Source of the DNA: an uncultured Eubacteriales bacterium
GTDB taxonomy: Bacteria > Bacillota > Clostridia > Oscillospirales > UBA644
Assembly (NCBI GenBank): GCA_934454405.1
Contig: CAKSFN010000006.1
Location: 10,503 to 74,502 of the forward strand
Reading direction: 5' to 3'
Length of the DNA: 64,000 nt
The translations under genes and the position numbers were made by a program. The notes beneath the pieces were generated by a model, which did not search any database, was not told where the DNA came from, and saw only the letters and a list, made by a program, of their open reading frames with translations. How positions within the stretch are numbered: position 1 is the first letter of the stretch; each line of letters opens with the position of its first letter. Shown here one piece after another: positions 1 to 64,000 of this stretch.

Positions 1-213
1 TGCGTAAAGCGGAAAAAGCCCGCCTCATTCACGCCGTATGCGCTTGAAGTGCTTGCTTCAAACGGCGATTTTTCGCACGAAACGGCGAGCGAGGAACTCG
101 GATACCGTCCCAGACCGTTAAAAAGAACTCTGTCGGACACTTTGAAATGGCTTCGTTCGAAAGGAGCGAAAAACCGCCGCGTTTTCTTTAAGAAAACGCC
201 GCAAACCCAATGA
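1..213 (+). CDS. 3' end of a gene cut by the window edge; C-terminus resembles NAD-dependent epimerase/dehydratase (SDR) proteins
   Basis: Frame 1 is open from base 1 to TGA 211-213 (...ETASEELGYRPRPLKRTLSDTLKWLRSKG...) and is followed by a strong hairpin. The family call rests only on recollection of typical SDR C-termini. Confidence 0.35.
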   Translation, partial: CVKRKKPASFTPYALEVLASNGDFSHETASEELGYRPRPLKRTLSDTLKWLRSKGAKNRRVFFKKTPQTQ

Positions 214-266
214 TTTTCGGGCAGAAAGCGAGTTTTCGGAAGATTGTTTTTTCCGACGATATATAA

Positions 267-305
267 AAAGGGATGTAAAAAACCGACGTTTTTTACATCC
301 CTTTT
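267..305. terminator. Bidirectional hairpin terminator between convergent genes
   Basis: AAAGGGATGTAAAAAA-CCGACG-TTTTTTACATCCCTTTT: a ~15-bp stem with A/T runs on both sides. Confidence 0.7.
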
Positions 306-317
306 ATCTGCCTTGTC

Positions 318-866
318 TTATTCGGTTGCGTGCATTGTATGCGATATTTCCGGACGTGCGGCTTCAGAACCGTTTCCGCCCGGTTTTTTCTCGCCCGACG
401 CCATGCCGCTCGCAATCATTGCAATATAAATAGCCCACGCTGCGGCGACAATCAAAATCTTCAATATTTTGGGCATTTTTGAACGGACGAGGATAACCGT
501 CAGCGGAACGGGAAAACAGAGTATCCACCCGATAATCCAAAATATACGGCGTTTCTTTCTGTTTTCTTCTTCCCGCGCCGCCCGGATGCGGGCAAGATCC
601 GCTTCCTTTTGCGCCCGTATTCTTTCAAGATCCGCCGCCTGCTGCGCGCGGACTTTCTCTTTTTCCTCTTCAAGCCGCTCTTTTGCGGCGTCCCGACGCG
701 CCTTCATACGCCCCTTTTCAAAATCGTACCCCGCTCTGACGGAACTGTTTTCCGTTTCTTCAAGAAAGACCTGCGAATCGCAGAACGGACACTTTACGGG
801 TTTTGAGCCATTCTCAAATTCAAGGTTTCCGCCGCAGAACGGACATTTTATCCCAACGGTCTTCAT
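318..866 (-). CDS. Zinc-ribbon membrane protein, function unknown
   Basis: 182-aa ORF. It has an N-terminal CPFCGG...CPFC zinc ribbon, a charged Arg/Glu/Lys-rich middle and C-terminal hydrophobic helices. ATGA overlap with the upstream ORF. Confidence 0.7.
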   Translation of the reverse strand: MKTVGIKCPFCGGNLEFENGSKPVKCPFCDSQVFLEETENSSVRAGYDFEKGRMKARRDAAKERLEEEKEKVRAQQAADLERIRAQKEADLARIRAAREEENRKKRRIFWIIGWILCFPVPLTVILVRSKMPKILKILIVAAAWAIYIAMIASGMASGEKKPGGNGSEAARPEISHTMHATE

Positions 867-1135
867 ATCTCGTCCCCGTCTTTTTTATCCCGGTCGGCTG
901 CATTTGCTTCCGACTGTTCTTTTTTCGTTTTACGCAGTTTGAAAAGACTGCTCGTGCCGCTCACTATCATAACAAGCGCAAGCAAAAGCGCGACAACGTA
1001 AGCCTTTATGTCCTCCGCCGTGCGGCAGAGCGCAACGAAAACGGCGATGCCGGCGATGCCGATAACTATTTCCGCCACCGTAAGTATAAAATAAAGCTTT
1101 TTTTTCTTTTCCGCCGTCGTTCTGCCGTCGTTCAT
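863..1135 (-). CDS. Small membrane protein, function unknown
   Basis: ATG at 1135 follows a purine-rich tract (GGGAAAGGCGGAAAATAAAA). Lys-rich N-terminus, then two hydrophobic helices. The track ORF starts at an alternative GTG (1171). Confidence 0.5.
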   Translation of the reverse strand: MNDGRTTAEKKKKLYFILTVAEIVIGIAGIAVFVALCRTAEDIKAYVVALLLALVMIVSGTSSLFKLRKTKKEQSEANAADRDKKDGDEI

Positions 1136-1164
1136 TTTTATTTTCCGCCTTTCCCGCGCCTCTT

Positions 1165-1258
1165 TTTTCACTTTCGTGTTCCGTCCGCGCCGCTGTTTTC
1201 ACTCTCTCGCGCCGTCCGCGCCGCTTATTTTCACCTTCTCGCGCCGTCCGCGCCGCTC
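1165..1258. repeat. 3 x ~32-bp GC-rich tandem repeat (TTTTCAC..TCGCGCCGTCCGCGCCGCT)
   Basis: Direct reading of 1165-1195, 1196-1227 and 1228-1258. Related to the repeat at 10249-10395. Confidence 0.85.
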
Positions 1259-1398
1259 TTTAATTTAATTATACGATATCGGGTATTGAAAAGCAAGAAA
1301 CTTCACAAACAGTTCACACTTTTTGCATATATCGCCGCGCCGCGGCTCTCTTTTTCGCTGTCCTGACCGCAACGTCCCGTTTTTGTCCCTCTTTACGC

Positions 1399-1427
1399 TT
1401 GCAAAAATCCGAAAAAAGATGTATAAT
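1399..1427 (+). promoter_or_regulatory. Sigma-A type promoter
   Basis: TTGCAA-17 nt-TATAAT, about 37 nt upstream of ATG 1464. Confidence 0.6.
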
Positions 1428-1463
1428 GTATGTATCACTATTTACTTGAAATCAGGAGATATT

Positions 1464-2588
1464 ATGACAGACAGAGAAACCGCGGAGATCCGCAGAAGAT
1501 ATAAGCCCGATAAAAACAACGTAACCCGCATTTCGGGGTGTATGGTCACGCAGACGCGCGAGATAGCGTCCGAGTTTGACGTTCCCGTTGCGTCGATGAC
1601 GGAGGACGAAACGGAAGCCGTGTTCGGCGTTTTCAGACGGACGCTTTCCAATACCGGCAGAAACTTTGTTGACGTTTCATTTCCCGCGTCGGAGGTGCCG
1701 AACGGCGACGTATACAAAATGCTTGACGCGCTCCGTTCAAGCGGGTGCAAAGACGAAACGGCGCGCCGCGCGCTTTTTGAAAGGATAGCGACGTGCGTGG
1801 AAAGCGACGGGGGATACGTCGTTCTGCTTGTTCACGAGAACTACGATGTTTTCCGCTTCGGCTCGGACGGCGAAAAGCTTGAGGATTCGACCGATTCTTT
1901 TTCGTACATTCTCTGCGCCGTTTGTCCTCTCAAATCGGGCAGACCCGTTTTGACATTTTCGACGGGGGAGAATGTTTTTGTAAACACCGCCCTGAAATCA
2001 ATCGTAACCGCGCCGACGCTCGGCTTTATGTACCCTGCGTTCAACGACAGAAAGGCGGACATTTACGCTTTGGGCTACTATGCGCGCGACATAAGGAACA
2101 ATCACGCGGAGTTCGCCGCCACCGTTTTCGGCGCGCAGACGCCCATGCCTGCGGCGGAGCAGAAGCAGACGTTCGGCGCCGCGCTTTCGGAATCCGTTTC
2201 GGACGCGCTTGATCTCGACGTCGCTTCAAGCGTTCATTCCGGCATAGCGGAGCTTATCGAGGAGCATAAGCAGAGCAGGGAACGCGACACGCTGACTATC
2301 TCCAAAGGTGCGGTCAAGCGTATTTTGCGCGACGGCGGCGTTGACGAGGAGCGCGTTGAGGCGTTCGGCAGAAAATTCGACGAGGACTTCGGCAAGGGCG
2401 CGGAGCTGCGTCCGAAAAACATTGTGGACACGAAAAAATTCGAGCTGAAAACGCCCGACGTGTCGATAAAGGTCAGCCCCGAAAAGAAAGACCTCGTCGA
2501 AACGCGCGTCATCGACGGCGTAAAGTTCATTCTCGTCCGCGCCGACGGCGGAGTTGAGCTCAACGGCATAAATATCGAAATAAGCTGA
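1464..2588 (+). CDS. DUF4317-like protein
   Basis: ATG 1464 has AGGAGA 5-10 nt upstream. The N-terminus ETAEIRRRYKPDKNNVTRISGCMV resembles Firmicutes DUF4317 proteins as I recall them. The 47 upstream codons of the track ORF were rejected. Confidence 0.65.
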   Translation: MTDRETAEIRRRYKPDKNNVTRISGCMVTQTREIASEFDVPVASMTEDETEAVFGVFRRTLSNTGRNFVDVSFPASEVPNGDVYKMLDALRSSGCKDETARRALFERIATCVESDGGYVVLLVHENYDVFRFGSDGEKLEDSTDSFSYILCAVCPLKSGRPVLTFSTGENVFVNTALKSIVTAPTLGFMYPAFNDRKADIYALGYYARDIRNNHAEFAATVFGAQTPMPAAEQKQTFGAALSESVSDALDLDVASSVHSGIAELIEEHKQSRERDTLTISKGAVKRILRDGGVDEERVEAFGRKFDEDFGKGAELRPKNIVDTKKFELKTPDVSIKVSPEKKDLVETRVIDGVKFILVRADGGVELNGINIEIS

Positions 2589-2596
2589 CGCTTTCG

Positions 2597-3367
2597 CTAA
2601 ATCATATTTTTTATCCGTGTCAGCGCGCTTTTTTCAAGCCGCGACACCTGCGCCTGCGAAATGCCTATTTCAGCGGCGGTCTCCATTTGCGTTTTGCCGT
2701 GCATAAAGCGAAGCGTAACGATGCGTTTTTCCCTGTCTGACAGCGTTTTCAGCGCTTCCCTCAGATTGATTTCCTCGACCCAGCTTGTGTCGCAGTCGCT
2801 TTTGTCGCTGACCTGATCCATAACATAAAGCGTGTCGCTGTCGTCGCTGTATACGGGGTCGAAAAGCGAAACGGGGTCAACTATCGCTTCAAGCGCCAGC
2901 ACAACTTCTTTTCGCGTCAGTCCGAGTTCTTTTGCCGTCTCCTCGGGCGTCGGCTCGCGTCCGAGCTCATTTGTCAGTTTTTCTTTTGCCGTCAGCGCCT
3001 TGTACGCCGTGTCGCGCACCGAACGGCTGACGCGTATCGGGTTGTTGTCCCTCAGATACCGCCGCAGCTCGCCTATTATCATCGGCACGGCGTATGTCGA
3101 AAACCGCACATCCTGCGTCAGATCGAAATTGTCTATCGCTTTTATCAGCCCGATACAGCCGACCTGAAAAAGGTCGTCCGGCTCCTCGCCTCTGCCCGAA
3201 AAACGGCGCAGAACGCTCAGAACAAGCTTCAGATTTCCTCTTATGAACCTCTCCCGCGCCTCCTTGTCTCCCGCCTTGATTTTGAGCATCAGCGCCTTCG
3301 CCTCCGCCGCAGGTATGACTTCGAGCTTTGAGGTGTCTATTCCGCATATAACCACTTTATTCAGCAT
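2597..3367 (-). CDS. sigG: Sporulation sigma factor SigG
   Basis: NKVVICGIDTSKL, DLFQVGCIGLIKAIDNFD, FSTYAVPMIIGELRRYLRDNNPIRVSRS and GISQAQVSRLEK match B. subtilis SigG almost block for block. The start was taken at MLNKV (3367). Confidence 0.9.
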   Translation of the reverse strand: MLNKVVICGIDTSKLEVIPAAEAKALMLKIKAGDKEARERFIRGNLKLVLSVLRRFSGRGEEPDDLFQVGCIGLIKAIDNFDLTQDVRFSTYAVPMIIGELRRYLRDNNPIRVSRSVRDTAYKALTAKEKLTNELGREPTPEETAKELGLTRKEVVLALEAIVDPVSLFDPVYSDDSDTLYVMDQVSDKSDCDTSWVEEINLREALKTLSDREKRIVTLRFMHGKTQMETAAEIGISQAQVSRLEKSALTRIKNMI

Positions 3368-3454
3368 TTTCCGCGCCTGCCTTTCCGAAAAAAGTATCGG
3401 CAAACGGGCGAAAAGTATTCTTCCAAAAAATGTATTTGAAAAAAGAGGACGCTT

Positions 3455-6400
3455 ATGAAAGACTTAAAAATCGTTTACGGCAGAAACGGTTCCGACCTTC
3501 ACCGTCGGATCAGAACGAAAGCCGCGGAGTTTGCGCGCCGCGCCTCCGACGGCGAACGCGCCGTTTTCATTGTGCCGGATCAGTACACGCTGACCGCCGA
3601 GCGTTTTTTGCTCTCCGAACTCGGCGAAAAAGAACTTCACAAGCTTCGCGTCGTTTCATTCAAAAGACTTGCTGCGCTGACCTTTGCCGAATGCGGAAAA
3701 ACCTTTGATTTTGTCGGAGAGGGCGGCAGAGCCGCGCTTGTGTCCGCCGCTTTCGACGATGTTTCGCCGCAGCTGAAATACTACGCCGGATATTCGGATT
3801 TTTACTTCAACGAGGCTCTCTGCGAGCGTATAAAAATGTTCAAGGAATACTCGGTCTCTCCCGACGCGCTGCTTTCGGCAGAAACCTCGGACGCCGTGCG
3901 CGACCTTGCTCTCATTTACGGTATGTACGATTCGCTTCTCGGCGCGGACAGAGCCGATTCCGCCGATAATCTGCGCCTTTTTTCCGAGCTTATCGCCGAG
4001 CGCGGACTGTTCCGCGACGCCACGGTTTTTATTGATTTTTTCAAGGTTCTCAACGCCTCCGAGCTTTCCGTTGTCCGCGCCCTTTGCGAAGCGGGCGCCG
4101 ATATCTGCGTCGGGCTTGTTTCGGACGGCTCCTTTGACGAGAACGGGCTTTTCGCCCCCGTCTGCGCCGTGGAAAAGAAGCTTGCCTCTCTGGCGGCTCG
4201 GCTCGGCGGCAGAGTCATTCGCGAAAAAGCCGAAAACGGAACGGAATACCTGCGCAAAGGCCCCGCGCGCCTTGAAAGTTTTCTTGCAACCGACGCTTTT
4301 TCCGGTTCGGACGACGGCGACGGCGTGGAGATATACAAGGCGACCGATATTTCCGACGAGGTCGATTTCGTCTGCTGCCGCGTCTGCAAACTTGTTCTCG
4401 ACTGCGGCTTCCGCTTTTCGGATATCGCCGTCGTGACCCGCGACGATGCTCGCTACGCCCCGTATTTTGAAAAGATATTTGCGGATTACTCGATCCCGTT
4501 TTTCCGCCATAAAAAAAGCGGCGCGCTCGAAAAAAAGGCGGTTCGCTTCATCGGCTCCCTGTTCGCCGCCGTCCGCTTCGGCTTTCGCCGCGACGATGTT
4601 CTGGATGTTGTCCGCTGCGGCTTTATCAAAGGCGTCGGCGCGTCGGAGCTTGCCGAATTTGAACGCTATGTTCTTATCTGGAATGTGAACGGAAAAGGCT
4701 TTTTCGAGCCGTTTGAACGCAGCGTTCGCGGCTTTTCGGGCAGTGAAACGCCCTCCCCCTCGGACGCCGCGCGCCTGCTCCGCGCCGAAAATGTCAGACA
4801 AAAGGTCTGCGGGATACTTTCGTTCCTCGGCAAAGGGAGCGAAAAAGCGTCCGTTAAGAGCCACGCGGAGCGGCTTTTCGGGCTTTTTGAAACGCTCGAC
4901 CTCGAACGGAGAATAAAGGCGGACTCCGAATCGCTTGCGGCGATGGGAGAAAAGACCCTTGCGGAAGAAAGCGAAAAGCTGTTCGAGCTGCTTGTCCGCG
5001 GACTTGACGAATACGTTCTTGCCGTCGGCGAATCCGAGGTCAGCCTCGATATGTTCGGCAGGATGTATCTGCGCATAATCTCCGAATATTCCGTCGGCTC
5101 CATTCCCACAAGCTCGGACGCTGTTCTCATCGGCGGCGCCGACACGGCTCCTCTTCTTGAAAAACGCGCCGTGTTCGTGCTCGGACTTCGCGAGGGAGCC
5201 TTTCCCAAGACCCCGACCTCTTCGCTGCTCGTGCCCGAAAAGGAACGCGCCGCGCTTGAAGAGCAGGGGATAACCGTGGATATCGCGCCTTTTGAAAAGT
5301 TTCTTTACGAGCAGTTTATCGTTTATTACGCGCTGACAAGCGCCACCGAACGCGTTTATATGTCCTATCCCTCGACCGACGGCGGCGAAAGCGTCGCCTG
5401 CGAAGCGTTCGATCTCTGTCTCGGCGCGTTTCCGCGTTCCGAGATAAAAACAGGCGCGTCCTCCGCGGACAGGCTTTACAGAACCCGCCCCGCCGTGACC
5501 AAGGCGGTCGCCTACGGCATTCGCGACCTTTCGGATTATTTCGGGCTGCGCATTGCCGACGGACGCGAATATCCGCAGTCGCTCTTTTCCGTTCCGAAGG
5601 AGGTCGCCGAAAAGCTTTACGGCTCTCCCGTTTATGTTTCCGCAACAAAAAGCGACACGTTCGCGGAATGTCCCTATCGTTACTTCGTCCGCTTCGGGCT
5701 CGGCGTTGACGAGCTGCAAAAGGCGGAGTTCAGTGCCGTCAACGTCGGCTCTCTTGTCCACGCCGCGCTTGACCGCATCTTCAAAAAGGAAAAAGACCTC
5801 GCCGCTCTTGACAACGAGGCGCTGGCGGCTGTTGCCGAAAAAGAGGTCGGCGCGTATATGCGCGAAGCTTTCGGCGCAGACGCCGAACGCCGGGATATGC
5901 TCGTTTGCGCCGATTCCGTGCGTAAAAGGCTTTTCTCGCTGCTTTGCTCCATGCGCGACGAGCTCCGCGCGACGGGCTACCGCCCCGTTTACACCGAGCT
6001 GGGCATAGGCAGGTCGGAAAACGGTCTGCCCGCGTTCGACCTTGACTGCGAAAACGGCGTAAAAGCGCGCATAACGGGCTCCATAGACCGCGTTGACGCG
6101 CTCGACGACGGCGGCAGGACGTATGTCCGCGTTATCGACTACAAAACGGGGAACAAGGATTTCTCCCTTGCGGACATATATCGCGGACTTTCCGTTCAGC
6201 TTCCGCTTTATCTTGACATTCTCAGCGAAACGGGAGGGGGGCTTTTCTCCTCCGAGCCCAAGCCTGCCGGAATGATGTACTACCTTTTGAACAGGGAGTT
6301 TGAAACAGGCTCTTTCGCCGCGATGTCGGGAAGCGCTTATTTCGCGGAAAACGGCGCGCTGCCCTCTCTGCCCCCGACCCACCGCCGCAGCGGAATGATC

Positions 6401-6742
6401 CTCGAGGGCGAGGAACTGATGAAAAAAGTCGATCCGAGCGGAAAATATTTTGTTGACAAAGACGTTGCGAAATGCTTCTTTTCCGCGGACGAGCGGGATT
6501 TTGAGACCGTATTTTCGGACATCAAAAAGACCGTTCGCGGCATGTGCGTTTCGCTGACGTCCGGCAGGTTTGAAAAAACCCCGAAAAAGAGGTACGGCCG
6601 CGATTGCGGCTACTGCCCGTTCACGGATATATGCGAAAACTCCGAGCGCTGCGTCTCCGACGAAAAGATGAGGAACGAGGACGCTCTCAAACGAATGAGG
6701 GAAGACCTGAAAAACGAAACGGAGGGTGAAAACAATGGCTGA
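3455..6742 (+). CDS. addB: Helicase-nuclease AddAB, subunit B
   Basis: 1095 aa, directly upstream of and overlapping addA. It carries a C-terminal nuclease/Fe-S cysteine pattern (CPYRYF ... CGYCPFTDIC). The N-terminal Walker A is degenerate (YGRNGSD). Confidence 0.88.
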   Translation: MKDLKIVYGRNGSDLHRRIRTKAAEFARRASDGERAVFIVPDQYTLTAERFLLSELGEKELHKLRVVSFKRLAALTFAECGKTFDFVGEGGRAALVSAAFDDVSPQLKYYAGYSDFYFNEALCERIKMFKEYSVSPDALLSAETSDAVRDLALIYGMYDSLLGADRADSADNLRLFSELIAERGLFRDATVFIDFFKVLNASELSVVRALCEAGADICVGLVSDGSFDENGLFAPVCAVEKKLASLAARLGGRVIREKAENGTEYLRKGPARLESFLATDAFSGSDDGDGVEIYKATDISDEVDFVCCRVCKLVLDCGFRFSDIAVVTRDDARYAPYFEKIFADYSIPFFRHKKSGALEKKAVRFIGSLFAAVRFGFRRDDVLDVVRCGFIKGVGASELAEFERYVLIWNVNGKGFFEPFERSVRGFSGSETPSPSDAARLLRAENVRQKVCGILSFLGKGSEKASVKSHAERLFGLFETLDLERRIKADSESLAAMGEKTLAEESEKLFELLVRGLDEYVLAVGESEVSLDMFGRMYLRIISEYSVGSIPTSSDAVLIGGADTAPLLEKRAVFVLGLREGAFPKTPTSSLLVPEKERAALEEQGITVDIAPFEKFLYEQFIVYYALTSATERVYMSYPSTDGGESVACEAFDLCLGAFPRSEIKTGASSADRLYRTRPAVTKAVAYGIRDLSDYFGLRIADGREYPQSLFSVPKEVAEKLYGSPVYVSATKSDTFAECPYRYFVRFGLGVDELQKAEFSAVNVGSLVHAALDRIFKKEKDLAALDNEALAAVAEKEVGAYMREAFGADAERRDMLVCADSVRKRLFSLLCSMRDELRATGYRPVYTELGIGRSENGLPAFDLDCENGVKARITGSIDRVDALDDGGRTYVRVIDYKTGNKDFSLADIYRGLSVQLPLYLDILSETGGGLFSSEPKPAGMMYYLLNREFETGSFAAMSGSAYFAENGALPSLPPTHRRSGMILEGEELMKKVDPSGKYFVDKDVAKCFFSADERDFETVFSDIKKTVRGMCVSLTSGRFEKTPKKRYGRDCGYCPFTDICENSERCVSDEKMRNEDALKRMREDLKNETEGENNG

Positions 6743-9700
6743 AAGATGGACTGAAGCCCAAAAGGCGGCTATTACCGAAAAGGGCAGAAACATCATTGTT
6801 TCCGCCGCCGCGGGAAGCGGAAAAACCTCGGTTCTTTCCGAGCGCGTCTGCCGTTTTGTCGCGGACGGAGGCGATATTGAACGCCTGCTCGTCGTAACCT
6901 TCACCAAAGCGGCGTCGAAGGAGATGCGCTCCCGTATCCGCCGCAAGATAGCCGACCTCTGCCGCGGCGAGACCGACGCCGCCGTAAAAGCGCGTCTGCG
7001 CCGTCAGCTGGTCAAGGTCGGAAACGCAAGAATTTCAACCATAGACAGCTTTTTCGGCGACCTCGTCCGCGAAAACTTCCGCGTTGTCGGCGTCAGCCCC
7101 AACTTCGGTATGGCGGACGCGACCGAGACCGCCGCCGCCGAGCAGGAAGCCCTCGAAAAGGTCATTTCGCGCGCTTTTGAGGAGATGAGCGATGATTTCA
7201 AGACGCTTATCGACCTCGTCGGAGGCGATATCAGAAACGAAAAGATACCGCTCGACGTCAAATATATTTCTTCAAAGCTTGCAACCGTTCCGTTCCGCTC
7301 CGAATGGCTCGAGGAAAAAAAGAAGCTCTACTCCGACCCCGCGTATTTCACGTCGTTCTGCTGCTCGTATATCGCCGACCGCATCGGGGAGGTTCTTCCC
7401 GCTTTTGAGGAGCTTCTCGATTCGGGGCTGATAGGCGGTCAAAACAACGCAAGCGCTCTCGACGAAGTTGTTTTCAAACTCCGCAGCGCTCTTGACGCCG
7501 CCGAAAAGGGCGATTGGGACGGCGCGAGAACTCTCGAGTTTGAGTGTCGCCTGACCCGAAGAACGAAGGACGACGACGTCGCCGCGTTCGACCGCTTTAA
7601 GCAGCTGCGCAAAAAAGTGCGCGACAAAAGCTCGGGAAACGGACTTTTCGACCTTCCTCTGCTCATGCACTCAACGGCTGCCGTCGCAAAGGAGCTTGAA
7701 GTGATGCGCCGCCCCGTTTCCTGCCTGTTCGACCTCGTGGAGGCGTATTCGGAGGAGCTTCGCCGTATCTGCGCCGAGAAAAACAAATATACTTTCGATA
7801 TGATAACGGAAGCCGCGCTTCGCCTTCTCGTAAAAAACTACGACCATAACAGCGGCGCGTTTGAGCCCACCGACCTTGCCCGTGCCGTCGCCGCAGATTT
7901 CGACGGCGTTATGATAGACGAATATCAGGACACAAGTCCCGTTCAGGATCTGTGCTTTGCCGCCGTCGGCAGGGACGATATGTTCGTTGTGGGCGACCTC
8001 AAACAGGCGATTTACGCGTTCCGCGGCACAAGCCCCGAATGCTTCGCGAAAAAGAGGGACGTTTTTTACCGCATCGACCTGAACAGGAATTTCCGCAGCC
8101 GAAAGGGGATTCTCGATTTCGCGAACTTCCTTTTTTCCATGCTTCTTTCGGAAAAGGTCGGCGGCGTTGAATACGACGACGGCGAGTGGCTCAACCACGG
8201 CGAAAAAGCCGAGCCCGAACAGGCGCGCCCCTCTCCCGACGTCGAATTTGACGTTTTGCGGGGGGATTACGAAAACAGCCTGCTCGAAAGCGACGCGCTG
8301 AAGCCCTACGCCTCCCACGCCGCGAGAAGGATTCTCGGGCTTGTCGAAAAAGGAGACTGCGGCAGAAAATACGAGTTTTCCGATATCGCCGTTCTCTGCC
8401 TTTCAAACGGACAATGCGAGCAGATACAGCGCGCCTGCCGCGCTCTCGGCGTGCCGTCTTTTTTTGAAAAGGGGAGCGACCTTTTCGAGTCCAAGACCGT
8501 CGGCGCGGTTGTCCGTGTTCTGCGCGCCCTGAACAATCCGTATTCGGACATCGACCTTTACGCCTGTATGACCTGCGGCATATTCGACGTGCGCGAGAGC
8601 GATGTCGCGCAGGCTGTCGCCGCCTTCGGCAAAGGGGGATATCTTTACGACAAGATCAGCGCTTTCGCCGAAAACTCCGACCGTATTGACGCGTTTTTAT
8701 CGTCTTTCCGCGCTCTCCGCGCGCTGTCCTTCGAGCTGCCGCTGTCCTCTCTCGTGCGCCGTATTTATGACGCGACGGGCTGCGCCGAAAAGGTTCTGCT
8801 GCTGCCCCGCGGCGAAGAACGCCACGAGGATCTGATGAGCTTTGAGGCGTTCACGCTCGGACACGAGCAGGCGTGCGACGGCAGCCTGTCCCGCTTTTTG
8901 AAGCTGATAGACGACTTCATCGCGAGCGGCGAAAAAAACGAGCCCGTCTCCGCGCCGAAGGGCGACTTTGTGCGCGTGATGACCGTTCACGGCTCGAAGG
9001 GGCTTGAATTTCCCGTCTGCATTCTGCCCAACCTCGAAAAGGACTTCACAAAAACCAAACCCGTCAGTCACAATGTTCTTTTCAGCTCCCGTTTCGCCGT
9101 CGGCACGAAACTCCGCGACGAAGAAGGCACCGTTGAAGCCCCGTCGTTTCTGTATTCGCTGAACAAGCTTCTCGACAGAAACGAGAAGGTCTCGGAAGAA
9201 CTTCGCGTGTTTTACGTCGCGGTCACCCGCGCAAAGGAAAAGCTTATCCTCTGCGCCTCAGCGGAAGCCCTGAAACCTGACGAATACGCGTATTTTTATA
9301 ACTATACAGCCGCGCCCGACGGCCCGAAAAAGCTCAAATGCCTTCGGCTTGCGGTCGAAACCTGCAAAAGCTTCGCCGCGTTCGCGTCTCTGGCGATGAC
9401 GCACCGCCCCGACAGCGGCTTTTTCAACTGCGCCGACGTTCCGGCTCTCACCCCCGACGAACCCGTCCGCGTCAACGTCTTCAAAAGCGCGGACGCAAAG
9501 GCGGAGGACGCCGAGCCCGACGGTGAAACGCCGCCCGAGATGCCCGACGGCGGACAGGTCTGTATGTGCGGCGTTCCGAAACAGGAGCTTGACCGTCGCT
9601 TCGGCGCGTCGCTTTCAACCGTTCTTTCCCGTGTTCCCGCCAAAATTTCCGTAACGGAGCTCACAAAGGGCTTTATCGCGGACGAGAACGCCGAGCCGCT

Positions 9701-10247
9701 GTTCCCCCTGCGCGCAAAGCCTTCCGTCACGCCCGAATTTTTGGCTCCCTCGAAGATGAGCGGCGCGGAAAGGGGAACCGCAATCCATCGCTTCGTGTCG
9801 CTCATAGACCCGAACGCCGACCCCGAAAGCGAGATGAAGCGTCTTATCTCGGAAAATGTTCTGACCGAACGCGACGCGGAGGCCGTCAACATCGAAAAGA
9901 TTCGTCTTTTCCTTGCCTCGGATATCGGCGAACTGCTTAAAACCTCGAAAAAGGTATACCGCGAAGAAGCCTTCGTCGTTCGCATTCCGGCAAGCGAGTA
10001 CGCCGCCGACGCGGAAGGGGACGCCGAGATACTTCTGCAAGGCGCGATAGACGCTCTCTGCCGAACGGATAACGGGCTTGTTCTGATAGATTACAAGTCG
10101 GACAGAAAGACGGAGGAGGAACTGACGGAACGCTATTCCGGTCAGCTCAACAGGTACGCCTTCGCCGCCGAAAAAATATTCGGAGAGCCCGTCGTCAAAA
10201 AGTATATCTGGTCATTCTCCCTCGACAGGAAGATAGAGATAATCTGA
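6735..10247 (+). CDS. addA: Helicase-nuclease AddAB, subunit A (UvrD-like helicase + RecB nuclease)
   Basis: Walker A AAAGSGKTS, DEYQDT, a UvrD-type layout and a C-terminal nuclease region (LIDYKSD). ATG 6735 lies 9 nt after GGAGGG. Confidence 0.92.
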   Translation: MAERWTEAQKAAITEKGRNIIVSAAAGSGKTSVLSERVCRFVADGGDIERLLVVTFTKAASKEMRSRIRRKIADLCRGETDAAVKARLRRQLVKVGNARISTIDSFFGDLVRENFRVVGVSPNFGMADATETAAAEQEALEKVISRAFEEMSDDFKTLIDLVGGDIRNEKIPLDVKYISSKLATVPFRSEWLEEKKKLYSDPAYFTSFCCSYIADRIGEVLPAFEELLDSGLIGGQNNASALDEVVFKLRSALDAAEKGDWDGARTLEFECRLTRRTKDDDVAAFDRFKQLRKKVRDKSSGNGLFDLPLLMHSTAAVAKELEVMRRPVSCLFDLVEAYSEELRRICAEKNKYTFDMITEAALRLLVKNYDHNSGAFEPTDLARAVAADFDGVMIDEYQDTSPVQDLCFAAVGRDDMFVVGDLKQAIYAFRGTSPECFAKKRDVFYRIDLNRNFRSRKGILDFANFLFSMLLSEKVGGVEYDDGEWLNHGEKAEPEQARPSPDVEFDVLRGDYENSLLESDALKPYASHAARRILGLVEKGDCGRKYEFSDIAVLCLSNGQCEQIQRACRALGVPSFFEKGSDLFESKTVGAVVRVLRALNNPYSDIDLYACMTCGIFDVRESDVAQAVAAFGKGGYLYDKISAFAENSDRIDAFLSSFRALRALSFELPLSSLVRRIYDATGCAEKVLLLPRGEERHEDLMSFEAFTLGHEQACDGSLSRFLKLIDDFIASGEKNEPVSAPKGDFVRVMTVHGSKGLEFPVCILPNLEKDFTKTKPVSHNVLFSSRFAVGTKLRDEEGTVEAPSFLYSLNKLLDRNEKVSEELRVFYVAVTRAKEKLILCASAEALKPDEYAYFYNYTAAPDGPKKLKCLRLAVETCKSFAAFASLAMTHRPDSGFFNCADVPALTPDEPVRVNVFKSADAKAEDAEPDGETPPEMPDGGQVCMCGVPKQELDRRFGASLSTVLSRVPAKISVTELTKGFIADENAEPLFPLRAKPSVTPEFLAPSKMSGAERGTAIHRFVSLIDPNADPESEMKRLISENVLTERDAEAVNIEKIRLFLASDIGELLKTSKKVYREEAFVVRIPASEYAADAEGDAEILLQGAIDALCRTDNGLVLIDYKSDRKTEEELTERYSGQLNRYAFAAEKIFGEPVVKKYIWSFSLDRKIEII

Positions 10248-10248
10248 C

Positions 10249-10395
10249 GCCGCCGCGCTTTCGTTCCGCCGGACGCTCTGCCGCCGCGATTTCGCTTCGC
10301 CGAACGCTCTGCCGTCACGATTTCACTTCGCAGGACGCTCTGCCGCCGCGTTTTCGCTCCTCCGAACGCTTCGCCGCCGCGTTTTCGCTTCGCCG
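10249..10395. repeat. 5 x 31-bp GC-rich tandem repeat
   Basis: Units of the form CCGCCGCG(A/T)TTTCGCTTCGCCGAACGCTCTG, read directly after the addA stop. Confidence 0.85.
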
Positions 10396-10412
10396 AAAAA
10401 AAATATTAAGAT

Positions 10413-10453
10413 GACTGCGGAAACGTGATAAGCTTCCGCAGTCTGTTTTTTTT
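10413..10453 (+). terminator. Rho-independent terminator of addBA
   Basis: GACTGCGGAA-N11-TTCCGCAGTC followed by a T9 run. Confidence 0.75.
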
Positions 10454-10473
10454 CAAAAATCTTCAAAAAAGGA

Positions 10474-10502
10474 TTGACAAAGCTTTTCGTATGTATTATC
10501 AT
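10474..10502 (+). promoter_or_regulatory. Sigma-A type promoter
   Basis: TTGACA-17 nt-TATCAT upstream of the first lipoprotein gene. Confidence 0.55.
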
Positions 10503-10566
10503 ACAGACAGAGTGTTGCAATAGTCTGTCTTTTACGCTCCCGAAAAAAGGAAAGGATAAAGAAATT

Positions 10567-12111
10567 ATGCTCAAAAGAATATTCTCCGTTCTTCTTGCCG
10601 CCGCCGCGCTGTTCCTTTCCGCTGCCTGCGACCGACAGCCTTCCGCCGCGCCGACGCGGGGCTTCACTCTTGCCGGGCTGCCCGACATCGGCGGGTATAA
10701 ACCGAAAGGCTCTCCGACATATTTCGACACGGCGCTGACCGAGTTCGTCCCGGACGACGGCTACGGAACGCTTGCGCCGTATCTCGGCGACATGTATGAG
10801 TATTATCTCGACGGCGGAATCTCCGGAAGTTCGCGCGCGAAAGATCCGTATACCGTCATTCCGATTTACGGGCTCTGCACCGCCGACGGCAGGATAGTCA
10901 CCGCGCCGATATACAAAAGCGTCGTATACCGGGACGGGTATTATCTTCTCGAGCGGTTCGAGCCTGCGACTGTATCCGTTTTAGCGCAGTCCTTTCCTGT
11001 CGGAGATACGGACGTTACATATCTGATAATACCCTCCGACGGTTCGTTTGTGGCCGAGCTTAAAACGTGCGGCACGGCGAAGTATTGCGGTGACGGAATA
11101 TTCGCGTATTATCACTCTTCTTCAAAAAATTCCGCAAAAACGGCATACTGCACCGCCCGCGGCGAGATATTGTATTTTGACAAAAGCGAATTCTTCGGTT
11201 TCACGCTCTCTTTTTATAACGGCGTCGCGCTTGAAGAAAACTTCGTTTCCGAGTCGGCGGACGGGGAGTCGGAGTACGCATATCGCTTTGTCGATACTTC
11301 TTTCAACACCGTTTCAACCCCCGTCGAAGCCAAAGATTTCAGGTGCGGGCTGTTTTGCGTCGGCGACGGAAACGGCAAATACGGCGTGACGGCGAACGGC
11401 AAAGATATGCTGCTTCCCGTTGAATACGACGGCGTGTTCGGCGACGAAAACGGCATAGTTGCGGTAAAAGGCTCGGCGGCTTACGCGTTTGATCCCGATA
11501 TGAAGTCCCTCGGCACGTTCGACATCGGCGGCGACGGGCTGAAAAACAACGTCGAAGCCGCCCGTATAGTCAGCCCCGACGCCGTTTGTTTTTCGACCTT
11601 GTATACAGGCACGTTTTTGCTTACGAATTCGGGCAAAAGACAGAATATTTCCGGATTTTACGATACGGTTTTTTATCCCGACAGCGGCGTTTACTCCGTT
11701 TCTCTGTCCGACGGCGGAGCGGTTCTCGACCGTGACTTAAACGAGCTTTTCAAAGCACCCGAGGGTTATTCCGTAAATATGTGGGTACTGCCTTGCGACA
11801 TTCTCGTTTTTTACGCTATGCGGTCTTCCGAGGCTATTGTTTACGACCCCGAAAACGGAAAAACGCGTAAATACGAGCTTTCGGCATACTTTGACGGTCT
11901 CGGAGGCTTTTTTCTGACAGGTTCTCCCGAAAAGCGGACGCTTGCGCTCACCGACCCCGTCACGGGCGAACAAAAAACAAAGGTTGACAGTCTGGCGCGC
12001 GCTCTCGGCACCGCTCTCGGCACTCTTGTTTTTTACGATCGCGGCGGTTACGCATATACAGTTGACGAAAATTTCAACACCGTTTGCTGTGCGCCGATAA
12101 ACAGGGACTGA
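10567..12111 (+). CDS. WG-repeat lipoprotein, paralogue A
   Basis: Signal peptide plus lipobox (LFLSAAC). It has GKYG..G...LP.EYD type WG repeats, and its ends are conserved with the two downstream paralogues. Start at MLKRIF. Confidence 0.75.
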   Translation: MLKRIFSVLLAAAALFLSAACDRQPSAAPTRGFTLAGLPDIGGYKPKGSPTYFDTALTEFVPDDGYGTLAPYLGDMYEYYLDGGISGSSRAKDPYTVIPIYGLCTADGRIVTAPIYKSVVYRDGYYLLERFEPATVSVLAQSFPVGDTDVTYLIIPSDGSFVAELKTCGTAKYCGDGIFAYYHSSSKNSAKTAYCTARGEILYFDKSEFFGFTLSFYNGVALEENFVSESADGESEYAYRFVDTSFNTVSTPVEAKDFRCGLFCVGDGNGKYGVTANGKDMLLPVEYDGVFGDENGIVAVKGSAAYAFDPDMKSLGTFDIGGDGLKNNVEAARIVSPDAVCFSTLYTGTFLLTNSGKRQNISGFYDTVFYPDSGVYSVSLSDGGAVLDRDLNELFKAPEGYSVNMWVLPCDILVFYAMRSSEAIVYDPENGKTRKYELSAYFDGLGGFFLTGSPEKRTLALTDPVTGEQKTKVDSLARALGTALGTLVFYDRGGYAYTVDENFNTVCCAPINRD

Positions 12112-12321
12112 ACGGCGAACGACGCGAGATCCGACGCCCGCGACAGGCGCAGGGGGAAATAAGCCTATATCCGATTTGCGTTTGTGAATATTTTGCAAAC
12201 TGATGCGTTTTCGCGTCACAAAACCATTTGTAAAACGTTTGATATACTGAACGGGCAAATATCATTATTCAGAATATAAAAATATATTATTCATGCTCTC
12301 TCACATCAAAGGGGTTTTGAA

Positions 12322-13836
12322 ATGAAAAAAGCCGTCTCTTTTATTCTCCTTTTCGCTGTTCTTCTGACGCTGTTCTGCGCCTGCAAGAAAAACGGCGAAA
12401 CACAGCCGACTTCTTCGTCCGAACCGACAACGTGGGGCTTAATTCTCGACGAACTGCCCGACATCGGCAAGTATAAGCCGGCGACTTCGCCGCGAATGTT
12501 TGATAAGTACGTCGATAATCTTATCCCGCGCTCCGATTACGGCGAACTTGTGCCGTATCTCGGCGCCGTCGCGGATTACTTTTTCAATATCTCGGACGCC
12601 GCCGCGAACTACACAACGGTTAAAGACGGAACTTTTGCCGAAACGAAAGGGCTTTTCGGGCTTTGCCGCAAGGACGGAACTATTGTCACCGACCCTGTTT
12701 ATGCGTCCGTTCAATACTGCGACGGTTACTATCTGCTGAAAAAGGCTTCCGTCGATACGACGTATGACCCCTCTGATTTTCGCGGCAATTTTTATGTTGT
12801 TCCGAAAGACGGCTCTTCGATTTTTTCTTTCGGAAAAAACGTTTATGTCGAATACTGGGGCTGCGGAGTATTCCGCGCAATATATGACTGTGAAAACAAT
12901 AACGAAAAATATTATTCCGCGACGGGAAAACTGCTGCTCGACAACTCCGACGGCAATTATTTTCTGACACGTTTCACAAACGGTGTCGCGAGTCTCCTTT
13001 TTGACGGTCAGACACGCTTTGTCGATACTTCCTTTAAGACTTTGCTGACCGTTCCCGATGCGGAAATGCTTTCCGACAACGGATATTTTGCCGTGCTGAC
13101 GGACAGCGGAAAGTATATGATATACAAAGGCACAAAGCCGCTTTCGGACAGAAAATTCGATAAAAAACCCGCATACGATAACGGATATTTCCTTATCCGC
13201 GACGGAGAGTACGCCGTTGTGCTTGACGAAAAACTGAAAGAGGTCTCCCGTTTTCCCGTTGACCCTGCGGAAGAAGATATTTATTTATATTCCGCGAATG
13301 TTCTTTCCGTAGGCGGACGTTTGATAGACAACAGCGGAAAAAAACTTCCGTATGACTCTCTTTCGTATATCCCCGAACTGAAAATGTATGTGGGCGGCAA
13401 TTACGGAAGCGGTGAAAACGGAAGCGTCACATACCGCGTTGTTTCGAAGGACTTAAAAACACTTTATACCGCCCCGAAAGATTGGTATATCACTAATTTT
13501 AATATCGGCAGATATGTCGTTCTGAAACGCTCCCTTGACCCCGCCAACGGCGAAGTTTACGAAAATAGACTTGCGGACACCTCCGATTGGAGCATTGTCG
13601 AAAACGTTTTTCTTATCGACGGCTTTGACGGCTATTCTCTCCCGACCGAGGACGGCAGTCACCGCAACCTCTTTTCGGGCAAGGACGGCAAAGTTCTGCT
13701 GACGTATTCGACATTTTTCGCCGTGTCCGAAACCTCTCTCGGCACTCTGTATTTCTACGACCTCGACGGCTATGCCTATACAACAGACGCAAATCGGAAC
13801 GTGCTTTGCCGCACAACGATGAACGCAACAGACTGA
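12322..13836 (+). CDS. WG-repeat lipoprotein, paralogue B
   Basis: Lipobox LTLFCAC. N-terminal TTWG..LDELPDIGKYK and C-terminal GTLYFYDLDGYAYT..NVLCRTTMN are shared with paralogue C. Confidence 0.8.
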   Translation: MKKAVSFILLFAVLLTLFCACKKNGETQPTSSSEPTTWGLILDELPDIGKYKPATSPRMFDKYVDNLIPRSDYGELVPYLGAVADYFFNISDAAANYTTVKDGTFAETKGLFGLCRKDGTIVTDPVYASVQYCDGYYLLKKASVDTTYDPSDFRGNFYVVPKDGSSIFSFGKNVYVEYWGCGVFRAIYDCENNNEKYYSATGKLLLDNSDGNYFLTRFTNGVASLLFDGQTRFVDTSFKTLLTVPDAEMLSDNGYFAVLTDSGKYMIYKGTKPLSDRKFDKKPAYDNGYFLIRDGEYAVVLDEKLKEVSRFPVDPAEEDIYLYSANVLSVGGRLIDNSGKKLPYDSLSYIPELKMYVGGNYGSGENGSVTYRVVSKDLKTLYTAPKDWYITNFNIGRYVVLKRSLDPANGEVYENRLADTSDWSIVENVFLIDGFDGYSLPTEDGSHRNLFSGKDGKVLLTYSTFFAVSETSLGTLYFYDLDGYAYTTDANRNVLCRTTMNATD

Positions 13837-13988
13837 CGCGCGCCCGAAAAAGAAACGCACCGCCGTGCGGCTCGGTTGCAGCGAAAAAGGCAAGTCCGAA
13901 ACGCGCGATTTTTCAGATGATATATAAAGCGTTCGACAGGTGACCATGCCGTTGAATCGCAGATTTTCATATCAAAGGGGTTTTGACA

Positions 13989-15479
13989 ATGAAAAAAACC
14001 GTCTCTCTTCTTCTCCTTTTCGCGGTTCTTCTGACGCTGTTCTGCGCCTGCAAGAAAAATGAAACGCAGCAGCCAACCTCTTCGCCCGAACCGACAACGT
14101 GGGGCTTCATGCTCGACGAACTGCCCGACATCGGCAAGTATAAGTCGGCGGATTCGCCGCGAATGTTTGATAAGTACGTCGATAATCTTATCCCGCGTTC
14201 CGATTACGGCGAACTTATGCCGTATCTCGGCTCCGTTGTTCAATATGAGACCGCAGAGGTCGAAGATGTATATATGTCGGAAATGATTCGCGGCTACTAC
14301 GGTCTTTGCACCGTTGACGGCGTTATTGTGACCGATCCCGTTTACGACAGCATCGAATATTGCGACGGTTATTATCTGCTTGGAAAAAACCACAGCGGCG
14401 ACGATACCGAGACATCCGAAACTTTCCTGATACCGAAAGACGGTTCGTCAATATTCGAATTTCCGAAAAATAAATCCGTTTCTTATCGAGGAGACGGCAT
14501 TTTCAGTTGCTGTGAGGCTTCGTATGGAGCTGTCGATTCCGACACCTCTTATTATTCCGCAGCGGGAAAATATCTTTTCACGGCAGATGAAAGTTCCTCC
14601 GTTTCCGAGTTCGTCAACGGCACGGCGCTGCTGTACGCATACGGCTCGGACTTTAAGCTTGAATACTACATAATAAACAAGTCGGGCAAAAGAATCAAAA
14701 AATTCGAGTACGGCGTTGCAGGCGCCGCATCTACCGCACCCGGTGAGTTTGTTGTTTACGGTGCCGACGGAAAATGCGGGCTTTATCGCGGAGAAAAACA
14801 GATACTGCCTTGCGAATATGACAGTGTATGCTCCGATGATTACGGCAATATATTTGCGGTAAAGAATAAAACAGTCACCGTCTTTGACGAAAACAAAAAA
14901 GTGAAGACGACATTCGACATTTCGGGCAACTTTAATGCGAAGCGTATCAACCTTGACGGGGATCTCATTTCTGTCGGAGATCGGAACATGGTTTACAATT
15001 TTACGGGAGCTTCCCGTCAATGCGATTATGCGGACGAACTTGGCAATGGACTGTATTTGCTTCACATCGGCAGAAAGCAAACCGTTGTGGATAAAAACCT
15101 GAAAACCGTATGCGACGTGCCCGAAGACGGTCGCCCGCAAGCGTTCTTTGCAAGCGAAAAGTATATTCCGTGCCTGTTCAACGATGACGGAAGCGGTTAT
15201 TATTATCGGCTGCTCGACAAAAACAGCGGCAAACTTTCAGCCGAAGAATATCCTGAATTGCTGAACCGCAAATATCTTTTGAAAAAGAATGAGGACGGCA
15301 GCGGATTTTCCGTTATTGCCCCCGACGACCTCTCCGTTATTCGGACGTATGACACCTTTATTGATTCTGTCGAGACGTCCCGCGGCACATTGTATGTTTA
15401 CGACTGTGACGGCTATGTTTGGACGGTTGACTCCGATTGGAACGTGCTCTGCCGCACAACGATGAACCTCACGGATTAG
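13989..15479 (+). CDS. WG-repeat lipoprotein, paralogue C
   Basis: ATG 13989 has the same GGGGTTTTGA upstream context as paralogue B. Same lipobox, and the first ~230 nt are nearly identical to B. Confidence 0.8.
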   Translation: MKKTVSLLLLFAVLLTLFCACKKNETQQPTSSPEPTTWGFMLDELPDIGKYKSADSPRMFDKYVDNLIPRSDYGELMPYLGSVVQYETAEVEDVYMSEMIRGYYGLCTVDGVIVTDPVYDSIEYCDGYYLLGKNHSGDDTETSETFLIPKDGSSIFEFPKNKSVSYRGDGIFSCCEASYGAVDSDTSYYSAAGKYLFTADESSSVSEFVNGTALLYAYGSDFKLEYYIINKSGKRIKKFEYGVAGAASTAPGEFVVYGADGKCGLYRGEKQILPCEYDSVCSDDYGNIFAVKNKTVTVFDENKKVKTTFDISGNFNAKRINLDGDLISVGDRNMVYNFTGASRQCDYADELGNGLYLLHIGRKQTVVDKNLKTVCDVPEDGRPQAFFASEKYIPCLFNDDGSGYYYRLLDKNSGKLSAEEYPELLNRKYLLKKNEDGSGFSVIAPDDLSVIRTYDTFIDSVETSRGTLYVYDCDGYVWTVDSDWNVLCRTTMNLTD

Positions 15480-15633
15480 AAAACGTAAAAGCCCGAGTGA
15501 GTGTTTTGCCGTAAAAAAACGGAAATCCGCTTTTACGCCGTAGAACACGCTCCGCTGATAAATCATTTGCCGGAATATTTTCCCGTCTCCCGAAATCGGA
15601 CCTTTGCTTTGAATAAAAGCCGCTGAAAAACTC

Positions 15634-15688
15634 CCGTTTTGCCGCCCGATGCAGCGTCGGGGGAGAGCAAAACGGCGGCGCAGCCGTT
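15634..15688. repeat. Structured ~55-bp repeat, copy 1 of 2
   Basis: CCGTTTTGC...GCAAAACGG closing stem plus an ACGGC-N6-GCCGT hairpin. The second copy is at 27557-27612, with a different but still paired interior. Confidence 0.7.
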
Positions 15689-15842
15689 ATCTGTATCGGG
15701 GCAATGCCGTATTTTCCGCGACAAAAACCAAACAAAATTTTATATACTTATTCGCACATTGCAAAAGTTCTGTTATTCCCGCGCCCGATTTAATTATTAC
15801 AAGCACCCAATTAAATTATATAAAAAGAAAGGATTCCCCGCA

Positions 15843-16766
15843 ATGAAAAAACTCGTTTCTCTCGTACTTCTCGCCGCTCTTTTGCTCGGCTGCGTATGTG
15901 CCTGCACAAAGAAAGGCGAACCCTCAACCGCCGCCCCGACAACAACGGAACAGGGCAACACGTTCAAATTCACCGTTGACAACTATCCCAAAATGGGCGG
16001 CTCTCTTGCCTGTCTGCCTCTCGGCGAAGCCGTTACCGCCACCATATGCGGCATCGACCGCGAAAGTGCAAACAAAATGATTTCGTTCGCAGGCTCGACC
16101 ACCGATAACTACAAGTGGATTCTTGACGGCACTTTTGACATCGTTCTTGTCTACGAACCCTCGTCAGACGCGAAAAAGATGATAGAAGACTCGAAAGTCG
16201 GACTTGAAATGACCGCGATAGGCGCTGACGGCCTTGTTTTTATCGGCAACAAGGATAACCCCGTCACCAACCTGACCCGCGAAGATGTTGAAAAAATATT
16301 CAAGGGCGAAATGAAAAATTGGAGCGAACTCGGCGGCGACAAGGTCGATATCGTTCCTTTCCAGCGCAATAAGCAGAGCGGAAGCCAGACCCTTTTCGAC
16401 AAATTCTTCCCGCTCGGCGACGCTCTCATGGAACCCCCGAAAGATCAGATTGTCGGCTCTATGATAGGTCTTCTCGAAGCCATCGCGGGCTATGACGGCT
16501 CCACCGGCGCGCTCGGTTACACCGTTTATTACTATCTGACCAATATGGAAGCGGGCACGCTCGATTCCGCAAAAATATTCGACTTCAACGGCGTTACGCC
16601 CTCCAACAAGACGATAGCCTCCGGCGAATACGAACTTTCCAACGATTTCTATGTCGTTATCCGCGCCGACGAACCCGCCGACAGCCCCGCAAGAATCCTC
16701 TACAACTGGATCTGCTCCGCACAGGGCAAACAGCTCATCGAAAAAGAGAACTACGCCGCAAAATAA
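15843..16766 (+). CDS. PstS-like (PBP_like_2) substrate-binding lipoprotein, orphan
   Basis: Lipobox LLGCVCAC. Periplasmic-binding-protein-like sequence (QRNKQSGSQTLF) with no adjacent ABC permease or ATPase. Start at MKKLVSL. Confidence 0.65.
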   Translation: MKKLVSLVLLAALLLGCVCACTKKGEPSTAAPTTTEQGNTFKFTVDNYPKMGGSLACLPLGEAVTATICGIDRESANKMISFAGSTTDNYKWILDGTFDIVLVYEPSSDAKKMIEDSKVGLEMTAIGADGLVFIGNKDNPVTNLTREDVEKIFKGEMKNWSELGGDKVDIVPFQRNKQSGSQTLFDKFFPLGDALMEPPKDQIVGSMIGLLEAIAGYDGSTGALGYTVYYYLTNMEAGTLDSAKIFDFNGVTPSNKTIASGEYELSNDFYVVIRADEPADSPARILYNWICSAQGKQLIEKENYAAK

Positions 16767-16802
16767 CCTTATCCTGCTCATAATCGGGGGATAGCCTTGT
16801 CT

Positions 16803-16963
16803 TTGCATAACAACAAAACACCCCAAATCTCCGTGTAGTGCGGGATAATGCTATCCCTCGTATGACATAAAAACCACAAATCCCCACATAATGCGAAATA
16901 ATGTTATTCCTTGCATAGCGACAAAACACCACAAATCCCGATAATTTCAATAATTCCTAATCC
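16803..16963. repeat. Degenerate ~50-57-bp tandem repeat (3 units)
   Basis: Units begin TTGCATAACAACAAAACACCCCAAATC, (T)ATGACATAAAAACCACAAATCC and TTGCATAGCGACAAAACACCACAAATCC. Read by eye. Confidence 0.6.
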
Positions 16964-16971
16964 GCATAAAA

Positions 16972-17011
16972 CCCCGCCCGCCCGAAAGACTTCTCTCTCG
17001 GACGGGCGGGG
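16972..17011 (+). terminator. GC-rich hairpin after the PstS-like gene
   Basis: CCCCGCCCG...CGGGCGGGG stem with an inner CCGA/TCGG pair. The T tract after it is weak. Confidence 0.5.
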
Positions 17012-17036
17012 CTCTTGCTTTGTATATCTTTGTTTT

Positions 17037-17136
17037 TTGTGCAGTCAACTGCACAAAGTCGTAAAAATCGTGCGTTTTGTGCAGTCAACCGCACAAATAT
17101 ATAAAAATCATCTGTTTTATGCAATCAACTGCACGA
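17037..17136. promoter_or_regulatory. Three 20-bp palindromes phased exactly 40 bp apart
   Basis: TTGTGCAGTCAACTGCACAA (17037), TTGTGCAGTCAACCGCACAA (17077) and TTATGCAATCAACTGCACGA (17117), with 9-bp arms and a 2-nt centre. Confidence 0.6.
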
Positions 17137-17282
17137 ATTTGCAACAGGGGTTATCGGCAAGAATAAAATATTTTATACTGTTAAATCGTGTGATTTTCGC
17201 TGTTGAATTTACCGTTTATTGCCGATAACGGCAAAGAACGAGCATTGTTTTATTATCCAGCCTTTTTTGTTATTGAAATTGA

Positions 17283-18506
17283 TTATATCAGATTGCTCGG
17301 AATAAAGCAGTTATCTTTGTCTATGGGTATCGGTTCTTCGCACATACAGATGATTCCGCCGTTTCCGCGATTCAGAGAAGCCTTGTCCAATACGCTGTAC
17401 TTTTTGATTTCACGACGGTCGGGTGCCGCGCTTTTTTTGATTTCCAACGGATGAATGACATTGTTTTCTTCAACAAACACATCAATTTCTTTTGCATTGG
17501 AATCTCGGAAGTAGGTGATGTTTACCTTTGACTTTGCGTAGGCATAGTTTTTAACAAGTTCCATTACAACATAGTTTTCATAGTAATGCCCGCTTGCGGC
17601 TCCGTTGCGCAGAGTATCCGGTGTCAGCCACATGGACAGATACGCACAAAGTCCCGTATCGCAGAAATACAGCTTCGGCGTTTTACTCAGCCGTTTGAGT
17701 TCATTGTTTGAATACGGCGCAAGAAGATAGACTATATTCAATCCGACAAGAATTTTCAGCCACTCTTTTGCTGTACTCGGTGCAATGTCGGCAGATTCCG
17801 CCAACGTTGAATAATTGACCTGCTCCGAAACAAGAGATGCGCAGCCCACAAGAAATTTGCGAAAACGAACGGTGTCTGTAATGCCGCCCGCTTCGGTGGC
17901 ATCACGCATAAGGTATGTGTCAATATAGGAATTGAAATACTCCTGTCTGAGTTCGTCCTCCACGCCCTGTATTTGGGGCATACCGCCCTCCCAAATGTGA
18001 TTGAATACTTGAACCACATCATTTTTCGGAAGTTTGCGTTGTCTTGCCTGTAATGTGGCGAGTGAGAAATCCAAATCTGTATCGAACACAAGTCCCGCTT
18101 TTTCTCTTGCGGACAAACTGTACAGTTCCAGAATTCCGATTCTTCCCGCAAGCGTCTCACGCACTTTCTTCATCATATTGTATTGTTGCGAGCCTGTAAG
18201 CCAGATAAGCCCTTTTTCGTTGCTCTCGTCGCAGATGATTTTGATTTGTTCGAACAATTCCGGCGCTTTCTGTACCTCATCAATGAGTATCGGAGGCTTA
18301 TATGTCTGAAAGAACAGCACAGGGTCGGACTGGGCAAGAGCTCTTATCATTGTATCGTCCATGGTGACATAAGTTCTGTCACTCTCTGCAAGGTGCTTTA
18401 ACATCGTCGTTTTGCCGACCTGCCTTGCACCCGTAACAAGAATAACATTGAAAAAATCATTAAGTTTTAAGAACTTGCGTTCAAGTTCCCGTGTAATATA
18501 TGCCAT
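17283..18506 (-). CDS. AAA ATPase with C-terminal PD-(D/E)xK-like module (DUF4143-type)
   Basis: Walker A GARQVGKTT, Walker B ILIDEVQ and a C-terminal EIDVFVE...LEIKKS. Start at MAYITREL (18506); the 88 upstream codons of the track ORF were rejected. Confidence 0.8.
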   Translation of the reverse strand: MAYITRELERKFLKLNDFFNVILVTGARQVGKTTMLKHLAESDRTYVTMDDTMIRALAQSDPVLFFQTYKPPILIDEVQKAPELFEQIKIICDESNEKGLIWLTGSQQYNMMKKVRETLAGRIGILELYSLSAREKAGLVFDTDLDFSLATLQARQRKLPKNDVVQVFNHIWEGGMPQIQGVEDELRQEYFNSYIDTYLMRDATEAGGITDTVRFRKFLVGCASLVSEQVNYSTLAESADIAPSTAKEWLKILVGLNIVYLLAPYSNNELKRLSKTPKLYFCDTGLCAYLSMWLTPDTLRNGAASGHYYENYVVMELVKNYAYAKSKVNITYFRDSNAKEIDVFVEENNVIHPLEIKKSAAPDRREIKKYSVLDKASLNRGNGGIICMCEEPIPIDKDNCFIPSNLI

Positions 18507-18546
18507 AATACACCTCGCATTTTTAGGATAATCTATGGTTAATCGT

Positions 18547-18575
18547 ATTTTATCATAATTTTCCCGTTTCGTCAA
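18547..18575 (-). promoter_or_regulatory. Sigma-A type promoter of the ATPase gene
   Basis: On the minus strand: TTGACG-17 nt-TAAAAT with TGn extension. Confidence 0.55.
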
Positions 18576-18634
18576 GAGGATATACGCAATTATGGTGATT
18601 ACTTTTTCAATTATGATATCGTCTGTTGCCGCTA

Positions 18635-18663
18635 TTGACAACCACCGCCGAATATTGTATAAT
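18635..18663 (+). promoter_or_regulatory. Sigma-A type promoter of nadE
   Basis: TTGACA-17 nt-TATAAT. Confidence 0.65.
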
Positions 18664-18705
18664 AAAATGTAAAATAACAGCAATCTGAAACAAGAGGATA
18701 ATACT

Positions 18706-20268
18706 ATGAAAATTTTGGCTGCGACATTTGTCGTTTCCGTCGGCAGACCGTTCCGCAACGCGGACGCCATGATGAAAGTTATGGACGAAAACGAAGCCGA
18801 TGTTTACCTTTTTCCCGCATACTGCCTGACCGGCGCAAGCTGCTCGGATCTGGCGCACTATAAGTGCTTTGCGGACGAGACCAACGAGGCTCTTGACAAA
18901 CTCTGCGAATATTCCGAAAAAACGGGCAAATGCTTTGTTACCGCCGTTTACGGCTACGATAATATTATCGTCAAGGGCGGCGACCTGATACAGAAACCCA
19001 CCGTAAAGATAGGCGGAAAGACCGTTATGGTCTCCGAGTCGGGCACGGAGACGAACGCCGACGTTCTGCTTCTTCCGACCGCAATGGACGGCTATCCATG
19101 CATTCAGAACGACATCATCGAGTTCTGCGCGGACGCGGCAAACAAACGTCATTGCGTTGTCGCTGTTGCAAACTGCGGCTTCGGCGAAAGTTCCGCGGAC
19201 CGCGTTTACAAGGGCTTTACGGGCATCTTTAACAGCGGCGTTATCGTTGATTTCAAAAGTCAGGAACGTCCCGAGACCGTTATCGCCTGCGCGGACAGCG
19301 ACAAAAAAACGGGACTTATCTACTCCCGCCCGAACAGGGGAACGGAGCGCATACCGTATTACGGCAAAAACGAGCCGTCCCGCTATCTGAACGAACTTTT
19401 CCTGCTTCAAACGCAGGCGCTCTATCAGCGCATAGTCGGTTCGGGACTGAAAAAAGCCGTTATCGGCGTCAGCGGCGGGCTTGATTCCACGCTTGCTCTG
19501 CTTGTTGCGGAAAACGCTTTCCGCATGGCGGGTCTGCCCACGGAAAATATTATCGCCATAACCATGCCCGGCTTCGGCACATCAGCAAGAACCCATTCGA
19601 ACGCCGACAGCCTGATGAAACTTCTCGGCTGCACCTGCCGCGAAATATCCATCGTCGGACCGACCAAAGCGATGTTTGAAGCGCTGGGACACGACGAGGC
19701 AAACAAGAACGTTGTTTACGAAAACGCACAGGCAAGAACCAGAGCGGATATCCTGTTCAACGTCGGCAACGCGGAGGGCGCATTCGTTGTCGGCACGGGC
19801 GACCTTTCGGAAGCCGCACTCGGCTGGTGCACGTTCGGCGGCGACGACCTCGCACATTACAACCCCAACGCTTCCGTTCCCAAAACGCTTGTCCGCGAAC
19901 TTGTAAAGAATATCGCTGCCACCCGCGGCGGCGACCTCGGCAAGGTGCTTACGGACATCGCCGAGACCCCGATAAGCCCCGAACTTGTCGAGGGACAGGA
20001 GACCGAAAAGAGCGTTGGCAAATACGAGCTTATCGACTTTATAATGTTCTTCTTCGCCAAACGCCGCGCCGCATATTCGGATATTAAAAATCTTTGCCTT
20101 GCCGTGTTTGAAGAACTTGACGAGGACGAGATAGTTTCGACGCTTGACCGTTTCTACGACCGTTTCAAGTCCAACCGCTTCAAGCGCGCCGCCGTTTTCG
20201 AGGGCGCGAACCTGCTCGGCTTCTCGCTGCCGTACTTCCCCGCGGATATAGATTACGAACTCATCTGA
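18706..20268 (+). CDS. nadE: Glutamine-dependent NAD+ synthetase
   Basis: N-terminal CN-hydrolase-like domain plus a PP-loop (GVSGGLDSTLAL). Confidence 0.85.
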   Translation: MKILAATFVVSVGRPFRNADAMMKVMDENEADVYLFPAYCLTGASCSDLAHYKCFADETNEALDKLCEYSEKTGKCFVTAVYGYDNIIVKGGDLIQKPTVKIGGKTVMVSESGTETNADVLLLPTAMDGYPCIQNDIIEFCADAANKRHCVVAVANCGFGESSADRVYKGFTGIFNSGVIVDFKSQERPETVIACADSDKKTGLIYSRPNRGTERIPYYGKNEPSRYLNELFLLQTQALYQRIVGSGLKKAVIGVSGGLDSTLALLVAENAFRMAGLPTENIIAITMPGFGTSARTHSNADSLMKLLGCTCREISIVGPTKAMFEALGHDEANKNVVYENAQARTRADILFNVGNAEGAFVVGTGDLSEAALGWCTFGGDDLAHYNPNASVPKTLVRELVKNIAATRGGDLGKVLTDIAETPISPELVEGQETEKSVGKYELIDFIMFFFAKRRAAYSDIKNLCLAVFEELDEDEIVSTLDRFYDRFKSNRFKRAAVFEGANLLGFSLPYFPADIDYELI

Positions 20269-20345
20269 TCTTTCGGGCGGATAACTTTCGTCTTTGTGAA
20301 AAAACAGAACGGGCGGCTCTGTCCGCCGCAACGAAAGGAGTTTTT

Positions 20346-21800
20346 ATGAAAAACAGAGTTTTTGCGTTTTTTCTTTCGCTTATTCTCATAACCGCGGCTT
20401 TTATCAGCCCCTCGCTCGCAAATTCCGCGCCGCGCTTTTGGCAGGGGACGGACACCTCGGGCGTTATCGCCGCGGCAGACGACTGCCCTCTTACCGTAGA
20501 GCGTGAAACGCTGACTTTCGATATCGGAGAGTTTCCGGATACGCATTACGAAAGCGAAAAGGGCTTTCTTGCTTACGCGGGAAAGGTTTCCGCCGAATAC
20601 GTTTTTCGCAATCCGACCGATTACAAGGTGACCGCAAAACTTGTCTTTCCTTTCGGAAATCCGCCGTTTTACGGAGAATTTTCGGACTCTGCCGCCGATA
20701 AGATATCCGTATCTTTTCCCGATACGGAAAAATACGGCGTCGCGGTTGACGGCAAACCTGCGGAGGCGACGGTTCGTTACACTTTCAAAAACAGGTATAC
20801 AGCCTTTTCTCTTGAAGAGGATATGCCGAGACTTTCGGACGGCTTTGTCTCCGACCCGTTTTTCCGCCCCGATCTGCCCGTCCGCACTCTTGTATATTCC
20901 GTCGAGGGGCTTGACGAGCGGCACAGCGCCGCAACGGCGGCTTTTGTGTACGGCTCAGATAAGTCCGAAACGCGCGTTCTTTGCGAATCGCAGAGCGGCG
21001 CGAATGTTTTGAAATCCGGCTATCAGATTTCCTGCTGGGTTAAAAACGGCGACACTCTCACGGTTCGTTTTTTCGGGGACCTTCCCGAAAAAGAACTGAA
21101 ATGGACGCTTTATGAAAACGGCGCCTGCGAAGATGTTATCGACGGAACCGTGACCCTGAAACATTCCGACGTCACGGCGTTTTCCGATTACGCTCTCGGT
21201 CAGTATTCAGCCGACGCGGAGATCCTTGATGTTGATAAATACAACGCCACGGTCGCTTTTCTGAATTATCTTTCGGAAGGCTCGGGAAAAGGTGTGATTT
21301 TTTGGGATAAATGGGACTTTTCCCTGATGCGGTGGTACGAGTATGAACTCTCTCTCGAACCGGGACAGACCCTGACGAACACGGTGACCGCGCCTCTTTA
21401 TCCGGACATCGACGCGAGTTATTCTCCGAGCGTTTACAGTTATAAATACCTACTTTCGCCCGCAAAAAAATGGGCGGATTTCGGCGAGTTGAAAATCGTT
21501 GTAAAAACCCCGTATTTTATCACGAAAAGCGGCATTGACGGCTTTTTCAAGACCGACACGGGGTATGAGCTTTCCCTGCCGGGGCTGCCCGATACGGAGC
21601 TGGAATTTTCGCTTTCCGCCTCCGAATCTCCGAAATATGTAAAAACGGGCTTTTTCAGTTCTTTCCCGGGCAAAATCATAGCCGTCGCCGCGCTTGTCCT
21701 TTTTGTGGGGATCCCCCTGCTTGTCGGCGCGACAGTATTCGCCGTGACCCTCCTGAAAAAGAGAAAGCGCGACCGAAAAACCACTTCTTGCGGCGAATGA
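20346..21800 (+). CDS. Secreted, C-terminally anchored protein of unknown function
   Basis: Signal peptide (..SPSLANSAP) and a single C-terminal TM helix followed by KKRKRDRK. Confidence 0.7.
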   Translation: MKNRVFAFFLSLILITAAFISPSLANSAPRFWQGTDTSGVIAAADDCPLTVERETLTFDIGEFPDTHYESEKGFLAYAGKVSAEYVFRNPTDYKVTAKLVFPFGNPPFYGEFSDSAADKISVSFPDTEKYGVAVDGKPAEATVRYTFKNRYTAFSLEEDMPRLSDGFVSDPFFRPDLPVRTLVYSVEGLDERHSAATAAFVYGSDKSETRVLCESQSGANVLKSGYQISCWVKNGDTLTVRFFGDLPEKELKWTLYENGACEDVIDGTVTLKHSDVTAFSDYALGQYSADAEILDVDKYNATVAFLNYLSEGSGKGVIFWDKWDFSLMRWYEYELSLEPGQTLTNTVTAPLYPDIDASYSPSVYSYKYLLSPAKKWADFGELKIVVKTPYFITKSGIDGFFKTDTGYELSLPGLPDTELEFSLSASESPKYVKTGFFSSFPGKIIAVAALVLFVGIPLLVGATVFAVTLLKKRKRDRKTTSCGE

Positions 21801-21852
21801 ACAGCCCCGTTTCGGGATCTTTCTGCCCGATACGGGCGCATAATACCGAAAA

Positions 21853-21885
21853 AAAAGAGATCGCGAGGTCTCTTTTTTCTTTTTG
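21853..21885 (+). terminator. Rho-independent terminator
   Basis: AAAAGAGATC-GCGA-GGTCTCTTTT, then a T-rich tail. Confidence 0.65.
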
Positions 21886-21961
21886 CCCCGTCGCGACGTC
21901 CTCTTTTTCGGTCGAGCCGCGAACAAACTCGCAAAACTTCGCGGCTGTCGCGCAAAAACCG

Positions 21962-21990
21962 TTGACAAACCGCGCGTTCGGTGTTATCTT
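21962..21990 (+). promoter_or_regulatory. Possible promoter of the M64 peptidase gene
   Basis: TTGACA-17 nt-TATCTT. Confidence 0.4.
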
Positions 21991-22027
21991 ATAAGCATAA
22001 TTATAAATTCAATACGGAGCAAAGAAT

Positions 22028-24073
22028 ATGAAAAAAACGGTGCGAAACAAATGCCGCGCGTCGGCGTTTTTTATCTTGTTTTCAATGATGATCGGGCTTT
22101 TTGCTTTTGTTTTGCCGAAAACGGCGGCAGCCGAAACGTCGGGCAACGAAAACGCCGTCCCGTTTCCCGTTCATATCATTCAAAAATGCGGCAGCGACGC
22201 CGAAAACCGCGTAATGCTCTTTTTCGGTGACGGCTATACCGCGTCGGAAAGAGATAAATTTATATCGGACGTGACACGCCGCGTTCGCGGAATGCTTTCT
22301 TATGAGCCGTTCGCGTCCTACGCGACAAAAATCAACATCTATGCCGTCGCGCCGCCGTCCGAGGAAAGCGGAGTAAGCGTTTCTTTCGGAACGGTGAAAA
22401 ACACGTATTTTTCCGTCTCGCATTACGGAAAGACCACGTATATTTCGGAAGACGGTATGAACAAGCTCCGCGCTCTGCGCGACGTCATAGAGGAAAAATA
22501 TCTCGATAAAGGCAGCAGCGCCTGCTCCGTTCATATCCTTTCCAATTCCGAAGAATATTTCGGCTCCGCGGCTCCGCGCGGTTATTTTTCGTATTCGTCG
22601 CTTGCGGAGGACGGTGAAAACGGAGAATCCATGACGCACGAGATAGGTCACGCGATAGGCCGTCTTGCGGACGAGTACGGAAGTTTCAGGGAAAACTCCG
22701 TAAACATCTCAAACACCGCCTCTCAAAGCGACGTTCCGTGGCGCGATTTTCTCGGCTTCCGGGGCGTCGGCATAACGCAGGGCAACGCCTCGTCGACCTA
22801 TATCCCGTCCCGCTCCTGCATTATGGAGGATATCGGAAATTATCGGTTCTGCGAAGTTTGCAAAGCCGAGCTTGTTCGCCGTCTGAACGATTCCGCGTAT
22901 ACCGAAAAACCCGAAAAGATATACGTTGCCGCGCCCGACGTGACAATAGAACATTCCGCAACGGACGCGATAGGCTCTGCCTATGAAAAATACCGCATAA
23001 CAAGCAAAAACCTGCTCCGCGCAAAGGGACACGACCTCGAATTCCGCACCGTCGTTCAAAACCTTTCGTCCGAACCCCGAACGCTGAAACTGACTTTCCG
23101 CATAATATCCGAGGAAAACGAAATAAAACTCGAACGCTCACAAACGTTTGAAATCCCCGCGCTTTCCTCGTGGTACGACTATGCGCCCGCAAGAAAGTCG
23201 CTGTCTCTTGTCATTTCCGCCGCCGACCTGCCGTCCCTTTATTGGAAAGACCGCATCGAGGGCTTTGTCACGGACGCGGAAACGGGCGAGGTGCTTGCCA
23301 CCGACAAAAGCGGCGATTTTGAACGAAAAACGCTTACGGTGACCTGTAAGACGACCGACGGAAAAAATATTCCGAATGTCGGCGAAATGCTTATTCCGCT
23401 GCCCGAAAACGGCAGCCTTCCAACTCCGCCGCAAACACTTTCGGGGCTTATTTTCGCGCGCAGGGAAACCGTTTCGCGGACGGACGCGGGCGTGGAAGAA
23501 GTATGGTATTACGAGCCTCGGACAGCGTCCGAACCTTTCGTTTCAAAACTTCTTCCCGTTTCCGATTATAAATCGACCGATACTCTCCCGACGCTTAAAG
23601 GCAGCGTTTTCGCGGGCTGGTTTGACGACGAAAACTGCACCGAACCCTATCTTAAAACCGACGGCAGCGCCTATGCAAAATTCATTCCCGCCGCAGTTTT
23701 TTCCGTCAAAAGCCAACTCCGTGTCGGCACAGTCCCGACCTCCTCTTCAACCTCTCTGCGCCTGATAACCACCGTTGACGGCGATATGTATTCCTCCGTC
23801 GGCTTCCGCGTTGAATACGGCGGCAAGACCGTCGATGTCGAAACAAAAACCGTCTATTCCTCGCTGTTTGCAACCGACGGCGCCTCCTCTTTTGAATACC
23901 GACCCTCCGATATCTGCTTTGCGTCGAAATATTTCGCCACGTTTGTTCTTTCGTCCGTGCCGTCTTCGGCATTCTCACAAAAAATAACCGTCACGCCCTT
24001 TGTCCGCACCCTTGACGGCTCTTTCGTCCTCGGCACTCCGACCGATATAGTCATTTCCGAAAAACTCGGCTGA
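22028..24073 (+). CDS. M64-family (IgA-protease-like) zinc metallopeptidase, secreted
   Basis: Signal peptide, MLFFGDGYTASERDKF, HEIGHAIGRLADEY and a long beta-rich C-terminal extension. Confidence 0.8.
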   Translation: MKKTVRNKCRASAFFILFSMMIGLFAFVLPKTAAAETSGNENAVPFPVHIIQKCGSDAENRVMLFFGDGYTASERDKFISDVTRRVRGMLSYEPFASYATKINIYAVAPPSEESGVSVSFGTVKNTYFSVSHYGKTTYISEDGMNKLRALRDVIEEKYLDKGSSACSVHILSNSEEYFGSAAPRGYFSYSSLAEDGENGESMTHEIGHAIGRLADEYGSFRENSVNISNTASQSDVPWRDFLGFRGVGITQGNASSTYIPSRSCIMEDIGNYRFCEVCKAELVRRLNDSAYTEKPEKIYVAAPDVTIEHSATDAIGSAYEKYRITSKNLLRAKGHDLEFRTVVQNLSSEPRTLKLTFRIISEENEIKLERSQTFEIPALSSWYDYAPARKSLSLVISAADLPSLYWKDRIEGFVTDAETGEVLATDKSGDFERKTLTVTCKTTDGKNIPNVGEMLIPLPENGSLPTPPQTLSGLIFARRETVSRTDAGVEEVWYYEPRTASEPFVSKLLPVSDYKSTDTLPTLKGSVFAGWFDDENCTEPYLKTDGSAYAKFIPAAVFSVKSQLRVGTVPTSSSTSLRLITTVDGDMYSSVGFRVEYGGKTVDVETKTVYSSLFATDGASSFEYRPSDICFASKYFATFVLSSVPSSAFSQKITVTPFVRTLDGSFVLGTPTDIVISEKLG

Positions 24074-24220
24074 TAACTCTGTCCCTAAAGCGCGCAATCC
24101 GCCCGTGTCGGCAATACGCGTTCGACCGTATTCGGTCCGTGCCGAGTTTTTCCCGTCAAATCAATTTGCTTTTTCGGATTTTATGCCGTATATTTCAGAA
24201 AATATCGCGTAGACGAACAA

Positions 24221-24272
24221 TTCACCCCGTGCTTTTGTCATATCGGACAAGAGTACGGGGTGAAGCTTTTTG
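24221..24272. terminator. Bidirectional terminator between the M64 gene and chrA
   Basis: TTCACCCCGT...ACGGGGTGAA stem with an inner CTTTTGTC/GACAAGAG stem, then a T5 run. Confidence 0.65.
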
Positions 24273-24300
24273 ATTTTATTTTAATGTATTGCCGCAAGCG

Positions 24301-24873
24301 TCACAGCGCGTAAAACAGCACGCCCAGCACCGCCGAAAACAGAAGCAGGATTATAGGGGAGAGTTGCTTTTTGCGCAGCAGTTTGTATCCTGCGGCAGCG
24401 GCGCCGATAACCGCAAACATCACAATTCTCTTGATGTTCGGCGCAAAGCCCGAGCCGACGGCGGAAAAGCCGAAAAGCGTTTCAAGCGCCATAATAAGCG
24501 CCGTTGCAAGTATCATCGCGATTATGCACGGGCGAATGCCGTTCAGAAATGCCTGCACGCCGCCGTATTTCATCAGCCGCTTCATCGCAAGCGCAATAAG
24601 CGAAATGATGATAAAAGACGGAAGCACGACCCCGAATGTCGCCGCAAGCGCGCCGAAAAAGCCGCCCTGTGTCGAGCCGACGAACGTCGCCATGTTTATC
24701 GCAAGAGGTCCGGGTGTCGATTCCGAAACCGCTATCATATTAAGAAATTCACTTTCGGCAAGCCACTCATTTGAGATAACGGTCTCGCGTATCAGGGAGA
24801 TCATGCCGTACCCGCCCCCGAAAGAGACCGTGCCTATCATCAGAAAATTGAGAAAGAGTTGAAGATATATCAT
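24301..24873 (-). CDS. chrA: Chromate transporter family protein (second half-size subunit)
   Basis: 190 aa, multi-TM. N-terminal FGGGYGMISL motif typical of the CHR family, paired with 25505-26104. Confidence 0.85.
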   Translation of the reverse strand: MIYLQLFLNFLMIGTVSFGGGYGMISLIRETVISNEWLAESEFLNMIAVSESTPGPLAINMATFVGSTQGGFFGALAATFGVVLPSFIIISLIALAMKRLMKYGGVQAFLNGIRPCIIAMILATALIMALETLFGFSAVGSGFAPNIKRIVMFAVIGAAAAGYKLLRKKQLSPIILLLFSAVLGVLFYAL

Positions 24874-25004
24874 TTTCTATCGCCTCTTTCTGTCGTTAAT
24901 ATAAAATCTTTTATTCATCTTGCGGATTTCTTTTTGTTTTTGTAAAAGGTATTGTTTTTATGGGTTTACGGAAAGATTCATAATATATCTGCTGTGCCTG
25001 AAGA

Positions 25005-25440
25005 GTGCATAGCCTTTTTCTTTCCGCTTTGCGGAGTTTGCGTCGTTTTTCGCAGGCGAAAAGCCGAGCAAACAGTATTATCCGATTTTGGGCGAAGAAA
25101 AGCCCGTTTTCACAAGCCTGACAGTGTTGCTTTTGCCCTGTTTTATTGTCTCGTCGCTTAAAATACGAAAGTATTCTCGCACTCCTCGACTTCAAAACAG
25201 AACAAAATCAAGGCTGTCAGGTCGAAGAGTTTCACGGAGATAATGTTTTTCTCCGTGAAACGGTCACTTTGAAGCAATACTTTGTGTATTGCAAGAAGTG
25301 AACGCAATGCGGAGGGAAAGATTAGCCCGTGAAACCTTATGAGAACGGACTTTTCTTCGCCCTTACGCCGTGCGATAGTTCGTTCCTTCGAACGAACCGC
25401 ACATGGCTAATCGCAAAAAATGCAGCGGCTTTTTTGCGAT
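25005..25440 (+). repeat. Structured interspersed element, family 1, copy A (carries a nested insert)
   Basis: Its 79-nt left part and ~75-nt right part are near-identical to 26421-26585. The right part is the core ACGCCGTGCGA-[hairpin]-CGCACATGGCT-[hairpin]. Confidence 0.8.
25090..25362. repeat. Nested ~273-bp insert closed by an inverted repeat
   Basis: GGGCGAAGAAAAG(C)CCGTT..CAC at 25090 pairs with GTGAAAC...CGGACTTTTCTTCGCCC ending at 25362. It is absent from copy B. Its internal blocks match the insert at 62208-62482. Confidence 0.75.
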
Positions 25441-25508
25441 GCCGTAACCGCCCCGAAAGAGACCGTGCCGATCATCAGAAAATTGAGAAAGAGTTGAAGA
25501 TATATCAT
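25439..25508 (-). pseudogene. Duplicated, frame-broken 5' fragment of the downstream chrA
   Basis: 70 nt matching 24803-24873 with 2 substitutions and a 1-nt deletion. It keeps the ancestral ATGA overlap with the stop of the upstream chrA. Confidence 0.8.
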
Positions 25509-26104
25509 TTTTTGCCCCCTCTTTCCCGACATCTGCCGATAAGGTAGACCGCCACTCCGAGCGCGCCGCATATCAGAATGTAGAAAATCGAGGAGAACGA
25601 AACGGAGAACAGCGAAACCGCTGTCATGGCAGCCGCGACCGCGACAGCCACCGCGATATTGAACGCGTTTTTCTTCATTTCTTTCAGCATTTTCAGCCCT
25701 GCCGAGAATATCAGAAAGACCACTCCGACCCGTATGCCCTCAAATGCATAGCGGACGTATTCAAGCCCGAGGAATCTGTCCAAAAACAGCGAAATGACAT
25801 AGATTATAAAAAACGACGGCATACATATCGCCAAAGTCGCAACCGCCGAACCCGCAAGCCCGGCGATTTTACTTCCGATATAAGTCGCCGCGTTGACCGC
25901 GATGGGTCCCGGCGTCGATTCGGCGATAGCAACTATATCGAGGAACTCATCCTCGTCTATCCAATTCTTTTTGCCGACCAATTCGGCTTCCAGCAGGGCA
26001 ATCATTCCGTAACCGCCGCCGAACGTGAAAGCCCCGACCTTGAAAAAGGTGAGAAAGAGCGTCAAAAGGTTTTTAAGCTTGCTGTTTTTCATATTGTTTG
26101 ACAT
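25505..26104 (-). CDS. chrA: Chromate transporter family protein (first half-size subunit)
   Basis: 199 aa, multi-TM, with the FGGGYGMIALLE motif. Confidence 0.85.
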   Translation of the reverse strand: MSNNMKNSKLKNLLTLFLTFFKVGAFTFGGGYGMIALLEAELVGKKNWIDEDEFLDIVAIAESTPGPIAVNAATYIGSKIAGLAGSAVATLAICMPSFFIIYVISLFLDRFLGLEYVRYAFEGIRVGVVFLIFSAGLKMLKEMKKNAFNIAVAVAVAAAMTAVSLFSVSFSSIFYILICGALGVAVYLIGRCRERGGKK

Positions 26105-26182
26105 CTGTTATTTTATCCGCGAAAATAATATTTATATTCCCGATATTTCGTCTCGCCGCTTCGTCTCCGCTCCGCGGCTTCG

Positions 26183-26234
26183 CCGCCGCTCAACTCTCGC
26201 AACGACGCTTCGCGCCGTCCGAGGTTTCGCGGAA
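26183..26234. repeat. 52-bp GC-rich repeat, copy 1 of 3
   Basis: CCGCCGCTCAACTCTCGCA.CG.C...CGCGCCGTCCGAGGTTTCGCGGAA. Further copies are at 27248 and 27408. Confidence 0.75.
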
Positions 26235-26420
26235 AACAAAAAAGATACCATTGTTCAGAAAAACAAACCAAAAGTAATTGATGTTTTTTTTCGGTTATAT
26301 CGGCAAGTGCGAAAAGTGTTTGCGGAGCAAACAGGGGAATTGCTGAAAAGACGAAGCTATTTGTTAAATACGCAAAGTACGGAATCTGTTAGCTGAAGCA
26401 CACAGGGGACTCCCCGAAAT

Positions 26421-26585
26421 GTGCATAGCCTTTTTCTTTCCGCTGCGCGGAGTTTGCGTCGTTTTTCGCAGGCGAAAAGCCGAGCAAACGGTATTATCCT
26501 ATTTTTATACGCCGTGCGATAGTTCGCGCATACGCGCAAACCGCACATGGCTAATCGCAAAAAATGCAGCGGCTTTTTTGCGATG
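26421..26585 (+). repeat. Structured interspersed element, family 1, copy B (no nested insert)
   Basis: Same left and right parts as copy A. The inner hairpin differs (GCGC-ATAC-GCGC versus GTTCGTTC-CTTC-GAACGAAC) but stays paired. It ends 1 nt before the stop of the next gene. Confidence 0.8.
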
Positions 26586-26586
26586 G

Positions 26587-27099
26587 TTATGCCTTTGTTA
26601 TGTTCGGTATGAGCCAGCTGAACGCCGACGAGCCGCCCGCGCAGATAAGTCCGACCGCTATCGCCGCGCATATAACGCCGCAGCATATCGCGGGAAATGC
26701 GCGCTTGAATTTGATGTCAAGCAGGGAAGCGACGAGCGTTCCCGTCCACGCGCCCGTGCCGGGCAGGGGAATGCCGACAAAGAGAGCCAGCCCGATAAAA
26801 AGCCCGATACCGGTCTTGCCCGAAAGTTTTTTTCCGCCCTTTTCGCCTTTTTCAAGGCAGAACGTGAAGAATTTGCCTATAAATTTTTTGTCCTTGCCCC
26901 AGACAAGCACTTTTCTCGCAAAAAAGTAGATTATCGGAACGGGAACGAGGTTGGCAAGCGCCGAAATTATGCAGACCTGAACTATCGGCAGGTCGTAGCC
27001 GAAAAAGCCCGTCGGAATTGCGCCGCGCAGTTCGACAACGGGAACCATTGAAATAAGAATTATCCAAAGCCACGGGTATTTTGTAAAGAATGCGGACAT
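26587..27099 (-). CDS. COG2426-type small membrane protein (putative small multidrug export protein)
   Basis: Start at MSAFFTKYP, preceded by AGGAGA. Has a VVELRGAIP motif and 4-5 TM helices. Confidence 0.7.
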   Translation of the reverse strand: MSAFFTKYPWLWIILISMVPVVELRGAIPTGFFGYDLPIVQVCIISALANLVPVPIIYFFARKVLVWGKDKKFIGKFFTFCLEKGEKGGKKLSGKTGIGLFIGLALFVGIPLPGTGAWTGTLVASLLDIKFKRAFPAICCGVICAAIAVGLICAGGSSAFSWLIPNITKA

Positions 27100-27247
27100 A
27101 ATTCTCTCCTCTTTTACCTCCGCGCGTGATAAAACGCCTGTTCGAGCGTCTTTTACCGCGCGAAAATGATATAATGTGTCTGTTTTTGTTGCGGTATACT
27201 TGTTTTTTTTAATTTCCCGCGGCTGTTTTTCCTTGACCGCGGCTCCG

Positions 27248-27299
27248 CCGCCGCTCAACTCTCGCATCGGCACGTCGCGCCGTCCGAGGTTTCGCGGAA
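27248..27299. repeat. 52-bp GC-rich repeat, copy 2 of 3
   Basis: Near-identical to 26183-26234. Confidence 0.75.
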
Positions 27300-27407
27300 G
27301 GCCGAACGATACCGCATATATTATATATTAAATCAACGAAAAAAACAAGTTACTGTTTACATAATTCCTGTAAAGATCCTGTAAATTACATAAATCTTTC
27401 CGTTTCT

Positions 27408-27459
27408 CCGCCTCTCAACTCTCGCATCGGCACGTCGCGCCGTCCGGGGTTTCGCGGAA
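27408..27459. repeat. 52-bp GC-rich repeat, copy 3 of 3
   Basis: CTCAACTCTCGCATCGGCACGTCGCGCCGTCCGGGGTTTCGCGGAA. Confidence 0.7.
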
Positions 27460-27556
27460 AGCCGTATCATATATCACTTTTTATGGGCTGTCAAATCAAC
27501 AAAATTCTGTTTTTTGCTTATTTTTGAAGCATAAACCCTGTTTGGTTCTTGGTTTT

Positions 27557-27612
27557 CCGTTTTGCCTCCCGGGGCGCTGCCGAGCGGAGAGCAAAACGGC
27601 GGCGAAGCCGTT
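27557..27612. repeat. Structured ~55-bp repeat, copy 2 of 2
   Basis: Same CCGTTTTGC/GCAAAACGG closing stem and ACGGC/GCCGT hairpin as 15634-15688. Confidence 0.7.
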
Positions 27613-27682
27613 GTCCGAAAGGGCATTCGCGCGGAGAAATTCGACCTTTCGCGAAGCCCTGCCGCCCGCGAATCGCTGACCG

Positions 27683-28282
27683 TTATTTTTCGTCCAGATT
27701 TTTCAAAAAAGACAGCCTGTAAATCGGCGCGATGCCGTGCTTTTTAAGCAGCTCGTAATGCTCTTTCGTAGGGTAGCCCTTGTGCTTTTCAAGCGCGTAC
27801 TGCGGGTATTCCTCCGCGAGTTTTTTCATCAGCCGATCTCTGTAAACCTTTGCCACGACCGAAGCGGACGCTATCGACGCGCTTTTTGCGTCGCCGCCCA
27901 CGACGGTCTCGCACGGCACGGGTATATTGCGCGCCCTGTTGCCGTCGATAAGCGCAAAATCGGGCTTGACGGAAAGATTTTCGATCGCCCTGCGCATCGC
28001 CAGAAACGAGGCGTTGAGTATGTTTATTTCGTCTATCTCCGCAGGAGACGCCACTCCTATCCCGACCGCGACCGCGTTTTCGAGAATGACGGGATACAGC
28101 TTTTCACGCTTCTTTTCGGAAAGCTTTTTCGAGTCGTTTATTCCCTCCGGCACAAAGTCCTCGGGCAGTATCACCGCCGCCGCCGCGACGGGTCCGCACA
28201 GCGGTCCTCTGCCCACTTCGTCAACGCCGCACACAAGCGCCCCGTATTTGGCGTAATATTCCCTGTCAAACGAGTTATCCAT
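27683..28282 (-). CDS. rnhB: Ribonuclease HII
   Basis: GVDEVGRGPLCGPVAAAAV, plus the typical length and layout. Confidence 0.9.
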   Translation of the reverse strand: MDNSFDREYYAKYGALVCGVDEVGRGPLCGPVAAAAVILPEDFVPEGINDSKKLSEKKREKLYPVILENAVAVGIGVASPAEIDEINILNASFLAMRRAIENLSVKPDFALIDGNRARNIPVPCETVVGGDAKSASIASASVVAKVYRDRLMKKLAEEYPQYALEKHKGYPTKEHYELLKKHGIAPIYRLSFLKNLDEK

Positions 28283-29210
28283 GCAGTTTTTTCCTCCGGA
28301 TTTCGGGCAGCTGCGTCAGCACGACCGCCGCAAAAATAAGCGCGCAGCCGATATATTCTCTCGGTGTGAGGCTTTTTTTCAATATTATCGCGCTCGTAAC
28401 CGCGCCGAACACCGATTCAAGGCTCAGCAGCAGCGAAACAATTGCGGGATTCGCGCCCTTCTGCGAAACTATCTGCAGCGTGTAGCCTATGCCGGACGAG
28501 AGTATGCCGAGATAAATCAGGGGCAGCCACGCCTCCGTGATCTCTCCGAGCGACGGCGACTCGAAAACAAACATCGTCGCGCCCGAAAGCACCGTGCAGA
28601 CCGCAAACTGCGCGCAGGAAAGCTTGACGCCGGGCACGTCGTGCGTGAATTTGTCGATAACGAGAATGTGAACCGCGAAGCACACCGCGCTGATGAATAT
28701 CAGCAGGTCGCAGGTTTCGAGCGTAAAATCCTTTTTGATGCAGAGCAGGTAAAAGCCGACGACGGCGATCACAAGACTTATCCACACCTTGACGGGCATT
28801 TTTTTCTTAAAAAACAGTCCGAACAGCGGCACGAGGATCATATAAAGCGCCGTTATAAACGCGCTTTTCCCCGAATCCGCGCCCTGCGAAAAACCGAGCT
28901 GCTGGAACGACTGCGCAACGAAAAGCACGGTTCCGCAGACGAGACCTCCGAGCAGGAGAAGTTTTCGTTCTCTCTTTTTTTCGTCCTCCGTTTTCGCCTG
29001 ACCGCCGCTGCGCTTTTTTCGCGTCGCGAAGTTGTATATTCCCGTTAAAAGAAGCAGGAAAAGAAAAGAAAGAAGCGAGCGGACGGTGTTTATCGTGAAC
29101 GCCTGCGCGTGCCTTGCCGCCGTTTCCTGCGCGACGAAAGCCGTTCCCCAGATAACGGCTGCCAGAAGCGGCAGGACGTTGTGTCTGATTTTGTCAAGAG
29201 TTTTGTTCAT
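28275..29210 (-). CDS. DMT (EamA) family transporter
   Basis: 311 aa with about 10 TM helices and duplicated EamA-like halves. Confidence 0.8.
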   Translation of the reverse strand: MNKTLDKIRHNVLPLLAAVIWGTAFVAQETAARHAQAFTINTVRSLLSFLFLLLLTGIYNFATRKKRSGGQAKTEDEKKRERKLLLLGGLVCGTVLFVAQSFQQLGFSQGADSGKSAFITALYMILVPLFGLFFKKKMPVKVWISLVIAVVGFYLLCIKKDFTLETCDLLIFISAVCFAVHILVIDKFTHDVPGVKLSCAQFAVCTVLSGATMFVFESPSLGEITEAWLPLIYLGILSSGIGYTLQIVSQKGANPAIVSLLLSLESVFGAVTSAIILKKSLTPREYIGCALIFAAVVLTQLPEIRRKKLHG

Positions 29211-29542
29211 GTCTGAAATGTCTTTCGGTCGGAAAAGTCGTTGCTTCGCGCGTCGAAAGGCGGAAACAGGGGACTTTAGAAACCCTGCTCGTCGGCGGAC
29301 GACCTCCGTCCGTCTTCGGCTGAATGCCTTTGTCAGCCCAACCTTCGCGAAAGCGGAAAAACCGCTTCGCGCTTACGCGCTCGATGAATATATTAACATA
29401 TTTAAGTCAATTATTCAATATTGTTCGGAAAAAGTTTGAAAATATCCGCTCCGCGACAGCCGAAAAACGCTTTCCTCTCCGCTTTGCTTTGCCGTCTTTG
29501 CCGTCGTATGGAAATTTTTTATAACATCTTTTATATTCTGCC

Positions 29543-29570
29543 TTGACAACAAGCCTATATATGATATAAT
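29543..29570 (+). promoter_or_regulatory. Sigma-A type promoter of the yicC operon
   Basis: TTGACA-16 nt-TATAAT with TGn extension. Confidence 0.6.
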
Positions 29571-29640
29571 ATATAGTAAAATATTATGCGCGTCAGGCGC
29601 GCGGGATTTGAAAAATCCGCTCCCGAAAGGAAAAGAGAAT

Positions 29641-30519
29641 ATGATAAAAAGCATGACCGGTTACGGCAAGGCTCGAACCGTGACGGACGGAACGGACGTG
29701 ACCGTTGAGATAAAAAGCGTCAACCACAGATATTTTGAAATGTTTGCGCGTATTCCCCGCGCATATATGCAGATAGAGGATATGATACGTTCGTATTTGC
29801 AGACGCGCGTCGTTCGCGGCAAAATCGAGGTAAACGTATCCATCGCCGACAACGGCGCCTCCGTTTCGTCCGTCAAGGTGAACAAGCCGCTTTTCGAAGC
29901 ATATTACGCGGCGCTGAAAGACGTTTCGGAAACGTATTCGCTCCCGTTCGACGCCGGCGCTTCCGTTGCGCTGCGTTTTCCCGACGTGATAGCCGCCGAA
30001 AAGGAGGACGCGGACATAAAAGCCGTCTGGGCTTCCGTTTTTCCCGCGCTCGAAGAGGCGACCGATGCGTTTATCGCCCAGCGTGAGGCCGAGGGCGGCC
30101 GTCTTTCGGATGATATACAGGCAAAATGCGCCGAAATCAAGGAGAACGTCGATTTTATAGCGAGCCGTTCCGCGCAGTTGACGGGCGAATATGAGAAAAA
30201 GCTCCGCGCGAGGATAGAAGAACTGCTCGGCGACGTCAAGGTGGACGAACAGCGGCTTTTGACCGAGGTCGCGATAATGGCGGACAGGATAGCGATAGAC
30301 GAAGAGCTTGTCCGGCTGAACAGCCATTGCAAAACGCTTGCCGATATGTTCGCGGAGGGCGTTTCAAACGGCAAAAAAATGGATTTCTTCATACAGGAGA
30401 TGAACCGCGAGGCGAACACGATATCGTCAAAGATAGGCGACCTTGAAGTCACCGCCCGCGTCATTGAGATAAAAACGTGCATCGAAAAGATTCGCGAACA
30501 GATACAGAACGTTGAATAG
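29641..30519 (+). CDS. yicC: YicC/YloC family stress-induced protein
   Basis: MIKSMTGYGKA N-terminus and a conserved C-terminal EMNREANTI.SK motif. Confidence 0.88.
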   Translation: MIKSMTGYGKARTVTDGTDVTVEIKSVNHRYFEMFARIPRAYMQIEDMIRSYLQTRVVRGKIEVNVSIADNGASVSSVKVNKPLFEAYYAALKDVSETYSLPFDAGASVALRFPDVIAAEKEDADIKAVWASVFPALEEATDAFIAQREAEGGRLSDDIQAKCAEIKENVDFIASRSAQLTGEYEKKLRARIEELLGDVKVDEQRLLTEVAIMADRIAIDEELVRLNSHCKTLADMFAEGVSNGKKMDFFIQEMNREANTISSKIGDLEVTARVIEIKTCIEKIREQIQNVE

Positions 30520-30537
30520 GGAGGGAACGGAAGAGAT

Positions 30538-30807
30538 ATGAAGCTTATCAACATCGGTTTCGGCAATGTTGTCGCCGCGGGCAGGATAGTTGCGATAGTC
30601 AGTCCCGATTCGTCGCCGATAAAGCGTATTATTCAGGACGCGAAGGAAAAATCAACGCTGATAGACGCGACCTACGGCAGACGGACGCGCGCCGTTATCA
30701 TCACGGACAGCGAGCATGTTATTCTGAGCGCCGTTCAGCCCGAGACCGTTGCCGCGAGAGCGGAGCCCGACACCGAGATCGAAGAGGAAAACGAAGATGA
30801 CGAATAA
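30538..30807 (+). CDS. remA: RemA/DUF370 extracellular-matrix regulator
   Basis: [27 protein letters not shown]....[30 protein letters not shown], nearly identical in pattern to B. subtilis RemA. Confidence 0.92.
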
Positions 30808-31372
30808 TCACAGAACAGGTGCCGTATTTGTTGTTTCCGGTCCGTCCGGCGTCGGAAAGGACACGGTTTTGAAAGCGCTTATGCCGCGTCTGGGCGACCG
30901 TGCCGTTATGTCCGTTTCAAACACGACGCGTCCGCCGCGCAAGGGCGAGGTCAACGGCGTCGATTACAATTTTATCAGCGAGGCTGAGTTTCGCCGCGCG
31001 ATAGCCGAGGGCAGAATGCTTGAATATACCGAATACTGCTCCGTGCTTTACGGCACGCCGCTCGACCCGATAAAAAAATGGGTGAGCGAGGGCAAGGCGG
31101 TCATACTCAAAATCGAACGCGAGGGCATGCTCAATGTTCGCCGCCGTATGCCCGAAGCGATAACCGTTTTCATCGCTCCGCCGAATGAGGAGGAACTTGA
31201 AAAGCGGATTCGCGGCAGACGGTCGGACACATCGGCTGCGATAGAAAAGCGGCTTGAACGCGCGCGTTATGAGATAAAAATGAGCGGCGACTATGATCAT
31301 CGTATCATCAACGACGGGGTCGAGGACGCCGTCGGCGAGCTTGAAAAATTAATTCTGAAATATATAGGATAG
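30797..31372 (+). CDS. gmk: Guanylate kinase
   Basis: P-loop GPSGVGKDT and TTRPPR.GE.NG.DY.F. Confidence 0.92.
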
Positions 31373-31382
31373 GTGTTTTATT

Positions 31383-31598
31383 ATGTTATACCCCAGCTTG
31401 AATCAGCTTTTGAAGATCAACAAACACGGAGTTGCGGACAGAAGACAGTGCCGCTATTCGCTCGTTATCGCCGTTGCGAAGCACGCGCGCGATATCTCCG
31501 AAAAGGCGGAAGCCGCGGATATTCGTCTCGAAGACCGCTCCGTTTCTCTTGCCGTTAAGGATTTCGAGGACGGAAAAGCCTACTTCGAGGAAGTCTGA
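31383..31598 (+). CDS. rpoZ: RNA polymerase omega subunit
   Basis: 71 aa, with RYSLVIAVAKHARDI, in the gmk-rpoZ context. Confidence 0.88.
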   Translation: MLYPSLNQLLKINKHGVADRRQCRYSLVIAVAKHARDISEKAEAADIRLEDRSVSLAVKDFEDGKAYFEEV

Positions 31599-31612
31599 GC
31601 GGTAAGCCTGCC

Positions 31613-34057
31613 GTGACCCCGGAAAAAAGCGTCCGCGTTTATATCGAGGGCGTTCCGTTTCAAGCGGATAAACAGTACGAATATCTGCTGCCCGCGGCGC
31701 TTGAAGAAGTTGTCTGCGTCGGCAGTCTTGTGCGGTGTCCGTTCGGCAGAGGCAGCCGCGCCGTCCGCGCGGTCGTTGTCGATATCCGCGAGCCTTCGGG
31801 GGACGCGAAGCTGAAAGAGATCGAGGACGTTTTTTCCGAGGCGCCCGTTCTCGACGAAAAGGGACTGCGCCTTTGCGCATTTATGAAGGAGCGGTATTTC
31901 TGCCCGTTTTTCGAGGCGGCAAAAACGGTTATGGCGCCCGGCACAGTCGGCGGCTTTGACAGGTTTATCCGTATGGACGCGCCTGTTTCCGACGATGAGA
32001 TACGCGGGTTTTTCGAGGCGAACAAAAACGTCGTTTCGCGCAAAAACCTTGCCGAACGGCTCGGAAAAGAAAAATACGCAAAGGTTCTGCGCCTGATAAA
32101 AAGGGGAGAGCTTGTCGAGACCCTCGAAAAAAAATCTACCGTCGCGGACAGCGTTTCCCGCTGCGTTCGTGTTCTGCCGGGAGCGGCGGATTATGTCCGC
32201 CGGGAGCGTCGCAAAAACACGACCGCCGTGCAAAAACGGCTCTCCGTTCTCGATTATCTTCTCGAAAACGGCGAGGCAAGCGTCAAAGACGTCCTCTATA
32301 TGACGGGCGTTTCCGCGAGTGTGCTTAAAACGCTTGAAAAATACGGTGTTCTGGAATTTTTTGAAAAAGAGACCCCGCGCAATCCGCTCAAAAACAAAGA
32401 GAGGGGGCAAAGCCCCGAGCCGCGCGCGCTGAACGCGGAGCAGCAAAAAGCGTTTGGCGAGATCTCGAAAAATCTCGGCAGCGGCGGCGCACATCTGCTT
32501 TACGGCGTCACGGGCAGCGGCAAAACGCACGTTTTCACCGCGCTTGCGGACGAGGTTCTTGCCCGCGGCAAGTCGGTTTTGCTTCTTTTGCCCGAAATAT
32601 CGCTGACGCTTCAGATAATCGACCGTCTTATAAACCGCTACGGCGACCTGCTTGCGGTTCTGCACAGCGGCCTTTCCGTCGGCGAGCGCTACGACGAATA
32701 CAAGCGCATACGCGCGGGCGACGCCCGTTTCGTCGTCGGCACACGCAGCGCCGTTTTCGCGCCTGTCGAAAATCTCGGGCTTGTGATAGTGGACGAGGAG
32801 CAGGAACACACTTATAAATCCGAAAAATCGCCCCGTTACGACGCAAAAGCCGTCGCAGGCTACCGCGTCGCGGAAGAAAAGGCGCTTTTGCTCGTCGCTT
32901 CCGCAACGCCGTCCTTTGAAAGCTTTTACAAGGCAAAAAAGGGCAGAATAGGCTTTTCCGTTCTGCGCGAAAGATACAACGGCGAGCCTCTTCCCAAGGT
33001 GCTTGTGGACGATATGTCGCGCGAGCTTGCGGAGGGCGGACGCAACATCATCGGCTCCGTGCTTGCCGCGGAGATCGCGAAAAACGCCGAAAAACACGAG
33101 CAGACCATTCTTTTTATGAACCGCAGAGGGTATAACTCCTTTGTTCAATGCCCGAAATGCAAGTATGTTTTCACCTGCAAAAGCTGCGGAATCCCGATGA
33201 CCTATCACGCCGCGAACGACCGCCTTGTCTGCCATTACTGCGGCGAAAGCCGTCCCGCCGCCACGGTTTGCCCCGTCTGCGGCTCAAAAACTCTCAAATA
33301 TTCCGGTTACGGCACCCAGCGCGCCGAACGTGAGATAAAAGCGCTTTTCCCCGAGCTTCGCGTATTGCGTATGGACGCGGACACCGTCGGCGGCAAAAAC
33401 AGCCGCGACGAGATTCTTTCGGCGTTCGCCCGCCGCGAATACGACGTGCTGCTCGGCACGCAAATGATAACGAAAGGGCTTGATTTCCCCGATGTAACGC
33501 TCGTCGGCGTTCTTTCGGCGGACTCCATGCTCTATTCCTCCGACTTCCGCGCTTACGAAAAAACATTTTCGCTCCTGACGCAGGTCGTCGGCAGGGCGGG
33601 CCGCGCCGACAAGCAGGGCAGAGCCGTCATTCAGACTTTTTCCCCGACGCATCTCGTGCTTGAACACGCGATAAAACAGGATTACGAGGGCTTTTTTGAG
33701 GAAGAAACCGCGCTCCGAAAACTGCTTGTCTATCCGCCTTTCTGCGACGTTTGCCAATGCGTTTTCACCGCAGACTCCCTTTCGCGCGCCTTTGAAGCTG
33801 CGGAGATGTTCCTCCGCCGCGTCGAGGACGAATTGAAGCGCGAGGAGTTCGCAAAGCTTCCCCTGACGGTGATCCGCGCCCGTCAGACCGCCGTGCCCAT
33901 GGTCGGGGGACGGGACAGGGTTCGAATCCTCGTCAAATGCCGCGACGACGCAAAGACGCGCCGCCTGCTCCGCGAAGTCTATCTCGGAATGCTGACGGAC
34001 AAAAATGCGCGCGACATCACCGTCGGCATCGATATGAACCCGACGAGCATCGTTTAG
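31613..34057 (+). CDS. priA: Primosomal protein N' (PriA helicase)
   Basis: GVTGSGKT, DEEQEH and a Cys-rich zinc region (CPKC...C..CG...CHYCG...CPVCGS). GTG start. Confidence 0.92.
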   Translation: MTPEKSVRVYIEGVPFQADKQYEYLLPAALEEVVCVGSLVRCPFGRGSRAVRAVVVDIREPSGDAKLKEIEDVFSEAPVLDEKGLRLCAFMKERYFCPFFEAAKTVMAPGTVGGFDRFIRMDAPVSDDEIRGFFEANKNVVSRKNLAERLGKEKYAKVLRLIKRGELVETLEKKSTVADSVSRCVRVLPGAADYVRRERRKNTTAVQKRLSVLDYLLENGEASVKDVLYMTGVSASVLKTLEKYGVLEFFEKETPRNPLKNKERGQSPEPRALNAEQQKAFGEISKNLGSGGAHLLYGVTGSGKTHVFTALADEVLARGKSVLLLLPEISLTLQIIDRLINRYGDLLAVLHSGLSVGERYDEYKRIRAGDARFVVGTRSAVFAPVENLGLVIVDEEQEHTYKSEKSPRYDAKAVAGYRVAEEKALLLVASATPSFESFYKAKKGRIGFSVLRERYNGEPLPKVLVDDMSRELAEGGRNIIGSVLAAEIAKNAEKHEQTILFMNRRGYNSFVQCPKCKYVFTCKSCGIPMTYHAANDRLVCHYCGESRPAATVCPVCGSKTLKYSGYGTQRAEREIKALFPELRVLRMDADTVGGKNSRDEILSAFARREYDVLLGTQMITKGLDFPDVTLVGVLSADSMLYSSDFRAYEKTFSLLTQVVGRAGRADKQGRAVIQTFSPTHLVLEHAIKQDYEGFFEEETALRKLLVYPPFCDVCQCVFTADSLSRAFEAAEMFLRRVEDELKREEFAKLPLTVIRARQTAVPMVGGRDRVRILVKCRDDAKTRRLLREVYLGMLTDKNARDITVGIDMNPTSIV

Positions 34058-34144
34058 CGTTCGCGCTGCGAAGCAGGGAACGATTGAATTGTTCTGCGGC
34101 TTTTTTATTTGAAATATAACGACAATCCGAAAGAGGTTATAAAT

Positions 34145-34609
34145 ATGGCGATCCGAAACATAGTAAAAGAGGGAGACGAGCGTCTTGCGAAGGTGTGCCG
34201 CCCCGTCGAAAAGTTTGACAGGCATCTTGAAGAGCTTGTTCACGATATGAAGGACACGTTAAAGCTTTCAGAGGGGCTCGGTCTTGCCGCTCCGCAGGTC
34301 GGCATTCTGCGCCGAGTTGTCATCGTTGTTGACGACAACGGCAAGATGTTTGAGCTTATCAACCCCGAAATCGTCGAAGCCGTCGGCGAGCAGGAGGCTC
34401 AAGAGGGCTGCCTTTCCGTTCCGGGCGTTTTCGGCGTCACGCGCCGCCCCGCGAGGGTGACCGTCCGCGCCAAAAACGTAAAGGGAGAGGACGTGCGGTA
34501 CACGCGCGAGGGCATAACCGCCGTTTGCTTCTGCCATGAGCTTGACCACCTTGACGGAATACTTTTCAGAACTCACGTCGAGCATTATCTCGACCCCGAC
34601 GAGGATTGA
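34145..34609 (+). CDS. def: Peptide deformylase
   Basis: GLGLAAPQVG, EGCLSVPG and HELDHLDG motifs. Start at MAIRNIV, after AAGAGG. Confidence 0.93.
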   Translation: MAIRNIVKEGDERLAKVCRPVEKFDRHLEELVHDMKDTLKLSEGLGLAAPQVGILRRVVIVVDDNGKMFELINPEIVEAVGEQEAQEGCLSVPGVFGVTRRPARVTVRAKNVKGEDVRYTREGITAVCFCHELDHLDGILFRTHVEHYLDPDED

Positions 34610-34627
34610 CGAAAGGAAACCGAAAAT

Positions 34628-35539
34628 ATGCGCATACTTTTTATGGGAACTTCGGATTTTGCCGTTGCGAGCCTTGACGCGCTTGTCAAAGCCGGCAGAA
34701 CCCCCGTCGCCGTTATCACACAGCCCGATAAGCCGAAAGGCAGAGGGTATACACTGACCCCGACGCCCGTGGGCGCGAGAGCCGCGGCGCTCGGCATTCC
34801 CGTTTATAAGCCGACCACGCTGAAAAACGGCGCGATAACCGATTTGCTTTCGGAGATAGACCCCGAACTGAACGTCGTTGTCGCTTACGGAAAAATTCTT
34901 CCGGCGTATGTTCTCGATTATCCGGGGCTCGGCAGCGTCAATGTTCACGGCTCGCTGCTTCCGATGTACCGCGGCGCCGCCCCGATAAACAAAGTTCTTA
35001 TGGACGGCTGCGAAAAGACGGGCGTTACCACGATGTATATGGACACGGGACTTGACACCGGCGATATGATATTCAAAGCGGAAACGGCGATAACGGAGGA
35101 CGACGACTTCGGCACTTTGCACGACCGCTGCGCCGCTCTGGGCGCGGAACTGCTTGTCAAAACCGTTGACGCGATAGAAAAGGGAACCGCTCCGCGCATA
35201 CCGCAGGAGGGGCAGACCTGCTATTCCCCGATGATAGACAACGAAACGCGCCGTCTTGATATGAATATGTCCGCGCGCGATTTTGTCAACCGCGTCCGCG
35301 GATTAAGCCCTGCACCGTGCGCTTTCTGCACTCTTGACGGAAAAAATCTCAAAGTTTACGGCGCGCGCCTTGAACAGGGTTCGTCCGACGCCGAGCCGGG
35401 AACGGTCGTTGACGGCAAACGCTTTGTCGTCAGGGTCGGCGACGGGCTTGTGCGTCTCACGGATATTCAACTCGAAGGCAAAAAACGTATGTCCGCCGAG
35501 GACTTCTGCCGCGGCAGAAAGCCGGAAACGCTTTCGTAA
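34628..35539 (+). CDS. fmt: Methionyl-tRNA formyltransferase
   Basis: MRILFMGT.DFA, NVHGSLLP.YRGAAPI. Confidence 0.93.
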   Translation: MRILFMGTSDFAVASLDALVKAGRTPVAVITQPDKPKGRGYTLTPTPVGARAAALGIPVYKPTTLKNGAITDLLSEIDPELNVVVAYGKILPAYVLDYPGLGSVNVHGSLLPMYRGAAPINKVLMDGCEKTGVTTMYMDTGLDTGDMIFKAETAITEDDDFGTLHDRCAALGAELLVKTVDAIEKGTAPRIPQEGQTCYSPMIDNETRRLDMNMSARDFVNRVRGLSPAPCAFCTLDGKNLKVYGARLEQGSSDAEPGTVVDGKRFVVRVGDGLVRLTDIQLEGKKRMSAEDFCRGRKPETLS

Positions 35540-35640
35540 CGGCGGCAGGCGGCAGGTGAAGACCGAGCCGCGCGCAAAAGACGCTTTCTCGGGTATCAAT
35601 TTCTGATAACGGCTCTGCCGTTTAATAAGGAGATATTAAA

Positions 35641-36333
35641 ATGCCTCTTTTCTTTTATGATTATTGGTATGTTATTCTGGTTGTTCCGATGATAATATTC
35701 TCACTTATCATGAACGCGAACGTCAAGGGAACATACTCCAAATACAAAACCGTCCGCAACCGCAGCGGCATAACAGGCGGAGAAGCCGCCCGCCGTATTC
35801 TGCTTGAAAACGGGATAACCGATGTCCGAATAGAAGTATGCGGCGGAGAACTGACGGATCATTATAACCCGCGCACGAACGTGGTGTCCCTGTCCGCCGA
35901 CGTTTTTAACTCAACGTCCGTCGCCGCAGTCGGCATTGCCGCGCACGAGGTCGGGCACGTCTGCCAGCATTATTCGGACTATGCTCCGATAAAGATAAGA
36001 AACGCCGTGCTTCCCGTTGCGAATATCGGCTCGTCGCTCTCGATTCCGCTTATTATAATCGGTATCTTTTTGAGTTTCAAACCGCTTGTCATGGCAGGCG
36101 TTATCGCGTTTGCCGCCGTCGTTCTTTTCCAGCTTGTCACGCTCCCGGTCGAATTTAACGCGTCGTCCCGTGCGATGAAATCGCTCGTTTCCTGCGGCAT
36201 ACTTTCGGCGGACGAAACCTCCGGCACGCGCAAGGTGCTTTCCGCTGCCGCGATGACATACGTCGCCGCCCTTGCCCTTTCTCTGGCGCAGCTGCTGCGT
36301 CTTATTCTGATAGCAAGAAACAACAGGGATTGA
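35641..36333 (+). CDS. YugP-like membrane zinc metallopeptidase (Zn_peptidase_2)
   Basis: HEVGH motif flanked by TM helices, 230 aa. Confidence 0.75.
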   Translation: MPLFFYDYWYVILVVPMIIFSLIMNANVKGTYSKYKTVRNRSGITGGEAARRILLENGITDVRIEVCGGELTDHYNPRTNVVSLSADVFNSTSVAAVGIAAHEVGHVCQHYSDYAPIKIRNAVLPVANIGSSLSIPLIIIGIFLSFKPLVMAGVIAFAAVVLFQLVTLPVEFNASSRAMKSLVSCGILSADETSGTRKVLSAAAMTYVAALALSLAQLLRLILIARNNRD

Positions 36334-36430
36334 GCGCTTTAACGGTAAATATACAAACTCTGTCCGACGCAGGTGTATGCGCTCGGCGCAGAGTAAAGAA
36401 AACACATTAACAAATCTTTTTATTACGGAT

Positions 36431-37474
36431 ATGACAGACATTTCATCATTGACATTTTCCGATCTCGAAGCGTATATCAGGTCCCTCGGCGAACCTGCGT
36501 TCCGCGCAAAGCAGATATACGCGTGGCTGAGCCGCGGCGTTATGACGTTTGACGGTATGACGGATCTTTCAAAGCCGCTTCGCGAAAAACTGCGAGAGAA
36601 CTGCACCCTTGCCGCGCTGGAGCTGCGCCGCCGTCTCGTTGACCCCGAGGACGGCACGACAAAATATCTTTTTGCTCTCTCCGACGGGCTTCTTATCGAA
36701 ACCGTCGTTATGAAATACAGACACGGCAACAGCGTCTGCATCTCTTCGCAGGCGGGCTGCCGTATGGGCTGCCGCTTTTGCGCAAGCACGCTTTTGGGCA
36801 GGGAGCGCGATCTGACGGCGGGTGAAATGCTTGCGCAGGTCGCTTTCGCAAACGCGGACACGGGTGTGACCAATGTTGTTGTGATGGGTGTCGGCGAACC
36901 GCTGGATAATTTTGACAATCTCTGCGTTTTTCTCGAAAATCTGCACGATCCGCGAGGGCTGAACATCAGCCACCGCCATGTTTCCGTGTCCACCTGCGGC
37001 ATCGTTCCCAAAATCTACGAGCTTGCCGAAAAACGCTTGCAGATAACGCTTTCCGTGTCCCTGCACGCGCCGGACGACGAAACGCGTTCGCGGATAATGC
37101 CGATAAATTCCGCTTATAACATTGAAACTCTGATGAAAGCCTGCGACGCTTATGTCGCGGCAACGAATCGCCGGATCTCTTATGAATATACTCTTATAAA
37201 GGGCGTGAACGACTCCGCCTGCCACGCGCGCCGTCTTGCGTCGCTTATGAAGGGCAGGCTTGCCCACGTCAACCTCATTCCCGTCAATTACGTTTCCGAG
37301 CGCGGACTTATTCCGTCGGACAGAAAAACGGTTGACGAGTTTTGCGAAATACTTCTCGAACGGGGCGTAAATGCCACCAAGCGCCGAACTCTCGGCGACG
37401 GGATTAACGCGGCTTGCGGTCAGCTCCGTCTTGCCGAGGAAAAGGCAAAAGGTAAAGAACAAACATTAAAATAA
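36431..37474 (+). CDS. rlmN: 23S rRNA/tRNA A2503 methyltransferase RlmN (radical SAM)
   Basis: EPAFRAKQIYAWL and a radical-SAM CRMGCRFC motif. Start chosen at MTDISSL; the RBS is weak. Confidence 0.88.
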   Translation: MTDISSLTFSDLEAYIRSLGEPAFRAKQIYAWLSRGVMTFDGMTDLSKPLREKLRENCTLAALELRRRLVDPEDGTTKYLFALSDGLLIETVVMKYRHGNSVCISSQAGCRMGCRFCASTLLGRERDLTAGEMLAQVAFANADTGVTNVVVMGVGEPLDNFDNLCVFLENLHDPRGLNISHRHVSVSTCGIVPKIYELAEKRLQITLSVSLHAPDDETRSRIMPINSAYNIETLMKACDAYVAATNRRISYEYTLIKGVNDSACHARRLASLMKGRLAHVNLIPVNYVSERGLIPSDRKTVDEFCEILLERGVNATKRRTLGDGINAACGQLRLAEEKAKGKEQTLK

Positions 37475-37515
37475 ACATTTTCAAATAAACCAAACACCGG
37501 GGAGGTGTCACAGGC

Positions 37516-38256
37516 TTGAAAGTTTACGGAAAAACCGATGTCGGAAAGGTTCGCGAGTCGAATCAGGACAATATGGTTTTCAAACAGCTGGACGAGGGTT
37601 GTCTTTACGCCGTCGTCTGCGACGGAATGGGCGGCCACAACGGCGGCAACGTCGCTTCCGAGCTTGCAGTGAGAACGTTTGACGCGTCGCTTTCGACAAG
37701 CTACGACGATTTTGCGAGAAGCCGTTCCGTTGAAGAGCTGCTCAAAAAGGTTATCAGGCACGCGAACGATGCCGTTTTCGCAGTCTCTCTCAAGGACGAG
37801 GGGCTTCGCGGAATGGGCACAACGGTCGTTATGGCTTATGTCATTGACGGCAGCGCGTACATAGCGCACGTCGGCGACAGCCGCGCGTATCTTTACGACG
37901 GCTGCGAGCTTTCCCGTCTGACACGGGATCATTCGATAGTTCAGCAAATGCTTGACGACGGCGAAATAAACGAAGAAGAAGCAAAGGTTCATCCCTACCG
38001 CCACGTTATAACCCGCGTTCTCGGCTTCACAAGCGAGGTCGAAGCGGATATAGATAAAACGGAATTTTCTCCGACGGATATCATACTTCTTTGCTCGGAC
38101 GGTCTGACGAATATGCTCGAGGACTCCGAGATCGAAAGCGTCTTTGAAAAATTCCACGCCGAAGAGGTCTGCGACGAGCTTGTCGCCCGCGCCCTGAAAA
38201 ACGGCGGAACGGACAATGTGACCGCAGTCCTTGTCTGCGGCGATGAGATTGAATAA
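37516..38256 (+). CDS. prpC: PP2C Ser/Thr phosphatase (Stp/PrpC)
   Basis: TDVG..R..NQD, DGMGGH and GGTDNVT. TTG start 10 nt after GGAGG. Confidence 0.9.
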   Translation: MKVYGKTDVGKVRESNQDNMVFKQLDEGCLYAVVCDGMGGHNGGNVASELAVRTFDASLSTSYDDFARSRSVEELLKKVIRHANDAVFAVSLKDEGLRGMGTTVVMAYVIDGSAYIAHVGDSRAYLYDGCELSRLTRDHSIVQQMLDDGEINEEEAKVHPYRHVITRVLGFTSEVEADIDKTEFSPTDIILLCSDGLTNMLEDSEIESVFEKFHAEEVCDELVARALKNGGTDNVTAVLVCGDEIE

Positions 38257-38270
38257 GGAGATATTTATAT

Positions 38271-40034
38271 ATGGAAGACAGATTGGTCGGAACCGTCCTT
38301 GACGGTCGTTACGCAGTCAAAGAAGTTATCGGCACGGGCGGTATGAGCGTTGTTTACAAATCCGAGGATACGCAGGAGGGCAGGCTTGTCGCTCTCAAAG
38401 TTCTGAAAGAGGAATTTGTCAGAGAACCGAAGTCCCGCCGCCGTTTTCTCAACGAATCCCGCGCCATCGCCATGCTTTCTCACGAAAACATCGTGGACGT
38501 TTTGGACGTCAATTTCGAGGGTGACGTTCAGTATATCGTTATGGAATACCTCGAAGGTCCCACTCTCAAGGAATATATGGTCGAAAACGGCGCGCTTGAT
38601 GTTTACGACGCGCTGCATATCGTTGAGCAGATACTTTCCGCGCTCAAACACGCCCACGAACGCGGCGTCGTTCACCGCGACATAAAGCCGCAGAACATTA
38701 TTCTGGTGGACGGCAACGAAACGGTAAAGGTTATGGATTTCGGCATCGCGCATGTTCAGAATTACAGCACGATAACCATTTCCGACAAGGCGATAGGCAC
38801 CGTGCATTACATCAGCCCGGAGCAGGCAAAGGGCAGACCCGCCGACGAACGAAGCGACATCTATTCAACGGGCGTCATTCTTTACGAAATGCTGACGGGC
38901 AAGCTCCCGTTCGACGCGGACAGCGCCGTTTCCGTCGCGCTTATGCAGGTTCAGCAAAAAGCGGTTCCGCCGTCGCAGATAGTTCCCGATATACCGCCTG
39001 CCGTTGAGCATATCGTTATGAAGGCGATGCGCAAAAACGTTGAGGCAAGATATCAGAACGCGGGCGAGATGCTTGAAGATATTGAAAAATTCAAAGAAAA
39101 CCCCGACGTCATTCTCGAAACGACACCGCCTTCGGCAGACCCGAATTTTATCGCGGAAGATCCGCTGCCTAAGAAAAAGAGCCGCTATGTCAGAAAACGC
39201 ACCCAGAACCGTTGGCTGTTCGCCGTTGTCGGCATAGGCTGCGCGGCGCTGCTGCTGCTCGTCGTCTTTTTGATAGCGATAGGAATAGTGAACGGGGAAA
39301 AAGGCAACTATGAGCGCGTGCCGACCTATGTGGGTATGATGATAAACGAAGTGCCCGCCGAGGATTCGCAAAAGTTCGTCTTTATTTACTCGTGGAAGGA
39401 TTCCGACGAACCCGAGGGCAGGATATTCGAGCAGGATCCGCCGTCAGGCAAATCCGTTGAGAAGGGCGCGGAGATAACGCTTTACGTTTCAAACGGCAAT
39501 TCGCCCTACACCACCGTTCCCGCGGGGTTGACAAACGTCAACGTGGAGCAGGCAAAAGCCGTTTTGAAGGCGCTCGGAATTGCCTGCAAGACCGAATATA
39601 AATACTCGTCGCCCGACATCGAAACGGATATAGTTATCGAAACTTCTCCGTCCGCAGGCGAAAAGATAGACAGAAACGGCACGATAACGCTTTATCTGAA
39701 TATGAAAAGCGGCACTGCGGATAACTACGTCACCATTCCCACTTCCGTTATCGGCGCGAAGCTGGACACGGTAAAATCTCTTCTCGACGCGCTGGAGATA
39801 AAGTACGTCGTTCAGTACGGTTCGAGCAATCTTGCCGAGGGGCTTGTGACCAAGACTTCACCCGAACCCGGCGAAAAGGTCTTGAAAGGCTCAACCATAA
39901 CCGTGTTTGTCTCAAACGGACAGGGACAGACCGAGCCGCCGACAACGGAGCCCACAACGGAACCCGAACCTCCGACAACGACCGAAACCGAGCCGACGGA
40001 AGACCCGAACCCCGAGCACGGCGGAAATCAGTAA
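38271..40034 (+). CDS. prkC: Ser/Thr kinase with PASTA repeats (PrkC)
   Basis: Kinase motifs HRDIKPQNI and DFGIA, one TM helix, three PASTA-like repeats and a Pro/Thr/Glu-rich tail. Confidence 0.92.
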   Translation: MEDRLVGTVLDGRYAVKEVIGTGGMSVVYKSEDTQEGRLVALKVLKEEFVREPKSRRRFLNESRAIAMLSHENIVDVLDVNFEGDVQYIVMEYLEGPTLKEYMVENGALDVYDALHIVEQILSALKHAHERGVVHRDIKPQNIILVDGNETVKVMDFGIAHVQNYSTITISDKAIGTVHYISPEQAKGRPADERSDIYSTGVILYEMLTGKLPFDADSAVSVALMQVQQKAVPPSQIVPDIPPAVEHIVMKAMRKNVEARYQNAGEMLEDIEKFKENPDVILETTPPSADPNFIAEDPLPKKKSRYVRKRTQNRWLFAVVGIGCAALLLLVVFLIAIGIVNGEKGNYERVPTYVGMMINEVPAEDSQKFVFIYSWKDSDEPEGRIFEQDPPSGKSVEKGAEITLYVSNGNSPYTTVPAGLTNVNVEQAKAVLKALGIACKTEYKYSSPDIETDIVIETSPSAGEKIDRNGTITLYLNMKSGTADNYVTIPTSVIGAKLDTVKSLLDALEIKYVVQYGSSNLAEGLVTKTSPEPGEKVLKGSTITVFVSNGQGQTEPPTTEPTTEPEPPTTTETEPTEDPNPEHGGNQ

Positions 40035-40052
40035 AACGGTAAACAAAAACAA

Positions 40053-40925
40053 GTGAAAGCAACATTGATAAAGGGCGTCGGCGGACTGTATACCGTCAGA
40101 ACATCGGAAGGCGGGCTGCTGTCCGTCCGCGCCCGAGGAATTTTCAGAAAAAACGGGATATCGCCGCTTGTCGGTGATGAGGTCGAGGTCGAAAACGACG
40201 CTTTGACCGCGATATTGCCGCGCAGGAACGCTTTTCCGCGTCCTCCCGTCGCAAACATAGACAAGCTTTTCATCGTCTGCGCCGTTGTCGACCCCGCGCC
40301 CAATCTTTACACGCTTGACAGAATGACCGTTATCGCGCGTTTTCTCGGCGTAACGCCCGTTTTAGTGTTCAATAAGACCGATCTGGACAAAAATTCGGAC
40401 ATCGTTTCGCTGTATGCGTCGCTTCCGATAAAGAGTTACTCTCTTTCGGCGGCGTTTCCGAACGAAAAGACGGTCGAAGAACTGAAAAACGAGATAAAGG
40501 GCTGCACCGTGGCGCTTTCGGGCGTTTCGGGCGTCGGAAAATCGACGCTTATGAACCTTGTCTGCCCCGAAGCGCGCGTTGAAACGGGCGAAATATCCAA
40601 AAAACTCGGACGCGGCAGAAACACGACCCGTCACACCGAGCTTTTCGAGGCCTGCGGCGGACGCGTTGTCGATACTCCCGGCTTTTCCGAGATAGAACCG
40701 CGCGAGTTCGGGCTGGTTGACAGAACCGTTCTGCCCGACCTGTTTCCCGAGTTTGCGGAGCCTATTTCGGACGGCTGCCGCTTTTCCGACTGCCGCCATA
40801 TCGCCGAGCCGGACTGCGCTTTGCGCCGCGCCGCAGACGACGGCAGAGTGCCGAAGACCCGTTACGAATCCTTCGTCCGTCTTTACGAAGAGATAGGCGA
40901 AATGAAAGCGTGGGAAAACAAATGA
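40053..40925 (+). CDS. rsgA: Ribosome small-subunit GTPase RsgA
   Basis: NK.D, GVSGVGKSTLMN and a zinc knuckle CRFSDCRHIAEPDC. GTG start. Confidence 0.9.
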   Translation: MKATLIKGVGGLYTVRTSEGGLLSVRARGIFRKNGISPLVGDEVEVENDALTAILPRRNAFPRPPVANIDKLFIVCAVVDPAPNLYTLDRMTVIARFLGVTPVLVFNKTDLDKNSDIVSLYASLPIKSYSLSAAFPNEKTVEELKNEIKGCTVALSGVSGVGKSTLMNLVCPEARVETGEISKKLGRGRNTTRHTELFEACGGRVVDTPGFSEIEPREFGLVDRTVLPDLFPEFAEPISDGCRFSDCRHIAEPDCALRRAADDGRVPKTRYESFVRLYEEIGEMKAWENK

Positions 40926-41539
40926 GAGCGGTCATATTTGTATGGGCGGAGCTTTCTTCTCTGCCCGTTGAAATCAAGGAAGACGATTTTGTTATATGCG
41001 CCGACGTCGGCTTAAAGACCGCCGAGCGTTTCGGCGTGCGGCCGTCGCTTGTTATAGGGGATTTTGACTCTTACCCCGACGGCAGGCTTTTTGACGGCGA
41101 AAAAATCGTTCTGCCCGTAGAAAAGGACGACACGGACGCGCATTACGCTGTCCGTTACGCTCTTGACCGCGGCTGCGACGAAATAGTTATCGTGGGCGGC
41201 ATCGGCGGCGAGAGAGAGGACCACACCTTTGCCAATATCGCAACGCTGCGGTATATTTACGCGCGAGGCGCGAAGGGGTATATAATAACCGACCGCGCGC
41301 GGATAGATTATCTCGAAAGCGGCGCGCTGACGCTTCCGGCGGAAGAAAAAAGCGTGAACGTCACCGTTTTTCCGCTGACCGAAAAAGCCGTTGTGAGCGA
41401 GCGCGGACTGAAATACAGCGTCGAAAAGGCCGAGTTCTGCGCCGACGTTCCGCTTTGGGCAAGCAACTCAACGCTGCCGAACGCGGAAGCCGTTATAGAG
41501 GTTTTTGAAGGCAAGGTTATCGTTTTTCGGATAAAATAA
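40922..41539 (+). CDS. thiN: Thiamine diphosphokinase
   Basis: GDFDS motif, ~205 aa, ATGA overlap with rsgA. Confidence 0.8.
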   Translation: MRAVIFVWAELSSLPVEIKEDDFVICADVGLKTAERFGVRPSLVIGDFDSYPDGRLFDGEKIVLPVEKDDTDAHYAVRYALDRGCDEIVIVGGIGGEREDHTFANIATLRYIYARGAKGYIITDRARIDYLESGALTLPAEEKSVNVTVFPLTEKAVVSERGLKYSVEKAEFCADVPLWASNSTLPNAEAVIEVFEGKVIVFRIK

Positions 41540-41676
41540 CCGCATTTTTTCGCGTGAACGCATTGTGAACCTCATTTTTTCCGAATTTTCCGCCGACTTT
41601 TACCGGACGTTCACACAGCCGTCACTTTCCGGGGGTATAATCCTCTTGTAAAAACAGGAAAGGACGGTTTTTTGAA

Positions 41677-43236
41677 ATGGACGATTTTGAAAAAAACGAA
41701 CTCAATATAAACGAGGCTGAGTCTGCGGAACGCAAGCGCCTTGACGCGGAGAATGCGGCAGCGGCGGCTTCATCCGCGCAGACAGACGGTCAGGCAGCCC
41801 CTTTGCAGCCCTCCGCTCAACCGCGATACGCCTACGACCCGCAAACGGGCGAGCGCTATGAGGTCGGCACAGGACCCGAACCCCACGCGCCTGCGGCACA
41901 GCTGTCATATCACAGCCCGAGCCCGACTTACGCCGCTCCCGGTCAGACGCGTCCGCAGCCTCCGCGTTATGAATATTCGTATCGCAACGGTCAGCCGCAG
42001 ACCAATTATAATTACGGCGGCGAACACGGCTACGGCAGAGTTGCTCCGAACGGAACGTATTCATATTCCGCTCCGCAGCAGCCTCCGAGACCTCCCAAAA
42101 AGCCGAAAGAGAAAAAGAAGTTCGGCATCGGCGCCGTTTGCGCGCTGCTTGTCGCGGCGGTAATCTTTTCAGCCGGTCTCGGCATCGGCGGCTCGTATAT
42201 GCTTTTCGGCAGAAACGGCACATCGGGCGGCTCGCAGTCCCCGTCGGGCGGCAGCACCGTCATTTACGAAAGCACCGAACCCAAAGTTGACACCTCCTCC
42301 GTCGCGGGCAGCACGGACACCGCAAAAGTCGTCGCGGCTGTCGAAAACTCCGTCGTCGAGATAACAACGGAGACCGTCACCACCTCGAATTTCTTCGGTC
42401 AGTACGTCACACAGGGCGCAGGCAGCGGTGTTGTTGTCAGCTCGGACGGATATATAGTCACGAACAATCACGTCGTTGACGGCGCAACAAATATAAAAGT
42501 CACGCTCGCAAACAAAACGACCTATGACGCCACGGTTGTCGGCACGGACGAAAAAACCGACATCGCCGTTGTGAAAATCAACGCAACGGGTCTGACGCCT
42601 GCGGTATTCGGCGACTCCTCGCAGATAGTTGTCGGACAGGACGTTGTCGTTATCGGCAACCCGCTCGGCTCGCTCGGCGGAAGCGTCACCAAGGGCATTG
42701 TCAGCGCGCTGGACCGTCAGATAACGATAGACAATCAGACGATGACTCTTTTGCAGATTGACGCAGCTGTCAACCCCGGCAACTCCGGCGGCGGCGCGTT
42801 CGACGCAAAAGGTAACCTCATCGGCATAGTCAACGCAAAATCGACGGGCTCGAATATAGACAACCTCGGCTTCGCAATCCCCGTCAACACCGCAAAAGCG
42901 GTTATAAACGATATTATCAAATACGGTTACGTTACGGGCAGGATCTCAACGGGCTTTGAACCCATAGACCTTACCGACCGCGCAACCGCGATAAGTTACC
43001 GTGTTTCAAGAACCGGTATATATGTATACAAGGTCACGGACAACGCCTCCCCGTTCAGAAGCGGCGACCTGCTTGTCAGCATGGACGGCACGGTCATCAG
43101 CTCGATGTCGGACTACAACTCCGTCGTTGACGCCCACAAGATAGGCGACACGATAGACGTAACCGTTATCAGAAACGGCGAACAGAGAACTCTTTCGCTG
43201 ACCTTCGGTGAATACGTCCCGTCGCAGAACGGCTGA
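41677..43236 (+). CDS. HtrA/DegP-like serine protease with PDZ domain
   Basis: Pro/Gln-rich N-terminus and a TM helix. Catalytic TNNHV, DIAVVK and GNSGG, plus a C-terminal PDZ-like region. Confidence 0.88.
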   Translation: MDDFEKNELNINEAESAERKRLDAENAAAAASSAQTDGQAAPLQPSAQPRYAYDPQTGERYEVGTGPEPHAPAAQLSYHSPSPTYAAPGQTRPQPPRYEYSYRNGQPQTNYNYGGEHGYGRVAPNGTYSYSAPQQPPRPPKKPKEKKKFGIGAVCALLVAAVIFSAGLGIGGSYMLFGRNGTSGGSQSPSGGSTVIYESTEPKVDTSSVAGSTDTAKVVAAVENSVVEITTETVTTSNFFGQYVTQGAGSGVVVSSDGYIVTNNHVVDGATNIKVTLANKTTYDATVVGTDEKTDIAVVKINATGLTPAVFGDSSQIVVGQDVVVIGNPLGSLGGSVTKGIVSALDRQITIDNQTMTLLQIDAAVNPGNSGGGAFDAKGNLIGIVNAKSTGSNIDNLGFAIPVNTAKAVINDIIKYGYVTGRISTGFEPIDLTDRATAISYRVSRTGIYVYKVTDNASPFRSGDLLVSMDGTVISSMSDYNSVVDAHKIGDTIDVTVIRNGEQRTLSLTFGEYVPSQNG

Positions 43237-43382
43237 CGCAGTCCCGCGCGCCGCGATAAAACCTGCGGCGTCCCTTTTCCGCCGCGCGGAGTTATTCCGC
43301 GTATGCGGAAAAGACAGTATTCCGTTTCGCGCTCGCAATCACGCGATCGGAAAACTCAAATTGCTTGCTCGTGTTTTTTTCA

Positions 43383-44152
43383 TATTTCTTTCTCTTGGAA
43401 ACTCGGCTCCGCTTCGGTGGGGTCGAGTTTCATTTTAATAATATATATGAAAGTATTTAGTTTGCGCAGGGAAAAATAGTTCGGCGAAATAAATTCGCCG
43501 AAGACCGGTCGATCCGATACGCCGTGCGAAATTGTTGCTGCGCAACACGCACATGGCTGTTCTCAAAACGGCGGCGCGTTTTGAGATTTTCTTTCTCTTG
43601 GAAGAGGGGCTTCACTTCGGTGAAGTTTCTCTTCATTTTAATAATATATATGAAAGTATTTAATTTGCGCAGGGAAACATAGTTCGGCGAAATAAATTCG
43701 CCGAAGATATATTGATTTGATACGCCGTGCGAAATTGTTGCTGCGCAACACGCACATGGCTGTTCTCAAAACGACGGTGCGTTTTGAGAGTTTCTTTCTC
43801 TTGGAAGTGCGGCTCTGCTTTTGCAGGGTCGCGCTTCACTTTATTTATATGTATTGTATTTAAGTGTTTAGTTTTCGCAAGGAGTAATAGTTCGGCGAAC
43901 TAAATTCGCCGAAGACCGGTCGATCCGATACGCCGTGCGAAATTGTTGCTGCGCAACACGCACATGGCTGTTCTCAAAACGGCGGCGCGTTTTGAGAGTT
44001 TCTTTCTCTTGGAAACTCGGCTCCGCTTCGGTGGGGCCGAGTTTCACTTTATTCTCTTGGAAGTGCGGCTCCGCTTCGGTGGGGTCGAGTTTCATTTTAA
44101 TAATATATATGAAAGTATTTAGTTTGCGCAGGGAAACATAGTTCGCCGAAGA
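43383..44152 (+). repeat. Tandem array (about 3.7 units of 203-208 bp) of hairpin-dense, apparently non-coding units
   Basis: CTCTTGGAA recurs at 43392, 43595, 43798, 44006 and 44054. Each unit holds 5 hairpins in a fixed order. The first hairpin has three unrelated but fully paired sequence variants. Confidence 0.9.
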
Positions 44153-44192
44153 GGTGTCTGTTTGCCTGATATGTTTAGCCCAAAACATATTC

Positions 44193-44221
44193 TTGACAAA
44201 TCCTTTTGTTAGGTGTATAAT
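44193..44221 (+). promoter_or_regulatory. Consensus sigma-A promoter of the GNAT gene
   Basis: TTGACA-17 nt-TATAAT. Confidence 0.7.
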
Positions 44222-44265
44222 GTTCTGTAAAATTTGCAACGTATGCTTTATAAAAGGAGAAGATA

Positions 44266-45018
44266 ATGGAATTTATACGTCTCTCTCATGAAAATCTTGA
44301 TACCGAGCATATCTGCTGCGCAATTTCGAACAACAAGGACGTTCAGGTATCGTCGAAAAAAGCGTGGCTTGCGGAACGTCTTGACGAGGGGCTTGTTTTT
44401 CTGAAAGGCAATGTCCGCGGTAAATGTTTTATCGAATATATCCCCGCTGAAAACGCGTGGGCGCCGATAGCCGCCGACGGGTATATGTATATTGACTGTC
44501 TTTGGGTCTCGGGACAATTCAAGGGACACGGATATTCCTCCGAACTGCTTGCCGAATGTATTCGGGACAGCCGCGAAAAAGGGAAAAAGGGGCTTTGCGT
44601 TCTGTCTTCGAAAAAGAAACACGGTTTTTTGTCCGACCCGAAATATCTTCTTTATAAAGGCTTCAAACCTGCCGACGCGGCGTCTCCGTATTTTGAACTT
44701 TGGTATTTGCCGTTTGACGAATCGGCAGAAATTCCGCAATTCCGCGCTTGCGTGAACGAGCCCGCGCCAATGTCCGACGGTTTTACTCTTTTTTACACTT
44801 CGCAATGTCCGTTTACCGCAAAGTATGTTCCTCTGCTATGCGCCGCCGCCGAAAAACGCGGCGTAAAACTGACGTCCGTTCATATTGATACACGCGAAGC
44901 CGCACAAAACGCCCCATGCCCGTTTACGACCTTTTCACTTTGGCACAACAGCAATTTCATCACGCATGAGATTCAGTCCGTCCCCAAATTCGAAAAAATC
45001 ATCGACGGCATAGTCTGA
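44266..45018 (+). CDS. GNAT N-acetyltransferase with YoaP-like C-terminal domain
   Basis: Acetyl-CoA motif region (VSGQFKGHGYSSELL) and a C-terminal ..LFYTSQCPF.. region as in YoaP-type proteins. RBS AAGGAGA. Confidence 0.7.
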   Translation: MEFIRLSHENLDTEHICCAISNNKDVQVSSKKAWLAERLDEGLVFLKGNVRGKCFIEYIPAENAWAPIAADGYMYIDCLWVSGQFKGHGYSSELLAECIRDSREKGKKGLCVLSSKKKHGFLSDPKYLLYKGFKPADAASPYFELWYLPFDESAEIPQFRACVNEPAPMSDGFTLFYTSQCPFTAKYVPLLCAAAEKRGVKLTSVHIDTREAAQNAPCPFTTFSLWHNSNFITHEIQSVPKFEKIIDGIV

Positions 45019-45054
45019 CCCCACTCAACAAAAGTGCTTTTCGCACCGTCCGTA

Positions 45055-45168
45055 AAAAAAATCTTTCGGAATGAAAATCCAAAATCCTGCGGAATGAAAC
45101 CTCGAAATCTTTCGGAATGAAATCACGAAATCCTGCGGAATGAAATCTTGAAATCTTTCGGAATGGTA
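45055..45168. repeat. 5 x 23-bp tandem repeat abutting the -35 box
   Basis: CGGAATGAAA at 45067, 45090, 45113, 45136 and 45159 (the last copy is degenerate: CGGAATGGTA). Units alternate CTTTCGG and CCTGCGG, giving a 46-bp super-unit. Confidence 0.85.
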
Positions 45169-45197
45169 TTGATATTTTTCAAAAATTGTGGTATACT
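45169..45197 (+). promoter_or_regulatory. Sigma-A type promoter
   Basis: TTGATA-17 nt-TATACT. Confidence 0.6.
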
Positions 45198-45226
45198 GTA
45201 ACCGAAAAGATGAAAGAGGTGGTTTG

Positions 45227-46510
45227 ATGAACGCTTCCGAAAGAAATAAATACAGACCGCGGATAATAGATACCCGTGTTGAAAAATATCTGAAAAACTT
45301 CGGTGCCGTCTGCATCGAGGGACCAAAATGGTGCGGCAAAACATGGACTTCCTCCTATCATTGCAAAAGCGAATTTATGATAGGCGACCCTCGGAACGAT
45401 TTTCAGAACAGACAACTTGCGGAAATTTCACCGTCGGTGGTTCTTGACGGAGAAACCCCGCGCCTTTTGGACGAGTGGCAGGAAGTTCCGTCGCTTTGGG
45501 ACGCCGTTCGCTACACCGTTGATAAACGCGCCGAAAAGGGGCAGTTCATTTTAACGGGGTCGTCAACTCCGAAACGCAAGGGAATTATGCATAGCGGCGC
45601 CGGACGCATAGGAAAGATTCGAATGCGAACGATGTCTTTGTATGAGTCGGGCGATTCTTCCGGTAAAGTTTCTCTGCGTGACCTTTGCAACGGAAAAATA
45701 ACTCCCGCCGTAACGGGCGAGGTGGATCTGCATTCTCTCATATATTATATAGTTCGCGGCGGTTGGCCGGGAAATCTCGGCGTTCTGCCCGAAGACGCGC
45801 AGCTTCTGCCCGAATCGTATATAACCGCGATTCTTGACGACGACGCGCAAAGACTTGACGGCAAAAAATACGACAAACGAAAAATGCGTCTGTTGCTTTG
45901 CTCTCTTGCGAGAAACGAAAGCACGACCGCTTCCAACACAAAACTTCTGAACGATATAAAGGGTTTTGAGGACTGCTCCGTTGACAAGGATACGGTCAGC
46001 GATTATCTTGATGTTTTCGACCGCCTGTTTTTGCTTGACGACCAACCCGCATTTTCTTCGAATATAAGGTCGTCCGTTCGCTTGAAACAGTCCGTAAAAC
46101 ACCATTTTTGTGACCCCGCGCTTGCGTGCGCATTGCTGAAAGCGACGCCCGAAAGGCTTCTGAACGATCTTGAAACACTCGGCTTTATGTTTGAAAGTCT
46201 CTGTGAACGGGACTTGAGGATATATGCCGAATCTTTCGGCGCAAACCTTTTCCATTATCAGGATTATCAGGGCAGGGAAGTTGATGCCGTCATTGAGCTT
46301 GACAACGGCGATTGGTGCGCGTTTGAAATAAAACTCGGCGCAAAACAAATCGAAACCGCCGCGCAGAATCTTGTTGCATTGCGGGATTCCGTTGCGGAAA
46401 ACGGCGGCAAAGCTCCGTCCGTTTTGTGCGTTGTCTGCGGCATGAGCAGCGCGGCATACGTTCGTCCCGACGGCGTATTTGTCGTTCCCGTAACCGCGCT
46501 GAAAGATTGA
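45227..46510 (+). CDS. AAA ATPase with C-terminal PD-(D/E)xK-like module (DUF4143-type)
   Basis: Walker A GPKWCGKTWT and a C-terminal EVDAVIE...AFEIKLG. Start at MNASERNK, after GAGGTGG. Confidence 0.8.
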   Translation: MNASERNKYRPRIIDTRVEKYLKNFGAVCIEGPKWCGKTWTSSYHCKSEFMIGDPRNDFQNRQLAEISPSVVLDGETPRLLDEWQEVPSLWDAVRYTVDKRAEKGQFILTGSSTPKRKGIMHSGAGRIGKIRMRTMSLYESGDSSGKVSLRDLCNGKITPAVTGEVDLHSLIYYIVRGGWPGNLGVLPEDAQLLPESYITAILDDDAQRLDGKKYDKRKMRLLLCSLARNESTTASNTKLLNDIKGFEDCSVDKDTVSDYLDVFDRLFLLDDQPAFSSNIRSSVRLKQSVKHHFCDPALACALLKATPERLLNDLETLGFMFESLCERDLRIYAESFGANLFHYQDYQGREVDAVIELDNGDWCAFEIKLGAKQIETAAQNLVALRDSVAENGGKAPSVLCVVCGMSSAAYVRPDGVFVVPVTALKD

Positions 46511-46566
46511 GTTTTTTCAGACTGAATATATTTCTTTCGCGTAACGTGCTTTTTGCAACGCAACTC

Positions 46567-46595
46567 TTGCCATATTCGCAAAGATATGCTATAAT
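46567..46595 (+). promoter_or_regulatory. Sigma-A type promoter
   Basis: TTGCCA-17 nt-TATAAT. Confidence 0.6.
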
Positions 46596-46626
46596 AAATT
46601 GCAGAAGATTTTTTCGGAGGCTGTAT

Positions 46627-47598
46627 ATGCTTAATCTGATAAACGGCGTTAATCATTCGCTCATATATTATCTCGGTGTGATTTTTGCGTTTGTTGCAAC
46701 GTTTTTATTTACAAAACTGCTCAGAAAAAAGCTCCCGCGCGACGGCGGCAGAGAATTTGCCGTTGACGGAAAGCTTTCCGAGGGCAAACCGCGCGGCGCG
46801 GGCATAATTTTCGTGCTTGTGTTTGCGGTTGCGGCGCTCGTGTTCGGCGACCTCAATATCGAATACGGCATTTACATATTCATCGTCATTTCCACCATGC
46901 TCACGGGCTTTTTCGACGACGCGTCGTCCGTGCCGTGGAACGAATACAAAAAAGGCATTCTTGACCTGCTTCTCGCTGTCGCGGTCGCCGTTACGTTCCT
47001 GTCTTACAACGACAGCTCCGCAACGCTTGTTATCGCAAACTTCACGTTCGGCATTCACCCCGTTGTGTTCGGTATTCTGACGGTTATCCTCGTCTGGACG
47101 GCGATCAACGTCACCAACTGCACCGACGGCGTGGACGGTCTTTCCGCAACGCTGACCTCGATAACCCTGCTGACGCTTGTTGCGGTCGATGTTATCCGCA
47201 ACGGCGCCGACGGCTTCAACTTCTCAACGCTGATGTTCGTTGCAACGCTGTTCGCGTATCTTTGGTTCAACGCCAACCCCTCGTCGCTTATGATGGGCGA
47301 CGCCGGTTCGCGCGCCATGGGTATGGTCATCGCGCTTGCCGCACTCAAAACGGGCAGCCCGTTCATTTACATTCCCGCGTCGATAGTTATGCTCGTTGAC
47401 GGCGGTCTCGGACTTGTTAAGGTTTCGATGAAGCGTTTTCTTCACATCAAAATTTTCTGGAACATCAGAACGCCCGTCCACGACCACATGCGCAAAAACC
47501 GCGGCTGGTCAAACACGCAGGTCGATTACCGTTTCGCCGTTGTTCAGGCGGTTGTGTCCGCCGTTACCGTGTTTGTCACGCTCCTTTGGGCAAAGTGA
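46627..47598 (+). CDS. MraY/WecA-family (glycosyltransferase 4) polyprenyl-phosphate sugar-phosphate transferase, divergent paralogue
   Basis: FFDD, NVTNCTDGVDGLSA and MGDAGSRAMG motifs, about 10 TM helices, not in a dcw cluster. Start at MLNLING, after GGAGG. Confidence 0.7.
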   Translation: MLNLINGVNHSLIYYLGVIFAFVATFLFTKLLRKKLPRDGGREFAVDGKLSEGKPRGAGIIFVLVFAVAALVFGDLNIEYGIYIFIVISTMLTGFFDDASSVPWNEYKKGILDLLLAVAVAVTFLSYNDSSATLVIANFTFGIHPVVFGILTVILVWTAINVTNCTDGVDGLSATLTSITLLTLVAVDVIRNGADGFNFSTLMFVATLFAYLWFNANPSSLMMGDAGSRAMGMVIALAALKTGSPFIYIPASIVMLVDGGLGLVKVSMKRFLHIKIFWNIRTPVHDHMRKNRGWSNTQVDYRFAVVQAVVSAVTVFVTLLWAK

Positions 47599-47642
47599 TT
47601 TAACGGTATATTCATAGATTTAGGCATATTCATTCAGAAAAC

Positions 47643-47678
47643 AAATCCCGCAGAGTTTTTTCACTCCGCGGGATTTTT
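47643..47678. terminator. Bidirectional terminator
   Basis: AAATCCCGC..GAG-loop-CTC.GCGGGATTT, then a T run. Confidence 0.7.
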
Positions 47679-47708
47679 GCGTATGTCTGAAATTTTATGA
47701 AAAAGAGC

Positions 47709-48089
47709 TTATTCAACTTCGTGGTCTTTGATCCAGTTAAGTACGTCTTCGTAACAATTTTGCCCGGCAGCAACAGACAATCCGAGCTCTGCGACTTCGG
47801 CGTCTGTTGAAAATATTTTAATACCGTTCACTTCCATGAACGTAATCATAACAAACATACCTATTCGCTTGTTTCCGTCAACAAAAGCGTGATTTGAAAT
47901 CAATGCATATCCGAGTTTTGCAGCCTTTTCTTCAATTGTTTTGAATAATTCTTCTCCGTCGAAAGTTTGAAAAGCACTTGAAATCGCAGATTCAATGAGA
48001 GATTCGTCACGAACTCCGATATCTCCGCCTGTCTGCTCTGAAACTAATTTATGAAGCAGCAGAATTTTGTCTTTCGAAAACTTTATCAT
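47709..48089 (-). CDS. doc: Doc (death-on-curing) Fic-fold toxin
   Basis: NHAFVDGNKRIG motif, 126 aa, 4-nt overlap with the upstream antitoxin. Confidence 0.88.
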   Translation of the reverse strand: MIKFSKDKILLLHKLVSEQTGGDIGVRDESLIESAISSAFQTFDGEELFKTIEEKAAKLGYALISNHAFVDGNKRIGMFVMITFMEVNGIKIFSTDAEVAELGLSVAAGQNCYEDVLNWIKDHEVE

Positions 48090-48328
48090 TTTGCCAGTTC
48101 CTCAAAAGCCTTTCTGTACTTTTTCAAAACTCTTGCCGCAACAATATCAATTCTTTCATCATCAGTCAATTCAAGCTGGGGTTCTTTTTCCGTGTTGACA
48201 AGAATGTATTTTGGCTTTCCGTGCTTAAATACTACCGCTTTACCGTATTTATCCGCAATACGCGTCACTTTTGAGAAGTTTTGGCTTGCGGCTGTTACAG
48301 TTATAACTTGATTAGTGTCAATTATCAT
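48086..48328 (-). CDS. phd: Phd/YefM antitoxin
   Basis: 80 aa with a Phd-like N-terminus (..ITVTAASQNFSKV...GKAVVFKHGKPKYILV), upstream of doc. Confidence 0.82.
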   Translation of the reverse strand: MIIDTNQVITVTAASQNFSKVTRIADKYGKAVVFKHGKPKYILVNTEKEPQLELTDDERIDIVAARVLKKYRKAFEELAK

Positions 48329-48353
48329 TTGTGCATCACACCTTCCTTAATAA

Positions 48354-48382
48354 ATTATACATGTATTATACCTATTTGTCAA
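48354..48382 (-). promoter_or_regulatory. Consensus promoter of phd-doc
   Basis: On the minus strand: TTGACA-17 nt-TATAAT. Confidence 0.65.
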
Positions 48383-48437
48383 TATAAAGTTTTTACTTTT
48401 GTTTTTTTATTATTTTTTTTAAATTTTCGTTTCCCTA

Positions 48438-48466
48438 TTGCATTTTGATACAAGCTATGATATAAT
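48438..48466 (+). promoter_or_regulatory. Sigma-A type promoter of the surface-protein gene
   Basis: TTGCAT-17 nt-TATAAT with TGn extension. Confidence 0.6.
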
Positions 48467-48537
48467 TAATGCATAACCCAATATTAAATTGTGAAACGCG
48501 GCTCTCTTGCGCCGTAACAGATGACGGAGGATTGAAA

Positions 48538-50079
48538 ATGAAGAAACGAGTATTTTGTATTCTGCTTGCCGTAATGCTGTCGTTCGGGCTGTTGGCTCTT
48601 GCTGCCAATGCCGATGGCGAAGAAAGGGAGATCCAGCTGATTTTCGACCTTGACGGCGGCTTTGTTAACGAGGGGTATACGTTGCCGACAAGTTATATTT
48701 TCGGTGAGAATATCCCTTTCCCGACGTCTGCCGACGTTTATAAGCCGGGGCACCGTCTCACGGGTTGGACGTATGTGCCGACGGGTCCGGGCGTTTCGAC
48801 TTACAAAGCAAAATGGTCTGCAATAAAGTATTATGTTTCTTTCGACACGCAAGGCGGAACGTCTGTTCCCGAAAAAACGCTTTACTATTCGGATAAGGTT
48901 CTTGAAGGCGTTTCCGACCCCGTAAGAGAGGGCTTCGAGTTCAAAGGCTGGCGCTTCAAAGATACTTTTGTGACCGCCGATACCGAATTCGGCGACCTTG
49001 AAACAGACGGTTGGCTTCGAATAAAACTTGTCGCAGTTTGGCACGACACGGTTGCGCCCGAGGGCATGATAACGCTCCGCGGCTATAATTGGATTGATTT
49101 TACCACTCCGCTTACCTATGAATGGTACTGTGCAGATACGCAGACCGTCACGGTCACGGCTTACGATAACGGCACCGTCATGATGATAGGCTATATTATT
49201 TCATCGCGGGATATGTCCGTTGCCGACCTGGAAAACGCGGTGTACGCCTCTTATGAAGAGCCTATTGTTCTTGACGAGGACGGCGAATATATCATTTACG
49301 TCATAATAGTTGACGGCGGAATGAATACTCGGTATATCCGCTCCGACCGCATAATAATAGACAAGACCGCGCCCGTTATAAACGGGATCGAGGACGGCAG
49401 AATATACTGCTCCGGGCAAACGTTCACGGTCACTGAGGAATACCTGTACGGCGTATACGTAAACAACGAGGAGATCAAGCCCGAAAACGGCGTTTATACG
49501 CTTCCGTTCGGTAAAAACAGCATCGTTGTTTACGACGAGGCGGGAAACAGAACGACCGCCGACGTGACCGTTTACGACGGGCATACTCCGGGCTTGAACC
49601 TCGGCGACTGCACGATTCCCGTTTACTGCGTATACTGCTCCGAAGTTGTCACCGCCGCGAAAGAACACGATTTCTCCGGCGAGTGGCTCTCCGACGAAAA
49701 CGGTCATTGGCATGAATGCCAAAATGCAGGCTGCGAAATAACCGACGCTGCCGTTGCCCATGCTCCCGATGAAAACGGCATTCGCGCCGACGGGGAAAAA
49801 CATTGGAATGAGTGCATTTGCGGCGTTCGTCTTGATGAAGACGCTCACACCTTTGAGTGGATAACGGACCGCGAGGCGACCGAAGACGAAACGGGCGAAA
49901 AACACGAAGAATGTTCCGTCTGCGGCACAAAAAGAAACGAAGGCACGGAAATTCCCAAAAAGGAAAAAACGCCGCCGACCTCAGACTCCGAAAGCCTTGC
50001 GGCGTGGATCGCTGCCGCGGCTGTTTCTTCACTCTGCCTTGCGGGACTGTACATTTTCGCAAGGAAAAGAGTTTTCTGA
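48538..50079 (+). CDS. Cell-surface protein with Listeria-Bacteroides (InlB B-type) repeats, Ig-like middle, His/Cys-rich repeats and C-terminal TM anchor
   Basis: Signal peptide. Contains F..DGG and V.FDTQGGTSV....Y......P.REGFEFKGW repeats and a C-terminal hydrophobic helix plus RKR. Start at MKKRVF, after GGAGG. Confidence 0.75.
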   Translation: MKKRVFCILLAVMLSFGLLALAANADGEEREIQLIFDLDGGFVNEGYTLPTSYIFGENIPFPTSADVYKPGHRLTGWTYVPTGPGVSTYKAKWSAIKYYVSFDTQGGTSVPEKTLYYSDKVLEGVSDPVREGFEFKGWRFKDTFVTADTEFGDLETDGWLRIKLVAVWHDTVAPEGMITLRGYNWIDFTTPLTYEWYCADTQTVTVTAYDNGTVMMIGYIISSRDMSVADLENAVYASYEEPIVLDEDGEYIIYVIIVDGGMNTRYIRSDRIIIDKTAPVINGIEDGRIYCSGQTFTVTEEYLYGVYVNNEEIKPENGVYTLPFGKNSIVVYDEAGNRTTADVTVYDGHTPGLNLGDCTIPVYCVYCSEVVTAAKEHDFSGEWLSDENGHWHECQNAGCEITDAAVAHAPDENGIRADGEKHWNECICGVRLDEDAHTFEWITDREATEDETGEKHEECSVCGTKRNEGTEIPKKEKTPPTSDSESLAAWIAAAAVSSLCLAGLYIFARKRVF

Positions 50080-50200
50080 TTGCGGAGCGCCGCCGCGTAA
50101 AAACGAACGGCAAATATAATATTGCTCAGAAAAAATTTCTATACAGGCGATAAATTATCCGTCAAAAACAGATAATTTGCTCGTATAACCGATCCTTCGG

Positions 50201-50240
50201 GAACCGCCGCGCGGCAAAGACGCGGCGGTTCTCACTTTTT
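50201..50240 (+). terminator. Rho-independent terminator
   Basis: GAACCGCCGCG-N9-CGCGGCGGTTC, then TCACTTTTT. Confidence 0.6.
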
Positions 50241-50371
50241 GCATATAGGTTGTATCTTTTCCATATTTATCGGTATCAAAGAAAAAGATTTATCGGATAA
50301 CTGCATATATCCGAAATCGGCAGCAGAAAAATTTTCTTCCCGCTGCCGATTTTTAATAGTGTTGTTTTCTG

Positions 50372-51787
50372 TCAGCCCGCTGTTTTATAATCTTTTGTCT
50401 GCAAAACAATGTCTTTGTAACTCACGAGTGTTACATTTCCCATTTTGTTTGCTTCGTCGATACATCCTTTGCTGAACCCCGATTTTGAAAACAGGTACAA
50501 CCGGATATTTTTATATGAAAACAGTTTGCTGCGCTTTGCGAGGGTTTCCAAAACGCTCAAATCAACTTTTTCATTCGTCCATTTGCATTCCGCAAACACT
50601 GCGGTGTCCTTGTCCTGCTCTCCCATGATGTCTATTTCCTCCTGACGCTTTTCAACCGGGTCATTGCCCCACCAACGTCCGAGTGATTTGAACTCAACGG
50701 GACAGTTACCCGTTAAAAGTTGTTTCCAAAGATATTGTTTGCAAATGTCTTCAAAGACTTTTCCCATATAATCGGATAACATCGGCTCGATACGCCTGTA
50801 CACCAAATCTGCGGCGCCTCTGGCGATAACGGAATTGTTTTCGAATACAAAGCGATACCAAAACCGAAACATATTATCCTCAATGGAATACACCGATTTT
50901 CGGGACGCCTTTTCTCCGTAAGGGGTCTCTTTTTGCACAATGCCCAGATTTATCAGGCTTTTGATGTAAGAGGAGCAAACATTTGTATTTTCTCCCACTT
51001 TGCCAGAAATTTCGGATATTCGGGAGGCTCCCGTGGCTATCGCCGTAATGATTGCCGTGTAAACTGCGGGTTCGCGCACTTCCTGTTTCAGCAGGTTGAG
51101 AGGCTCTTCATACAAAAAAGAGACAGGATTCAGAAACGTGTTTTTGATGTTATCTTCAACACTTAACGAATCGTTCATCTGCAACAGATATTGCGGCGTT
51201 CCTCCCGCAATGCCGTATATCAATGCCTTATCTTCATCTGAAAACTTCTTGAAGTAACGGCACGTCTCTTCAAAGTTAAAAGGCAGTATTTTCATTTGCG
51301 CCGTTCTTCTGCCGTATAAAGGCGCTTTGTACGCAAGAACATGATCTTCCATATATGATATCGAAGACCCGCAAAGAATAAGCATCAGTTTGGACGTGTC
51401 TTTATACTTGTCTATCAACAGTTGCAGGGTGGAGGAGAGACTTTTTGACGAACGGGCAACATACGGATATTCGTCTATCGCAAGAATCAGTCTTTCCGTC
51501 TCCGCAAGTTTGAACACATATTCGAGTGCCGCCTGAAATGAGACAAACGAAGTGTCCGCTTCTATTCCTCTGCCGTATTCCAATATACTCTTGCTTAAAT
51601 TTTCAAGGTTTTGGTTTGCGTTGCTTTCCACCCCCGTGAAGTAGATCGCTTTTTTACCGTCGAGAAATTTATTGATAAGCGCAGTTTTTCCGACGCGGCG
51701 CCGCCCGTATATTACCGCAAGCTCAAATTTATCTGACGTATATAATCCTTCCAGAGCGTTCAACTCCCGCTCTCTTCCGATAAACAT
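50372..51787 (-). CDS. AAA ATPase with DUF234/PD-(D/E)xK-like C-terminus (archaeal-ATPase type)
   Basis: Walker A GRRRVGKTA, Walker B LAIDEYPY and a C-terminal EIDIMGE...FAECKW. Confidence 0.8.
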   Translation of the reverse strand: MFIGRERELNALEGLYTSDKFELAVIYGRRRVGKTALINKFLDGKKAIYFTGVESNANQNLENLSKSILEYGRGIEADTSFVSFQAALEYVFKLAETERLILAIDEYPYVARSSKSLSSTLQLLIDKYKDTSKLMLILCGSSISYMEDHVLAYKAPLYGRRTAQMKILPFNFEETCRYFKKFSDEDKALIYGIAGGTPQYLLQMNDSLSVEDNIKNTFLNPVSFLYEEPLNLLKQEVREPAVYTAIITAIATGASRISEISGKVGENTNVCSSYIKSLINLGIVQKETPYGEKASRKSVYSIEDNMFRFWYRFVFENNSVIARGAADLVYRRIEPMLSDYMGKVFEDICKQYLWKQLLTGNCPVEFKSLGRWWGNDPVEKRQEEIDIMGEQDKDTAVFAECKWTNEKVDLSVLETLAKRSKLFSYKNIRLYLFSKSGFSKGCIDEANKMGNVTLVSYKDIVLQTKDYKTAG

Positions 51788-51826
51788 ATTTGTTCACCTC
51801 TGTTTTCAATCTGTCTTTATAAACAT

Positions 51827-51855
51827 AGTATACCACGTTTTTATGATTTAGTCAA
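51827..51855 (-). promoter_or_regulatory. Sigma-A type promoter of the DUF234 ATPase gene
   Basis: On the minus strand: TTGACT-17 nt-TATACT with TGn extension. Confidence 0.6.
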
Positions 51856-51915
51856 GTACGATTTGCCAAATCGTATCTGACTAAATTATGATTTTGCAAA
51901 TCGTATCTGACTAAA
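51847..51915. promoter_or_regulatory. Operator-like 18-bp sites (one inverted pair plus a third direct copy)
   Basis: AAATCGTATCTGACTAAA at 51868 and 51898 is perfect. The inverted partner TTTAGTCAAGTACGATTT at 51847 matches 16/18 and overlaps the -35 box. Confidence 0.65.
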
Positions 51916-52020
51916 CTCCCGATTTTATCCTTTGAGCGCCATATTTTCAATAATAGCCAAAACGCATAAACCTTATTTATGAATATTTAACGATATTGCA
52001 CATTCGGCGCATTTTCAATC

Positions 52021-52049
52021 TTGCATTTATAGGAAATGTGTGATATAAT
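52021..52049 (+). promoter_or_regulatory. Sigma-A type promoter of the etf operon
   Basis: TTGCAT-17 nt-TATAAT with TGn extension. Confidence 0.6.
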
Positions 52050-52112
52050 CTTGTAGAATATGATATAACTCTTATACTTTAATGATATAACCTCAGGAGG
52101 AGACTTCCGAAT

Positions 52113-52901
52113 ATGAATATCGTTGTGTGTGTCAAGCAGGTTCCCGGCACGACAAATGTTGCCGTTGACCCGGAAACGGGCACGCTCGTCCGCGACGGCG
52201 TAGAGAGCAAGCTGAACCCTTACGACCTGTTTGCGCTGGAAACAGCATTTGAGCTGAAAGACCGCTGCGGCGGAACGGTTTCAACCGTGACCATGGGACC
52301 GCCTCAGGCGAAAGAAGCGCTTCTCGAAACCGTTTATATGGGCGCGGACAGGGGAGTGCTGATAAGCGACCGAAAGTTCGCGGGTGCGGACGTTCTGGCG
52401 ACGTCGTACACGCTTGTCGGCGGCATAAAAAAGCTTGATTGCGACCTTGTTATCTGCGGCAAACTGACAACGGACGGCGACACAGCCCAGGTCGGCGCGG
52501 AGATAGCCGAGCATCTCGGCTGCGCCCACGCGGCGAACGTCACGGAAGTGCTTGAAGTGACGGACGAAACGATAACCGTCCGTATGAATCTCGAAACCTC
52601 CACGCAGGTTCAGCGTATGCGTCTGCCGTGCCTTATCTGCGTTGACAAGGACATAAACTCGCCCCGTCTGCCGTCCTGCAGGCGCAAATGGCAGACCGAC
52701 GAGGAAAAACAGATAAGCGTGCTGACGTTTGAAGATATGGAGGACCGCGACCCCGCGCATTACGGGCTTGCGGGCTCACCCACGCAGGTCGATAAGATAT
52801 TCCCGCCCGAAAAAAACGAGAACAAAGAGATTTTCGAAGGCACTTCCTCCGAACTTGCGGACGGCATCTTCGGGCTTTTGAAAACAGGCAAATTTATATA
52901 A
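52113..52901 (+). CDS. etfB: Electron transfer flavoprotein beta subunit
   Basis: MNIVVCVKQVP....V........L.R.......NP.D..ALE, the typical EtfB N-terminus. Confidence 0.9.
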   Translation: MNIVVCVKQVPGTTNVAVDPETGTLVRDGVESKLNPYDLFALETAFELKDRCGGTVSTVTMGPPQAKEALLETVYMGADRGVLISDRKFAGADVLATSYTLVGGIKKLDCDLVICGKLTTDGDTAQVGAEIAEHLGCAHAANVTEVLEVTDETITVRMNLETSTQVQRMRLPCLICVDKDINSPRLPSCRRKWQTDEEKQISVLTFEDMEDRDPAHYGLAGSPTQVDKIFPPEKNENKEIFEGTSSELADGIFGLLKTGKFI

Positions 52902-52914
52902 GGAGGACGGCGAA

Positions 52915-54111
52915 ATGATATCTTTGAAAATAAACAACGCGCTCGTCACTCCGCTTGCGGCGGAAGCGCTTATAAAAGTCTGTCCGTTCTCTGCCATTAC
53001 ATACGAAAACGGAGCGCTTGACATCGGCGCCGGCTGCCGTATGTGCAAACTTTGCGTCAAAAAAGGTCCCGAGGGCGTTGTTTCGCTTGTCGAGACCCAC
53101 GACGAGCTTGTGGATAAATCGCTCTGGAACGGTGTTTGCGTTTACGCGGAAGCCGAGGAAGGAACTCTCCACCCCGTCACATTTGAACTCATCGGCAAAG
53201 CCCGCGAGCTTGCGGCTGTGACAAAACACGAGGTCTATGCGCTGCTTATCGGTCACAACACCGAAAAGAACGTCAAAGCGCTGCTCGAATACGGCGTTGA
53301 CCGCGTTTATGTTTATGATTATCCCGAATTTGAGGATTTCCTGATCCTTCCTTACGCGAACGCTTTCGAGGACTTCATCGAGCGTGTCAAGCCCTCGTCC
53401 GTTCTCGTCGGCGCGACCAATGTCGGACGCTCTCTCGCGCCACGTATCGCCGCCCGTTTCAGAACGGGGCTGACAGCGGACTGCACCGTGCTTGAAATGT
53501 ACGAAAACACAGACCTTGTTCAGATACGCCCTGCGTTCGGCGGCAACATTATGGCAAAGATACTTTGTCCGAAGACCCGTCCGCAGCTCTGCACGGTACG
53601 TTACAAGATTTTCTCCGCGCCCGAAAAGACCGAGCCTCACGGCGAAGTTTTCAAAATGGAACTCGCGCCCGAAAAAAGAGAAACGACGACCGAGGTTCTC
53701 GAAGTCATAAAAAAAGCGAAAGAAAAGGATATATCCGACGCGGAAATAATCGTTGCCGCGGGCAGGGGAATAAAAAAAGAAGAAGATTTTGAGCTTGTCC
53801 GCCGCCTCGCCGACCTTCTCGGCGCGGAAATCGCCGGAACACGCCCGATAATCGAGCTCGGCTGGCTTGACCCCAAGCGTCAGATAGGGCTTTCGGGCAG
53901 AACAGTCAAGCCCAAGCTGATAATAACCGTCGGCATCAGCGGCGCCGTTCAGTTCGCGGCGGGCATGAAAAGCTCCGACCGCATAATCGCGATAAACTCC
54001 GATCCTGCCGCTTCCATATTCAATATCGCGCATTACGGCTTTGTAGGCGACCTTTACGAAATTATGCCCAAACTCATCGAAAAAATCGCGGAGGAAAAAC
54101 AAAATGTATAA
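52915..54111 (+). CDS. etfA: Electron transfer flavoprotein alpha subunit with N-terminal ferredoxin-like domain
   Basis: N-terminal Cys cluster (CPFSAI...GCRMCKLC) and the EtfA FAD-binding C-terminus ([12 protein letters not shown].......IAIN.D). Confidence 0.88.
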
Positions 54112-55495
54112 TAAGGTGACAGACAGCGACATCGAATTTCTCCGCGCCGCGACCTCTCCCGACCGTGTGCTTGTCGGCGATGAGATAAGCGAGGATTACA
54201 GCCACGACGAGCTTGCAGGCGTCAAAGCCATGCCCGAAGTCCTCGTCCGCGTGCTTTATACCGAAGAGGTTTCAAAAATAATGAAACACGCGTACGAACG
54301 CAATATCCCCGTCGTTGTCCGCGGCTCGGGTACGGGGCTTGTCGGCGCGTGCGTCGCGATAAACGGCGGAATTATGATAGAAACCGCCTTTATGAACAAG
54401 ATACTTGAACTTGACACGGAAAACCTCGCCGTCACCGTTCAGCCCGGCGTCCTGCTTATGGAGCTTGCCGCATTCGTCGAAGAGCACGACCTGTTCTATC
54501 CGCCCGACCCCGGTGAAAAAAGCGCGACGATAGGCGGCAACATCAGCACCAACGCAGGCGGAATGCGCGCCGTAAAATACGGCGTCACACGCGATTACGT
54601 CCGCGGTCTTACCGTAGTTCTTCCCAACGGCGAAATCGAAACGTTCGGCGGCAAAGTCGTCAAAAACAGCGCCGGTTACAGCCTCAAAGACCTTATCGTC
54701 GGCTCGGAAGGCACTCTTGCCGTTGTGACGGAAGCAATTTTGAAACTCGTTCCTCTCCCCAAAAAGAGCGTGTCGCTTCTCGCTCCGTTCCCGAGCATAG
54801 ACATGGCGCTTGAAGCCGTGCCCGAAATAATCAAGTCGAAAGCGTCGCTTACCGCAATAGAATTTATGGAGCGCGACACAATACTTTTCGCCGAAGAATA
54901 TCTCGGCAAAAAATTCCCCGACAAAAGCGGCGTTGCGTACCTGCTCCTGACCGTTGACGGCAATATGCCGCTCGCGGTCAACGCGGAGATCGAAAACGTC
55001 GCCCGTCTCTGCGTGGATATGGGCGCGCTCGACGCGTTTATCGTGGACACCGATGAGCGTAAAAATTCCGTCTGGTCAACGCGCGGCGCTTTCCTTGAAG
55101 CGATAAAGGCGTCTGCCGGCGAAATGGACGAGTGCGACGTCGTCGTGCCCCGCAACCGCGTCGCGGATTTTATCAAGTATACGCATAAGATAGCGGAAGA
55201 ACTTGCCATACGCATTCCGAGCTTCGGGCACGCGGGCGACGGCAACTTCCATGTTTATATCTGCCGCGACGACCTATCCAAGGAAGAGTTTGAGAAAAAA
55301 CTCGCGATAGCGTTCGAGCGTATGTACCGCAAAAGTTACGAACTCCGAGGCCTCGTCTCGGGCGAACACGGCATAGGCTACGCAAAAAAATCGTTTATGG
55401 CGGAACAGTACGGCGCGACTCAGGTCGAAATAATGCGCGGCATAAAGCGCGCCTTCGACCCCAAAAACATTCTGAACCCCGACAAGGTTATCTGA
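54104..55495 (+). CDS. FAD-linked oxidase (GlcD / D-lactate dehydrogenase type)
   Basis: FAD-binding PCMH-type domain ([11 protein letters not shown]) and a C-terminal GEHGIG. 8-nt overlap with etfA. Confidence 0.85.
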
Positions 55496-55532
55496 TTGTT
55501 TCGGCTCTCAAAAAAAATATTTACCCGAAGGG

Positions 55533-55571
55533 GCTGTAAAAAGCGCAGGTTTTTACGGCTCCTTTTGTTTT
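55533..55571 (+). terminator. Rho-independent terminator of the etf operon
   Basis: GCTGTAAAAA-N7-TTTTTACGGC, then TCCTTTTGTTTT. Confidence 0.6.
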
Positions 55572-55790
55572 ATGCCCGTTCGATTATTGACATTCAACCG
55601 AATAAATGCTATAATTATATCGGTATATCGGCTGTCGATTCTTTTTTCGGCAGCCCGAAAACTTTCCGCGACGGGGGAGAACAGTTTTCGCGGAGCGGAT
55701 TCTGCCGCGGCGAACGTTCCCGACGGCGTTTCCGCCGCATATAAAAAGAAAAAAATAAAAAACATAAAAAGAGACAAAAGAGGTTTAAAA

Positions 55791-58070
55791 ATGAGCAAAC
55801 ACTTTACACAGGCGGTCGCCGTTATCCTTGCGGCGGTTATGCTTCTCGGCGTGATGGGCGGATGCTCTTCGCAGACAACGGATAACTCTGTTTCAGGCAT
55901 TTTCAGCGACGTGATTTCCGTTGCCGACGACGCGAAGGGAATAGATACGACCGTTTCCCTGAAAAATATGAAATTCGCGGACACCGTTTCCGCGGAACAG
56001 GTAAAACTCGGCGGCGCATTTGCGGAAATGACGCTCCGAACCGTTGAACGCAAGAGCGATACCGAGGTCAAAGTAGTTGCCGACGGCGCGCTTGTCTCAA
56101 ACGAAAAATCAGGTTCTGTCTCATTCTCGGCAGATGCCGTGATTGAAGAAAAAGCCCCCGAACAGGAAAATCTGACCGACGAAGAAAAAGCTGCAAAAGC
56201 GGAACTTGAAGCCGCCGAAAAGGACGCGTTTCCGTATTCCGTCACGATAACCGTGGCGCGTCCGAAAGCGGAAGTCATAATCGAAAACACGGATAATAAG
56301 AACGCCGCGGTCACCGTAAAACTCACGGACGAAACGTTCAAAAACAACATCACCCCCGAATCTTTCACCGTAACGGTAGGAGAAAAAACGCTCTCCGTCG
56401 CATCCGCCGAAAGAAAAGACGACGCAAGCTGTCTTTTAACATTTGCCGAAAACGCAAACGACGCGTTTGCCGCGCTTGGAGACGGAACTCTTCTCATCGC
56501 CGCAGATGCACTTGTCGGCGGCAAAGAGTTGAACGGCTCATTCACCGTTTATGACGCGGTGCTTTCCGCGAAAGTGGACTTTGTCGAAGAACAGGACGAC
56601 GGGTTTGTTGTAACGACCGTTATCCGCGTAGCGAACGGAACGTTTGCGGATATCGACGCCTCCTCGGTAACAGTCAGCGGAGATCTCGGTGAAACGCTTT
56701 CTTTCGAAAAAACTTCCGCAAACGAACTGACGCTGAAAAATACCGTGAAAAAAGACGGCGCGACGCTTGAAAACATCGAGATAGAAGCGACTGTTTCGAT
56801 AAAGGGCGTATATGCGAAAACGCTCTGGGGCGCAGAAAAATCAGATGCCGAAATCAGCCTTGACTATCACGCGACGGAGGAAAAAAAGGAACTTCTCGCC
56901 GTTGAAACAAGCCTTGTTTTCGACCTTATAAAAACCGGAATTGAGGCGCTTGCGACCGAGGCGGGTTCTGTCGGCGCAAAGCGTATATTCTCGTTTATCG
57001 ACGAAGACTCGTTCGAGGACGAGACCGCAAAAGAGTTGAGCAAACTGAACGAGTATCTCAGGTCCATGGACGCAAAGTGGACGGCTGCTCTCAGCGAACT
57101 GAATCTCCAACTCTCCATAATGTCCGACAAACTCGGCAAAAACGATTGCAGCCGCGCGCTTGACGATTTTGACACTCTGGCAGACAGAATTCGTTCTCTT
57201 GTTCTGCACCTCGAAAACAAGAAAAAGGCTGTTGACAGCGCGAAAAAAGGCACGCCCGAATACGAAAAGGCGGCGGCTGAATATGTCAAAGCGGTTGAAA
57301 AGGAAAGCAGTAAAATATATACGGAAGCGCATCTTCTCGGCAGCAAGATACTTTCGGGCTCGGCGGGACTCACTTCCGGTATTATCGGAACTTATGACGA
57401 AATGCTTTCTTACATATACAATTTCGACGTTCAGACATACGATTTGAAAGAGAGTTTCCGCGTATTCGTTCTTTCGCTTTATCTTGAAGCGTATGACGAA
57501 GCGGTTCTCTATTACGAACTGACCGACCCCGAAAACCAACTGCTCCGCGACCTGAAAAGCCAGATAACCAAACTTAATGCCGCCATGAAGAACATAGAAG
57601 TGGTTCGCCGCGCGGATAAGGACGATTACGTTTACTGCTACGCTCTCGGCAAAGAAATGAAACGCTTTGTCGATGCGAGGTACTCTGACGACAAGGATTA
57701 CACGCTTGACGAGGCAAAAGTGCTCAATATGGCAAAACGCGCCGAAAGCCGCGGAACAACGCTTCGCGCCGACCTTGAAAAAAGCGGATTTTACTCCGTC
57801 AGCAGACGCAAAAACAGAGACGGTATTGGATACGACAAACTTTGCTTCAAAATAGAAAATCACAAGGAATTCTCCAAAAAGACGAGAGAATGGTGGACTT
57901 TGACGTCAAGAATAAACATCGACACGCACGAGGTTGAGAAAAACGTCAAAACATATTATCAAAAAGATGAACGCAGCGGCTTCAACGCCTTCTTCGGCAT
58001 CGACCAGTGGGATCAGACCGAGTGCTGGGGCCCATACAAGGTTGCAGGCTTTGCTATACTCGGCAAATAA
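55791..58070 (+). CDS. Large lipoprotein of unknown function (beta-rich N-terminal repeats + ~400-aa helical C-terminal domain)
   Basis: Lipobox LLGVMGGCSS. Start at MSKHFTQ; the 73 upstream codons of the track ORF were rejected. No motif I recognise. Confidence 0.7.
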   Translation: MSKHFTQAVAVILAAVMLLGVMGGCSSQTTDNSVSGIFSDVISVADDAKGIDTTVSLKNMKFADTVSAEQVKLGGAFAEMTLRTVERKSDTEVKVVADGALVSNEKSGSVSFSADAVIEEKAPEQENLTDEEKAAKAELEAAEKDAFPYSVTITVARPKAEVIIENTDNKNAAVTVKLTDETFKNNITPESFTVTVGEKTLSVASAERKDDASCLLTFAENANDAFAALGDGTLLIAADALVGGKELNGSFTVYDAVLSAKVDFVEEQDDGFVVTTVIRVANGTFADIDASSVTVSGDLGETLSFEKTSANELTLKNTVKKDGATLENIEIEATVSIKGVYAKTLWGAEKSDAEISLDYHATEEKKELLAVETSLVFDLIKTGIEALATEAGSVGAKRIFSFIDEDSFEDETAKELSKLNEYLRSMDAKWTAALSELNLQLSIMSDKLGKNDCSRALDDFDTLADRIRSLVLHLENKKKAVDSAKKGTPEYEKAAAEYVKAVEKESSKIYTEAHLLGSKILSGSAGLTSGIIGTYDEMLSYIYNFDVQTYDLKESFRVFVLSLYLEAYDEAVLYYELTDPENQLLRDLKSQITKLNAAMKNIEVVRRADKDDYVYCYALGKEMKRFVDARYSDDKDYTLDEAKVLNMAKRAESRGTTLRADLEKSGFYSVSRRKNRDGIGYDKLCFKIENHKEFSKKTREWWTLTSRINIDTHEVEKNVKTYYQKDERSGFNAFFGIDQWDQTECWGPYKVAGFAILGK

Positions 58071-59894
58071 ATGACTGAAAAAATCAAAAAACTTTTCGCG
58101 CTTGTTCTTGCGCTTGTGTTGTTCGGCGGAACGGTCGCCTGCAAAGGCGGCGAACAAAGCGGCACGGACGGCGCGAAGACCGATGCGGAAATCTCGGATT
58201 TCACGCTGCTTGTCTATATCTGCGGCAGCGACCTCGAACAAAAACGCGGCGCGGCAACGGCAAATATTGCCGAAATGCTGTCGGCGGATATTCCCGACGG
58301 GGTGAACGTAATTCTCCAGACAGGCGGCTCTTCAAAATGGAGAAATTTCGATATCCCGTCCGACAGGTCGAACCGCTACGCCGTCAAAAACGGGACGCTT
58401 GAACTTATAGAGTCGAATCCGCCCGTCAATATGGGCAGCGAGCGCGCCTTTTCGGATTTTTTGAAATTCGGACTTGAAAAATATCCTGCGGAACAGACCG
58501 CCGTGATTTTCTGGAATCACGGCGGCGGTTCCGCTGTCGGCGTCTGCTCGGACGCGCTGAACGGCAACGATTTTCTCACTCTTTCGGAAATCTCGTCCGC
58601 GCTTGAAAGCGTCGGACTGCAAAAGAAACTCGCATTCGTCGGCTTCGACGCGTGCCTTATGGCAAATTACGAAACCGCGCGTATTCTTGCGCCTTACGCC
58701 GAAAAAATGATAGCGTCCGAAGAACTCGAACCCTCAGGCGGCTGGGATTGGAAGAAAACGCTTGAAAATCTTTCCGACCCGACGGAGATTGCGAAAGGCT
58801 ACGCCGAAAAGAACGCCGATACGGATTATTACACCGTGTCCGTAATTGACCTCGAAAAATTCGATATCGTCGAAGACCTGTTTGCGCGTATTGTCGAAAA
58901 GATAGGACGCGGAGAGAAAAACCTGATCGCCCGCGCCGCATATTACGCGCAGGGCTTCGGTTCTTCGTCCGGCAAAGGCGATGCGGGAGACCTTTACGAC
59001 CTCTGCGGCGTTGCGGACTATCTCGACCTTGAATACGACCTTTCGGACTGCGTGACCTGCTTCAACGGCGCCGCTCGGGCGGACGCGGGCGGATTGAGTT
59101 TTTATTTCCCCGTCGGCAGCCAAAAGTATATGGAGGCGTATACGAACGGCATCGCAACTCCCGCTTACGGCGATTTTCTGAAAAAATATTTTTCCTCGGG
59201 CAACGCGGCGCGAATCACGTTTGAAAACCTCGGCGAGGTCAGAAACGGAAAACTGTGGTTCGCCGTCACTCCCGAATCCGAAAGCATTGTCTGCTCCGTT
59301 CGGTACGCGCTTTACCGCATCGACCTTCAAAGCATTTTGCAGGGCAAGGATAAAATGCGGGGCGTGGGGGTCGACACCGACGTGACCGGAAACGGGCACG
59401 AATACGCCGTCAATTTCGTCGGAAACTGGGTGTTTCTGAACGGCTGTCAGTTAAACAGTGACGTTGTTGACGAAACGGAAAGCCATACTTTTTATTCTTC
59501 CGTTATCAGGATAAACGGCGCGCTTTCGTATCTGCTGTTTACCTTTGACAAAAATTCCCGTGAAATAAGCCTTTCAGGCTATGTAAACGCCGATTCCGGG
59601 ATCGACCGCATTGAACCTCTCAAAGACGGCGACGTGATAACGGTGATGTACGATGTTTTTTCGGACGATTGGCAAAGCGACTCCTTCATCGAGGGCGAAA
59701 CATTTGAATATTCGTCCGCCGAAATGCAGCTCTCGATAGGTAGACTTGACAACGCCGTCTACATCTTTCAGGCGCTCGTGACCGATATCTACGGCAAAAC
59801 ATATCCCACAAACTTCGCGCTTGCCGTTATGACCGACGGCAATCTCGAAATAACCGACATCATCGAAAACGACGCAAATCCTGACGATGAATAA
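58071..59894 (+). CDS. Clostripain-family (C11) cysteine peptidase lipoprotein
   Basis: Lipobox (FGGTVAC). FTLLVYICGSDLE, catalytic-type WNHGGG and FDACLMA. Its ATG follows the preceding stop codon directly. Confidence 0.8.
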   Translation: MTEKIKKLFALVLALVLFGGTVACKGGEQSGTDGAKTDAEISDFTLLVYICGSDLEQKRGAATANIAEMLSADIPDGVNVILQTGGSSKWRNFDIPSDRSNRYAVKNGTLELIESNPPVNMGSERAFSDFLKFGLEKYPAEQTAVIFWNHGGGSAVGVCSDALNGNDFLTLSEISSALESVGLQKKLAFVGFDACLMANYETARILAPYAEKMIASEELEPSGGWDWKKTLENLSDPTEIAKGYAEKNADTDYYTVSVIDLEKFDIVEDLFARIVEKIGRGEKNLIARAAYYAQGFGSSSGKGDAGDLYDLCGVADYLDLEYDLSDCVTCFNGAARADAGGLSFYFPVGSQKYMEAYTNGIATPAYGDFLKKYFSSGNAARITFENLGEVRNGKLWFAVTPESESIVCSVRYALYRIDLQSILQGKDKMRGVGVDTDVTGNGHEYAVNFVGNWVFLNGCQLNSDVVDETESHTFYSSVIRINGALSYLLFTFDKNSREISLSGYVNADSGIDRIEPLKDGDVITVMYDVFSDDWQSDSFIEGETFEYSSAEMQLSIGRLDNAVYIFQALVTDIYGKTYPTNFALAVMTDGNLEITDIIENDANPDDE

Positions 59895-59925
59895 AAGAAT
59901 GTTTGTATTTTTTTCGCGTAAACTA

Positions 59926-59954
59926 TTGACATTATAACGGTTTACCGTTATAAT
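59926..59954 (+). promoter_or_regulatory. Consensus promoter whose spacer and -10 box carry a perfect palindromic operator
   Basis: TTGACA-17 nt-TATAAT. TTATAACGGT-TT-ACCGTTATAA (59932-59953) fills the spacer and overlaps the -10 box. Confidence 0.75.
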
Positions 59955-59975
59955 GGTCGTAGGGGGAATGAAAAA

Positions 59976-60545
59976 ATGCTCATATCTTATATGTTGCAAG
60001 AAAAAAACATAACGAAATACCGTTTGTCAAAAATCAGCGGTGTTCCTTATTCGACGGTCTGTGATATTTGTTCCGGCAAGGCGCAAATTGAAAAATGCTC
60101 CGCCGAAACGGTTCTGCGGCTGTCCGATGCCCTCGGGATTTCGATGGAGCAGCTTGTTCGTCCCTGTATCGATCGTCCCGAAAGTTTCGACCTTTTCAGG
60201 AGCAATGTGTGTCATAGACTTAAACTTCTCGGGGACACGGCTTTTATTGCGGAGCTGCTTGAAAACAATGAAATCCGGAAGTATTATAAAGACGGGAGGT
60301 ATGCCGAAAGCCTTTATCTTCTTGCGATGCTTGATTGGCTTTGTCGGGTATGCGGGCTTCCCGTTTGTTCCGAATATGACAGTCTCCGCCGTTGCAAACT
60401 GAAAACAAAAATTTACCCGTCAAGCGTTTTGGCTGCCGCGAAAATATTGAAAAGCGATGCTCCCAAACATTCTGCCGAAAAAAACGCCATACCTGAATTT
60501 CTCAGATTTAATATAGTCGAGAGCGAGGTTCGGGATATTGTATAA
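59976..60545 (+). CDS. XRE-type HTH protein with extra C-terminal domain (putative antitoxin/regulator)
   Basis: N-terminal HTH (ITKYRLSKISGVPYSTVCDI.SGK). Overlaps the downstream gene by 8 nt. Confidence 0.75.
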   Translation: MLISYMLQEKNITKYRLSKISGVPYSTVCDICSGKAQIEKCSAETVLRLSDALGISMEQLVRPCIDRPESFDLFRSNVCHRLKLLGDTAFIAELLENNEIRKYYKDGRYAESLYLLAMLDWLCRVCGLPVCSEYDSLRRCKLKTKIYPSSVLAAAKILKSDAPKHSAEKNAIPEFLRFNIVESEVRDIV

Positions 60546-61260
60546 GCAGAATAATGTATTCACCAAAAAAGATCTTGATCTGTACCTGAAAGAACTTGCA
60601 AAAGAGTTCAGAAAACTTAACGGCGTTGCAATGCCCGCCGAGCTCGTTCTGGTCGGAGGCGCCGCCGTTTTGGCAAATTACGGTTTCCGTGATATGACTG
60701 CCGATATCGACGCCGTTATTCGCGCTTCATCTGCCATGAAGGACGCAATTTCCCGTATTTCCGACCGTTTCGACCTTCCGAGCGGTTGGTTGAACTCCGA
60801 TTTCACAAAAACATCATCGTACTCTCCGCGGCTTGAAGAGGTTTCCGTATATTACAGGACTTTTTCAAATATATTGACAGTTCGCACCGTCAGCGCCGAG
60901 TATCTTGTTGCGATGAAACTGCGTTCCGGCAGAAAGTACAAAAATGATATTTCCGATGTTGTCGGAATACTTGCCGAACACAAAAAAGCCGGCAATCCGC
61001 TGACTTTTGAAAAGATAGACAACGCCGTCGAAACTCTTTACGGAGGGTGGACGGGTTTTCCCTCCGATTCGAAATCTTTTTTGGAACAGGCTCTCAAAAC
61101 TCCTCATATCGAAAAGGTTTTTGACTCTGTCAGAAAAGAGGAACTTTCCGCAAAATCCGAATTGGTCGTCTTTGAAAAAGAAAACCCCGGGGTTGCGGAC
61201 GAAAAAAACATCAATGAAATTCTGGAAATGCTGAAACGAAAGAAAAAAACTGATTTATGA
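60538..61260 (+). CDS. Nucleotidyltransferase-fold protein (AbiEii/DUF6036-like)
   Basis: LVGGAAVLANYGFRDMTADIDAV fits the hG[GS]..D.D NTase signature. TTG start; there is no in-frame ATG nearby. Confidence 0.65.
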   Translation: MYKQNNVFTKKDLDLYLKELAKEFRKLNGVAMPAELVLVGGAAVLANYGFRDMTADIDAVIRASSAMKDAISRISDRFDLPSGWLNSDFTKTSSYSPRLEEVSVYYRTFSNILTVRTVSAEYLVAMKLRSGRKYKNDISDVVGILAEHKKAGNPLTFEKIDNAVETLYGGWTGFPSDSKSFLEQALKTPHIEKVFDSVRKEELSAKSELVVFEKENPGVADEKNINEILEMLKRKKKTDL

Positions 61261-61336
61261 TTTGCGATCGGGCTGAGAATACTTCGCCCGATCGGCGGCT
61301 TTGCCCGAAAAGATAAAAAAAGTTCACACACCCCTA

Positions 61337-61365
61337 TTGACAAAACCGCCGATATGTTGTATAAT
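61337..61365 (+). promoter_or_regulatory. Consensus promoter of the tRNA operon
   Basis: TTGACA-17 nt-TATAAT, about 70 nt before tRNA-Gly. Confidence 0.75.
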
Positions 61366-61434
61366 TATTAAGCCTTGATTGAGAGCAGCGCTCTTTTTCA
61401 AAAAAAACGGAGCGGCGTTCCGTCAACATAATTT

Positions 61435-61508
61435 GCGGGTGTAGTTCAATGGTAGAACCCTAGCCTTCCAAGCTAGTCGCGTGGGTTCGATTCCCATCAC
61501 CCGCTCCA
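61435..61508 (+). tRNA. tRNA-Gly (anticodon TCC)
   Basis: Hand-folded cloverleaf. Acceptor GCGGGTG/CACCCGC, anticodon stem CTAGC/GCTAG with loop CTTCCAA, encoded CCA. Confidence 0.9.
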
Positions 61509-61515
61509 TTTATGT

Positions 61516-61592
61516 GTGCTTGTAGCTCAGCCGGATAGAGCATCTGCCTTCTAAGCAGAGGGTCGGGGGTTCGAGTCCCTTCAAGCACGCCA
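61516..61592 (+). tRNA. tRNA-Arg (anticodon TCT)
   Basis: Acceptor GTGCTTG/CAAGCAC, anticodon stem TCTGC/GCAGA with loop CTTCTAA, GGTTCGAGTCC T-loop, encoded CCA. Confidence 0.9.
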
Positions 61593-61595
61593 TAC

Positions 61596-61673
61596 GGTGG
61601 GTATAGCTTAGTTGGTTAAAGCGCCAGTTTGTGGCACTGGAGATCGAAGGTTCGAATCCCTTTACCCACCCCA
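61596..61673 (+). tRNA. tRNA-His (anticodon GTG) with encoded G-1
   Basis: Extra 5' G, acceptor GTGGGTA/TACCCAC, anticodon stem CCAGT/ACTGG with loop TTGTGGC, encoded CCA. Confidence 0.88.
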
Positions 61674-61679
61674 AAAGAC

Positions 61680-61709
61680 AAAAACAGTCCTCGAAAGAGG
61701 GCTGTTTTT
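61680..61709 (+). terminator. Rho-independent terminator after tRNA-His
   Basis: AAAAACAGTCCTC-GAAA-GAGGGCTGTTTTT. Duplicated at 62153-62182. Confidence 0.75.
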
Positions 61710-61720
61710 GCTTTTGGGAC

Positions 61721-61881
61721 GGGTAAAGGAATTAACGAACCTGTTTCGCGCAGCGAAACAAGGTTCGTCGCAGCAGCGATTTTTGCAAAGCAAAAATCGA
61801 CTGTGAAGTCGCGAGTGAGCAAAAAACTTCGGGCACCGCATCAGCGGTCGAAGTTTTGTGAAACGCAGCGTACCCCTTTAC
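61721..61881 (+). repeat. 161-nt cloverleaf-like structured element, family 2, copy 1
   Basis: Closing stem GGGTAAAGG/CCCCTTTAC around three hairpins: ACGAACCTGTTTCGC.., CGATTTTTGC-AAA-GCAAAAATCG and AAAACTTCG..CGAAGTTTT. Confidence 0.8.
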
Positions 61882-61946
61882 TCGGCGTAAAGTTTTGATA
61901 AGACAAAAATAAATGAAATGTTGCGGTTGTTTTTTATTTTCGGGGT

Positions 61947-62107
61947 GGGTAAAGGAATTAACGAACCTGTTTCGCGCAGCGAAACAAGGTTCGTCGCAAC
62001 AGCGATTTTTGCAAAGCAAAAATCGACTGTGAAGTCGGGAGTGAACAAAAAACTTCGGGCACCGCATCAGCGGTCGAAGTTTTGTGAAACGCAGCGTACC
62101 CCTTTAC
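61947..62107 (+). repeat. Family 2 element, copy 2
   Basis: Differs from copy 1 at 3 positions by eye. Its 5' flank GGGGTGGGTAAAGGA is the complement of the tRNA-His 3' end. Confidence 0.8.
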
Positions 62108-62152
62108 ATTGCATGAAGTTATAACAAGGCAAAAAAGGGAAAATTGACGAAA

Positions 62153-62182
62153 AAAAACAGTCCTCGAAAGAGGGCTGTTTTT
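62153..62182 (+). terminator. Duplicate of the tRNA-operon terminator
   Basis: Identical hairpin and downstream GCTTTTGGGACGGGTAAAGG as at 61680-61729. Confidence 0.7.
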
Positions 62183-62193
62183 GCTTTTGGGAC

Positions 62194-62628
62194 GGGTAAA
62201 GGGATTTGGCTGAAAATGACCGAACTCTCATCGGTTTTGACGGGCTGATTTTCGCCCTGACTTTCGCAAAAGCCTTGTAAATACGTCAAGTATTCACTAC
62301 GGCTTTTTTGTCGTTATGACAAAAATCCGCACCGTGAAAACTGCCGGCACCCGCCACAGAGAAATTTTCGAGGAATTTTTTCTTTTTGAGACGCAGGCGG
62401 GCTGACGCCCGCCAAGACGAAAAGAGAGAAAATAACCGAAAATAGCCTGTGTCGGGCGATAAGAGTTCGGTCATTTTCAGCCGTTAACCTGTTTCGCGCA
62501 GCGAAACAAGGTTCGTCGAAACGGCGGAAAAAGGAACTTTTTCCGACCGTGAAGTCGCGAGTGAGCAAAAACTTCGGGCACCGCATCAGCGGTCGAAGTT
62601 TTGTGAAACGCAGCGTACCCCTTTACCC
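62194..62628 (+). repeat. Family 2 element, copy 3 (swapped middle hairpin, carries a 275-bp nested insert)
   Basis: Same closing stem (GGGTAAAGGG/CCCCTTTACCC) and outer hairpins. The middle hairpin is replaced by CGGAAAAAG-GAA-CTTTTTCCG. Confidence 0.8.
62208..62482. repeat. Nested 275-bp insert with perfect 21-bp terminal inverted repeat
   Basis: GGCTGAAAATGACCGAACTCT (62208-62228) and AGAGTTCGGTCATTTTCAGCC (62462-62482). Its internal blocks match the insert at 25090-25362. Confidence 0.8.
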
Positions 62629-62833
62629 TGCGTAAAGTTTTGATAAGACAAAAATAACGGCAGGATTTCCTGCTCGTGGAAGCGCGACGGCGGCAAGGTC
62701 ACCTTTGAAATAAGCGTTCCTCCCAACACTTCCGCGCGTTTTTGCGCCTGCGGTGTTGACAGGGAGCTCTCTGTCGGCGCGAATGTGATTGAGGCTGAAA
62801 TAAACTGAAACGAACGCGCAATTTAGCTGTTAT

Positions 62834-62880
62834 AGGGAACTTTTTATCTGCTTTCGGGCGAAAAAGTTCCCTGTTTTTTT
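62834..62880 (+). terminator. Hairpin + T-run built from the AGGGAACTTT motif
   Basis: AGGGAACTTTTT-N15-AAAAAGTTCCCT followed by GTTTTTTT. Confidence 0.55.
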
Positions 62881-62989
62881 GTGCTCTCTGTCGTTTATAT
62901 CCGACAGGCTGATTTCGGGTTTCCTTCATATTTTTCGGTATTTCAAACGTTGAAAATTTTGACATTTCCGTGTGCAGAGGGAATATCTA

Positions 62990-63040
62990 TTGCAAAATAG
63001 GGAACTTTATGATATAATAATCTTGAAAAAAGTTCCCTAT
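62990..63040 (+). promoter_or_regulatory. Promoter of the Fic gene embraced by a 12-bp inverted repeat
   Basis: TTGCAA-17 nt-TATAAT (TGn). ATAGGGAACTTT (62997) and AAAGTTCCCTAT (63029) flank the -10 box. Confidence 0.65.
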
Positions 63041-63050
63041 GGAGGCTTAT

Positions 63051-63989
63051 ATGAACAATAATTATTCTCAGATCCGGGAATTGCTTCATCAGAAAGCGGA
63101 TTTTCAGGCGAGATTAAATCTTATTCCGTATGACGGCTCTCCCGAGGTCAAAGAAACGGACGGAAAAAAATATCTGTATGTTCGCAAAAGGGTCGGTTCG
63201 CGGCTTGTTTCAAAGTATGTCGGAGTGTATTCCGACGAATTGTATCAGCTGCTTCTTCGGAATACCCGTGACGCAAAAGAATTCAGAAAAAATATCCGCA
63301 AACTTGACAGGGAGCTTGCTGTTCTCGGATATTCGAATGCCGAGATCTCTCCGAGAGTACAGCTGAATTTGGATTTTGCAAGGGTCAATATGAAATCCAG
63401 CATTTACGATCAGGCAGTACTTGAAGGTGTTGCGACGAGCTTTCCGCAAACCGAGGATATTATTGAAAACGGCGCGGTAAACGGTATGACGGCGAGCGAT
63501 GTTCAGAAGATACTGAATCTTAAACACGCGTGGGAGTTTATCCTTGACCCCGACGTTATCTGCTATCCGTCGGATTATTCCATTCTCTGCCATATCGCAA
63601 ACCTTGTCAACGAGGGCTTTTTTCAGAACGGCGGACGCATACGCGGCGTTCCCGTAACGATAGGCGGCACGGGTTATGTTCCGCCGTTGCCTGTCGAAAC
63701 GGTTGTAAAGGAGAATATAGCAGAGATTCTTCAAGCGGATATTCCGTCCGACGAAAAGGCGATAAATCTGTGTCTTTATTGCATGAAGACGCAGATATTC
63801 AACGACGGCAACAAACGGGCGTCCGTCATTTTTGCAAATCATTATCTCATTTCGCAGGGCGGCGGTCTTCTCATTATTCCCGAAAAAAATGTGCCTGATT
63901 TCAAAAAAATGCTCATAAATTACTATGAGGATAAGGACGGCGGCGAGATAACGGACTTTATGAAGAGGCTGTGCATAAGGACATTTTAG
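63051..63989 (+). CDS. Fic/Doc-fold protein with non-canonical motif (Q in place of catalytic H)
   Basis: The motif region reads TQIFNDGNKRASV where Fic/Doc proteins have HxFx(D/N)GN(G/K)R. Start at MNNNYSQ, 5 nt after GGAGG; the track ORF begins 12 nt earlier. Confidence 0.7.
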   Translation: MNNNYSQIRELLHQKADFQARLNLIPYDGSPEVKETDGKKYLYVRKRVGSRLVSKYVGVYSDELYQLLLRNTRDAKEFRKNIRKLDRELAVLGYSNAEISPRVQLNLDFARVNMKSSIYDQAVLEGVATSFPQTEDIIENGAVNGMTASDVQKILNLKHAWEFILDPDVICYPSDYSILCHIANLVNEGFFQNGGRIRGVPVTIGGTGYVPPLPVETVVKENIAEILQADIPSDEKAINLCLYCMKTQIFNDGNKRASVIFANHYLISQGGGLLIIPEKNVPDFKKMLINYYEDKDGGEITDFMKRLCIRTF

Positions 63990-64000
63990 AAAAAGGGGAA

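Follow-up and report, generated by a model that had tools for sequence, protein, structure and literature searches.

The pattern termed insertion with long target duplication was established for restriction-modification genes by comparing genomes (Nobusato et al. 2000; Furuta, Abe and Kobayashi 2010; PMC2853133). Typically, the empty site is found in a relative, the flanking direct repeats are variable and longer than 30 bp, and no mobility gene is present (PMC2853133). The repeats often span a translation start or stop, and the target gene is left undamaged (PMC2853133). Known cases comprise single restriction-modification insertions of several kb, mostly in naturally competent bacteria (PMC2853133). 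For short DNAs, long target duplication has only been suggested (PMC3457768). Long direct repeats of variable length (8-514 bp) are also described for IS1634/IS1549, for which there is no mechanistic model (PMC2266710). These are elements of 1.5-2 kb with a DDE transposase and terminal inverted repeats (PMC2266710).

Here we analyzed a chromate transporter locus in a stretch of 64 kb, referred to as the window, from an uncultured gut Clostridia species. The locus resembles insertion with long target duplication in several respects: a relative carries the empty site with one copy of the repeat, the direct repeats are variable and exceed 30 bp, no integrase, transposase or tRNA is associated and the gene remains intact. 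In contrast to the described cases, the insert is a non-coding repeat of 150-310 nt which carries no gene, one repeat family recurs within one species, and the donor is seemingly local. Since the insert is non-coding, the match is to the pattern and not to the described cargo. With IS1634/IS1549 the locus shares the long and variable direct repeats of target DNA around a repeated element, but the repeat lacks a gene, inverted ends and conserved termini, and a DDE transposase of the IS1634 family was not detected in the 64-kb window.

Integrative elements that restore their attachment site need an integrase and carry one fixed att. As in these elements, a direct repeat of a gene end brackets the insert and the gene is intact; unlike them, the repeat consists of the local target and is different at each locus. 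MITEs are characterized by inverted ends and short target duplications. The repeat family shares with MITEs, with the BIME/REP sequences of enterobacteria and with the BOX elements of pneumococcus that it is short, non-coding, rich in hairpins, modular, present in many copies, lineage-restricted, intergenic and co-transcribed. It differs from MITEs by the lack of inverted ends. None of these sequences is known for flanking duplications of tens to hundreds of bp by which gene ends are regenerated. The case is thus a variant of a mechanistically unexplained pattern, recurring here with a short non-coding repeat.

Organization of the chrA1/chrA2 locus

The two transporter genes fit the short-chain CHR (chromate ion transporter) type, which consists of two adjacent half-size PF02417 genes with an ATGA overlap as the usual state. 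While most genes of the window lie on the forward strand, the chr genes lie on the reverse strand and are thus probably oriented head-on to the replication fork. The features of the locus are given below in gene order (positions refer to the window).

26364-26587, reverse strand: neighbouring repeat copy with modules R-L-M, directly after the Sm_multidrug_ex stop and upstream of chrA1
25505-26104, reverse strand: chrA1, upstream half-size chromate transporter gene, 199 aa, intact (ORF list; PF02417; NCBIfam CHR models)
25439-25525, reverse strand: T1, upstream target copy, 87 nt, from -22 to +66 relative to the chrA2 ATG, which holds the ancestral ATGA junction (same register as the single copy at empty sites)
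25407-25508, reverse strand: stub ORF of 33 codons, MIYLQLFLNFLMIGTVSFGAVTASQKSRCIFCD (ORF list)
25364-25438, reverse strand: module R of the repeat family with two hairpins (sequence comparison; structure prediction)
25090-25363, no strand assigned: nested element of 274 nt with inverted ends of 27 nt (inverted-end and allele comparison)
24997-25089, reverse strand: module L of the repeat family with two further hairpins (sequence comparison; structure prediction)
24891-24996, reverse strand: unique AT-rich tail, 106 nt, 27% G+C (sequence comparison)
24803-24890, reverse strand: T2, downstream target copy, 88 nt, which gives the intact chrA2 its RBS and first 22 codons (alignment)
24301-24873, reverse strand: chrA2, downstream half-size chromate transporter gene, 190 aa, intact (ORF list; PF02417; CHR family models)

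At 25505-25508 the chrA1 stop overlaps a start codon (ATGA), which is followed by 22 chrA2-like codons as originally predicted. The real chrA2 start is located 631 nt downstream of the chrA1 stop. The two target copies form direct repeats of 87 and 88 nt with 81 matches. Their similarity is not due to chance, as the match reaches a BLAST E value of 1e-27 within the window; no third copy was found in the 64 kb. In the coding portions (70 versus 71 nt) the copies differ by two substitutions and a 1-nt deletion, exactly as counted by eye before. The duplication reaches about 17 nt further upstream than first described, through GAAAGAGG. The insertion between direct repeats is real, but its predicted boundaries (565 nt between repeats of about 70 nt) have to be revised: the insert proper comprises 548 nt (24891-25438), flanked by T2 and T1, and the repeat of 87/88 nt is, as had been pointed out, far longer than a duplication of the transposase type. 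Because the repeat continues upstream, the RBS of chrA2 belongs to the duplicated target; the earlier assignment of a new RBS to the AT-rich stretch was incorrect.

In gene order, the insert consists of module R, the nested 274-nt element, module L and the 106-nt AT-rich tail. The left junction between T1 and module R reads GG/CATCGC (the slash marks the junction), and hairpin 1 of module R has the form ATCGCAAAAAA-loop-TTTTTTGCGAT. For the tail, a single weak similarity to the repeat family was observed (AAAAACAATACCTTTTAC versus AAAAACAATACCAATTAC). Only short and spurious ORFs were found in the insert, which represents non-coding repeat DNA.

The duplication covers the chrA1 stop as well as the RBS and start of chrA2. 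Consequently, chrA1 retains its end in T1, which includes its last approximately 22 nt, and chrA2 retains its start in T2. Both transporter genes are whole in every filled allele. The sole by-product of the insertion is the 33-codon stub, which starts at the old ATGA overlap and stops within the repeat. It represents the chrA2 5' end reading into module R, up to a TAG just 3' of hairpin 1, and is annotated as a gene of 33 aa in other assemblies. In the lineage of the window, T1 carries a -1 indel and the hairpin loop a +1 indel, which jointly preserve the same stub stop; this compensation may be a coincidence.

Judged from the gene arrangement, the insertion breaks the translational coupling between chrA1 and chrA2, while the stub appears to remain coupled to chrA1. 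A simple scan for promoters and terminators in the insert and upstream of chrA2 yielded no site of at least 9/12. Since no convincing promoter or terminator is predicted in the insert, chrA2 is probably transcribed by read-through. Module M of some copies at other loci contains the promoter-like sequence CTGACA-N18-TATAAT. This is not a general property of the module, and a promoter for chrA2 carried by the element is unsupported.

Empty and filled alleles of the chrA2 junction

Conspecific contigs with 92-97% nucleotide identity were obtained from metagenomes. The chrA2 junction is empty in 11 of them (L091, L097, L101, L104, L109, L111, L114, L117, L119, L122, L123), where one 88-nt stretch can be aligned with T1 as well as with T2. 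The window, L001-L003, L005, L089, L090 and L121 carry the insert, always with identical junctions on both sides. The nearest relative found (L088, 82% aa identity) shows the ATGA overlap and no insert. In a search of genome contigs for chrA relatives the best match reached 67% aa identity, and the species of the window itself was not among the matches. Among 79 related species, the chrA pair overlaps by ATGA in 69, and in nine a spacer of 61-125 nt separates the pair. The proposed empty site was thus detected in conspecific strains, in the nearest relative and in most other species, in agreement with the original view of a normally coupled pair which was split by an insertion.

Two other explanations were named with the original prediction, namely that the extra 635 bp are an ancestral spacer or an assembly artefact. 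The nine related species with spacers could be taken as a hint for the former, but empty alleles occur within the species and in the nearest relative, which rules out an ancestral spacer. The latter is ruled out since identical junctions were recovered in independent ENA, NCBI and JGI assemblies, among them the 1.3-Mb contig CBFFOQ010018168.1 of GCA_965643355.1. We therefore regard this explanation as extremely improbable. [quoted passage not shown]

Further loci of the repeat family

A metagenome scan with the module R pattern resulted in 34 stretches, by which about 12 genomic sites were sampled. As had been proposed as a check, family copies beside duplicated gene ends were found at several loci. 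Apart from chrA2, the repeat family is bracketed by long direct repeats at about five places. The repeats have lengths of about 40-160 nt and match the respective locus:

chrA1 start: duplication of 79-89 nt (L090, L091, L111, L118, L122); empty in the window and in L001
start of a TM1266-family hydrogenase regulator gene: duplication of 35-95 nt, 100% identical in L120
hydG, just upstream of the ATG: duplication of 54 nt; empty in L099 and L113
between hydF and nhaC: duplication of about 40 nt
pyridoxamine kinase 3' end: duplication of at least 112 nt

Empty alleles are thus known for the chrA1 and hydG sites as well as for chrA2. For the site between hydF and nhaC an empty allele was sought, and the contigs are rearranged or chimeric. 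Since the flanking repeat differs from locus to locus and matches each local target, the duplicated gene end is a copy of the local target and not cargo of the element. The variation within the chrA2 target is consistent with this. Its polymorphisms (AATTTT versus AACTTC, and others) are standing variation at empty sites and are found in T1 and T2 of filled strains. For example, L111, L122 and L123 have an empty allele to which T2 of L089 is identical, and the only difference between T1 and T2 of L090 concerns the junction base.

These data bear on the likeness to integrative elements which the original prediction had drawn from the regenerated gene end. According to this explanation, the element would carry its own att-like chrA2 5' end and would have been integrated by site-specific recombination, with the recombinase lost or acting in trans. 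The order of repeat, insert and repeat with a regenerated gene end is the architecture expected for such an element. However, the flanking repeats are specific for each locus and match the local target, the T2 alleles equal alleles of the empty site, and neither a common att or core sequence across the loci nor an integrase was found, which makes this origin very improbable. No motif common to the target cut positions was detected at the loci where these are readable.

Structure and distribution of the repeat family

The conserved core of the repeat extends from CATCGC at the foot of hairpin 1 through the modules R, L and M to a -10-like hexamer. In some copies, R is preceded by a semi-conserved module U of 30 nt. 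R-L is predicted to fold into four hairpins. Two base pairs in the stem of hairpin 2 exist in two compensating states, which swap between loci and, at one locus, between strains; these swaps indicate frequent gene conversion among the repeat copies. No match in the repeat was obtained with Rfam at the gathering threshold, where only three tRNAs were identified. The tRNAs are located 36 kb from the insert, and no tRNA target is associated with it. The family is lineage-restricted: the chrA loci of 80 related species lack the repeat, and the one exception is an R module which the nearest relative carries.

The length of the insert in the window (548 nt) results from an element of 274 nt that is nested in a repeat of the 150-310-nt class. 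Its inverted ends (27 nt) are 89% complementary, and it is the only part of this locus in which inverted ends were seen. At the chrA2 insert the nested element is present in the window, L002 and L005 and missing in L001, L003, L089, L090 and L121; the alleles without it are otherwise identical. In L103, L109 and L117, further copies of the repeat contain the same element at the identical position. The nested element is a later event than the insertion of the repeat.

Several properties of the family would be expected if the repeat were a non-autonomous mobile element that is moved in trans by an enzyme recognising the R hairpins. This enzyme could be a transposase that cuts at widely separated positions, as for IS1634/IS1549, or a nickase of the HUH type which acts at the foot of the hairpin and reads through to a variable extent at the opposite end; the long duplications would then be its signature. 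Long and variable duplicates flank the same family at six or more loci, and direct repeats of 8-514 bp are produced by IS1634/IS1549 (PMC2266710). The hairpin stems are conserved with compensatory changes. After the Sm_multidrug_ex stop, module R occurs by itself as a discrete unit that is found in some cases and missing in others. In addition, the copies cluster in one orientation in consecutive intergenic regions, both at the chr locus and at the hyd locus, as in local hopping. Three independent left junctions (chrA2, chrA1, TM1266) share both the reading frame and the exact base, CAT/CGC at the hairpin-1 foot. Such precision looks more like a specific site than like random switching of templates, which speaks for keeping an enzyme-based model in view.

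On the other hand, neither inverted ends nor conserved termini were found in the repeat family: no two of the inserted segments have the same right end, and in the presence of module U the left ends are different as well. The composition of the segments also varies, with R-leader at chrA1, R-L-tail at chrA2 and U-R-L-M-tail at hydG. Furthermore, no gene for a transposase, integrase, HUH protein or recombinase was found by Pfam analysis in the flanks or among the 29 large ORFs of the 64-kb window, nor near the copies examined, including a solitary R copy (L116) without adjacent mobility genes; that no recombinase gene is nearby had already been noted in the original prediction. The insert is, moreover, closest to the adjacent copy. 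We regard movement in trans as rather unlikely.

Origin of the insertion

We favour an origin by host replication or repair, and not by an integrase or a classical transposase. The full statement, that a local repeat copy was inserted together with a target duplication through template switching during replication or repair, seems to us slightly more probable than its negation. In this process, a nascent strand would leave chrA2 at position +66 and re-anneal where hairpin 1 of the upstream repeat has its foot, via a microhomology of 3 nt (CAT). It would then copy a few hundred nt of this repeat and return to chrA2 at position -22. The copied segment would correspond to R-L plus the tail, most likely with the repeat of the same orientation 1.1 kb upstream as donor. 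Of these events, selection would retain only those in which a gene boundary lies within the duplication. Afterwards the nested 274-nt element was inserted, the two target copies exchanged sequence, as did copies of the repeat, and strains recombined homologously with each other.

Local copying during replication or repair is favoured by five observations: the similarity to the upstream copy, the tandem duplications at chrA1, the CAT microhomology, the variable ends and lengths, and the clustering in one orientation. R-L of the insert differs from the copy 1.1 kb upstream by five substitutions and one gap, compared with 15-22 substitutions to copies at other loci. Variant 1 of the hairpin-1 loop and the ATAATAC linker are common to the insert and the upstream copy and confined to this locus. 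On the basis of these sequence similarities, the neighbouring copy (26364-26587) is the likely donor of the R-L part. The left junction TACGG/CATCGC can be compared with the donor flank AACCAT/CGC, and the CAT microhomology could form this junction. At chrA1, the stub alleles are plain tandem duplications which start at the same upstream repeat; in L121 a perfect tandem duplication of R-leader-target is found, and two stubs are present in L089. Neither the segment ends nor the duplication lengths are constant between events.

Other observations do not fit template switching as well. For the 106-nt AT-rich tail, and for the tails at other loci, neither the window nor about 1.3 Mb of loci contained a donor, which argues against it. 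In all filled alleles, T2 has a cluster of three mismatches from -14 to -9, which also counts against the favoured view. With about 12 genomic sites of the family sampled, an autonomous partner may exist at a distance. The similarity to the neighbouring copy could derive from later gene conversion, which is clearly active, as seen from the hairpin-2 swaps and the polymorphisms shared by T1 and T2.

The tandem duplications at chrA1 (L121, L089), which have the same kind of junction, also suggest an origin of the chrA2 insert in two steps. First, unequal sister exchange would have produced a tandem duplication of about 1 kb that begins with the upstream repeat and ends at chrA2 +66. An internal deletion would then have removed the second chrA1 and left the repeat and an 88-nt remnant. 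The resemblance of the insert to the upstream copy would be explained as well, and a route via tandem duplication has been considered before (PMC3457768). The deletion could be mediated by the 8-nt sequence CAGATGTC, which occurs just upstream of the chrA1 ATG and beside the left edge of the duplicated target. But no intermediate with two chrA1 genes was present among about 30 contigs, the right junction AACGACAG/AAAGAGG is not as predicted for a deletion mediated by CAGATGTC, and the tail matches no sampled upstream haplotype. The same rare second step would also have to recur at hydG and TM1266. We consider two such steps to be quite improbable.

Template switching remains our preferred reading, and the shared left junction can also be taken further than above. 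The repeat family might represent a new kind of non-autonomous mobile element. A nickase or recombinase acting in trans would cut CAT/CGC at the foot of hairpin 1, copy from this fixed end to a variable end and paste the copy, always with duplication of tens to hundreds of bp of the target, and the left module would give the stub its stop codons. We regard this as a speculative and unlikely idea. If true, the element could land on gene starts and inside operons without killing genes, and the enzyme behind the long-unexplained insertions with long target duplication would be exposed.

Implications of the chrA2 insertion

Short ORFs which repeat the N-terminus of a gene can be scars of insertions, and this should be taken into account for annotation. 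The locus also shows how two translationally coupled genes can become separated with both of them preserved. [quoted passage not shown] Here, one gut Clostridia species repeats the pattern with a short repeat family, and empty and filled alleles circulate. This provides material to study the mechanism: many independent junctions, a likely adjacent donor, a candidate hot spot at the hairpin foot, and a natural system for new events.

Flanking duplications at other loci

Locus-specific flanking duplications of the repeat family found within the chrA2 insertion were identified at four further sites (L120 minus strand ~3669 and ~5493; L098:185-600; L106 minus strand ~8098; L-numbers denote fetched comparison loci). 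They are located at the following positions:

start of the TM1266 regulator gene
upstream of hydG
between hydF and nhaC
3' end of the pyridoxamine kinase gene

Three copies of the family, all in one orientation, are located within ~6 kb of the hydrogenase maturation locus. In L105 (7233-7766), the hydG-site repeat is fused directly to the nhaC flank. Either two repeat copies recombined and hydG-hydF was thereby deleted, or the assembly is chimeric. The TM1266 stub is fused to the chrA1 leader in L097 (coverage 1.5), a join which is probably chimeric.

Duplication of the chrA1 5' end

A subset of strains carries a stub duplication of the chrA1 5' end, of the same kind as that of chrA2 (L089:3548-4060; L121:8527-8940; also L111, L090, L091, L118 and L122). 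These alleles consist of the ATG with ~19 codons, followed by module R of the repeat, a leader and the real chrA1. L089 carries two chrA1 stubs, and in L121 the unit of ~270 nt forms a perfect tandem duplication. The chrA1 stub duplication is absent from the window and from L001. All four combinations of presence and absence of the chrA1 stub and the chrA2 insertion were found among the strains.

The 8-mer CAGATGTC occurs ~15 nt before the start codon of chrA1 (window 26117-26124) and again at the chrA1 3' end (25526-25533). In both places a duplicated target has its left edge within a few nucleotides of the 8-mer; this target is that of the chrA1 stub in the first case and that of chrA2 in the second.

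An independent case was identified between chrA1 and chrA2 of Candidatus Coproplasma excrementipullorum (L061:5886-6000). Here, the ATGA of chrA1 is followed by a stretch of ~45 nt that resembles the start of chrA2. An unrelated filler of ~70 nt separates this stretch from the real chrA2. The filler contains an inverted repeat and does not belong to the repeat family of the chrA2 insertion in the window.

Variation within the repeat copies

Hairpin 2 of module R occurs in two compensating versions, GTTCGTTC...GAACGAAC versus GTTTGCGC...GCGCGAAC. The following window positions were compared with the corresponding positions in L001, L089, L098 and L110:

25380-25400, hairpin 2
26524-26544, hairpin 2

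One locus can carry either version, depending on the strain, and between the window and L001 the versions at the two chr-locus copies are swapped.

An element of 274 nt, bounded by 27-nt inverted ends, was found at window 25090-25363 and also in L103, L109, L117 and L116. It is inserted at one and the same position, after GGCGTA, in several different repeat-family copies, and is polymorphic, being present in some strains and missing from others. The shared position reflects either targeting of that site or spread between repeat copies by gene conversion.

Stop codons and the repeat

The stop codon of Sm_multidrug_ex is located within GCATAACC|ATCGC (window 26585-26592). The hydG insertion likewise has ATAACC at its left end, so the repeat may provide the stop of this gene. 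Module R is precisely absent at this spot in L111 and L089.

In the window lineage, the target copy T1 shows a 1-nt deletion and the hairpin-1 loop a 1-nt insertion (window 25407-25470 compared with L001:3639-3740). Jointly, these changes preserve the TAG at which the chrA2 stub ORF terminates in other lineages, which could be a coincidence or a constraint on the position of the translation stop.

Other intergenic repeats

A second repeat family (CCGCCGCTCAACTCTCGCA...CGCGGAA) is located between RNase HII, Sm_multidrug_ex and chrA1, with three copies in the window:

26183-26259
27248-27324
27408-27484

L001 lacks ~357 nt of this family between RNase HII and Sm_multidrug_ex. Further tandem or dispersed intergenic repeats were found in the window:

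43385-44150
61680-62657
10249-10403
45059-45173
17035-17154

These comprise a 203-nt unit present three or four times, 226-nt units adjoining three clustered tRNA genes, and arrays whose periods are 31, 23 and 40 nt. Intergenic repeats are unusually abundant in this genome.

Follow-up and report, generated by a model that had tools for sequence, protein, structure and literature searches.

The BOX elements of Streptococcus pneumoniae are assembled from boxA-boxB(n)-boxC modules and are present in about a hundred copies per genome. REP sequences share a conserved GT[A/G]G head and flank the gene for a RAYT, a Y1 transposase. Integron attC sites are palindromes bounded by R''/R' boxes (RYYYAAC...GTTRRRY), with the integron integrase encoded next to them. 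REPs exceed 100 copies per genome and alternate in orientation within BIMEs (PMC2817692). Direct repeats that are both long and variable, of 8-514 bp, have been described for IS1634 and IS1549 (PMC2266710, refs 60 and 61 therein); in 2008 these repeats were stated to lack any proposed mechanistic model (PMC2266710).

The window, which is the whole 64-kb stretch of DNA analysed here, contains a short repeat, hereafter E, with a core consisting of ACGCCGTGCGA, a hairpin, CGCACATGGCT and an A/T-clamped hairpin. There are five copies, every one on the + strand: two dispersed copies, A and B, and three in a tandem array at 43.4 kb. A search of the window with the pattern GCCGTGCG-N(10-40)-CGCACATGGC gave + strand matches at 25367, 26511, 43521, 43724 and 43932, against none in 100 dinucleotide-preserving shuffles, and two exact 11-mers recur five times where none is expected. 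The two-hairpin layout that the initial annotation had described at these same five places is thus borne out. A covariance model was built from twelve element copies, all of which it recovers; in the 64 kb it finds the known five copies, with scores of 40-104 bits, and nothing else convincing. The array and the dispersed copies belong to one family, as had been proposed.

In the core, an outer pairing (GCC-GUGCG/CGCAC-AU-GGC) surrounds a second hairpin, the sequence of which differs between the copies. It is GTTCGTTC-CTTC-GAACGAAC in copy A, GCGC-ATAC-GCGC within GTTC../..AAAC in copy B, and GTTGC-TGC-GCAAC in the array. A terminal hairpin, clamped by an A-run and a T-run, comes after the core with its inner hairpin. 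Reading of the sequence confirmed the three inner hairpins and the terminal hairpins as originally reported.

Copy A, on the + strand, is interrupted. Its left arm (La, 25005-25084), which contains the hairpin GTTTGC..TTTTCG-CAGG-CGAAAA..GCAAAC, is not contiguous with the remainder of the element (25364-25441, covariance-model score 98.9 bits), made up of the core at 25365-25408 and the A/T-clamped terminal hairpin at 25410-25440. Between the two lies a 279-nt palindromic insertion (25085-25363), with 27-nt inverted ends at 25090-25116 and 25336-25362 and a fold z-score of -12. This palindrome is found at the identical position, between GATTTT and TTACGCC, in three different E copies, one of the palindrome-bearing copies having a divergent core; its copies at two other loci are 98.6-99.3% identical. 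A longer, autonomous element bounded by the palindrome ends was not present in the fetched loci. The nested palindrome does look like a MITE, and E is itself capable of harbouring a MITE-like element.

On either side of copy A is one copy of an 88-bp segment, directly duplicated from the 5' end of chrA, the second gene of a pair of Chromate_transp genes (24301-24873, - strand). The left copy of the duplication, F_A (24803-24890), comprises the intact 5' end of the gene and about 17 nt upstream, while the right copy (25439-25525) is a frameshifted and truncated 5' fragment that abuts the terminal hairpin. The left copy is separated from the left arm by 114 nt of A/T-rich filler (24891-25004, + strand), which is unique and absent from all other fetched loci. 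The first gene of the pair (25505-26104, - strand) has a 5' end that is the duplicated target in other strains.

Copy B, also on the + strand, has a longer left side. A left extension (the Lx module, 26291-26419), with the hairpin GTGTTTGC-NNN-GCAAACAG and an insertion inside it, precedes the left arm (26420-26505), which is followed by the remainder of the element (26506-26585, 104 bits) with the core at 26509-26552 and the terminal hairpin at 26554-26584. The left arm common to copies A and B, noted from the start, is 92% identical between them (24997-25089 compared with 26413-26505). The end of the terminal hairpin, at 26584/26585, is 1-2 nt away from the stop codon (26587-26589) of an Sm_multidrug_ex (COG2426-type) open reading frame on the - strand (26587-27273); the true start of this gene is probably near 27117, where conservation between strains stops. 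The initial annotation was right about this adjacency. It further suggested that copy B may serve as the 3' structure of the gene; a role as an ordinary 3' terminator is not supported, as the terminal hairpin receives no terminator-like call on either strand. The same holds for the dispersed copies as such, in which the terminal hairpin lacks a call on both strands and no T tract comes after it.

The array at 43385-44160 (+ strand) has a period of 203 nt and comprises 3.3 units plus partial units, with cores at 43519-43558, 43722-43761 and 43930-43969. Two terminator-like hairpins are present in every unit, both on the + strand: the terminal hairpin, here followed by TTTCTTTCT, and a second hairpin of 15 bp, whose three G.U pairs form on the + strand only, followed by ATTTTAAT. 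In all, 12 terminator-like sites occur in the array, where 2.4 are expected. The genes flanking the array are on the same strand as E, unlike those around the dispersed copies. Related strains have one or two cores at this locus, most of them one, and in one-core strains the core is again located between direct duplications of local sequence. The 43.4-kb array is an expanded form of this mostly single-core locus.

The fold is better conserved than its sequence. When 44 distinct copies are aligned to the model, standard pairs occupy 98% of the cells, and at 13 of the 26 pairs both sides have changed; the alignment was fitted to the model, and the sequences are related and represent few independent events. 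Sliding the 3' partners by 1-3 columns, as a control, reduces pairing to 26-55% and leaves 0-2 pairs changed on both sides. Structure preserved through sequence change, as proposed in the initial annotation, is therefore upheld. Its constant outer pairing stands inside the window and gives way in related copies, in which the outer stem has compensated variants (GCGCG/CGCGC, GCGCA/TGCGC and ACGCG/CGCGT) that the exact pattern missed. The copies sampled have at least six inner-hairpin sequences and four types of terminal hairpin. What does not vary are unpaired parts: ATAC before GCC, the two-base AU bulge, and GGCU. At the level of sequence comparison, this shows the pairing to be under selection. 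Strong purifying selection on structure is also compatible with a functional RNA.

The two strands of E fold about equally well, with mean energies of -30.9 and -32.5 kcal/mol, and wobble pairs occur on both. In the commonest inner hairpin, a C.A mismatch on the strand we call E+ becomes a U.G wobble on the other, E-; in the long variant of the terminal hairpin, the wobble is on E+. The folded species may therefore be RNA or single-stranded DNA, of either strand. An assignment of the strand by folding energy was rejected, as there is no clear difference.

Comparison between strains reveals gain and loss of the element. At the chrA-C site, copy A is missing from 12 related loci, where one chrA gene directly follows the other and the 88-bp segment is present once; among the loci compared, copy A is present only in the window and in locus L088, which lacks the nested palindrome. 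Derived bases absent from the other strains are common to both 88-bp copies of the window, so the duplication arose in place. The direction of events we can only infer, since deletion between the F copies (F x F), as the flanking duplications are called here, could also yield the empty site. A second empty-site comparison, at the hydrogenase cluster, gave no clean empty site, the differences between strains being more complicated there.

At about 8-10 other loci the core is likewise enclosed by locus-specific duplications of 25-233 bp (F-E-F). These measure 79-135 bp at the chrA-N site, about 38-106 bp at three sites in the hydG/hydE cluster, 65-113 bp at a ferredoxin-like gene, about 210 bp at a lipoprotein gene and 233 bp at locus L058. 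Duplication of the flanks is above the 99th percentile of 400 random controls in 34 of 48 instances. The inserts are 83-548 nt long and contain no open reading frame; at nine loci their ends have no common inverted termini, and the left ends are different at every locus. The right-hand F starts at the base of the terminal hairpin, or else beyond a 35-nt right extension, although this apparently 'fixed' right end is partly an effect of ascertainment, the copies having been found through the core. In most cases F comes from a gene on the opposite strand, of which it covers the promoter or 5' end, so that an intact gene start is kept. The flanking genes are on the strand opposite to E at all of the roughly ten dispersed loci, the array being the exception, and the junction on the hairpin side is located early in the transcribed part of the gene, anywhere between the 5' UTR and about codon 23. 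A locking of orientation to the direction of replication was considered and rejected; the GC-skew signal is weak and inconsistent, loci of the L013 type having the opposite contig orientation and a skew near zero or opposite.

The number of E+F units at the same locus is one, two or three, depending on the strain. Hairpin variants and modules are exchanged from one copy to another: each of the two main inner-hairpin types occurs with each of the two main terminal-hairpin types, giving all four combinations, and orthologous sites carry different hairpin types. In the UMGS964 genome (see below) the left arm also occurs without a core, and at locus L067 it is fused directly to the end of the COG2426 gene, with the core displaced. 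E is unstable between strains, and it is probably mobile.

An exact-pattern scan of 185,579 species genomes, one per species, found the core as part of an element only in the human-gut metagenome-assembled genome 'uncultured Clostridiales UMGS964', the representative of which has seven exact matches at five loci. Matches to a 22-nt pattern in Steroidobacteraceae and soil metagenomes are within a conserved coding gene, without the hairpins, and were set aside as unrelated. About 50 more loci, in human-gut assemblies belonging to the UMGS964 lineage, came from a metagenome scan; the orthologous ones are 83-97% identical to the window. No copy was found in the viral contigs, plasmids and phages searched. 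At the gathering threshold, three tRNAs are the only Rfam matches in the whole window; permissive scans of 24900-26700 and 43200-44300 gave chance-level hits (best 25 bits, against a threshold of 52). No Rfam family matches the core, which is thus outside the known RNA families. Literature searches returned no paper on UMGS964 and no described element with the anatomy of E. From these searches, the family appears restricted to one uncultured lineage of gut Clostridiales.

A tie to the chromate-transporter genes, suggested by the position of copies A and B, dissolves in the wider sample: related genomes carry E next to hydE/hydG, a ferredoxin-like gene, a lipoprotein gene and others. There is no specific link of E to chromate transport. 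A chromate-specific or riboswitch-like leader was likewise rejected, given that E is on the opposite strand to chrA, neighbours unrelated genes at other loci and, in 12 strains, does not occur at the chrA-C site. Two other candidate roles failed: a conserved small open reading frame on the minus strand, starting from GGCTATGCAC, does not keep its start codon and frame in copies A, B and the related copies, and a CsrA/Rsm-type sponge would need GGA loops, which are absent from the copies read.

We consider it fairly probable that E is a non-autonomous, non-coding, modular interspersed repeat defined by its structure, of which the core is the best-conserved module. The order of modules is left extension, left arm, core, A/T-clamped hairpin and an optional right extension. 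The mechanism that we propose is based on comparison of fragments of metagenome assemblies. A copying step would place E in the early transcribed region of genes and duplicate a target of 25-233 bp; widely staggered breaks that are filled in, a nick-primed copy or a template-switch copy are candidates for this step. Unequal recombination between F copies would then build and collapse arrays such as that at 43.4 kb, and gene conversion may make E copies uniform. A putative protein would recognise E folded as single-stranded DNA or RNA, invariant bulge included. In 5' regions only insertions that restore promoter and start codon, as the duplication does, would survive, and this may explain the bias in position without targeting. 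A mobilising enzyme was not seen in the window, where 30 open reading frames were scanned and no transposase, integrase or Y1 domain was detected. Also against this reading, E has no terminal inverted repeats and is ragged at both ends, fitting no classical transposon, and its 8-10 or so copies per genome are few compared with REP or BOX.

Spread could proceed specifically by nick-primed copying, either target-primed retroposition from an E+ RNA or a replicative template switch, a route that we regard as unlikely. Copying of this kind would start in the single-stranded early transcribed region of a gene, and it would explain the junction at the hairpin foot, the ragged left ends with their 'transduced' sequence, the variable duplications of 25-233 bp and the antisense orientation. 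If true, it would constitute a SINE-like spread that has not been described in bacteria.

A second, also improbable, explanation makes E an RNA element in operon mRNAs, read on the E- strand as an intercistronic or 3'-end structure that would shield the upstream cistron, act in processing or insulate neighbouring genes from each other's transcription, with the duplications and arrays secondary. It accounts for the presence of both flanking genes on the E- strand at all of the approximately ten dispersed loci, for copy B starting 1-2 nt past a stop codon, for the C.A mismatch of the commonest inner hairpin turning into a U.G wobble on E-, and for the strong covariation. It is at odds with the array, whose orientation with respect to its flanking genes is reversed, and with the folding data, as the strands fold about equally and the wobble of the long terminal hairpin sits on E+. 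Nor is there a terminator-like call, and the variation of presence and copy number between strains argues against a regulatory part that is needed.

It is quite doubtful that E is instead a family of small-RNA genes on E+, tandemly amplified at 43.4 kb, from which read-through into the right-hand F (F_R) could make RNA antisense to the adjacent gene's 5' end. In favour of this idea are the array, with its + strand terminator-like hairpins, the terminal one followed by a T-rich tract (the 12 sites against 2.4 expected), and F_R, which is the reverse complement of the RBS and start region of the adjacent gene. Against it, neither the array nor copies A and B showed a sigma-70-like promoter for E on either strand; the left ends are ragged, conservation between loci does not extend into the sequence upstream of the copies, and the terminal hairpins of the dispersed copies have no T tract.

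We attach a similarly slight probability to the core being a folded recombination site, attC-like or of the REP/IS200 type, for a dedicated tyrosine or HUH enzyme, with cassette-like arrays that site-specific recombination would have produced. Structure is kept while sequence varies, the 2-nt extrahelical bulge and its flanking bases are invariant, arrays exist, and a second element inserts site-specifically beside the core, all of which such a site would accommodate. It could not yield a single core between two copies of local sequence, however. In addition, RYYYAAC/GTTRRRY boxes and the GTAG head are absent, the array units are direct rather than alternating, and the scanned open reading frames of the window encode neither an integrase nor a Y1 transposase. 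Finally, that the five copies are unrelated, ordinary terminator hairpins resembling each other by chance deserves almost no credence: every part is a hairpin and the genome is rich in hairpins with A and T tracts, but the pattern count, the five-fold recurrence of 11-mers with none expected, the model scores of 40-104 bits and left arms 92% identical refute it.

If the favoured reading, of a modular interspersed repeat, holds, E remodels the 5' ends and promoters of genes in a gut Clostridiales lineage while sparing the genes themselves, as the gene start is duplicated at each insertion. Copy-number variation between strains and the tandem arrays would both result from this process. A short element with a defined hairpin and no enzyme of its own would offer a handle on the origin of long duplications and on a hairpin-reading protein. 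Screens for riboswitches or small RNAs would be misled by this family, because its covariation is real.

Among known systems, attC sites resemble E in the primacy of structure over sequence, in extrahelical bases, in position at gene ends and in arrays. They differ in that the invariant flanks of E are ATACGCC...GGCT, with no R/L boxes and no integrase domain in the scanned open reading frames, and in that the units of the E array repeat the same intervening DNA rather than different DNA. With IS1634, E has a single feature in common, its flank duplications of 25-233 bp at about nine loci, of a length that varies from copy to copy. The IS1634 family, at 1.5-2 kb, has a DDE transposase and defined ends, whereas E is 80-300 nt long, ragged and without an open reading frame; an IS1634-like gene or transposase domain was not among the scanned window open reading frames. 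Besides IS1634/IS1549, we found in the literature searched, and otherwise know of, no precedent in bacteria for target duplications that are both long and variable.

Like REP, BIME and REPIN sequences, E is an extragenic imperfect palindrome with compensated changes, it is clustered into composite structures, and it is presumably read as a folded single strand. Unlike them, it has about ten copies (seven exact cores in UMGS964, five in the window), its array units are direct, its stems begin with ACGCC and have no GTAG, no RAYT is present among the 30 open reading frames scanned, and its flank duplications are long. With BOX it shares being short, non-coding, hairpin-rich and modular, a location near gene starts, variability between strains and the lack of a transposase of its own; the sequences are unrelated, the host is another, and a genome has about ten copies of E, against about a hundred of BOX. 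To our knowledge, target duplications of 25-233 bp and (E+F)n arrays are features of E that BOX does not have. The initial annotation had named a known REP/BOX-like element as the alternative to its idea; E is like one in behaviour (presence and absence, copy number, shuffling, nesting), and it belongs to no described REP or BOX family. MITEs are likewise small, non-autonomous, structured and polymorphic in presence or absence (PMC10969869, PMC2229807); unlike E, they end in terminal inverted repeats and make a target duplication that is short and constant in length. The E family is real, undescribed and structurally constrained, and its F-E-F signature is uncommon. It is best read as a new REP/BOX/MITE-like family with unusually long and variable flanking duplications.

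The 15-bp hairpin that recurs once per unit in the tandem array of E, the modular hairpin-forming repeat, lies at positions 43398-43431, 43601-43634, 43804-43837 and 44012-44045, with many compensated changes from unit to unit. Reading of units 1 and 2 shows in each hairpin three G.U pairs that are valid on the plus strand only, and after the hairpin a T-rich tail. Judged by these sequence features, the hairpin looks like a terminator acting at the RNA level, maintained by selection despite sequence divergence within the array.

A second hairpin-rich repeat family, with three copies of a 226-nt unit, directly follows the tRNA-Gly/Arg/His genes (61680-62660). Its units are interleaved with copies of a local terminator-like segment, at 61680-61733, at 62153-62206 (98% identity) and, in degenerate form, at 61906-61959. 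This family is organized as (flank + element)n, the same logic as E. One unit of this non-E array contains a MITE-like insertion (62207-62483) with 26-nt inverted ends that are 96% complementary; it is close in size to a palindromic element nested in E, but the two are only weakly similar in sequence, agreeing at 178 of 279 positions when globally aligned.

Further repeats in the window lie in intergenic DNA or within genes. The former include a 23-nt tandem repeat of 4.7 copies (45059-45165), upstream of the DUF4143/AAA_14 ATPase gene, and a 40-nt tandem repeat of about three copies (17035-17154), carrying an A/T-flanked GTGCAGT..ACTGCAC hairpin that weakly matches the covariance model (24 bits). 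At 10474-15479, three paralogues arranged in tandem, each coding for about 500-545 amino acids, have repeated blocks in common (families D5, D7, D11, D14 and D17), including a lipoprotein-like signal peptide.

The interval from the chromate transporter genes (chrA) through the COG2426-type gene to RNase HII (24800-27700) occurs in at least four structural haplotypes when compared with related-strain loci L020, L063, L067 and L088, differing in the identity and order of the intergenic repeat modules, which marks it as a rearrangement hot spot. The Sm_multidrug_ex (COG2426-type) reading frame, as listed at 26587-27273 on the minus strand, probably starts too far upstream: strain-to-strain conservation ends at 27117, and the Pfam match begins at residue 81. 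A 77-nt G+C-rich minus-strand repeat, 70-84% identical between copies, has one copy upstream of chrA (26183-26259) and two upstream of Sm_multidrug_ex (27248-27324 and 27408-27484), and is also found in L040 and L076. It may be a leader common to these transporter genes; the sole Rfam signal was a sub-threshold match to GA-cis (20 bits, threshold 34.7).

The palindromic element within E is MITE-like and 279 nt long (25085-25363), with 27-nt inverted ends and a fold z-score of -12. Other copies are present in L063 (6264-6536), L079 (5372-5644) and L076 (9755-10027); no longer parent element was found in the fetched loci. In three different copies of E its insertion point is identical, at the GATTTT/TTACGCC junction, and these insertions are 98.6-99.3% identical even though the host cores are unlike, suggesting that E is a site-specific target of the palindrome. 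REP sequences are targets of some IS elements, and the proposed targeting of E would be similar behaviour.

Follow-up and report, generated by a model that had tools for sequence, protein, structure and literature searches.

A probably mobile, MITE-like repeat family with a covarying hairpin core in gut and rumen Clostridia

Two inserts and their host repeats

The window, by which is meant the whole 64-kb stretch of DNA that was analyzed, carries two small inserts, one in the spacer between chrA-N and chrA-C and the other in a tandem repeat downstream of a tRNA cluster. The genes neighboring them encode the ChrA halves, Sm_multidrug_ex, RNase HII, peptidases, HTH/DUF6036 and Fic. An earlier note, made from the sequence of the window, had placed the inserts at 25090-25362 and 62208-62482, inside repeats whose other copies lack them, and had seen no credible ORF in either. 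The coordinates were confirmed, and only chance ORFs of at most 62 aa overlap either insert. The note's observation that the inverted repeats closing the two inserts are unrelated in sequence also held: their arms are complementary over 27 nt (89%) in insert 1 and over 26 nt (96%) in insert 2.

Insert 1, a long element of 273 nt (H-type), sits at the seam between two separable modules of host repeat family 1. In the interrupted copy A of this family, module Y lies to the left of the insert (24997-25089, 92% identity to 26413-26505) and module X to the right (25364-25441, 91% identity to 26508-26585), while copy B (26413-26585) is uninterrupted and provides a paralogous empty site, ATTTT-TA-TACGCC. 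The arms of the closing inverted repeat lie at 25090-25116 and 25336-25362 and also pair in the predicted folds. Four gut-metagenome contigs of the same species (L001-L004; retrieved loci are given L numbers) were found via the ChrA protein adjoining the insert. The chrA-N/chrA-C spacer is filled in the window and in L002 and L004, where the insert is 99% identical, and empty in L001 and L003, which lack exactly the 273 nt of insert 1 and carry module X without its partner module. With E denoting the element, the empty ATTTT-TA-TACGCC becomes ATTTT[E]T-TACGCC in the filled site, leaving TTT on the left and TTA on the right. All H-type copies, at no fewer than four loci, lie between the same two family-1 modules and have identical immediate flanks (GATTTT on the left, TTACGCC on the right). 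The identity of these flanks favors a single original insertion, after which, to judge from the sequences, the family-1 composite was probably spread or swapped between alleles. Insert 1 was thus probably carried, or exchanged between alleles, within the composite rather than freshly transposed, and the polymorphism of the chrA spacer could reflect allele exchange instead of transposition.

Family 1 itself is a dispersed composite, with X alone, Y-X and Y-H-X arrangements at several loci (24997-25441 and 26413-26585 in the window, L001:2871-2953, and in L126, L133, L136 and L138). Two versions of the X hairpin, GTTCGTTC..GAACGAAC and GTTCGCGC..GCGCAAAC, differ by fully compensated changes and are shuffled among filled and empty copies. 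Two other repeats occur nearby. The start of the chrA C-half gene (its 5' end) is present twice, as a 75-bp direct repeat (24816-24890 and 25451-25525, 93% identity) that flanks the family-1 block; the duplication leaves a 33-codon pseudo-start behind chrA-N and is seen also in strains without insert 1. A GC-rich repeat of 77 nt on the minus strand is found upstream of chrA-N (26183-26259) and twice upstream of the Sm_multidrug_ex gene (27248-27324 and 27408-27484). It resembles a leader or riboswitch-type element, its sole Rfam match, to GA-cis, being weak and below threshold at 20 bits, and the copy before chrA-N is absent from L001 and L003.

Insert 2, a long element of 275 nt (I-type), interrupts copy 3 (62153-62657) of host repeat family 2. 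Copies 1 and 2 (61680-61912 and 61906-62138, together 61680-62138) are insert-free and show the empty site, GGAATT followed by AACGAACC, against GGAATTT[E]GTTAACC in the filled copy, with TTT on the left and GTTA on the right. The closing arms lie at 62208-62233 and 62457-62482. The insert is also present in L005, L006, L128 and L132. Family 2 consists of 226-nt tandem units directly after tRNA-Gly, tRNA-Arg and tRNA-His, three of them in the window (61680-62657) and four in L005 (5143-6346). A four-way fold is predicted for each unit (z = -5.9), each unit also has a hairpin covarying between copies, and no Rfam family matches the repeat. The 5' end of the family repeats, in inverted orientation, the 3' end and trailer of tRNA-His, arranged around a common terminator-like hairpin. 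A tRNA-like nature of the repeat was considered and rejected: ARAGORN and Rfam find no such gene, and the predicted fold pairs those bases otherwise. In L006 (5670-6100, compared with 62208-62700 of the window), the left arm of insert 2 is fused to the right arm and flank of another I-type copy, that of L139; on the sequences compared, this is a recombination between dispersed I-type copies that alters gene order downstream of the tRNA cluster.

The flanks GATTT(T) and (G)TTA reported in the earlier note are present at both inserts, although they do not amount to a clean target duplication. The note had further read the sites as loops of structured elements. They are indeed predicted to be unpaired, AT-rich junction strands. 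The TWA triplets that, as described below, mark the insertion points are found in such junctions amid GC-rich stems, where an element seeking TWA would land in any case, and insertion into loops therefore needs no special explanation.

Homology of the inserts and the fold of the core

Both inserts contain the internal blocks described in the earlier note, namely GCCCTG and an AAATACG..AGTATTC hairpin (25161-25176 and 62279-62295). The latter is the best local block when the two are aligned with each other, yet 49 of 500 dinucleotide shuffles score at least as high in local alignment, and the global alignment lies at a z of about 3 above shuffles. The homology proposed in the note therefore cannot be claimed from pairwise alignment and was instead established with a covariance model, R2, trained on short elements of other organisms only, with nothing from the window or its species. 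Run on the 64-kb window with filters off, R2 gave exactly four significant matches (E from 9e-9 to 9e-7), corresponding to both arms of each insert; the next match, at the tRNA-His/terminator palindrome, had E = 0.006. This pattern implies that each insert consists of a closing stem enclosing the same ~90-nt core hairpin twice, in opposite orientations, an arrangement not recognized in the earlier note.

In insert 1, core copy 1 spans 25126-25216 on the plus strand (32.9 bits, E = 1.1e-7), with GCCCTG at 25135-25140 and the apical module AAATACGAAAGTATTC at 25161-25176. Copy 2 is inverted, at 25235-25326 on the minus strand (34.2 bits, E = 4.4e-8), and its apical module, in the minus-strand reading, is CTTGCAATACACAAAGTATTGCTTC. 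The same copy is matched by a second covariance model, R1 (E = 3.8e-7), from whose training set 25235-25326 was absent. In insert 2, copy 1 lies at 62244-62334 on the plus strand (36.3 bits, E = 9.2e-9), with GCCCTG at 62254-62259 and the module AAATACGTCAAGTATTC at 62279-62295, and copy 2, inverted and shortened, at 62368-62436 on the minus strand (30.1 bits, E = 8.8e-7). The module of this last copy (62392-62416, minus strand) reads CTTGGCGGGCGTCAGCCCGCCTGCG, where the family module is CTTGAAATACGTCAGTATTCCTGCG: flanks and loop are those of the family, while the stem is wholly exchanged for G-C pairs (AAUAC/GUAUU to GCGGGC/GCCCGC). It is the most telling core for the homology of the two inserts, which by the family model are homologous despite a marginal pairwise similarity. 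The same core(+)/core(-) layout recurs in a third long type (G-type, 277 nt) in roe-deer and sheep gut MAGs.

Either strand of each insert is predicted to fold at about -125 kcal/mol (z about -12) into the closing stem and two long arms. Among 24 diverse cores, 84% of cells are standard-paired, as compared with 68% in column shuffles and ~40% with slid partners, and two-sided changes occur in 103 cells as against 36 in shuffles. What is conserved in the core are the internal loops (GCCCUG opposite CAGAAC, and CGUUA opposite GCCU) and the 25-nt apical module, while the stems vary. The closing stem behaves similarly: between I-type copies at two sites, six of six differences are compensated on the opposite arm, and the outer GGCTGA/TCAGCC is invariant. 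Together with the R2 matches, this agrees with the conserved core and covarying closing stem envisaged in the earlier note. The terminal inverted repeats of the inserts (~26-30 bp) keep constant outermost bases within a subfamily (GGGCGA... or GGCTGA...); across the family, in copies collected by the core pattern, they are more diverged than the interior. In usual MITEs the pattern is the reverse, with terminal repeats less diverged than the interior, and the combination of a covarying interior hairpin with diverging yet self-complementary ends is unusual for such elements.

The wider family and its short forms

A scan for the core pattern in species-representative genomes, one per species, gave more than 116 loci, with ~17 expected by chance if base composition is taken as uniform; many lie at contig ends. 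Within 0.62 Mb of these loci, R1 found 140 matches. Among the matches listed, those judged real come nearly all from Clostridia MAGs labeled Ruminococcus, Oscillospiraceae, Flavonifractor or Lawsonibacter, and two rumen/gut Clostridia MAGs, RUG10904 and RGIG604, have dozens each, often at contig ends. A metagenome scan for the pattern gave 16 loci and a scan of viral contigs only two hits; plasmid records gave none. Much of the evidence on the family comes from short-read MAGs. Full-text searching of the literature, with the module sequence and for MITEs of these groups, returned nothing specific, and the family is matched by no Rfam family and by no paper found in that search.

The typical member is short, ~165 nt, with a terminal inverted repeat, a single core and the matching repeat; this high-copy short form had escaped the earlier note. 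Terminal arms of relatives measure 21-30 nt, and their tips differ by subfamily (GGAACTGT, GGAATCGT, GAGCCAGTTT, GAACCTGTAT, GGGTGTATC, GGGCGATG and GGCTGA), with the core kept in all. The flanks of 80 distinct short copies are TAA/TAA in 37 and TTA/TTA in 31, i.e. identical in 68 of the 80, and mixed in 6; the identical flanks indicate a 3-bp TWA target duplication. Copies of the long types G and H are mostly flanked by TT..TT. Long forms, too, occur at distinct places, the I-type at no fewer than four sites, the G-type at five ends or more, and the H-type at the four or more loci described above. The further copies in relatives for which the earlier note had proposed to search were hence found; the autonomous, protein-encoding relative, also named there as a search target, was not, in ~0.9 Mb of retrieved loci.

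Short elements are numerous in RUG10904, where many deletion derivatives persist, as do at least 13 copies of a 75-nt mini form made of the terminal repeats without a core. In the short elements of this MAG (L012-L124), internal deletions nearly always begin or terminate at an edge of the 25-nt module: of the 24 deletions other than the mini form, 23 have an end that falls no more than 4 nt from consensus positions 64-67 or 89-95 (for example L080:5182-5291, L057:4933-5039 and L075:1397-1527). The module is tandemly duplicated in some copies, and there are ‘solo left halves’ that end, and contigs that break, at the module. Such breakpoints may result from cleavage of the palindrome at its hairpin tips, from site-specific nicking or, in part, from short-read assembly.

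The conserved fold raises the question of whether the core is a functional structured RNA, i.e. a cis-regulatory element, a processing site or a small RNA, that was spread by, or co-opted from, mobile DNA. The covarying stems, the conserved internal loops and apical module, and the complete exchange of one module stem with flanks and loop kept would all suit an RNA, as would the presence of one core per orientation in the long forms. Between co-directional genes (L009-L124, rough ORF calls), the core also has the sense of the genes in 21 cases and the opposite sense in 7. If the core were such an RNA, the inserts would alter what is transcribed from the chrA operon and from the repeats downstream of the tRNAs. 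This is nevertheless unlikely. There is no Rfam family for the core, both strands fold equally well and the evidence from G-U versus A-C pairs points both ways, the core-less mini form and the many deletion derivatives persist in RUG10904, and copies lie in coding sequence and in all gene contexts.

A self-splicing intron, a retron ncRNA or another retroelement RNA is barely credible. The general look of the inserts, with a long closing stem and internal hairpins, is what speaks for this reading, and the earlier note had entertained an intron-like or mobile RNA. At gathering score, Rfam matches three tRNAs only in the whole window, and a permissive search (E up to 10) over both insert regions gave nothing relevant and no intron, ribozyme or retron-like match. 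No reverse transcriptase, maturase or other protein gene of the kind accompanies the inserts, the relatives have terminal repeats and target duplications, and the two strands, as noted, fold alike. This part of the note was not upheld.

Mobility, mechanism and known repeat families

An insertion into a gene is seen for a sister copy of insert 2. An I-type element, 95% like insert 2, splits dpaB/spoVFB, the gene for dipicolinate synthase subunit B, in L130 (6099-6373) and in L145 and L146 (1989-2263), whereas the gene is intact, and the allele empty, in L143 (1959-2085) and L144 (590-716). The interrupted gene is found on two diverged backgrounds, L130 on the one hand and L145/L146 on the other, and protein clusters of the intact and interrupted forms have 601 and 70 members, so that roughly one in ten catalogued sequences carries the interruption. 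The element takes the place of the C-terminal ~29 residues and supplies the stop codon. At the junction, the empty GCA-TTAA-AG or GCG-ATAA-AA becomes GCA-CC[E]CC-AA, so that WTAA is replaced with the total flank length unchanged and without a duplication. Because this copy lies in unique coding DNA without a host repeat, it represents a true insertion and not an optional domain of a larger RNA, an alternative that the earlier note had left standing and that is also contradicted by the other copies in unrelated intergenic DNA. Empty and filled sites between strains, which the note had proposed to look for, thus exist both at the chrA spacer and at dpaB.

Taken together, we consider it probable that the inserts are long-form members of a MITE-like family of non-autonomous DNA transposons of gut and rumen Clostridia. 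The case for mobility rests on the presence/absence between strains at the two loci and on copies at unrelated loci. The MITE-like mobile element suggested in the earlier note fits well with these empty and filled alleles, with the terminal inverted repeats and with the TWA duplications of the short relatives, and the inserts themselves show terminal inverted repeats, a small non-coding size, unrelated loci and orthologous presence/absence. The empty sites of insert 1, insert 2 and the dpaB copy each have TWA at the insertion point, as the short forms prefer, although the long-form junctions are non-canonical, without a clean target duplication. Integron attC sites, IS200/IS605, piggyBac (TTAA) and a serine recombinase were considered for these junctions, and none fits all three empty/filled comparisons. 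The copies in the genome of the window are few and old-looking.

Alternatively, the inserts here could be immobile relics, their presence or absence being due to homologous recombination or gene conversion between repeat copies. This reading is doubtful overall, but several observations speak for it, namely the identical flanks of H-type copies inside the Y/X composite, the shuffling of the adjoining X hairpin variants among filled and empty copies, and I-type copies whose left and right arms do not match and whose flanks are exchanged (L006, L131 and L135), which point to recombination between copies. On the other hand, the dpaB copy has no surrounding host repeat, so at least that one was truly inserted, and recombination accounts for the maintenance of copies rather than for their origin.

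If the inserts belong to a DNA transposon family, a DDE transposase of the IS5 or PIF-Harbinger type would move them in trans; such enzymes generate 3-bp TWA (TNA) duplications. The core would then be a cis-acting subterminal end domain of the parent element, acting as a folded single strand, since the stems covary and one is fully swapped while loops and flanks are kept. With one core at each end of the parent, the inverted pair of the long forms would be accounted for, and the core(+)/core(-) layout is what loss of the coding middle would leave of an autonomous element whose two ends shared this structured subterminal domain. Extrusion of the elements as hairpins in vivo may also contribute: it would keep the closing arms complementary while they drift, and would account for the deletion hotspots at the loop-stem junction in the high-copy rumen MAG. 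In the ~0.9 Mb of retrieved loci, no autonomous partner with a transposase and matching ends was seen. The ORFs between inverted copy pairs (L045, L075 and L053) and beside ‘solo halves’ (L012) are ordinary host genes only, and self-BLAST of the retrieved genome loci gave no repeated segment of 450 bp or more resembling an insertion sequence.

A different kind of enzyme may also be considered. The inserts might be hairpin elements handled as single-stranded DNA by a structure-recognizing enzyme, such as a HUH/RAYT-like nuclease of the kind acting on REP/REPIN elements, or a tyrosine or serine recombinase, in which case the terminal repeats would be a mere stem and the apical module with its flanks would be the site of recognition or nicking. 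The closing stems and one module stem keep their structure rather than their sequence, the long-form junctions lack a target duplication, and the RUG10904 deletions cluster at the module edges in the company of module duplications and ‘solo halves’. We nonetheless regard this as very unlikely, as the short forms have clean 3-bp TWA duplications and IS5/Harbinger-like tips, the signature of a staggered cut by a DDE enzyme, and no HUH or recombinase gene was seen beside the copies; the breakpoint hotspots can also be explained by host nucleases cleaving the hairpin tips of a long palindrome. A related proposal, in our judgment quite unlikely, makes the ~90-nt core a strand-specific folded signal, in ssDNA or RNA, that is itself the determinant of mobility, with an enzyme that reads its shape and a few unpaired bases and nicks beside the module. 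Were this true, the terminal repeats would be free to drift while pairing, the chemistry of the enzyme would have left its traces in the breakpoint hotspots and in the non-canonical junctions of the long forms, and the family would represent a structure-guided class of bacterial mobile elements, distinct from transposons defined by the sequence of their terminal inverted repeats.

Viewed as non-autonomous transposons, the elements come closest to the Tourist/mPing MITEs of the PIF/Harbinger group and to bacterial MITEs of the IS5 family. They share with these the small size, the lack of ORFs, the terminal inverted repeats, the 3-bp TWA (TAA/TTA) duplication of the short forms, and a high copy number with many internal-deletion derivatives; the tips GAGCCAGTTT and GAACCTGT also resemble ends of the GGxCxxGTTT type. 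They differ in that no partner transposase was found in the loci retrieved, in that the long forms of the window lack a clean duplication, and in that the ends vary strongly by subfamily whereas the internal hairpin of ~90 nt is conserved and covaries. The Correia elements of Neisseria and the ERIC/IRU elements of enterobacteria are likewise repeats of 100-300 bp with long hairpins in intergenic or intercistronic positions, come in a long and a short version distinguished by an internal block, and are co-transcribed with neighboring genes. Those families have conserved ends, and Correia elements a TA duplication; there is no sequence similarity to the elements described here, which consist of two inverted copies of a covarying core. 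Three features set the present family apart from both the Tourist/IS5-type MITEs and the Correia/ERIC repeats: a covarying core retained by subfamilies whose ends diverge, a long form with two cores, and irregular junctions of the long forms.

Bacterial repeats of two other kinds share some of these properties. REP/REPIN sequences mobilized by RAYT resemble the elements in being hairpin repeats with an inverted doublet as the unit, structure kept over sequence, and intergenic dispersal. REPINs, whose two units are paired to one another, lack terminal repeats as well as a target duplication, carry a conserved 5' tetranucleotide and have a cognate RAYT. Here, by contrast, each unit folds alone, no RAYT was seen beside the copies, and the TWA duplications of the short forms argue against membership in this group. 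Rickettsia palindromic elements are similar as palindromes of ~100-150 bp whose insertion is tolerated in genes, coding sequence included. They are usually inserted in frame, whereas the dpaB copy brings a stop codon, and sequence and host are unrelated.

The elements add a widespread repeat family to the gut and rumen Clostridia. Repeats of this kind break MAG assemblies, mediate rearrangements and can disrupt genes, as is seen for the copy that truncates dipicolinate synthase B in a subpopulation. The pattern of conservation offers a handle on the interplay of hairpin extrusion, repair and transposition in bacteria. The covariance model is a simple tool for annotating the elements, which may otherwise pass for novel structured RNAs in comparative scans.

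The window holds several repeats beyond those discussed above. At 43385-44150 there are three to four tandem units of ~203 nt; every unit contains a hairpin, covarying from copy to copy (GGAAACTCGGCTCCGCTTCGGTGGGGTCGAGTTTC versus GGAAGAGGGGCTTCACTTCGGTGAAGTTTCTCTTC). Short tandem repeats are found at 10249-10403 (period 31 nt), 17035-17154 (40 nt) and 45059-45173 (23 nt).

Follow-up and report, generated by a model that had tools for sequence, protein, structure and literature searches.

In the 64-kb stretch of DNA analysed here (the window), a 770-bp array (43385-44152) of repeat units of 203-208 bp separates a gene for an htrA-like protease from one for a yoaP-like acetyltransferase. We asked what this array is and what process built it. 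An earlier note on the same DNA had proposed three options: a multi-copy structured RNA locus, a stack of terminator or insulator modules, or a DNA-level recombination array. The last of these fits best, and part of the second also stands in that a strong terminator module is present in each unit.

A composite unit behind an htrA-like gene

Tandem Repeats Finder placed the array at 43385-44053 (period 203, 3.3 copies, 83% matches, score 950) and identified a 48-bp duplication at 44004-44099, in agreement with the tandem array of ~205-bp hairpin-dense units that had been described. CTCTTGGAA starts at the five positions reported previously (43392, 43595, 43798, 44006 and 44054). The CU tract TTTCTTTCTCTTGGAA occurs four times versus 0.09 expected by chance, and the palindrome TTCGGCGAA-N5-TTCGCCGAA occurs three times versus 0 expected. 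Each unit had been said to contain the same six parts in constant order; all six are present in that order, except that TTTCAT-N13-ATGAAA, found in units 1 and 2 and in the last partial unit, is missing in unit 3 (Table 1). CRISPR arrays consist of short identical repeats (~24-48 bp) and unique spacers of similar length; here the repeat is the entire 203-bp unit, with no unique spacers between copies, so a CRISPR array was rejected, as it had been in the earlier note.

Table 1. Features of the htrA-yoaP array, its flanking genes and the dispersed E copies in the window.
Feature	Position	Strand	Evidence
Second C-type E copy, between two minus-strand chrA genes	25005..25441	+	R1 40 bits, E = 1e-7
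C-type E copy, full-length and diverged: hairpin 1, long bulged hairpin 2, conserved linker, hairpins 5 and 6	26421..26585	+	R1 47.6 bits, E = 2e-9
htrA-like serine protease gene (Trypsin_2 + PDZ)	41677..43236	+	Pfam
Native htrA 3' CU tract TTTCTTTCTCTTGGAA and intrinsic terminator, allele T1 (stem 43398-43431, UUCG loop, T tail)	43385..43440	+	terminator scan
Unit 1, A-type element 5' module: AT-rich stretch, TTTAGTTTGCGCAGGGAAAAATAG, perfect palindrome TTCGGCGAA-ATAAA-TTCGCCGAA (43480-43502)	43441..43506	+	
E core copy 1: two-part hairpin 5, linker CATGGCTGTTC, hairpin 6, sharp 3' end ...TTTTGAGAT	43507..43587	+	R1 96.4 bits, E = 8e-21; covariation
CU tract and terminator allele T2 (stem 43601-43634)	43588..43643	+	
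Unit 2: 5' module (palindrome 43683-43705) and E core copy 2 (43710-43790)	43644..43790	+	R1 99.9 bits
CU tract and terminator allele T3 (stem 43804-43837, UUUU loop)	43791..43846	+	
Unit 3: 5' module (different AT-rich version, palindrome 43891-43913) and E core copy 3 (43918-43998)	43847..43998	+	R1 97.2 bits
CU tract and terminator allele T1' (stem 44012-44045)	43999..44051	+	
Extra 48-bp half-module: shortened CU tract and chimeric T3/T1 hairpin, poorer pairing	44052..44093	+	TRF period 48
Truncated fourth 5' module: palindrome collapsed to TTCGCCGAAG, then unique DNA up to the yoaP promoter	44094..44151	+	
yoaP-like GNAT acetyltransferase gene (44266-45018) with perfect TTGACA-17-TATAAT promoter (44193-44221)	44193..45018	+	

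The array starts in the 3' untranslated region of the htrA-like gene, whose synteny is preserved in all relatives; the yoaP-like gene on the other side is variable cargo, present in some relatives and absent from others. In every relative, even where the element is of another type, the CU tract and terminator lie directly 3' of htrA; HtrA identity in such relatives is 68-89%, and the tract is unchanged even in clades at 68%. The terminator hairpin has a 15-bp stem that is closed by UUCG or UUUU and followed by a T-rich tail; each copy has three G-U pairs, which are compatible with the + strand only. A terminator scan found 12 terminator-like sites versus 3.1 +/- 2.1 in shuffles; five + strand hairpin-plus-T-tail sites lie in the array, and an intrinsic terminator ends each unit. 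Identity among the three terminator variants is 50-64%, versus 91-98% among the neighbouring palindrome-plus-core segments.

The earlier note had taken the terminator variants as a case of structure conserved beyond sequence. Their pairing (including G-U) holds, but the variants are alternative htrA terminator alleles, which recur shuffled in other strains, and not covariation within one RNA family. The half-module had been called a chimera of two variants, and this is borne out: in the hairpin at 44060-44093 the 5' arm begins like variant 3 and the remainder is variant 1. A second chimera of the same kind is found on contig L162, and the T1-chimera pair closes the array in all same-species contigs. 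Since the CU tract and terminator also end htrA, and are missing at copies of the repeat beside pnp, portal-like, vat and chrA genes (see below), they are duplicated target DNA and lie outside the conserved element. What has been tandemly amplified in the array is a 203-208-bp unit that is not one entity but a composite, in which a copy of the htrA terminator is fused to a member of a dispersed repeat family that we call E.

E is a hairpin-rich repeat family with a sharp 3' end

The E core is ~85-100 nt long and consists of ...GATTGAATACGCC, hairpin 5 (in two parts, with bulges of 4 nt and of 2 nt, the latter AU), CATGGCTGTTC, and hairpin 6 ending in ...TTTTG(A/C)GA(G/T/A). Its 3' end is sharp (...TTTTGAGAG) and its 5' modules are interchangeable; the element measures 85-170 nt, with several distinct hairpins and long invariant unpaired motifs. 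The two hairpins of the core, parts (5) and (6) of the earlier description, are supported by covariation once more copies are added: 98.8% of cells are paired, four pairs are changed on both sides, and the pairing score was reached by 0 of 500 shuffles (slid controls pair at 29-54%). The unpaired motifs of the core are invariant. In B- and C-type copies, compensatory changes preserve hairpins 1 and 2 with their bulges unchanged, and contig L142 carries a palindrome variant with a compensatory change in both arms. Mismatches in the core comprise two G-U and two C-A, and are therefore uninformative about the strand.

A blastn search of one array unit against the window returned no further copy and was blind to diverged copies, for which a covariance model was needed. 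A model of the E core (R1), searched against the 64-kb window, identified two further diverged copies, at 25353-25440 and 26497-26584, both C-type and both lying antisense within an operon without a terminator. The latter lies right against the stop codon of a small multidrug export gene on the minus strand. No flanking duplication was seen at either copy. The copy between the chrA genes is interrupted by a MITE-like insertion of 274 bp (25090-25363) with 13-bp inverted repeats at its ends.

A pattern scan of metagenome contigs identified the E core after pnp on four contigs (L149, L153, L161 and L163) and after a 570-aa portal-like gene on three (L151, L157 and L158). The latter gene is likely a phage portal gene; its protein had no relative in IMG/VR, and an inverted second E copy lies on its opposite side. 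The core is also located between pdxK and a vat-type (hexapeptide-repeat) acetyltransferase gene on L150 and at one other locus on L155, and one 127-kb contig holds both the htrA array and a portal-type copy. In all sequence examined we counted ~8 distinct E loci, with the core at six or more unrelated ones. Orientation relative to neighbouring genes is mixed, and the copies on L150 and L161 have no terminator behind them. Accessory genes lie just past the core: a yoaP GNAT gene and a DUF4143 ATPase gene in the window, vat on L150, Bro-N on L161, AbiE on L149 and HipA on L151.

Most non-array copies on related contigs have duplicated or allelic target DNA at the E 3' end. At pnp, 115 bp of upstream DNA is repeated after E. 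On the right side of the portal-like gene the direct match is ~262 bp (~330 bp counting a partial copy of the post-terminator spacer), and on the left side at least 81 bp is repeated in mirror image. On L161, 75-bp repeats lie on both sides of E and the Bro-N gene. The E copy of L155, at a different locus, still carries a portal-derived segment, and on both L155 and L151 the whole period of E plus portal-derived segment lies between identical CACC/GCACC on each side. No direct repeats were found around the vat gene, and comparison of the E joints revealed neither consistent microhomology nor a target motif. The repeat copies at E loci differ by 7-19%, with substitutions of all types, and so resemble alleles from different lineages and not fresh duplications.

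Across strains the array has 0, 1, 2 or 3 complete units, and its first terminator allele is T1, T2 or T3 depending on the strain; the orders found include T2-T3, T3-T2, T1-T3 and T2-T3-T3-T3. Repeat collapse could explain some of the copy-number differences among short-read assemblies. Satellite-like expansion and contraction with random drift in related strains had been named as counter-evidence to the earlier reading; expansion and contraction are indeed seen, but accompanied by ordered mosaicism instead of random drift. On contig L144 the flanks are 75-76% identical to the window and the unit is 93% identical; E is dispersed in, and has passed between members of, a small group of uncultured gut Clostridia. 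A scan of GTDB genomes with the CU tract and terminator tail returned 120 stretches, one of which was real (UMGS964, L044); this pattern was too loose, and the other 119 were chance matches in AT-rich DNA.

At the gathering threshold, Rfam 15 gave three tRNAs only for the window, and E-value scans of the array, the B-type locus and the C-type region gave only sub-threshold noise, the best matches being NmsRb (25 bits versus a cutoff of 52) and istR (30 versus 45). The unit, which had not been placed in any RNA family on first reading, thus matched none in Rfam. A match there, or a loss of covariation with more copies, would have counted against the earlier reading, and neither was observed. 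The E core had no match in IMG/VR, INPHARED or PLSDB, and a literature search for comparable elements returned nothing relevant. Set apart by the absence of Rfam, phage and plasmid matches, E is a previously undescribed hairpin-rich repeat family.

Weighing a mobile DNA repeat against RNA, site and satellite readings

The best reading, which we hold tentatively, is that the array is a recombinogenic or mobile structured DNA repeat that has been amplified together with a terminator. E, which carries no gene, would act as a module at the level of DNA. A trans-acting enzyme would recognise its hairpins and its invariant single-stranded motifs, probably on single-stranded or extruded DNA, and would create or resolve a DNA end precisely at the E 3' boundary. 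DNA ending at E, either a circle closed from the E 3' end to an upstream point or a fragment incoming from another strain, would then be joined upstream of resident homologous sequence, so that 50-330 bp from upstream of E recurs directly after it; we infer this circle or DNA-end route. At htrA, the re-copied stretch would be the terminator. A [terminator-E]n stack would grow from recurrent events of this kind and from homologous recombination, out of register, between near-identical E copies, and its strain-specific length and terminator order would follow from them. The terminator copies are predicted to be still functional on the + strand, in which case the stack would also insulate htrA from yoaP.

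Several observations count against mobility. There is no enzyme partner among the ORFs scanned: neither a transposase nor an integrase nor a reverse transcriptase was found among 30 window ORFs compared against Pfam. Without terminal inverted repeats and without a short target duplication, E fits no known transposon class. The lack of a flanking duplication at the C-type copies, and of a shared motif or microhomology at the joints, points the same way. The occupation of the same htrA site in clades with ~75%-identical flanks, together with the conserved unpaired segments, looks more like a structured RNA that benefits its host. That E is a new type of mobile element in bacteria, moving through a nucleic-acid intermediate with a fixed 3' end such as a rolling-circle product or a reverse-transcribed SINE-like copy, we consider doubtful. 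If it were true, adjacent host DNA would be carried along or re-copied, terminators and gene 3' ends of different lineages would be stacked, sites would be opened where defence and resistance genes accumulate, and the htrA array would be a chronological stack. A related reading would make E an RNA scaffold, with a 3' extension copied from the gene next to it.

The main rival, which we regard as possible but somewhat unlikely, is that the units are sibling small-RNA genes, each giving a structured RNA of ~190 nt. Such an RNA would run from 5' hairpins through the core and a single-stranded tract rich in C and U (UUUCUUUCUCUUGG), which could pair with ribosome-binding sites of the AGGAG kind, to an intrinsic terminator, and the E copies at other loci would be its paralogues or decayed versions of it. 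The strong, UUCG-looped + strand terminators that close every unit, covarying hairpins beside invariant single-stranded motifs, a CU tract that is identical even where HtrA is only 68% identical, and retention of the element at htrA across ~25% nucleotide divergence all favour this reading, as does a weak architectural likeness to the tandem Neisseria sRNA NmsRb (25 bits, sub-threshold). B-type units, moreover, have TTGCAC/TGTACC-18-TGcGATAAT (with an extended -10, TG-n-GATAAT) in front and a terminator behind, as an sRNA gene plausibly would. However, this motif fails a simple promoter scan in L145 and lies outside the E boundaries, and the A-type units of the window lack a + strand promoter-like site: a scan covering sigma-A (sigma-70-like) promoters found none in 43385-44152, consistent with the earlier report of none inside a unit, and by eye no sigma-A, sigma-54, sigma-H, sigma-D, sigma-F/G or ECF promoter fits the A-type unit in sequence and spacing together. 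The CU tract and terminator, as duplicated target DNA, are missing at the pnp, portal-like, vat and chrA copies. The antisense C-type copies, the mixed orientations, the terminator-less copies of L150 and L161 and the strand-neutral mismatches of the core also weigh against small-RNA genes.

It is unlikely that the E core is a cis-acting DNA site that is not itself mobile, whether a recombinase attachment or crossover site in the manner of integron attC/attI, with terminator, 5' module and core as shuffled cassettes, or an oriT- or pac-like nick or packaging site that defines a DNA end and seeds the insertion of accessory genes. Such a site would fit the sharp 3' boundary, the accessory genes just past the core, the terminator cassettes permuted among strains and the CACC/GCACC bounds of the whole period in L155 and L151, and hairpin 6 (YCTC-AAAAC...GTTTT-GAGR) loosely resembles the R''/R' boxes of attC. 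No integrase gene was found near any copy among the ORFs scanned, though, and the core matches no phage or plasmid collection. The yoaP junction lies inside the truncated unit and not at the core 3' end, and homologous recombination between repeats also yields permutations. attC sites are single imperfect hairpins with R''/L''/L'/R' boxes, extrahelical bases and an intI/attI platform; E was rejected as an attC on its two independent hairpins with a conserved linker (attC being one long bulged hairpin), its housekeeping upstream genes and the lack of an integrase. A passive minisatellite, in which slippage expanded a chance duplication of the htrA terminator region and the hairpins are terminator relics, is very unlikely. 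It would account for copy numbers that differ between near-identical strains in a window rich in tandem repeats, but dispersal and covariation argue strongly against it: the core lies at at least six unrelated loci, with two diverged types in the window alone, its stems carry compensatory substitutions against invariant unpaired motifs, and a near-identical unit is present in a species with 75%-identical flanks. Least likely of all, to the point of being barely credible, is the idea that the units encode small proteins or type I toxin-antitoxin systems of the kind found in the LDR and Sib/Ibs repeats of E. coli, which carry a conserved small hydrophobic ORF and an antisense RNA. Hairpin-rich tandem units of a few hundred bp do resemble LDR loci, and gene callers place a 106-aa minus-strand ORF across the array. 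As had been noted from the letters, though, the units contain no credible ORF; none has a ribosome-binding site, and there is no hydrophobic peptide. A 59-aa minus-strand ORF has an ATG that is unconserved in relatives and absent in B-type ones, the hairpin substitutions would be radical amino-acid changes, and a 5-nt indel and a period (203) not divisible by 3 destroy reading frames. Small ORFs on both strands were rejected as unconserved between A- and B-type units, and an ATG in portal-type E, in frame into the duplicated gene end, is a coincidence because the pnp-type element carries a stop codon there.

Relation to known repeats and significance

REP/BIME sequences are imperfect palindromes of 20-40 nt that carry a conserved tetranucleotide on the 5' side, occur in many copies per genome and are linked to RAYT genes. 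Together with the enterobacterial ERIC and neisserial Correia elements they resemble E in being short, hairpin-forming and gene-free, in lying just past gene ends in either orientation and sometimes clustered, and in having stems kept by compensatory change that can serve as terminators or recombination substrates. E differs from them in its greater length (85-170 nt), its multiple hairpins with long invariant unpaired motifs, its presence at only ~8 loci, and its sharp 3' end followed by long upstream-DNA repeats. It lacks a GTAG-type REP motif and terminal inverted repeats, and the 64 kb plus fragments showed no RAYT gene. PATEs and other IS200/IS605-type or rolling-circle elements are marked by hairpins close to their ends and by a conserved tetranucleotide at the target or cleavage site, and their host genome encodes a Y1/HUH enzyme. 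IS200/IS605-derived PATEs, IS91/ISCR and Helitron-like elements resemble E in having no terminal inverted repeats, no short target duplication and subterminal hairpins that would be read in single-stranded form; the likeness extends to one fixed and one variable end, to the capture of neighbouring DNA and to arrays built head to tail, as one-ended rolling-circle transposition produces. In contrast, no TnpA, TnpB, Rep or HUH gene was found among the ORFs scanned for E, there is no conserved flanking tetranucleotide, the end hairpins are mutually unrelated, and DNA captured from the upstream side reappears downstream of E.

Tandem sRNA loci (Listeria LhrC1-4, Neisseria NmsRa/b, Pseudomonas PrrF1/2) share with the array head-to-tail, terminator-ended units of 100-200 bp, variable terminator stems and a conserved pyrimidine-rich single-stranded tract before the terminator. 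They differ from it in that the units of the window have no promoter match and copy their pyrimidine tract and terminator from the 3' end of a neighbouring gene; the E core also occurs elsewhere without tract or terminator, and antisense inside an operon. Integron cassette arrays likewise show structure conserved beyond sequence, a sharp 3' crossover boundary, strain-dependent cassette order and accessory genes adjoining the sites, whereas for E neither integrase nor attI was found, two hairpins are joined by a linker, and the "cassettes" are gene-free. The E. coli LDR and QUAD (Sib) repeats, too, were first seen as unexplained intergenic repeats of a few hundred bp with strong secondary structure; they encode type I toxins and antisense RNAs, and here there is no conserved small ORF.

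Four further candidates were rejected. MITEs have terminal inverted repeats and a short target-site duplication; at its 5' end E has GTGCATAGCC, a T-run with hairpin 1, or CCGCAGGA, none of which matches its 3' end TTTTGMGAG in inverted orientation. In diversity-generating retroelements TR and VR differ only at template adenines and a reverse transcriptase gene lies nearby; substitutions here are of all types and not adenine-specific, and there is no reverse transcriptase gene among the ORFs scanned. A group II intron domain V/VI misfits in its lower helix, bulge position and loop, and the Rfam intron model gave no match. A CsrA sponge would not fit about two GGA motifs per unit, which lie outside loops.

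To our knowledge, no standard bacterial repeat class combines a sharp 3' end, upstream-DNA repeats after that end, stacking of terminator alleles and interspecies exchange, and the non-coding elements of uncultured human-gut Clostridia are almost unexplored. E is a new multi-hairpin, covariation-supported element family from these bacteria. The htrA array is usable as a hypervariable strain marker, and is also a spot where short-read assemblies break. If E is an RNA, it would be a new conserved structured RNA beside an envelope-stress protease gene. If E directs DNA joining, it would point to a so far unrecognised way in which gut strains shuffle the 3' ends of genes as well as accessory genes (those for acetyltransferase, AbiE, HipA and Bro-N).

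Architecture and strain variation of the htrA–yoaP array

The earlier note had described a tandem array of hairpin-dense units. Tandem Repeats Finder recovered this array and a shorter duplication (see table) in a 1029-bp gap between an htrA-like and a yoaP-like gene, and the diagnostic words recur at the positions noted, at frequencies far over chance expectation. All six parts of the unit were found in the order described, except that the AT-rich TTTCAT-N13-ATGAAA palindrome is missing from unit 3. As the note had claimed, the units lack a credible ORF, and a promoter scan detected no sigma-70-like sites on the + strand within them.

Part (2) of the unit is a hairpin with a 15-bp stem, a UUCG or UUUU loop and a T-rich tail, present in five copies on the + strand. 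Terminator-like sites number 12 in the array region (3.1 ± 2.1 in shuffles). Each stem contains three G-U pairs, which correspond to C-A mismatches on the opposite strand; these hairpins therefore function as + strand RNA. ATTGCTTGYTYGTGTTTTTTTCATATTTCTTTCTCTTG and a terminator lie directly 3' of htrA in every clade compared. It follows that the htrA transcript ends with the CU tract and hairpin (2), and that the later copies in the array repeat this end. The "compensatory variants" previously reported for this hairpin are real as structure-preserving variation, but they belong to an ordinary terminator. Within the window the terminator stems are only 50–64% identical, versus 91–98% for the adjoining palindrome-plus-core segments. 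Divergence in place does not readily account for this contrast, which would be easy to explain if the three stem variants (T1, T2 and T3) were terminator alleles of different lineages, united by recombination.

In independent human-gut metagenome contigs encoding an identical HtrA or YoaP, the gap holds three, one or no complete units, and some of these contigs end inside it. Species-representative genomes gave one true match, the uncultured Clostridiales MAG UMGS964, whose gene order is identical; the closest named HtrA homologue, from Anaeromassilibacillus, is only 55% identical. Relatives' contigs were chosen by their encoded HtrA homologues at graded distances (89%, 78%, 71% and 68% identity). 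One to three complete units are present in the 89% clade. In the 78% clade a palindrome variant (TTCGGCGGA-N5-TCCGCCGAA, with one substitution per arm and pairing preserved) comes after the first terminator, and the 68% clade has a distinct "B-type" unit; the array is absent from one relative with 71% HtrA identity. We tabulated terminator types over 27 contigs. Any of T1, T2 or T3 can occupy the first position, the orders include T2-T3, T3-T2, T1-T3, T3-T1, T1-T1-T3 and T2-T3-T3-T3, and chimeric terminator hairpins are also present. Assembly collapse could account for part of the copy-number variation but cannot produce differing terminator orders. The array is hypervariable.

Features of the window discussed in the text
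Feature	Position	Strand	Remarks
GC-rich 31-bp tandem repeats	1154-1261		3.5 copies
GC-rich 31-bp tandem repeats	10249-10397		4.8 copies
Four large ORFs (484-545 aa)	10474-15479 and 20346-21800		no Pfam match at E <= 1e-5
Two adjacent AT-rich tandem arrays	16803-17134		53-bp x 2.5; 40-bp x 2.5
Second DUF4143/AAA_14 ATPase gene	17283-18770	-	3' end adjoins the AT-rich arrays
274-bp insertion	25090-25363		splits one C-type copy
C-type E copy	25353-25440	+	covariance model, 40 bits
TTGACA-17-GAAAAT site	26098-26126	+	upstream of the C-type element in the exporter-chrA spacer
Region of the 480-bp exporter-chrA spacer	26105-26420		GC-rich 19-bp repeat at 26154-26191
C-type E copy	26497-26584	+	covariance model, 47.6 bits
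htrA-like protease gene	41677-43236		Trypsin_2 and PDZ domains
Tandem array	43385-44053		3.3 copies of a 203-bp unit, score 950
48-bp duplication	44004-44099		Tandem Repeats Finder
Promoter of yoaP-like gene	44193-44221		perfect TTGACA-17-TATAAT
yoaP-like GNAT acetyltransferase gene	44266-45018
Small variable island	44266-46510		right of the array; yoaP and DUF4143 genes
23-bp tandem repeats (AAATCTTTCGGAATGAAA...)	45059-45165		just upstream of the DUF4143 ATPase gene
Three-tRNA gene cluster	61435-61670		Rfam tRNA, 66-71 bits

One set of the 31-bp repeats adjoins a DUF4317 gene and the other lies at the end of an addA-like gene. Both DUF4143 genes in the window lie beside tandem repeats. The 23-bp repeats, which could be a regulator-binding array, are kept in all relatives with differing copy number, and also occur upstream of a family 4 glycosyltransferase gene in five of the relatives' contigs (L134, L139, L140, L144 and L145).

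The E core and its distribution

The A-type units of the window and the B-type units share about 100 conserved nucleotides, from GATACGCCG through ...CGTTTTGMGAG, containing hairpin 5, a linker and hairpin 6. We refer to this as the core of a repeat family, E. Compensatory changes distinguish the A- and B-type cores: GTGCG/CGCAC to GCGCG/CGCGC, and CTCAAAACG/CGTTTTGAG to CGCAAAACG/CGTTTTGCG. In an alignment of 14 distinct cores, the proposed two-hairpin structure leaves 98.8% of alignment cells paired, and in four pairs both sides have changed; the observed values were reached in 0 of 500 shuffles, and slid controls paired at only 29–54%. The unpaired segments ATACGCC, GAAA and CATGGCTGTTC are invariant. 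G-U and C-A mismatches are balanced in the core, leaving the strand undecided. We used the alignment to build a covariance model, which recovered the three array copies at 96–100 bits. No similar entry was found in Rfam 15, IMG/VR, INPHARED or PLSDB.

A core-pattern scan of metagenomes identified 18 loci, half of which are htrA arrays. The core also occurs after pnp (L149, L153, L161 and L163), after a portal-like gene (L151, L157 and L158), between pdxK and a vat-type (hexapeptide-repeat) acetyltransferase gene (L150), and after another gene (L155). The portal-like gene (570 aa, without a Pfam match) is followed 3.2 kb downstream by a phage capsid gene, and we take it to be a phage portal gene. 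An htrA array and a portal-type copy occur together on one 127-kb contig, and in L151 the covariance model revealed another copy, in inverted orientation, at the opposite end of the portal-like gene. The model also located two C-type copies in the window. They lie between genes, all on the minus strand, that encode a small multidrug exporter and two ChrA proteins, and they are full length (~165 nt). As in the B type, they carry a 5' hairpin, the conserved linker AAACSGTATTWTCCKATTTTKATAC and a long hairpin whose bulges are the same, and between the two types the stem differences are compensatory. The insertion that splits one of them has perfect 13-bp terminal inverted repeats (GGGCGAAGAAAAG / CTTTTCTTCGCCC) and looks like a MITE-type element; it was found only once in the window and in none of the fetched loci.

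The 3' boundary of E and its neighbouring genes

Across loci, similarity ends at most 1–2 bases past hairpin 6 (...TTTTGAGAG, ...GCGAG, ...GAGAT), and the DNA 3' of E is very often a second copy of sequence upstream of it. The repeated DNA is the CU tract and terminator at htrA, and the gene's final 55 nt plus terminator (115 bp in total) at pnp. On the right side of the portal-like gene, a direct match of 262 bp runs from the gene end across the terminator into the spacer (~330 bp counting a weaker copy of the remaining spacer); the left side is the mirror image, where 81 bp or more of the 5' part of the gene are repeated. The repeat pairs diverge by 7–19% with every substitution type, and DGR template/variable pairs were rejected on this ground; the pairs look like alleles of different lineages rather than fresh target duplications. 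L155 is a different locus, yet its E keeps the portal-derived segment with the same boundary cut, showing that element and captured segment moved as a single piece. In L140 the 3' end of the core is joined to a different upstream point; the 3' end of E is therefore the fixed partner and the upstream point is variable.

Accessory genes lie just past E at several loci. These include yoaP GNAT and DUF4143 genes, a vat-type gene, AbiEii/AbiEi (directly 3' of E in the pnp–plsY interval of L149 and L163), a Bro-N protein gene (directly 3' of E in the same interval of L161, where E and the gene are flanked by 75-bp repeats) and a HipA-like kinase gene (directly 3' of E between the portal-like and capsid genes of L151). 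The pnp–plsY and portal–capsid intervals look like insertion hot spots. The presence of yoaP and DUF4143 varies among relatives. Compared with L133, L134, L136, L139 and L145, the two genes form a small variable island, of which some relatives have yoaP only and the 68% clade neither; L134 has yoaP sequence with no gene called, possibly disrupted. The next conserved gene to the right is a glycosyltransferase gene. In the species represented by L144 the flanking genes are 75–76% identical to those of the window and the A-type unit is 93% identical, whereas its close relatives L139 and L145 have a B-type unit at the same site, which points to lateral exchange of the E unit.

Interpretation of the array and of E

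The array is a repetition of an htrA terminator allele joined to an E element, and E forms a repeat family that is structured, dispersed and exchanged laterally, and whose members end sharply on the 3' side; so far the family has been seen only in a narrow clade of uncultured gut Clostridia. We infer that E works at the DNA level. In the model that we prefer, at slightly less than even chances, an enzyme acting in trans would read the E hairpins and make or resolve a DNA end at the 3' boundary of E. The DNA ending there might have been circularised onto a point upstream, or it might come from another strain as a fragment anchored via homology in the upstream gene. It would join ahead of the resident homologous sequence, so that an allelic repeat follows E. 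At the htrA locus, recurrent events of this kind, together with out-of-register recombination between near-identical E copies, would pile up the terminator units and change their order. Neither the window nor the fetched flanks yielded a candidate for the enzyme.

That E units are instead independent RNA genes is the main rival reading, which we consider somewhat less likely. In its favour, their unpaired motifs are strongly conserved, E is kept at the htrA site over ~25% nucleotide divergence, and B-type units have TG-n-GATAAT ahead and a terminator behind, a plausible sRNA gene layout. Against it, a promoter match is absent from A-type units, some copies have no terminator after them, and the other copies lack the CU tract and terminator, which come from the target DNA; orientation relative to neighbouring genes is mixed, with the C-type copies antisense within an operon. 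We regard it as quite improbable that E is a site (for attachment, crossover, nicking or packaging) and not an element. Two further readings of the array, as a passive satellite and as a small-ORF module, can be all but dismissed.

Among known systems, those nearest to E are structured intergenic repeats (REP/BIME, ERIC and Correia), the hairpin-ended IS200/IS605-derived PATEs and rolling-circle IS91/ISCR-type elements, which lack inverted repeats, tandem sibling sRNA loci and integron attC arrays. E has features of each but, among the testable ones, the defining features of none. It falls outside the defined transposon classes because it has no terminal inverted repeats, short target duplication or conserved target motif. 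We class E as a structured intergenic repeat whose junctions behave unusually; the array is real and uncharacterised, and there is more to it than the first description showed.
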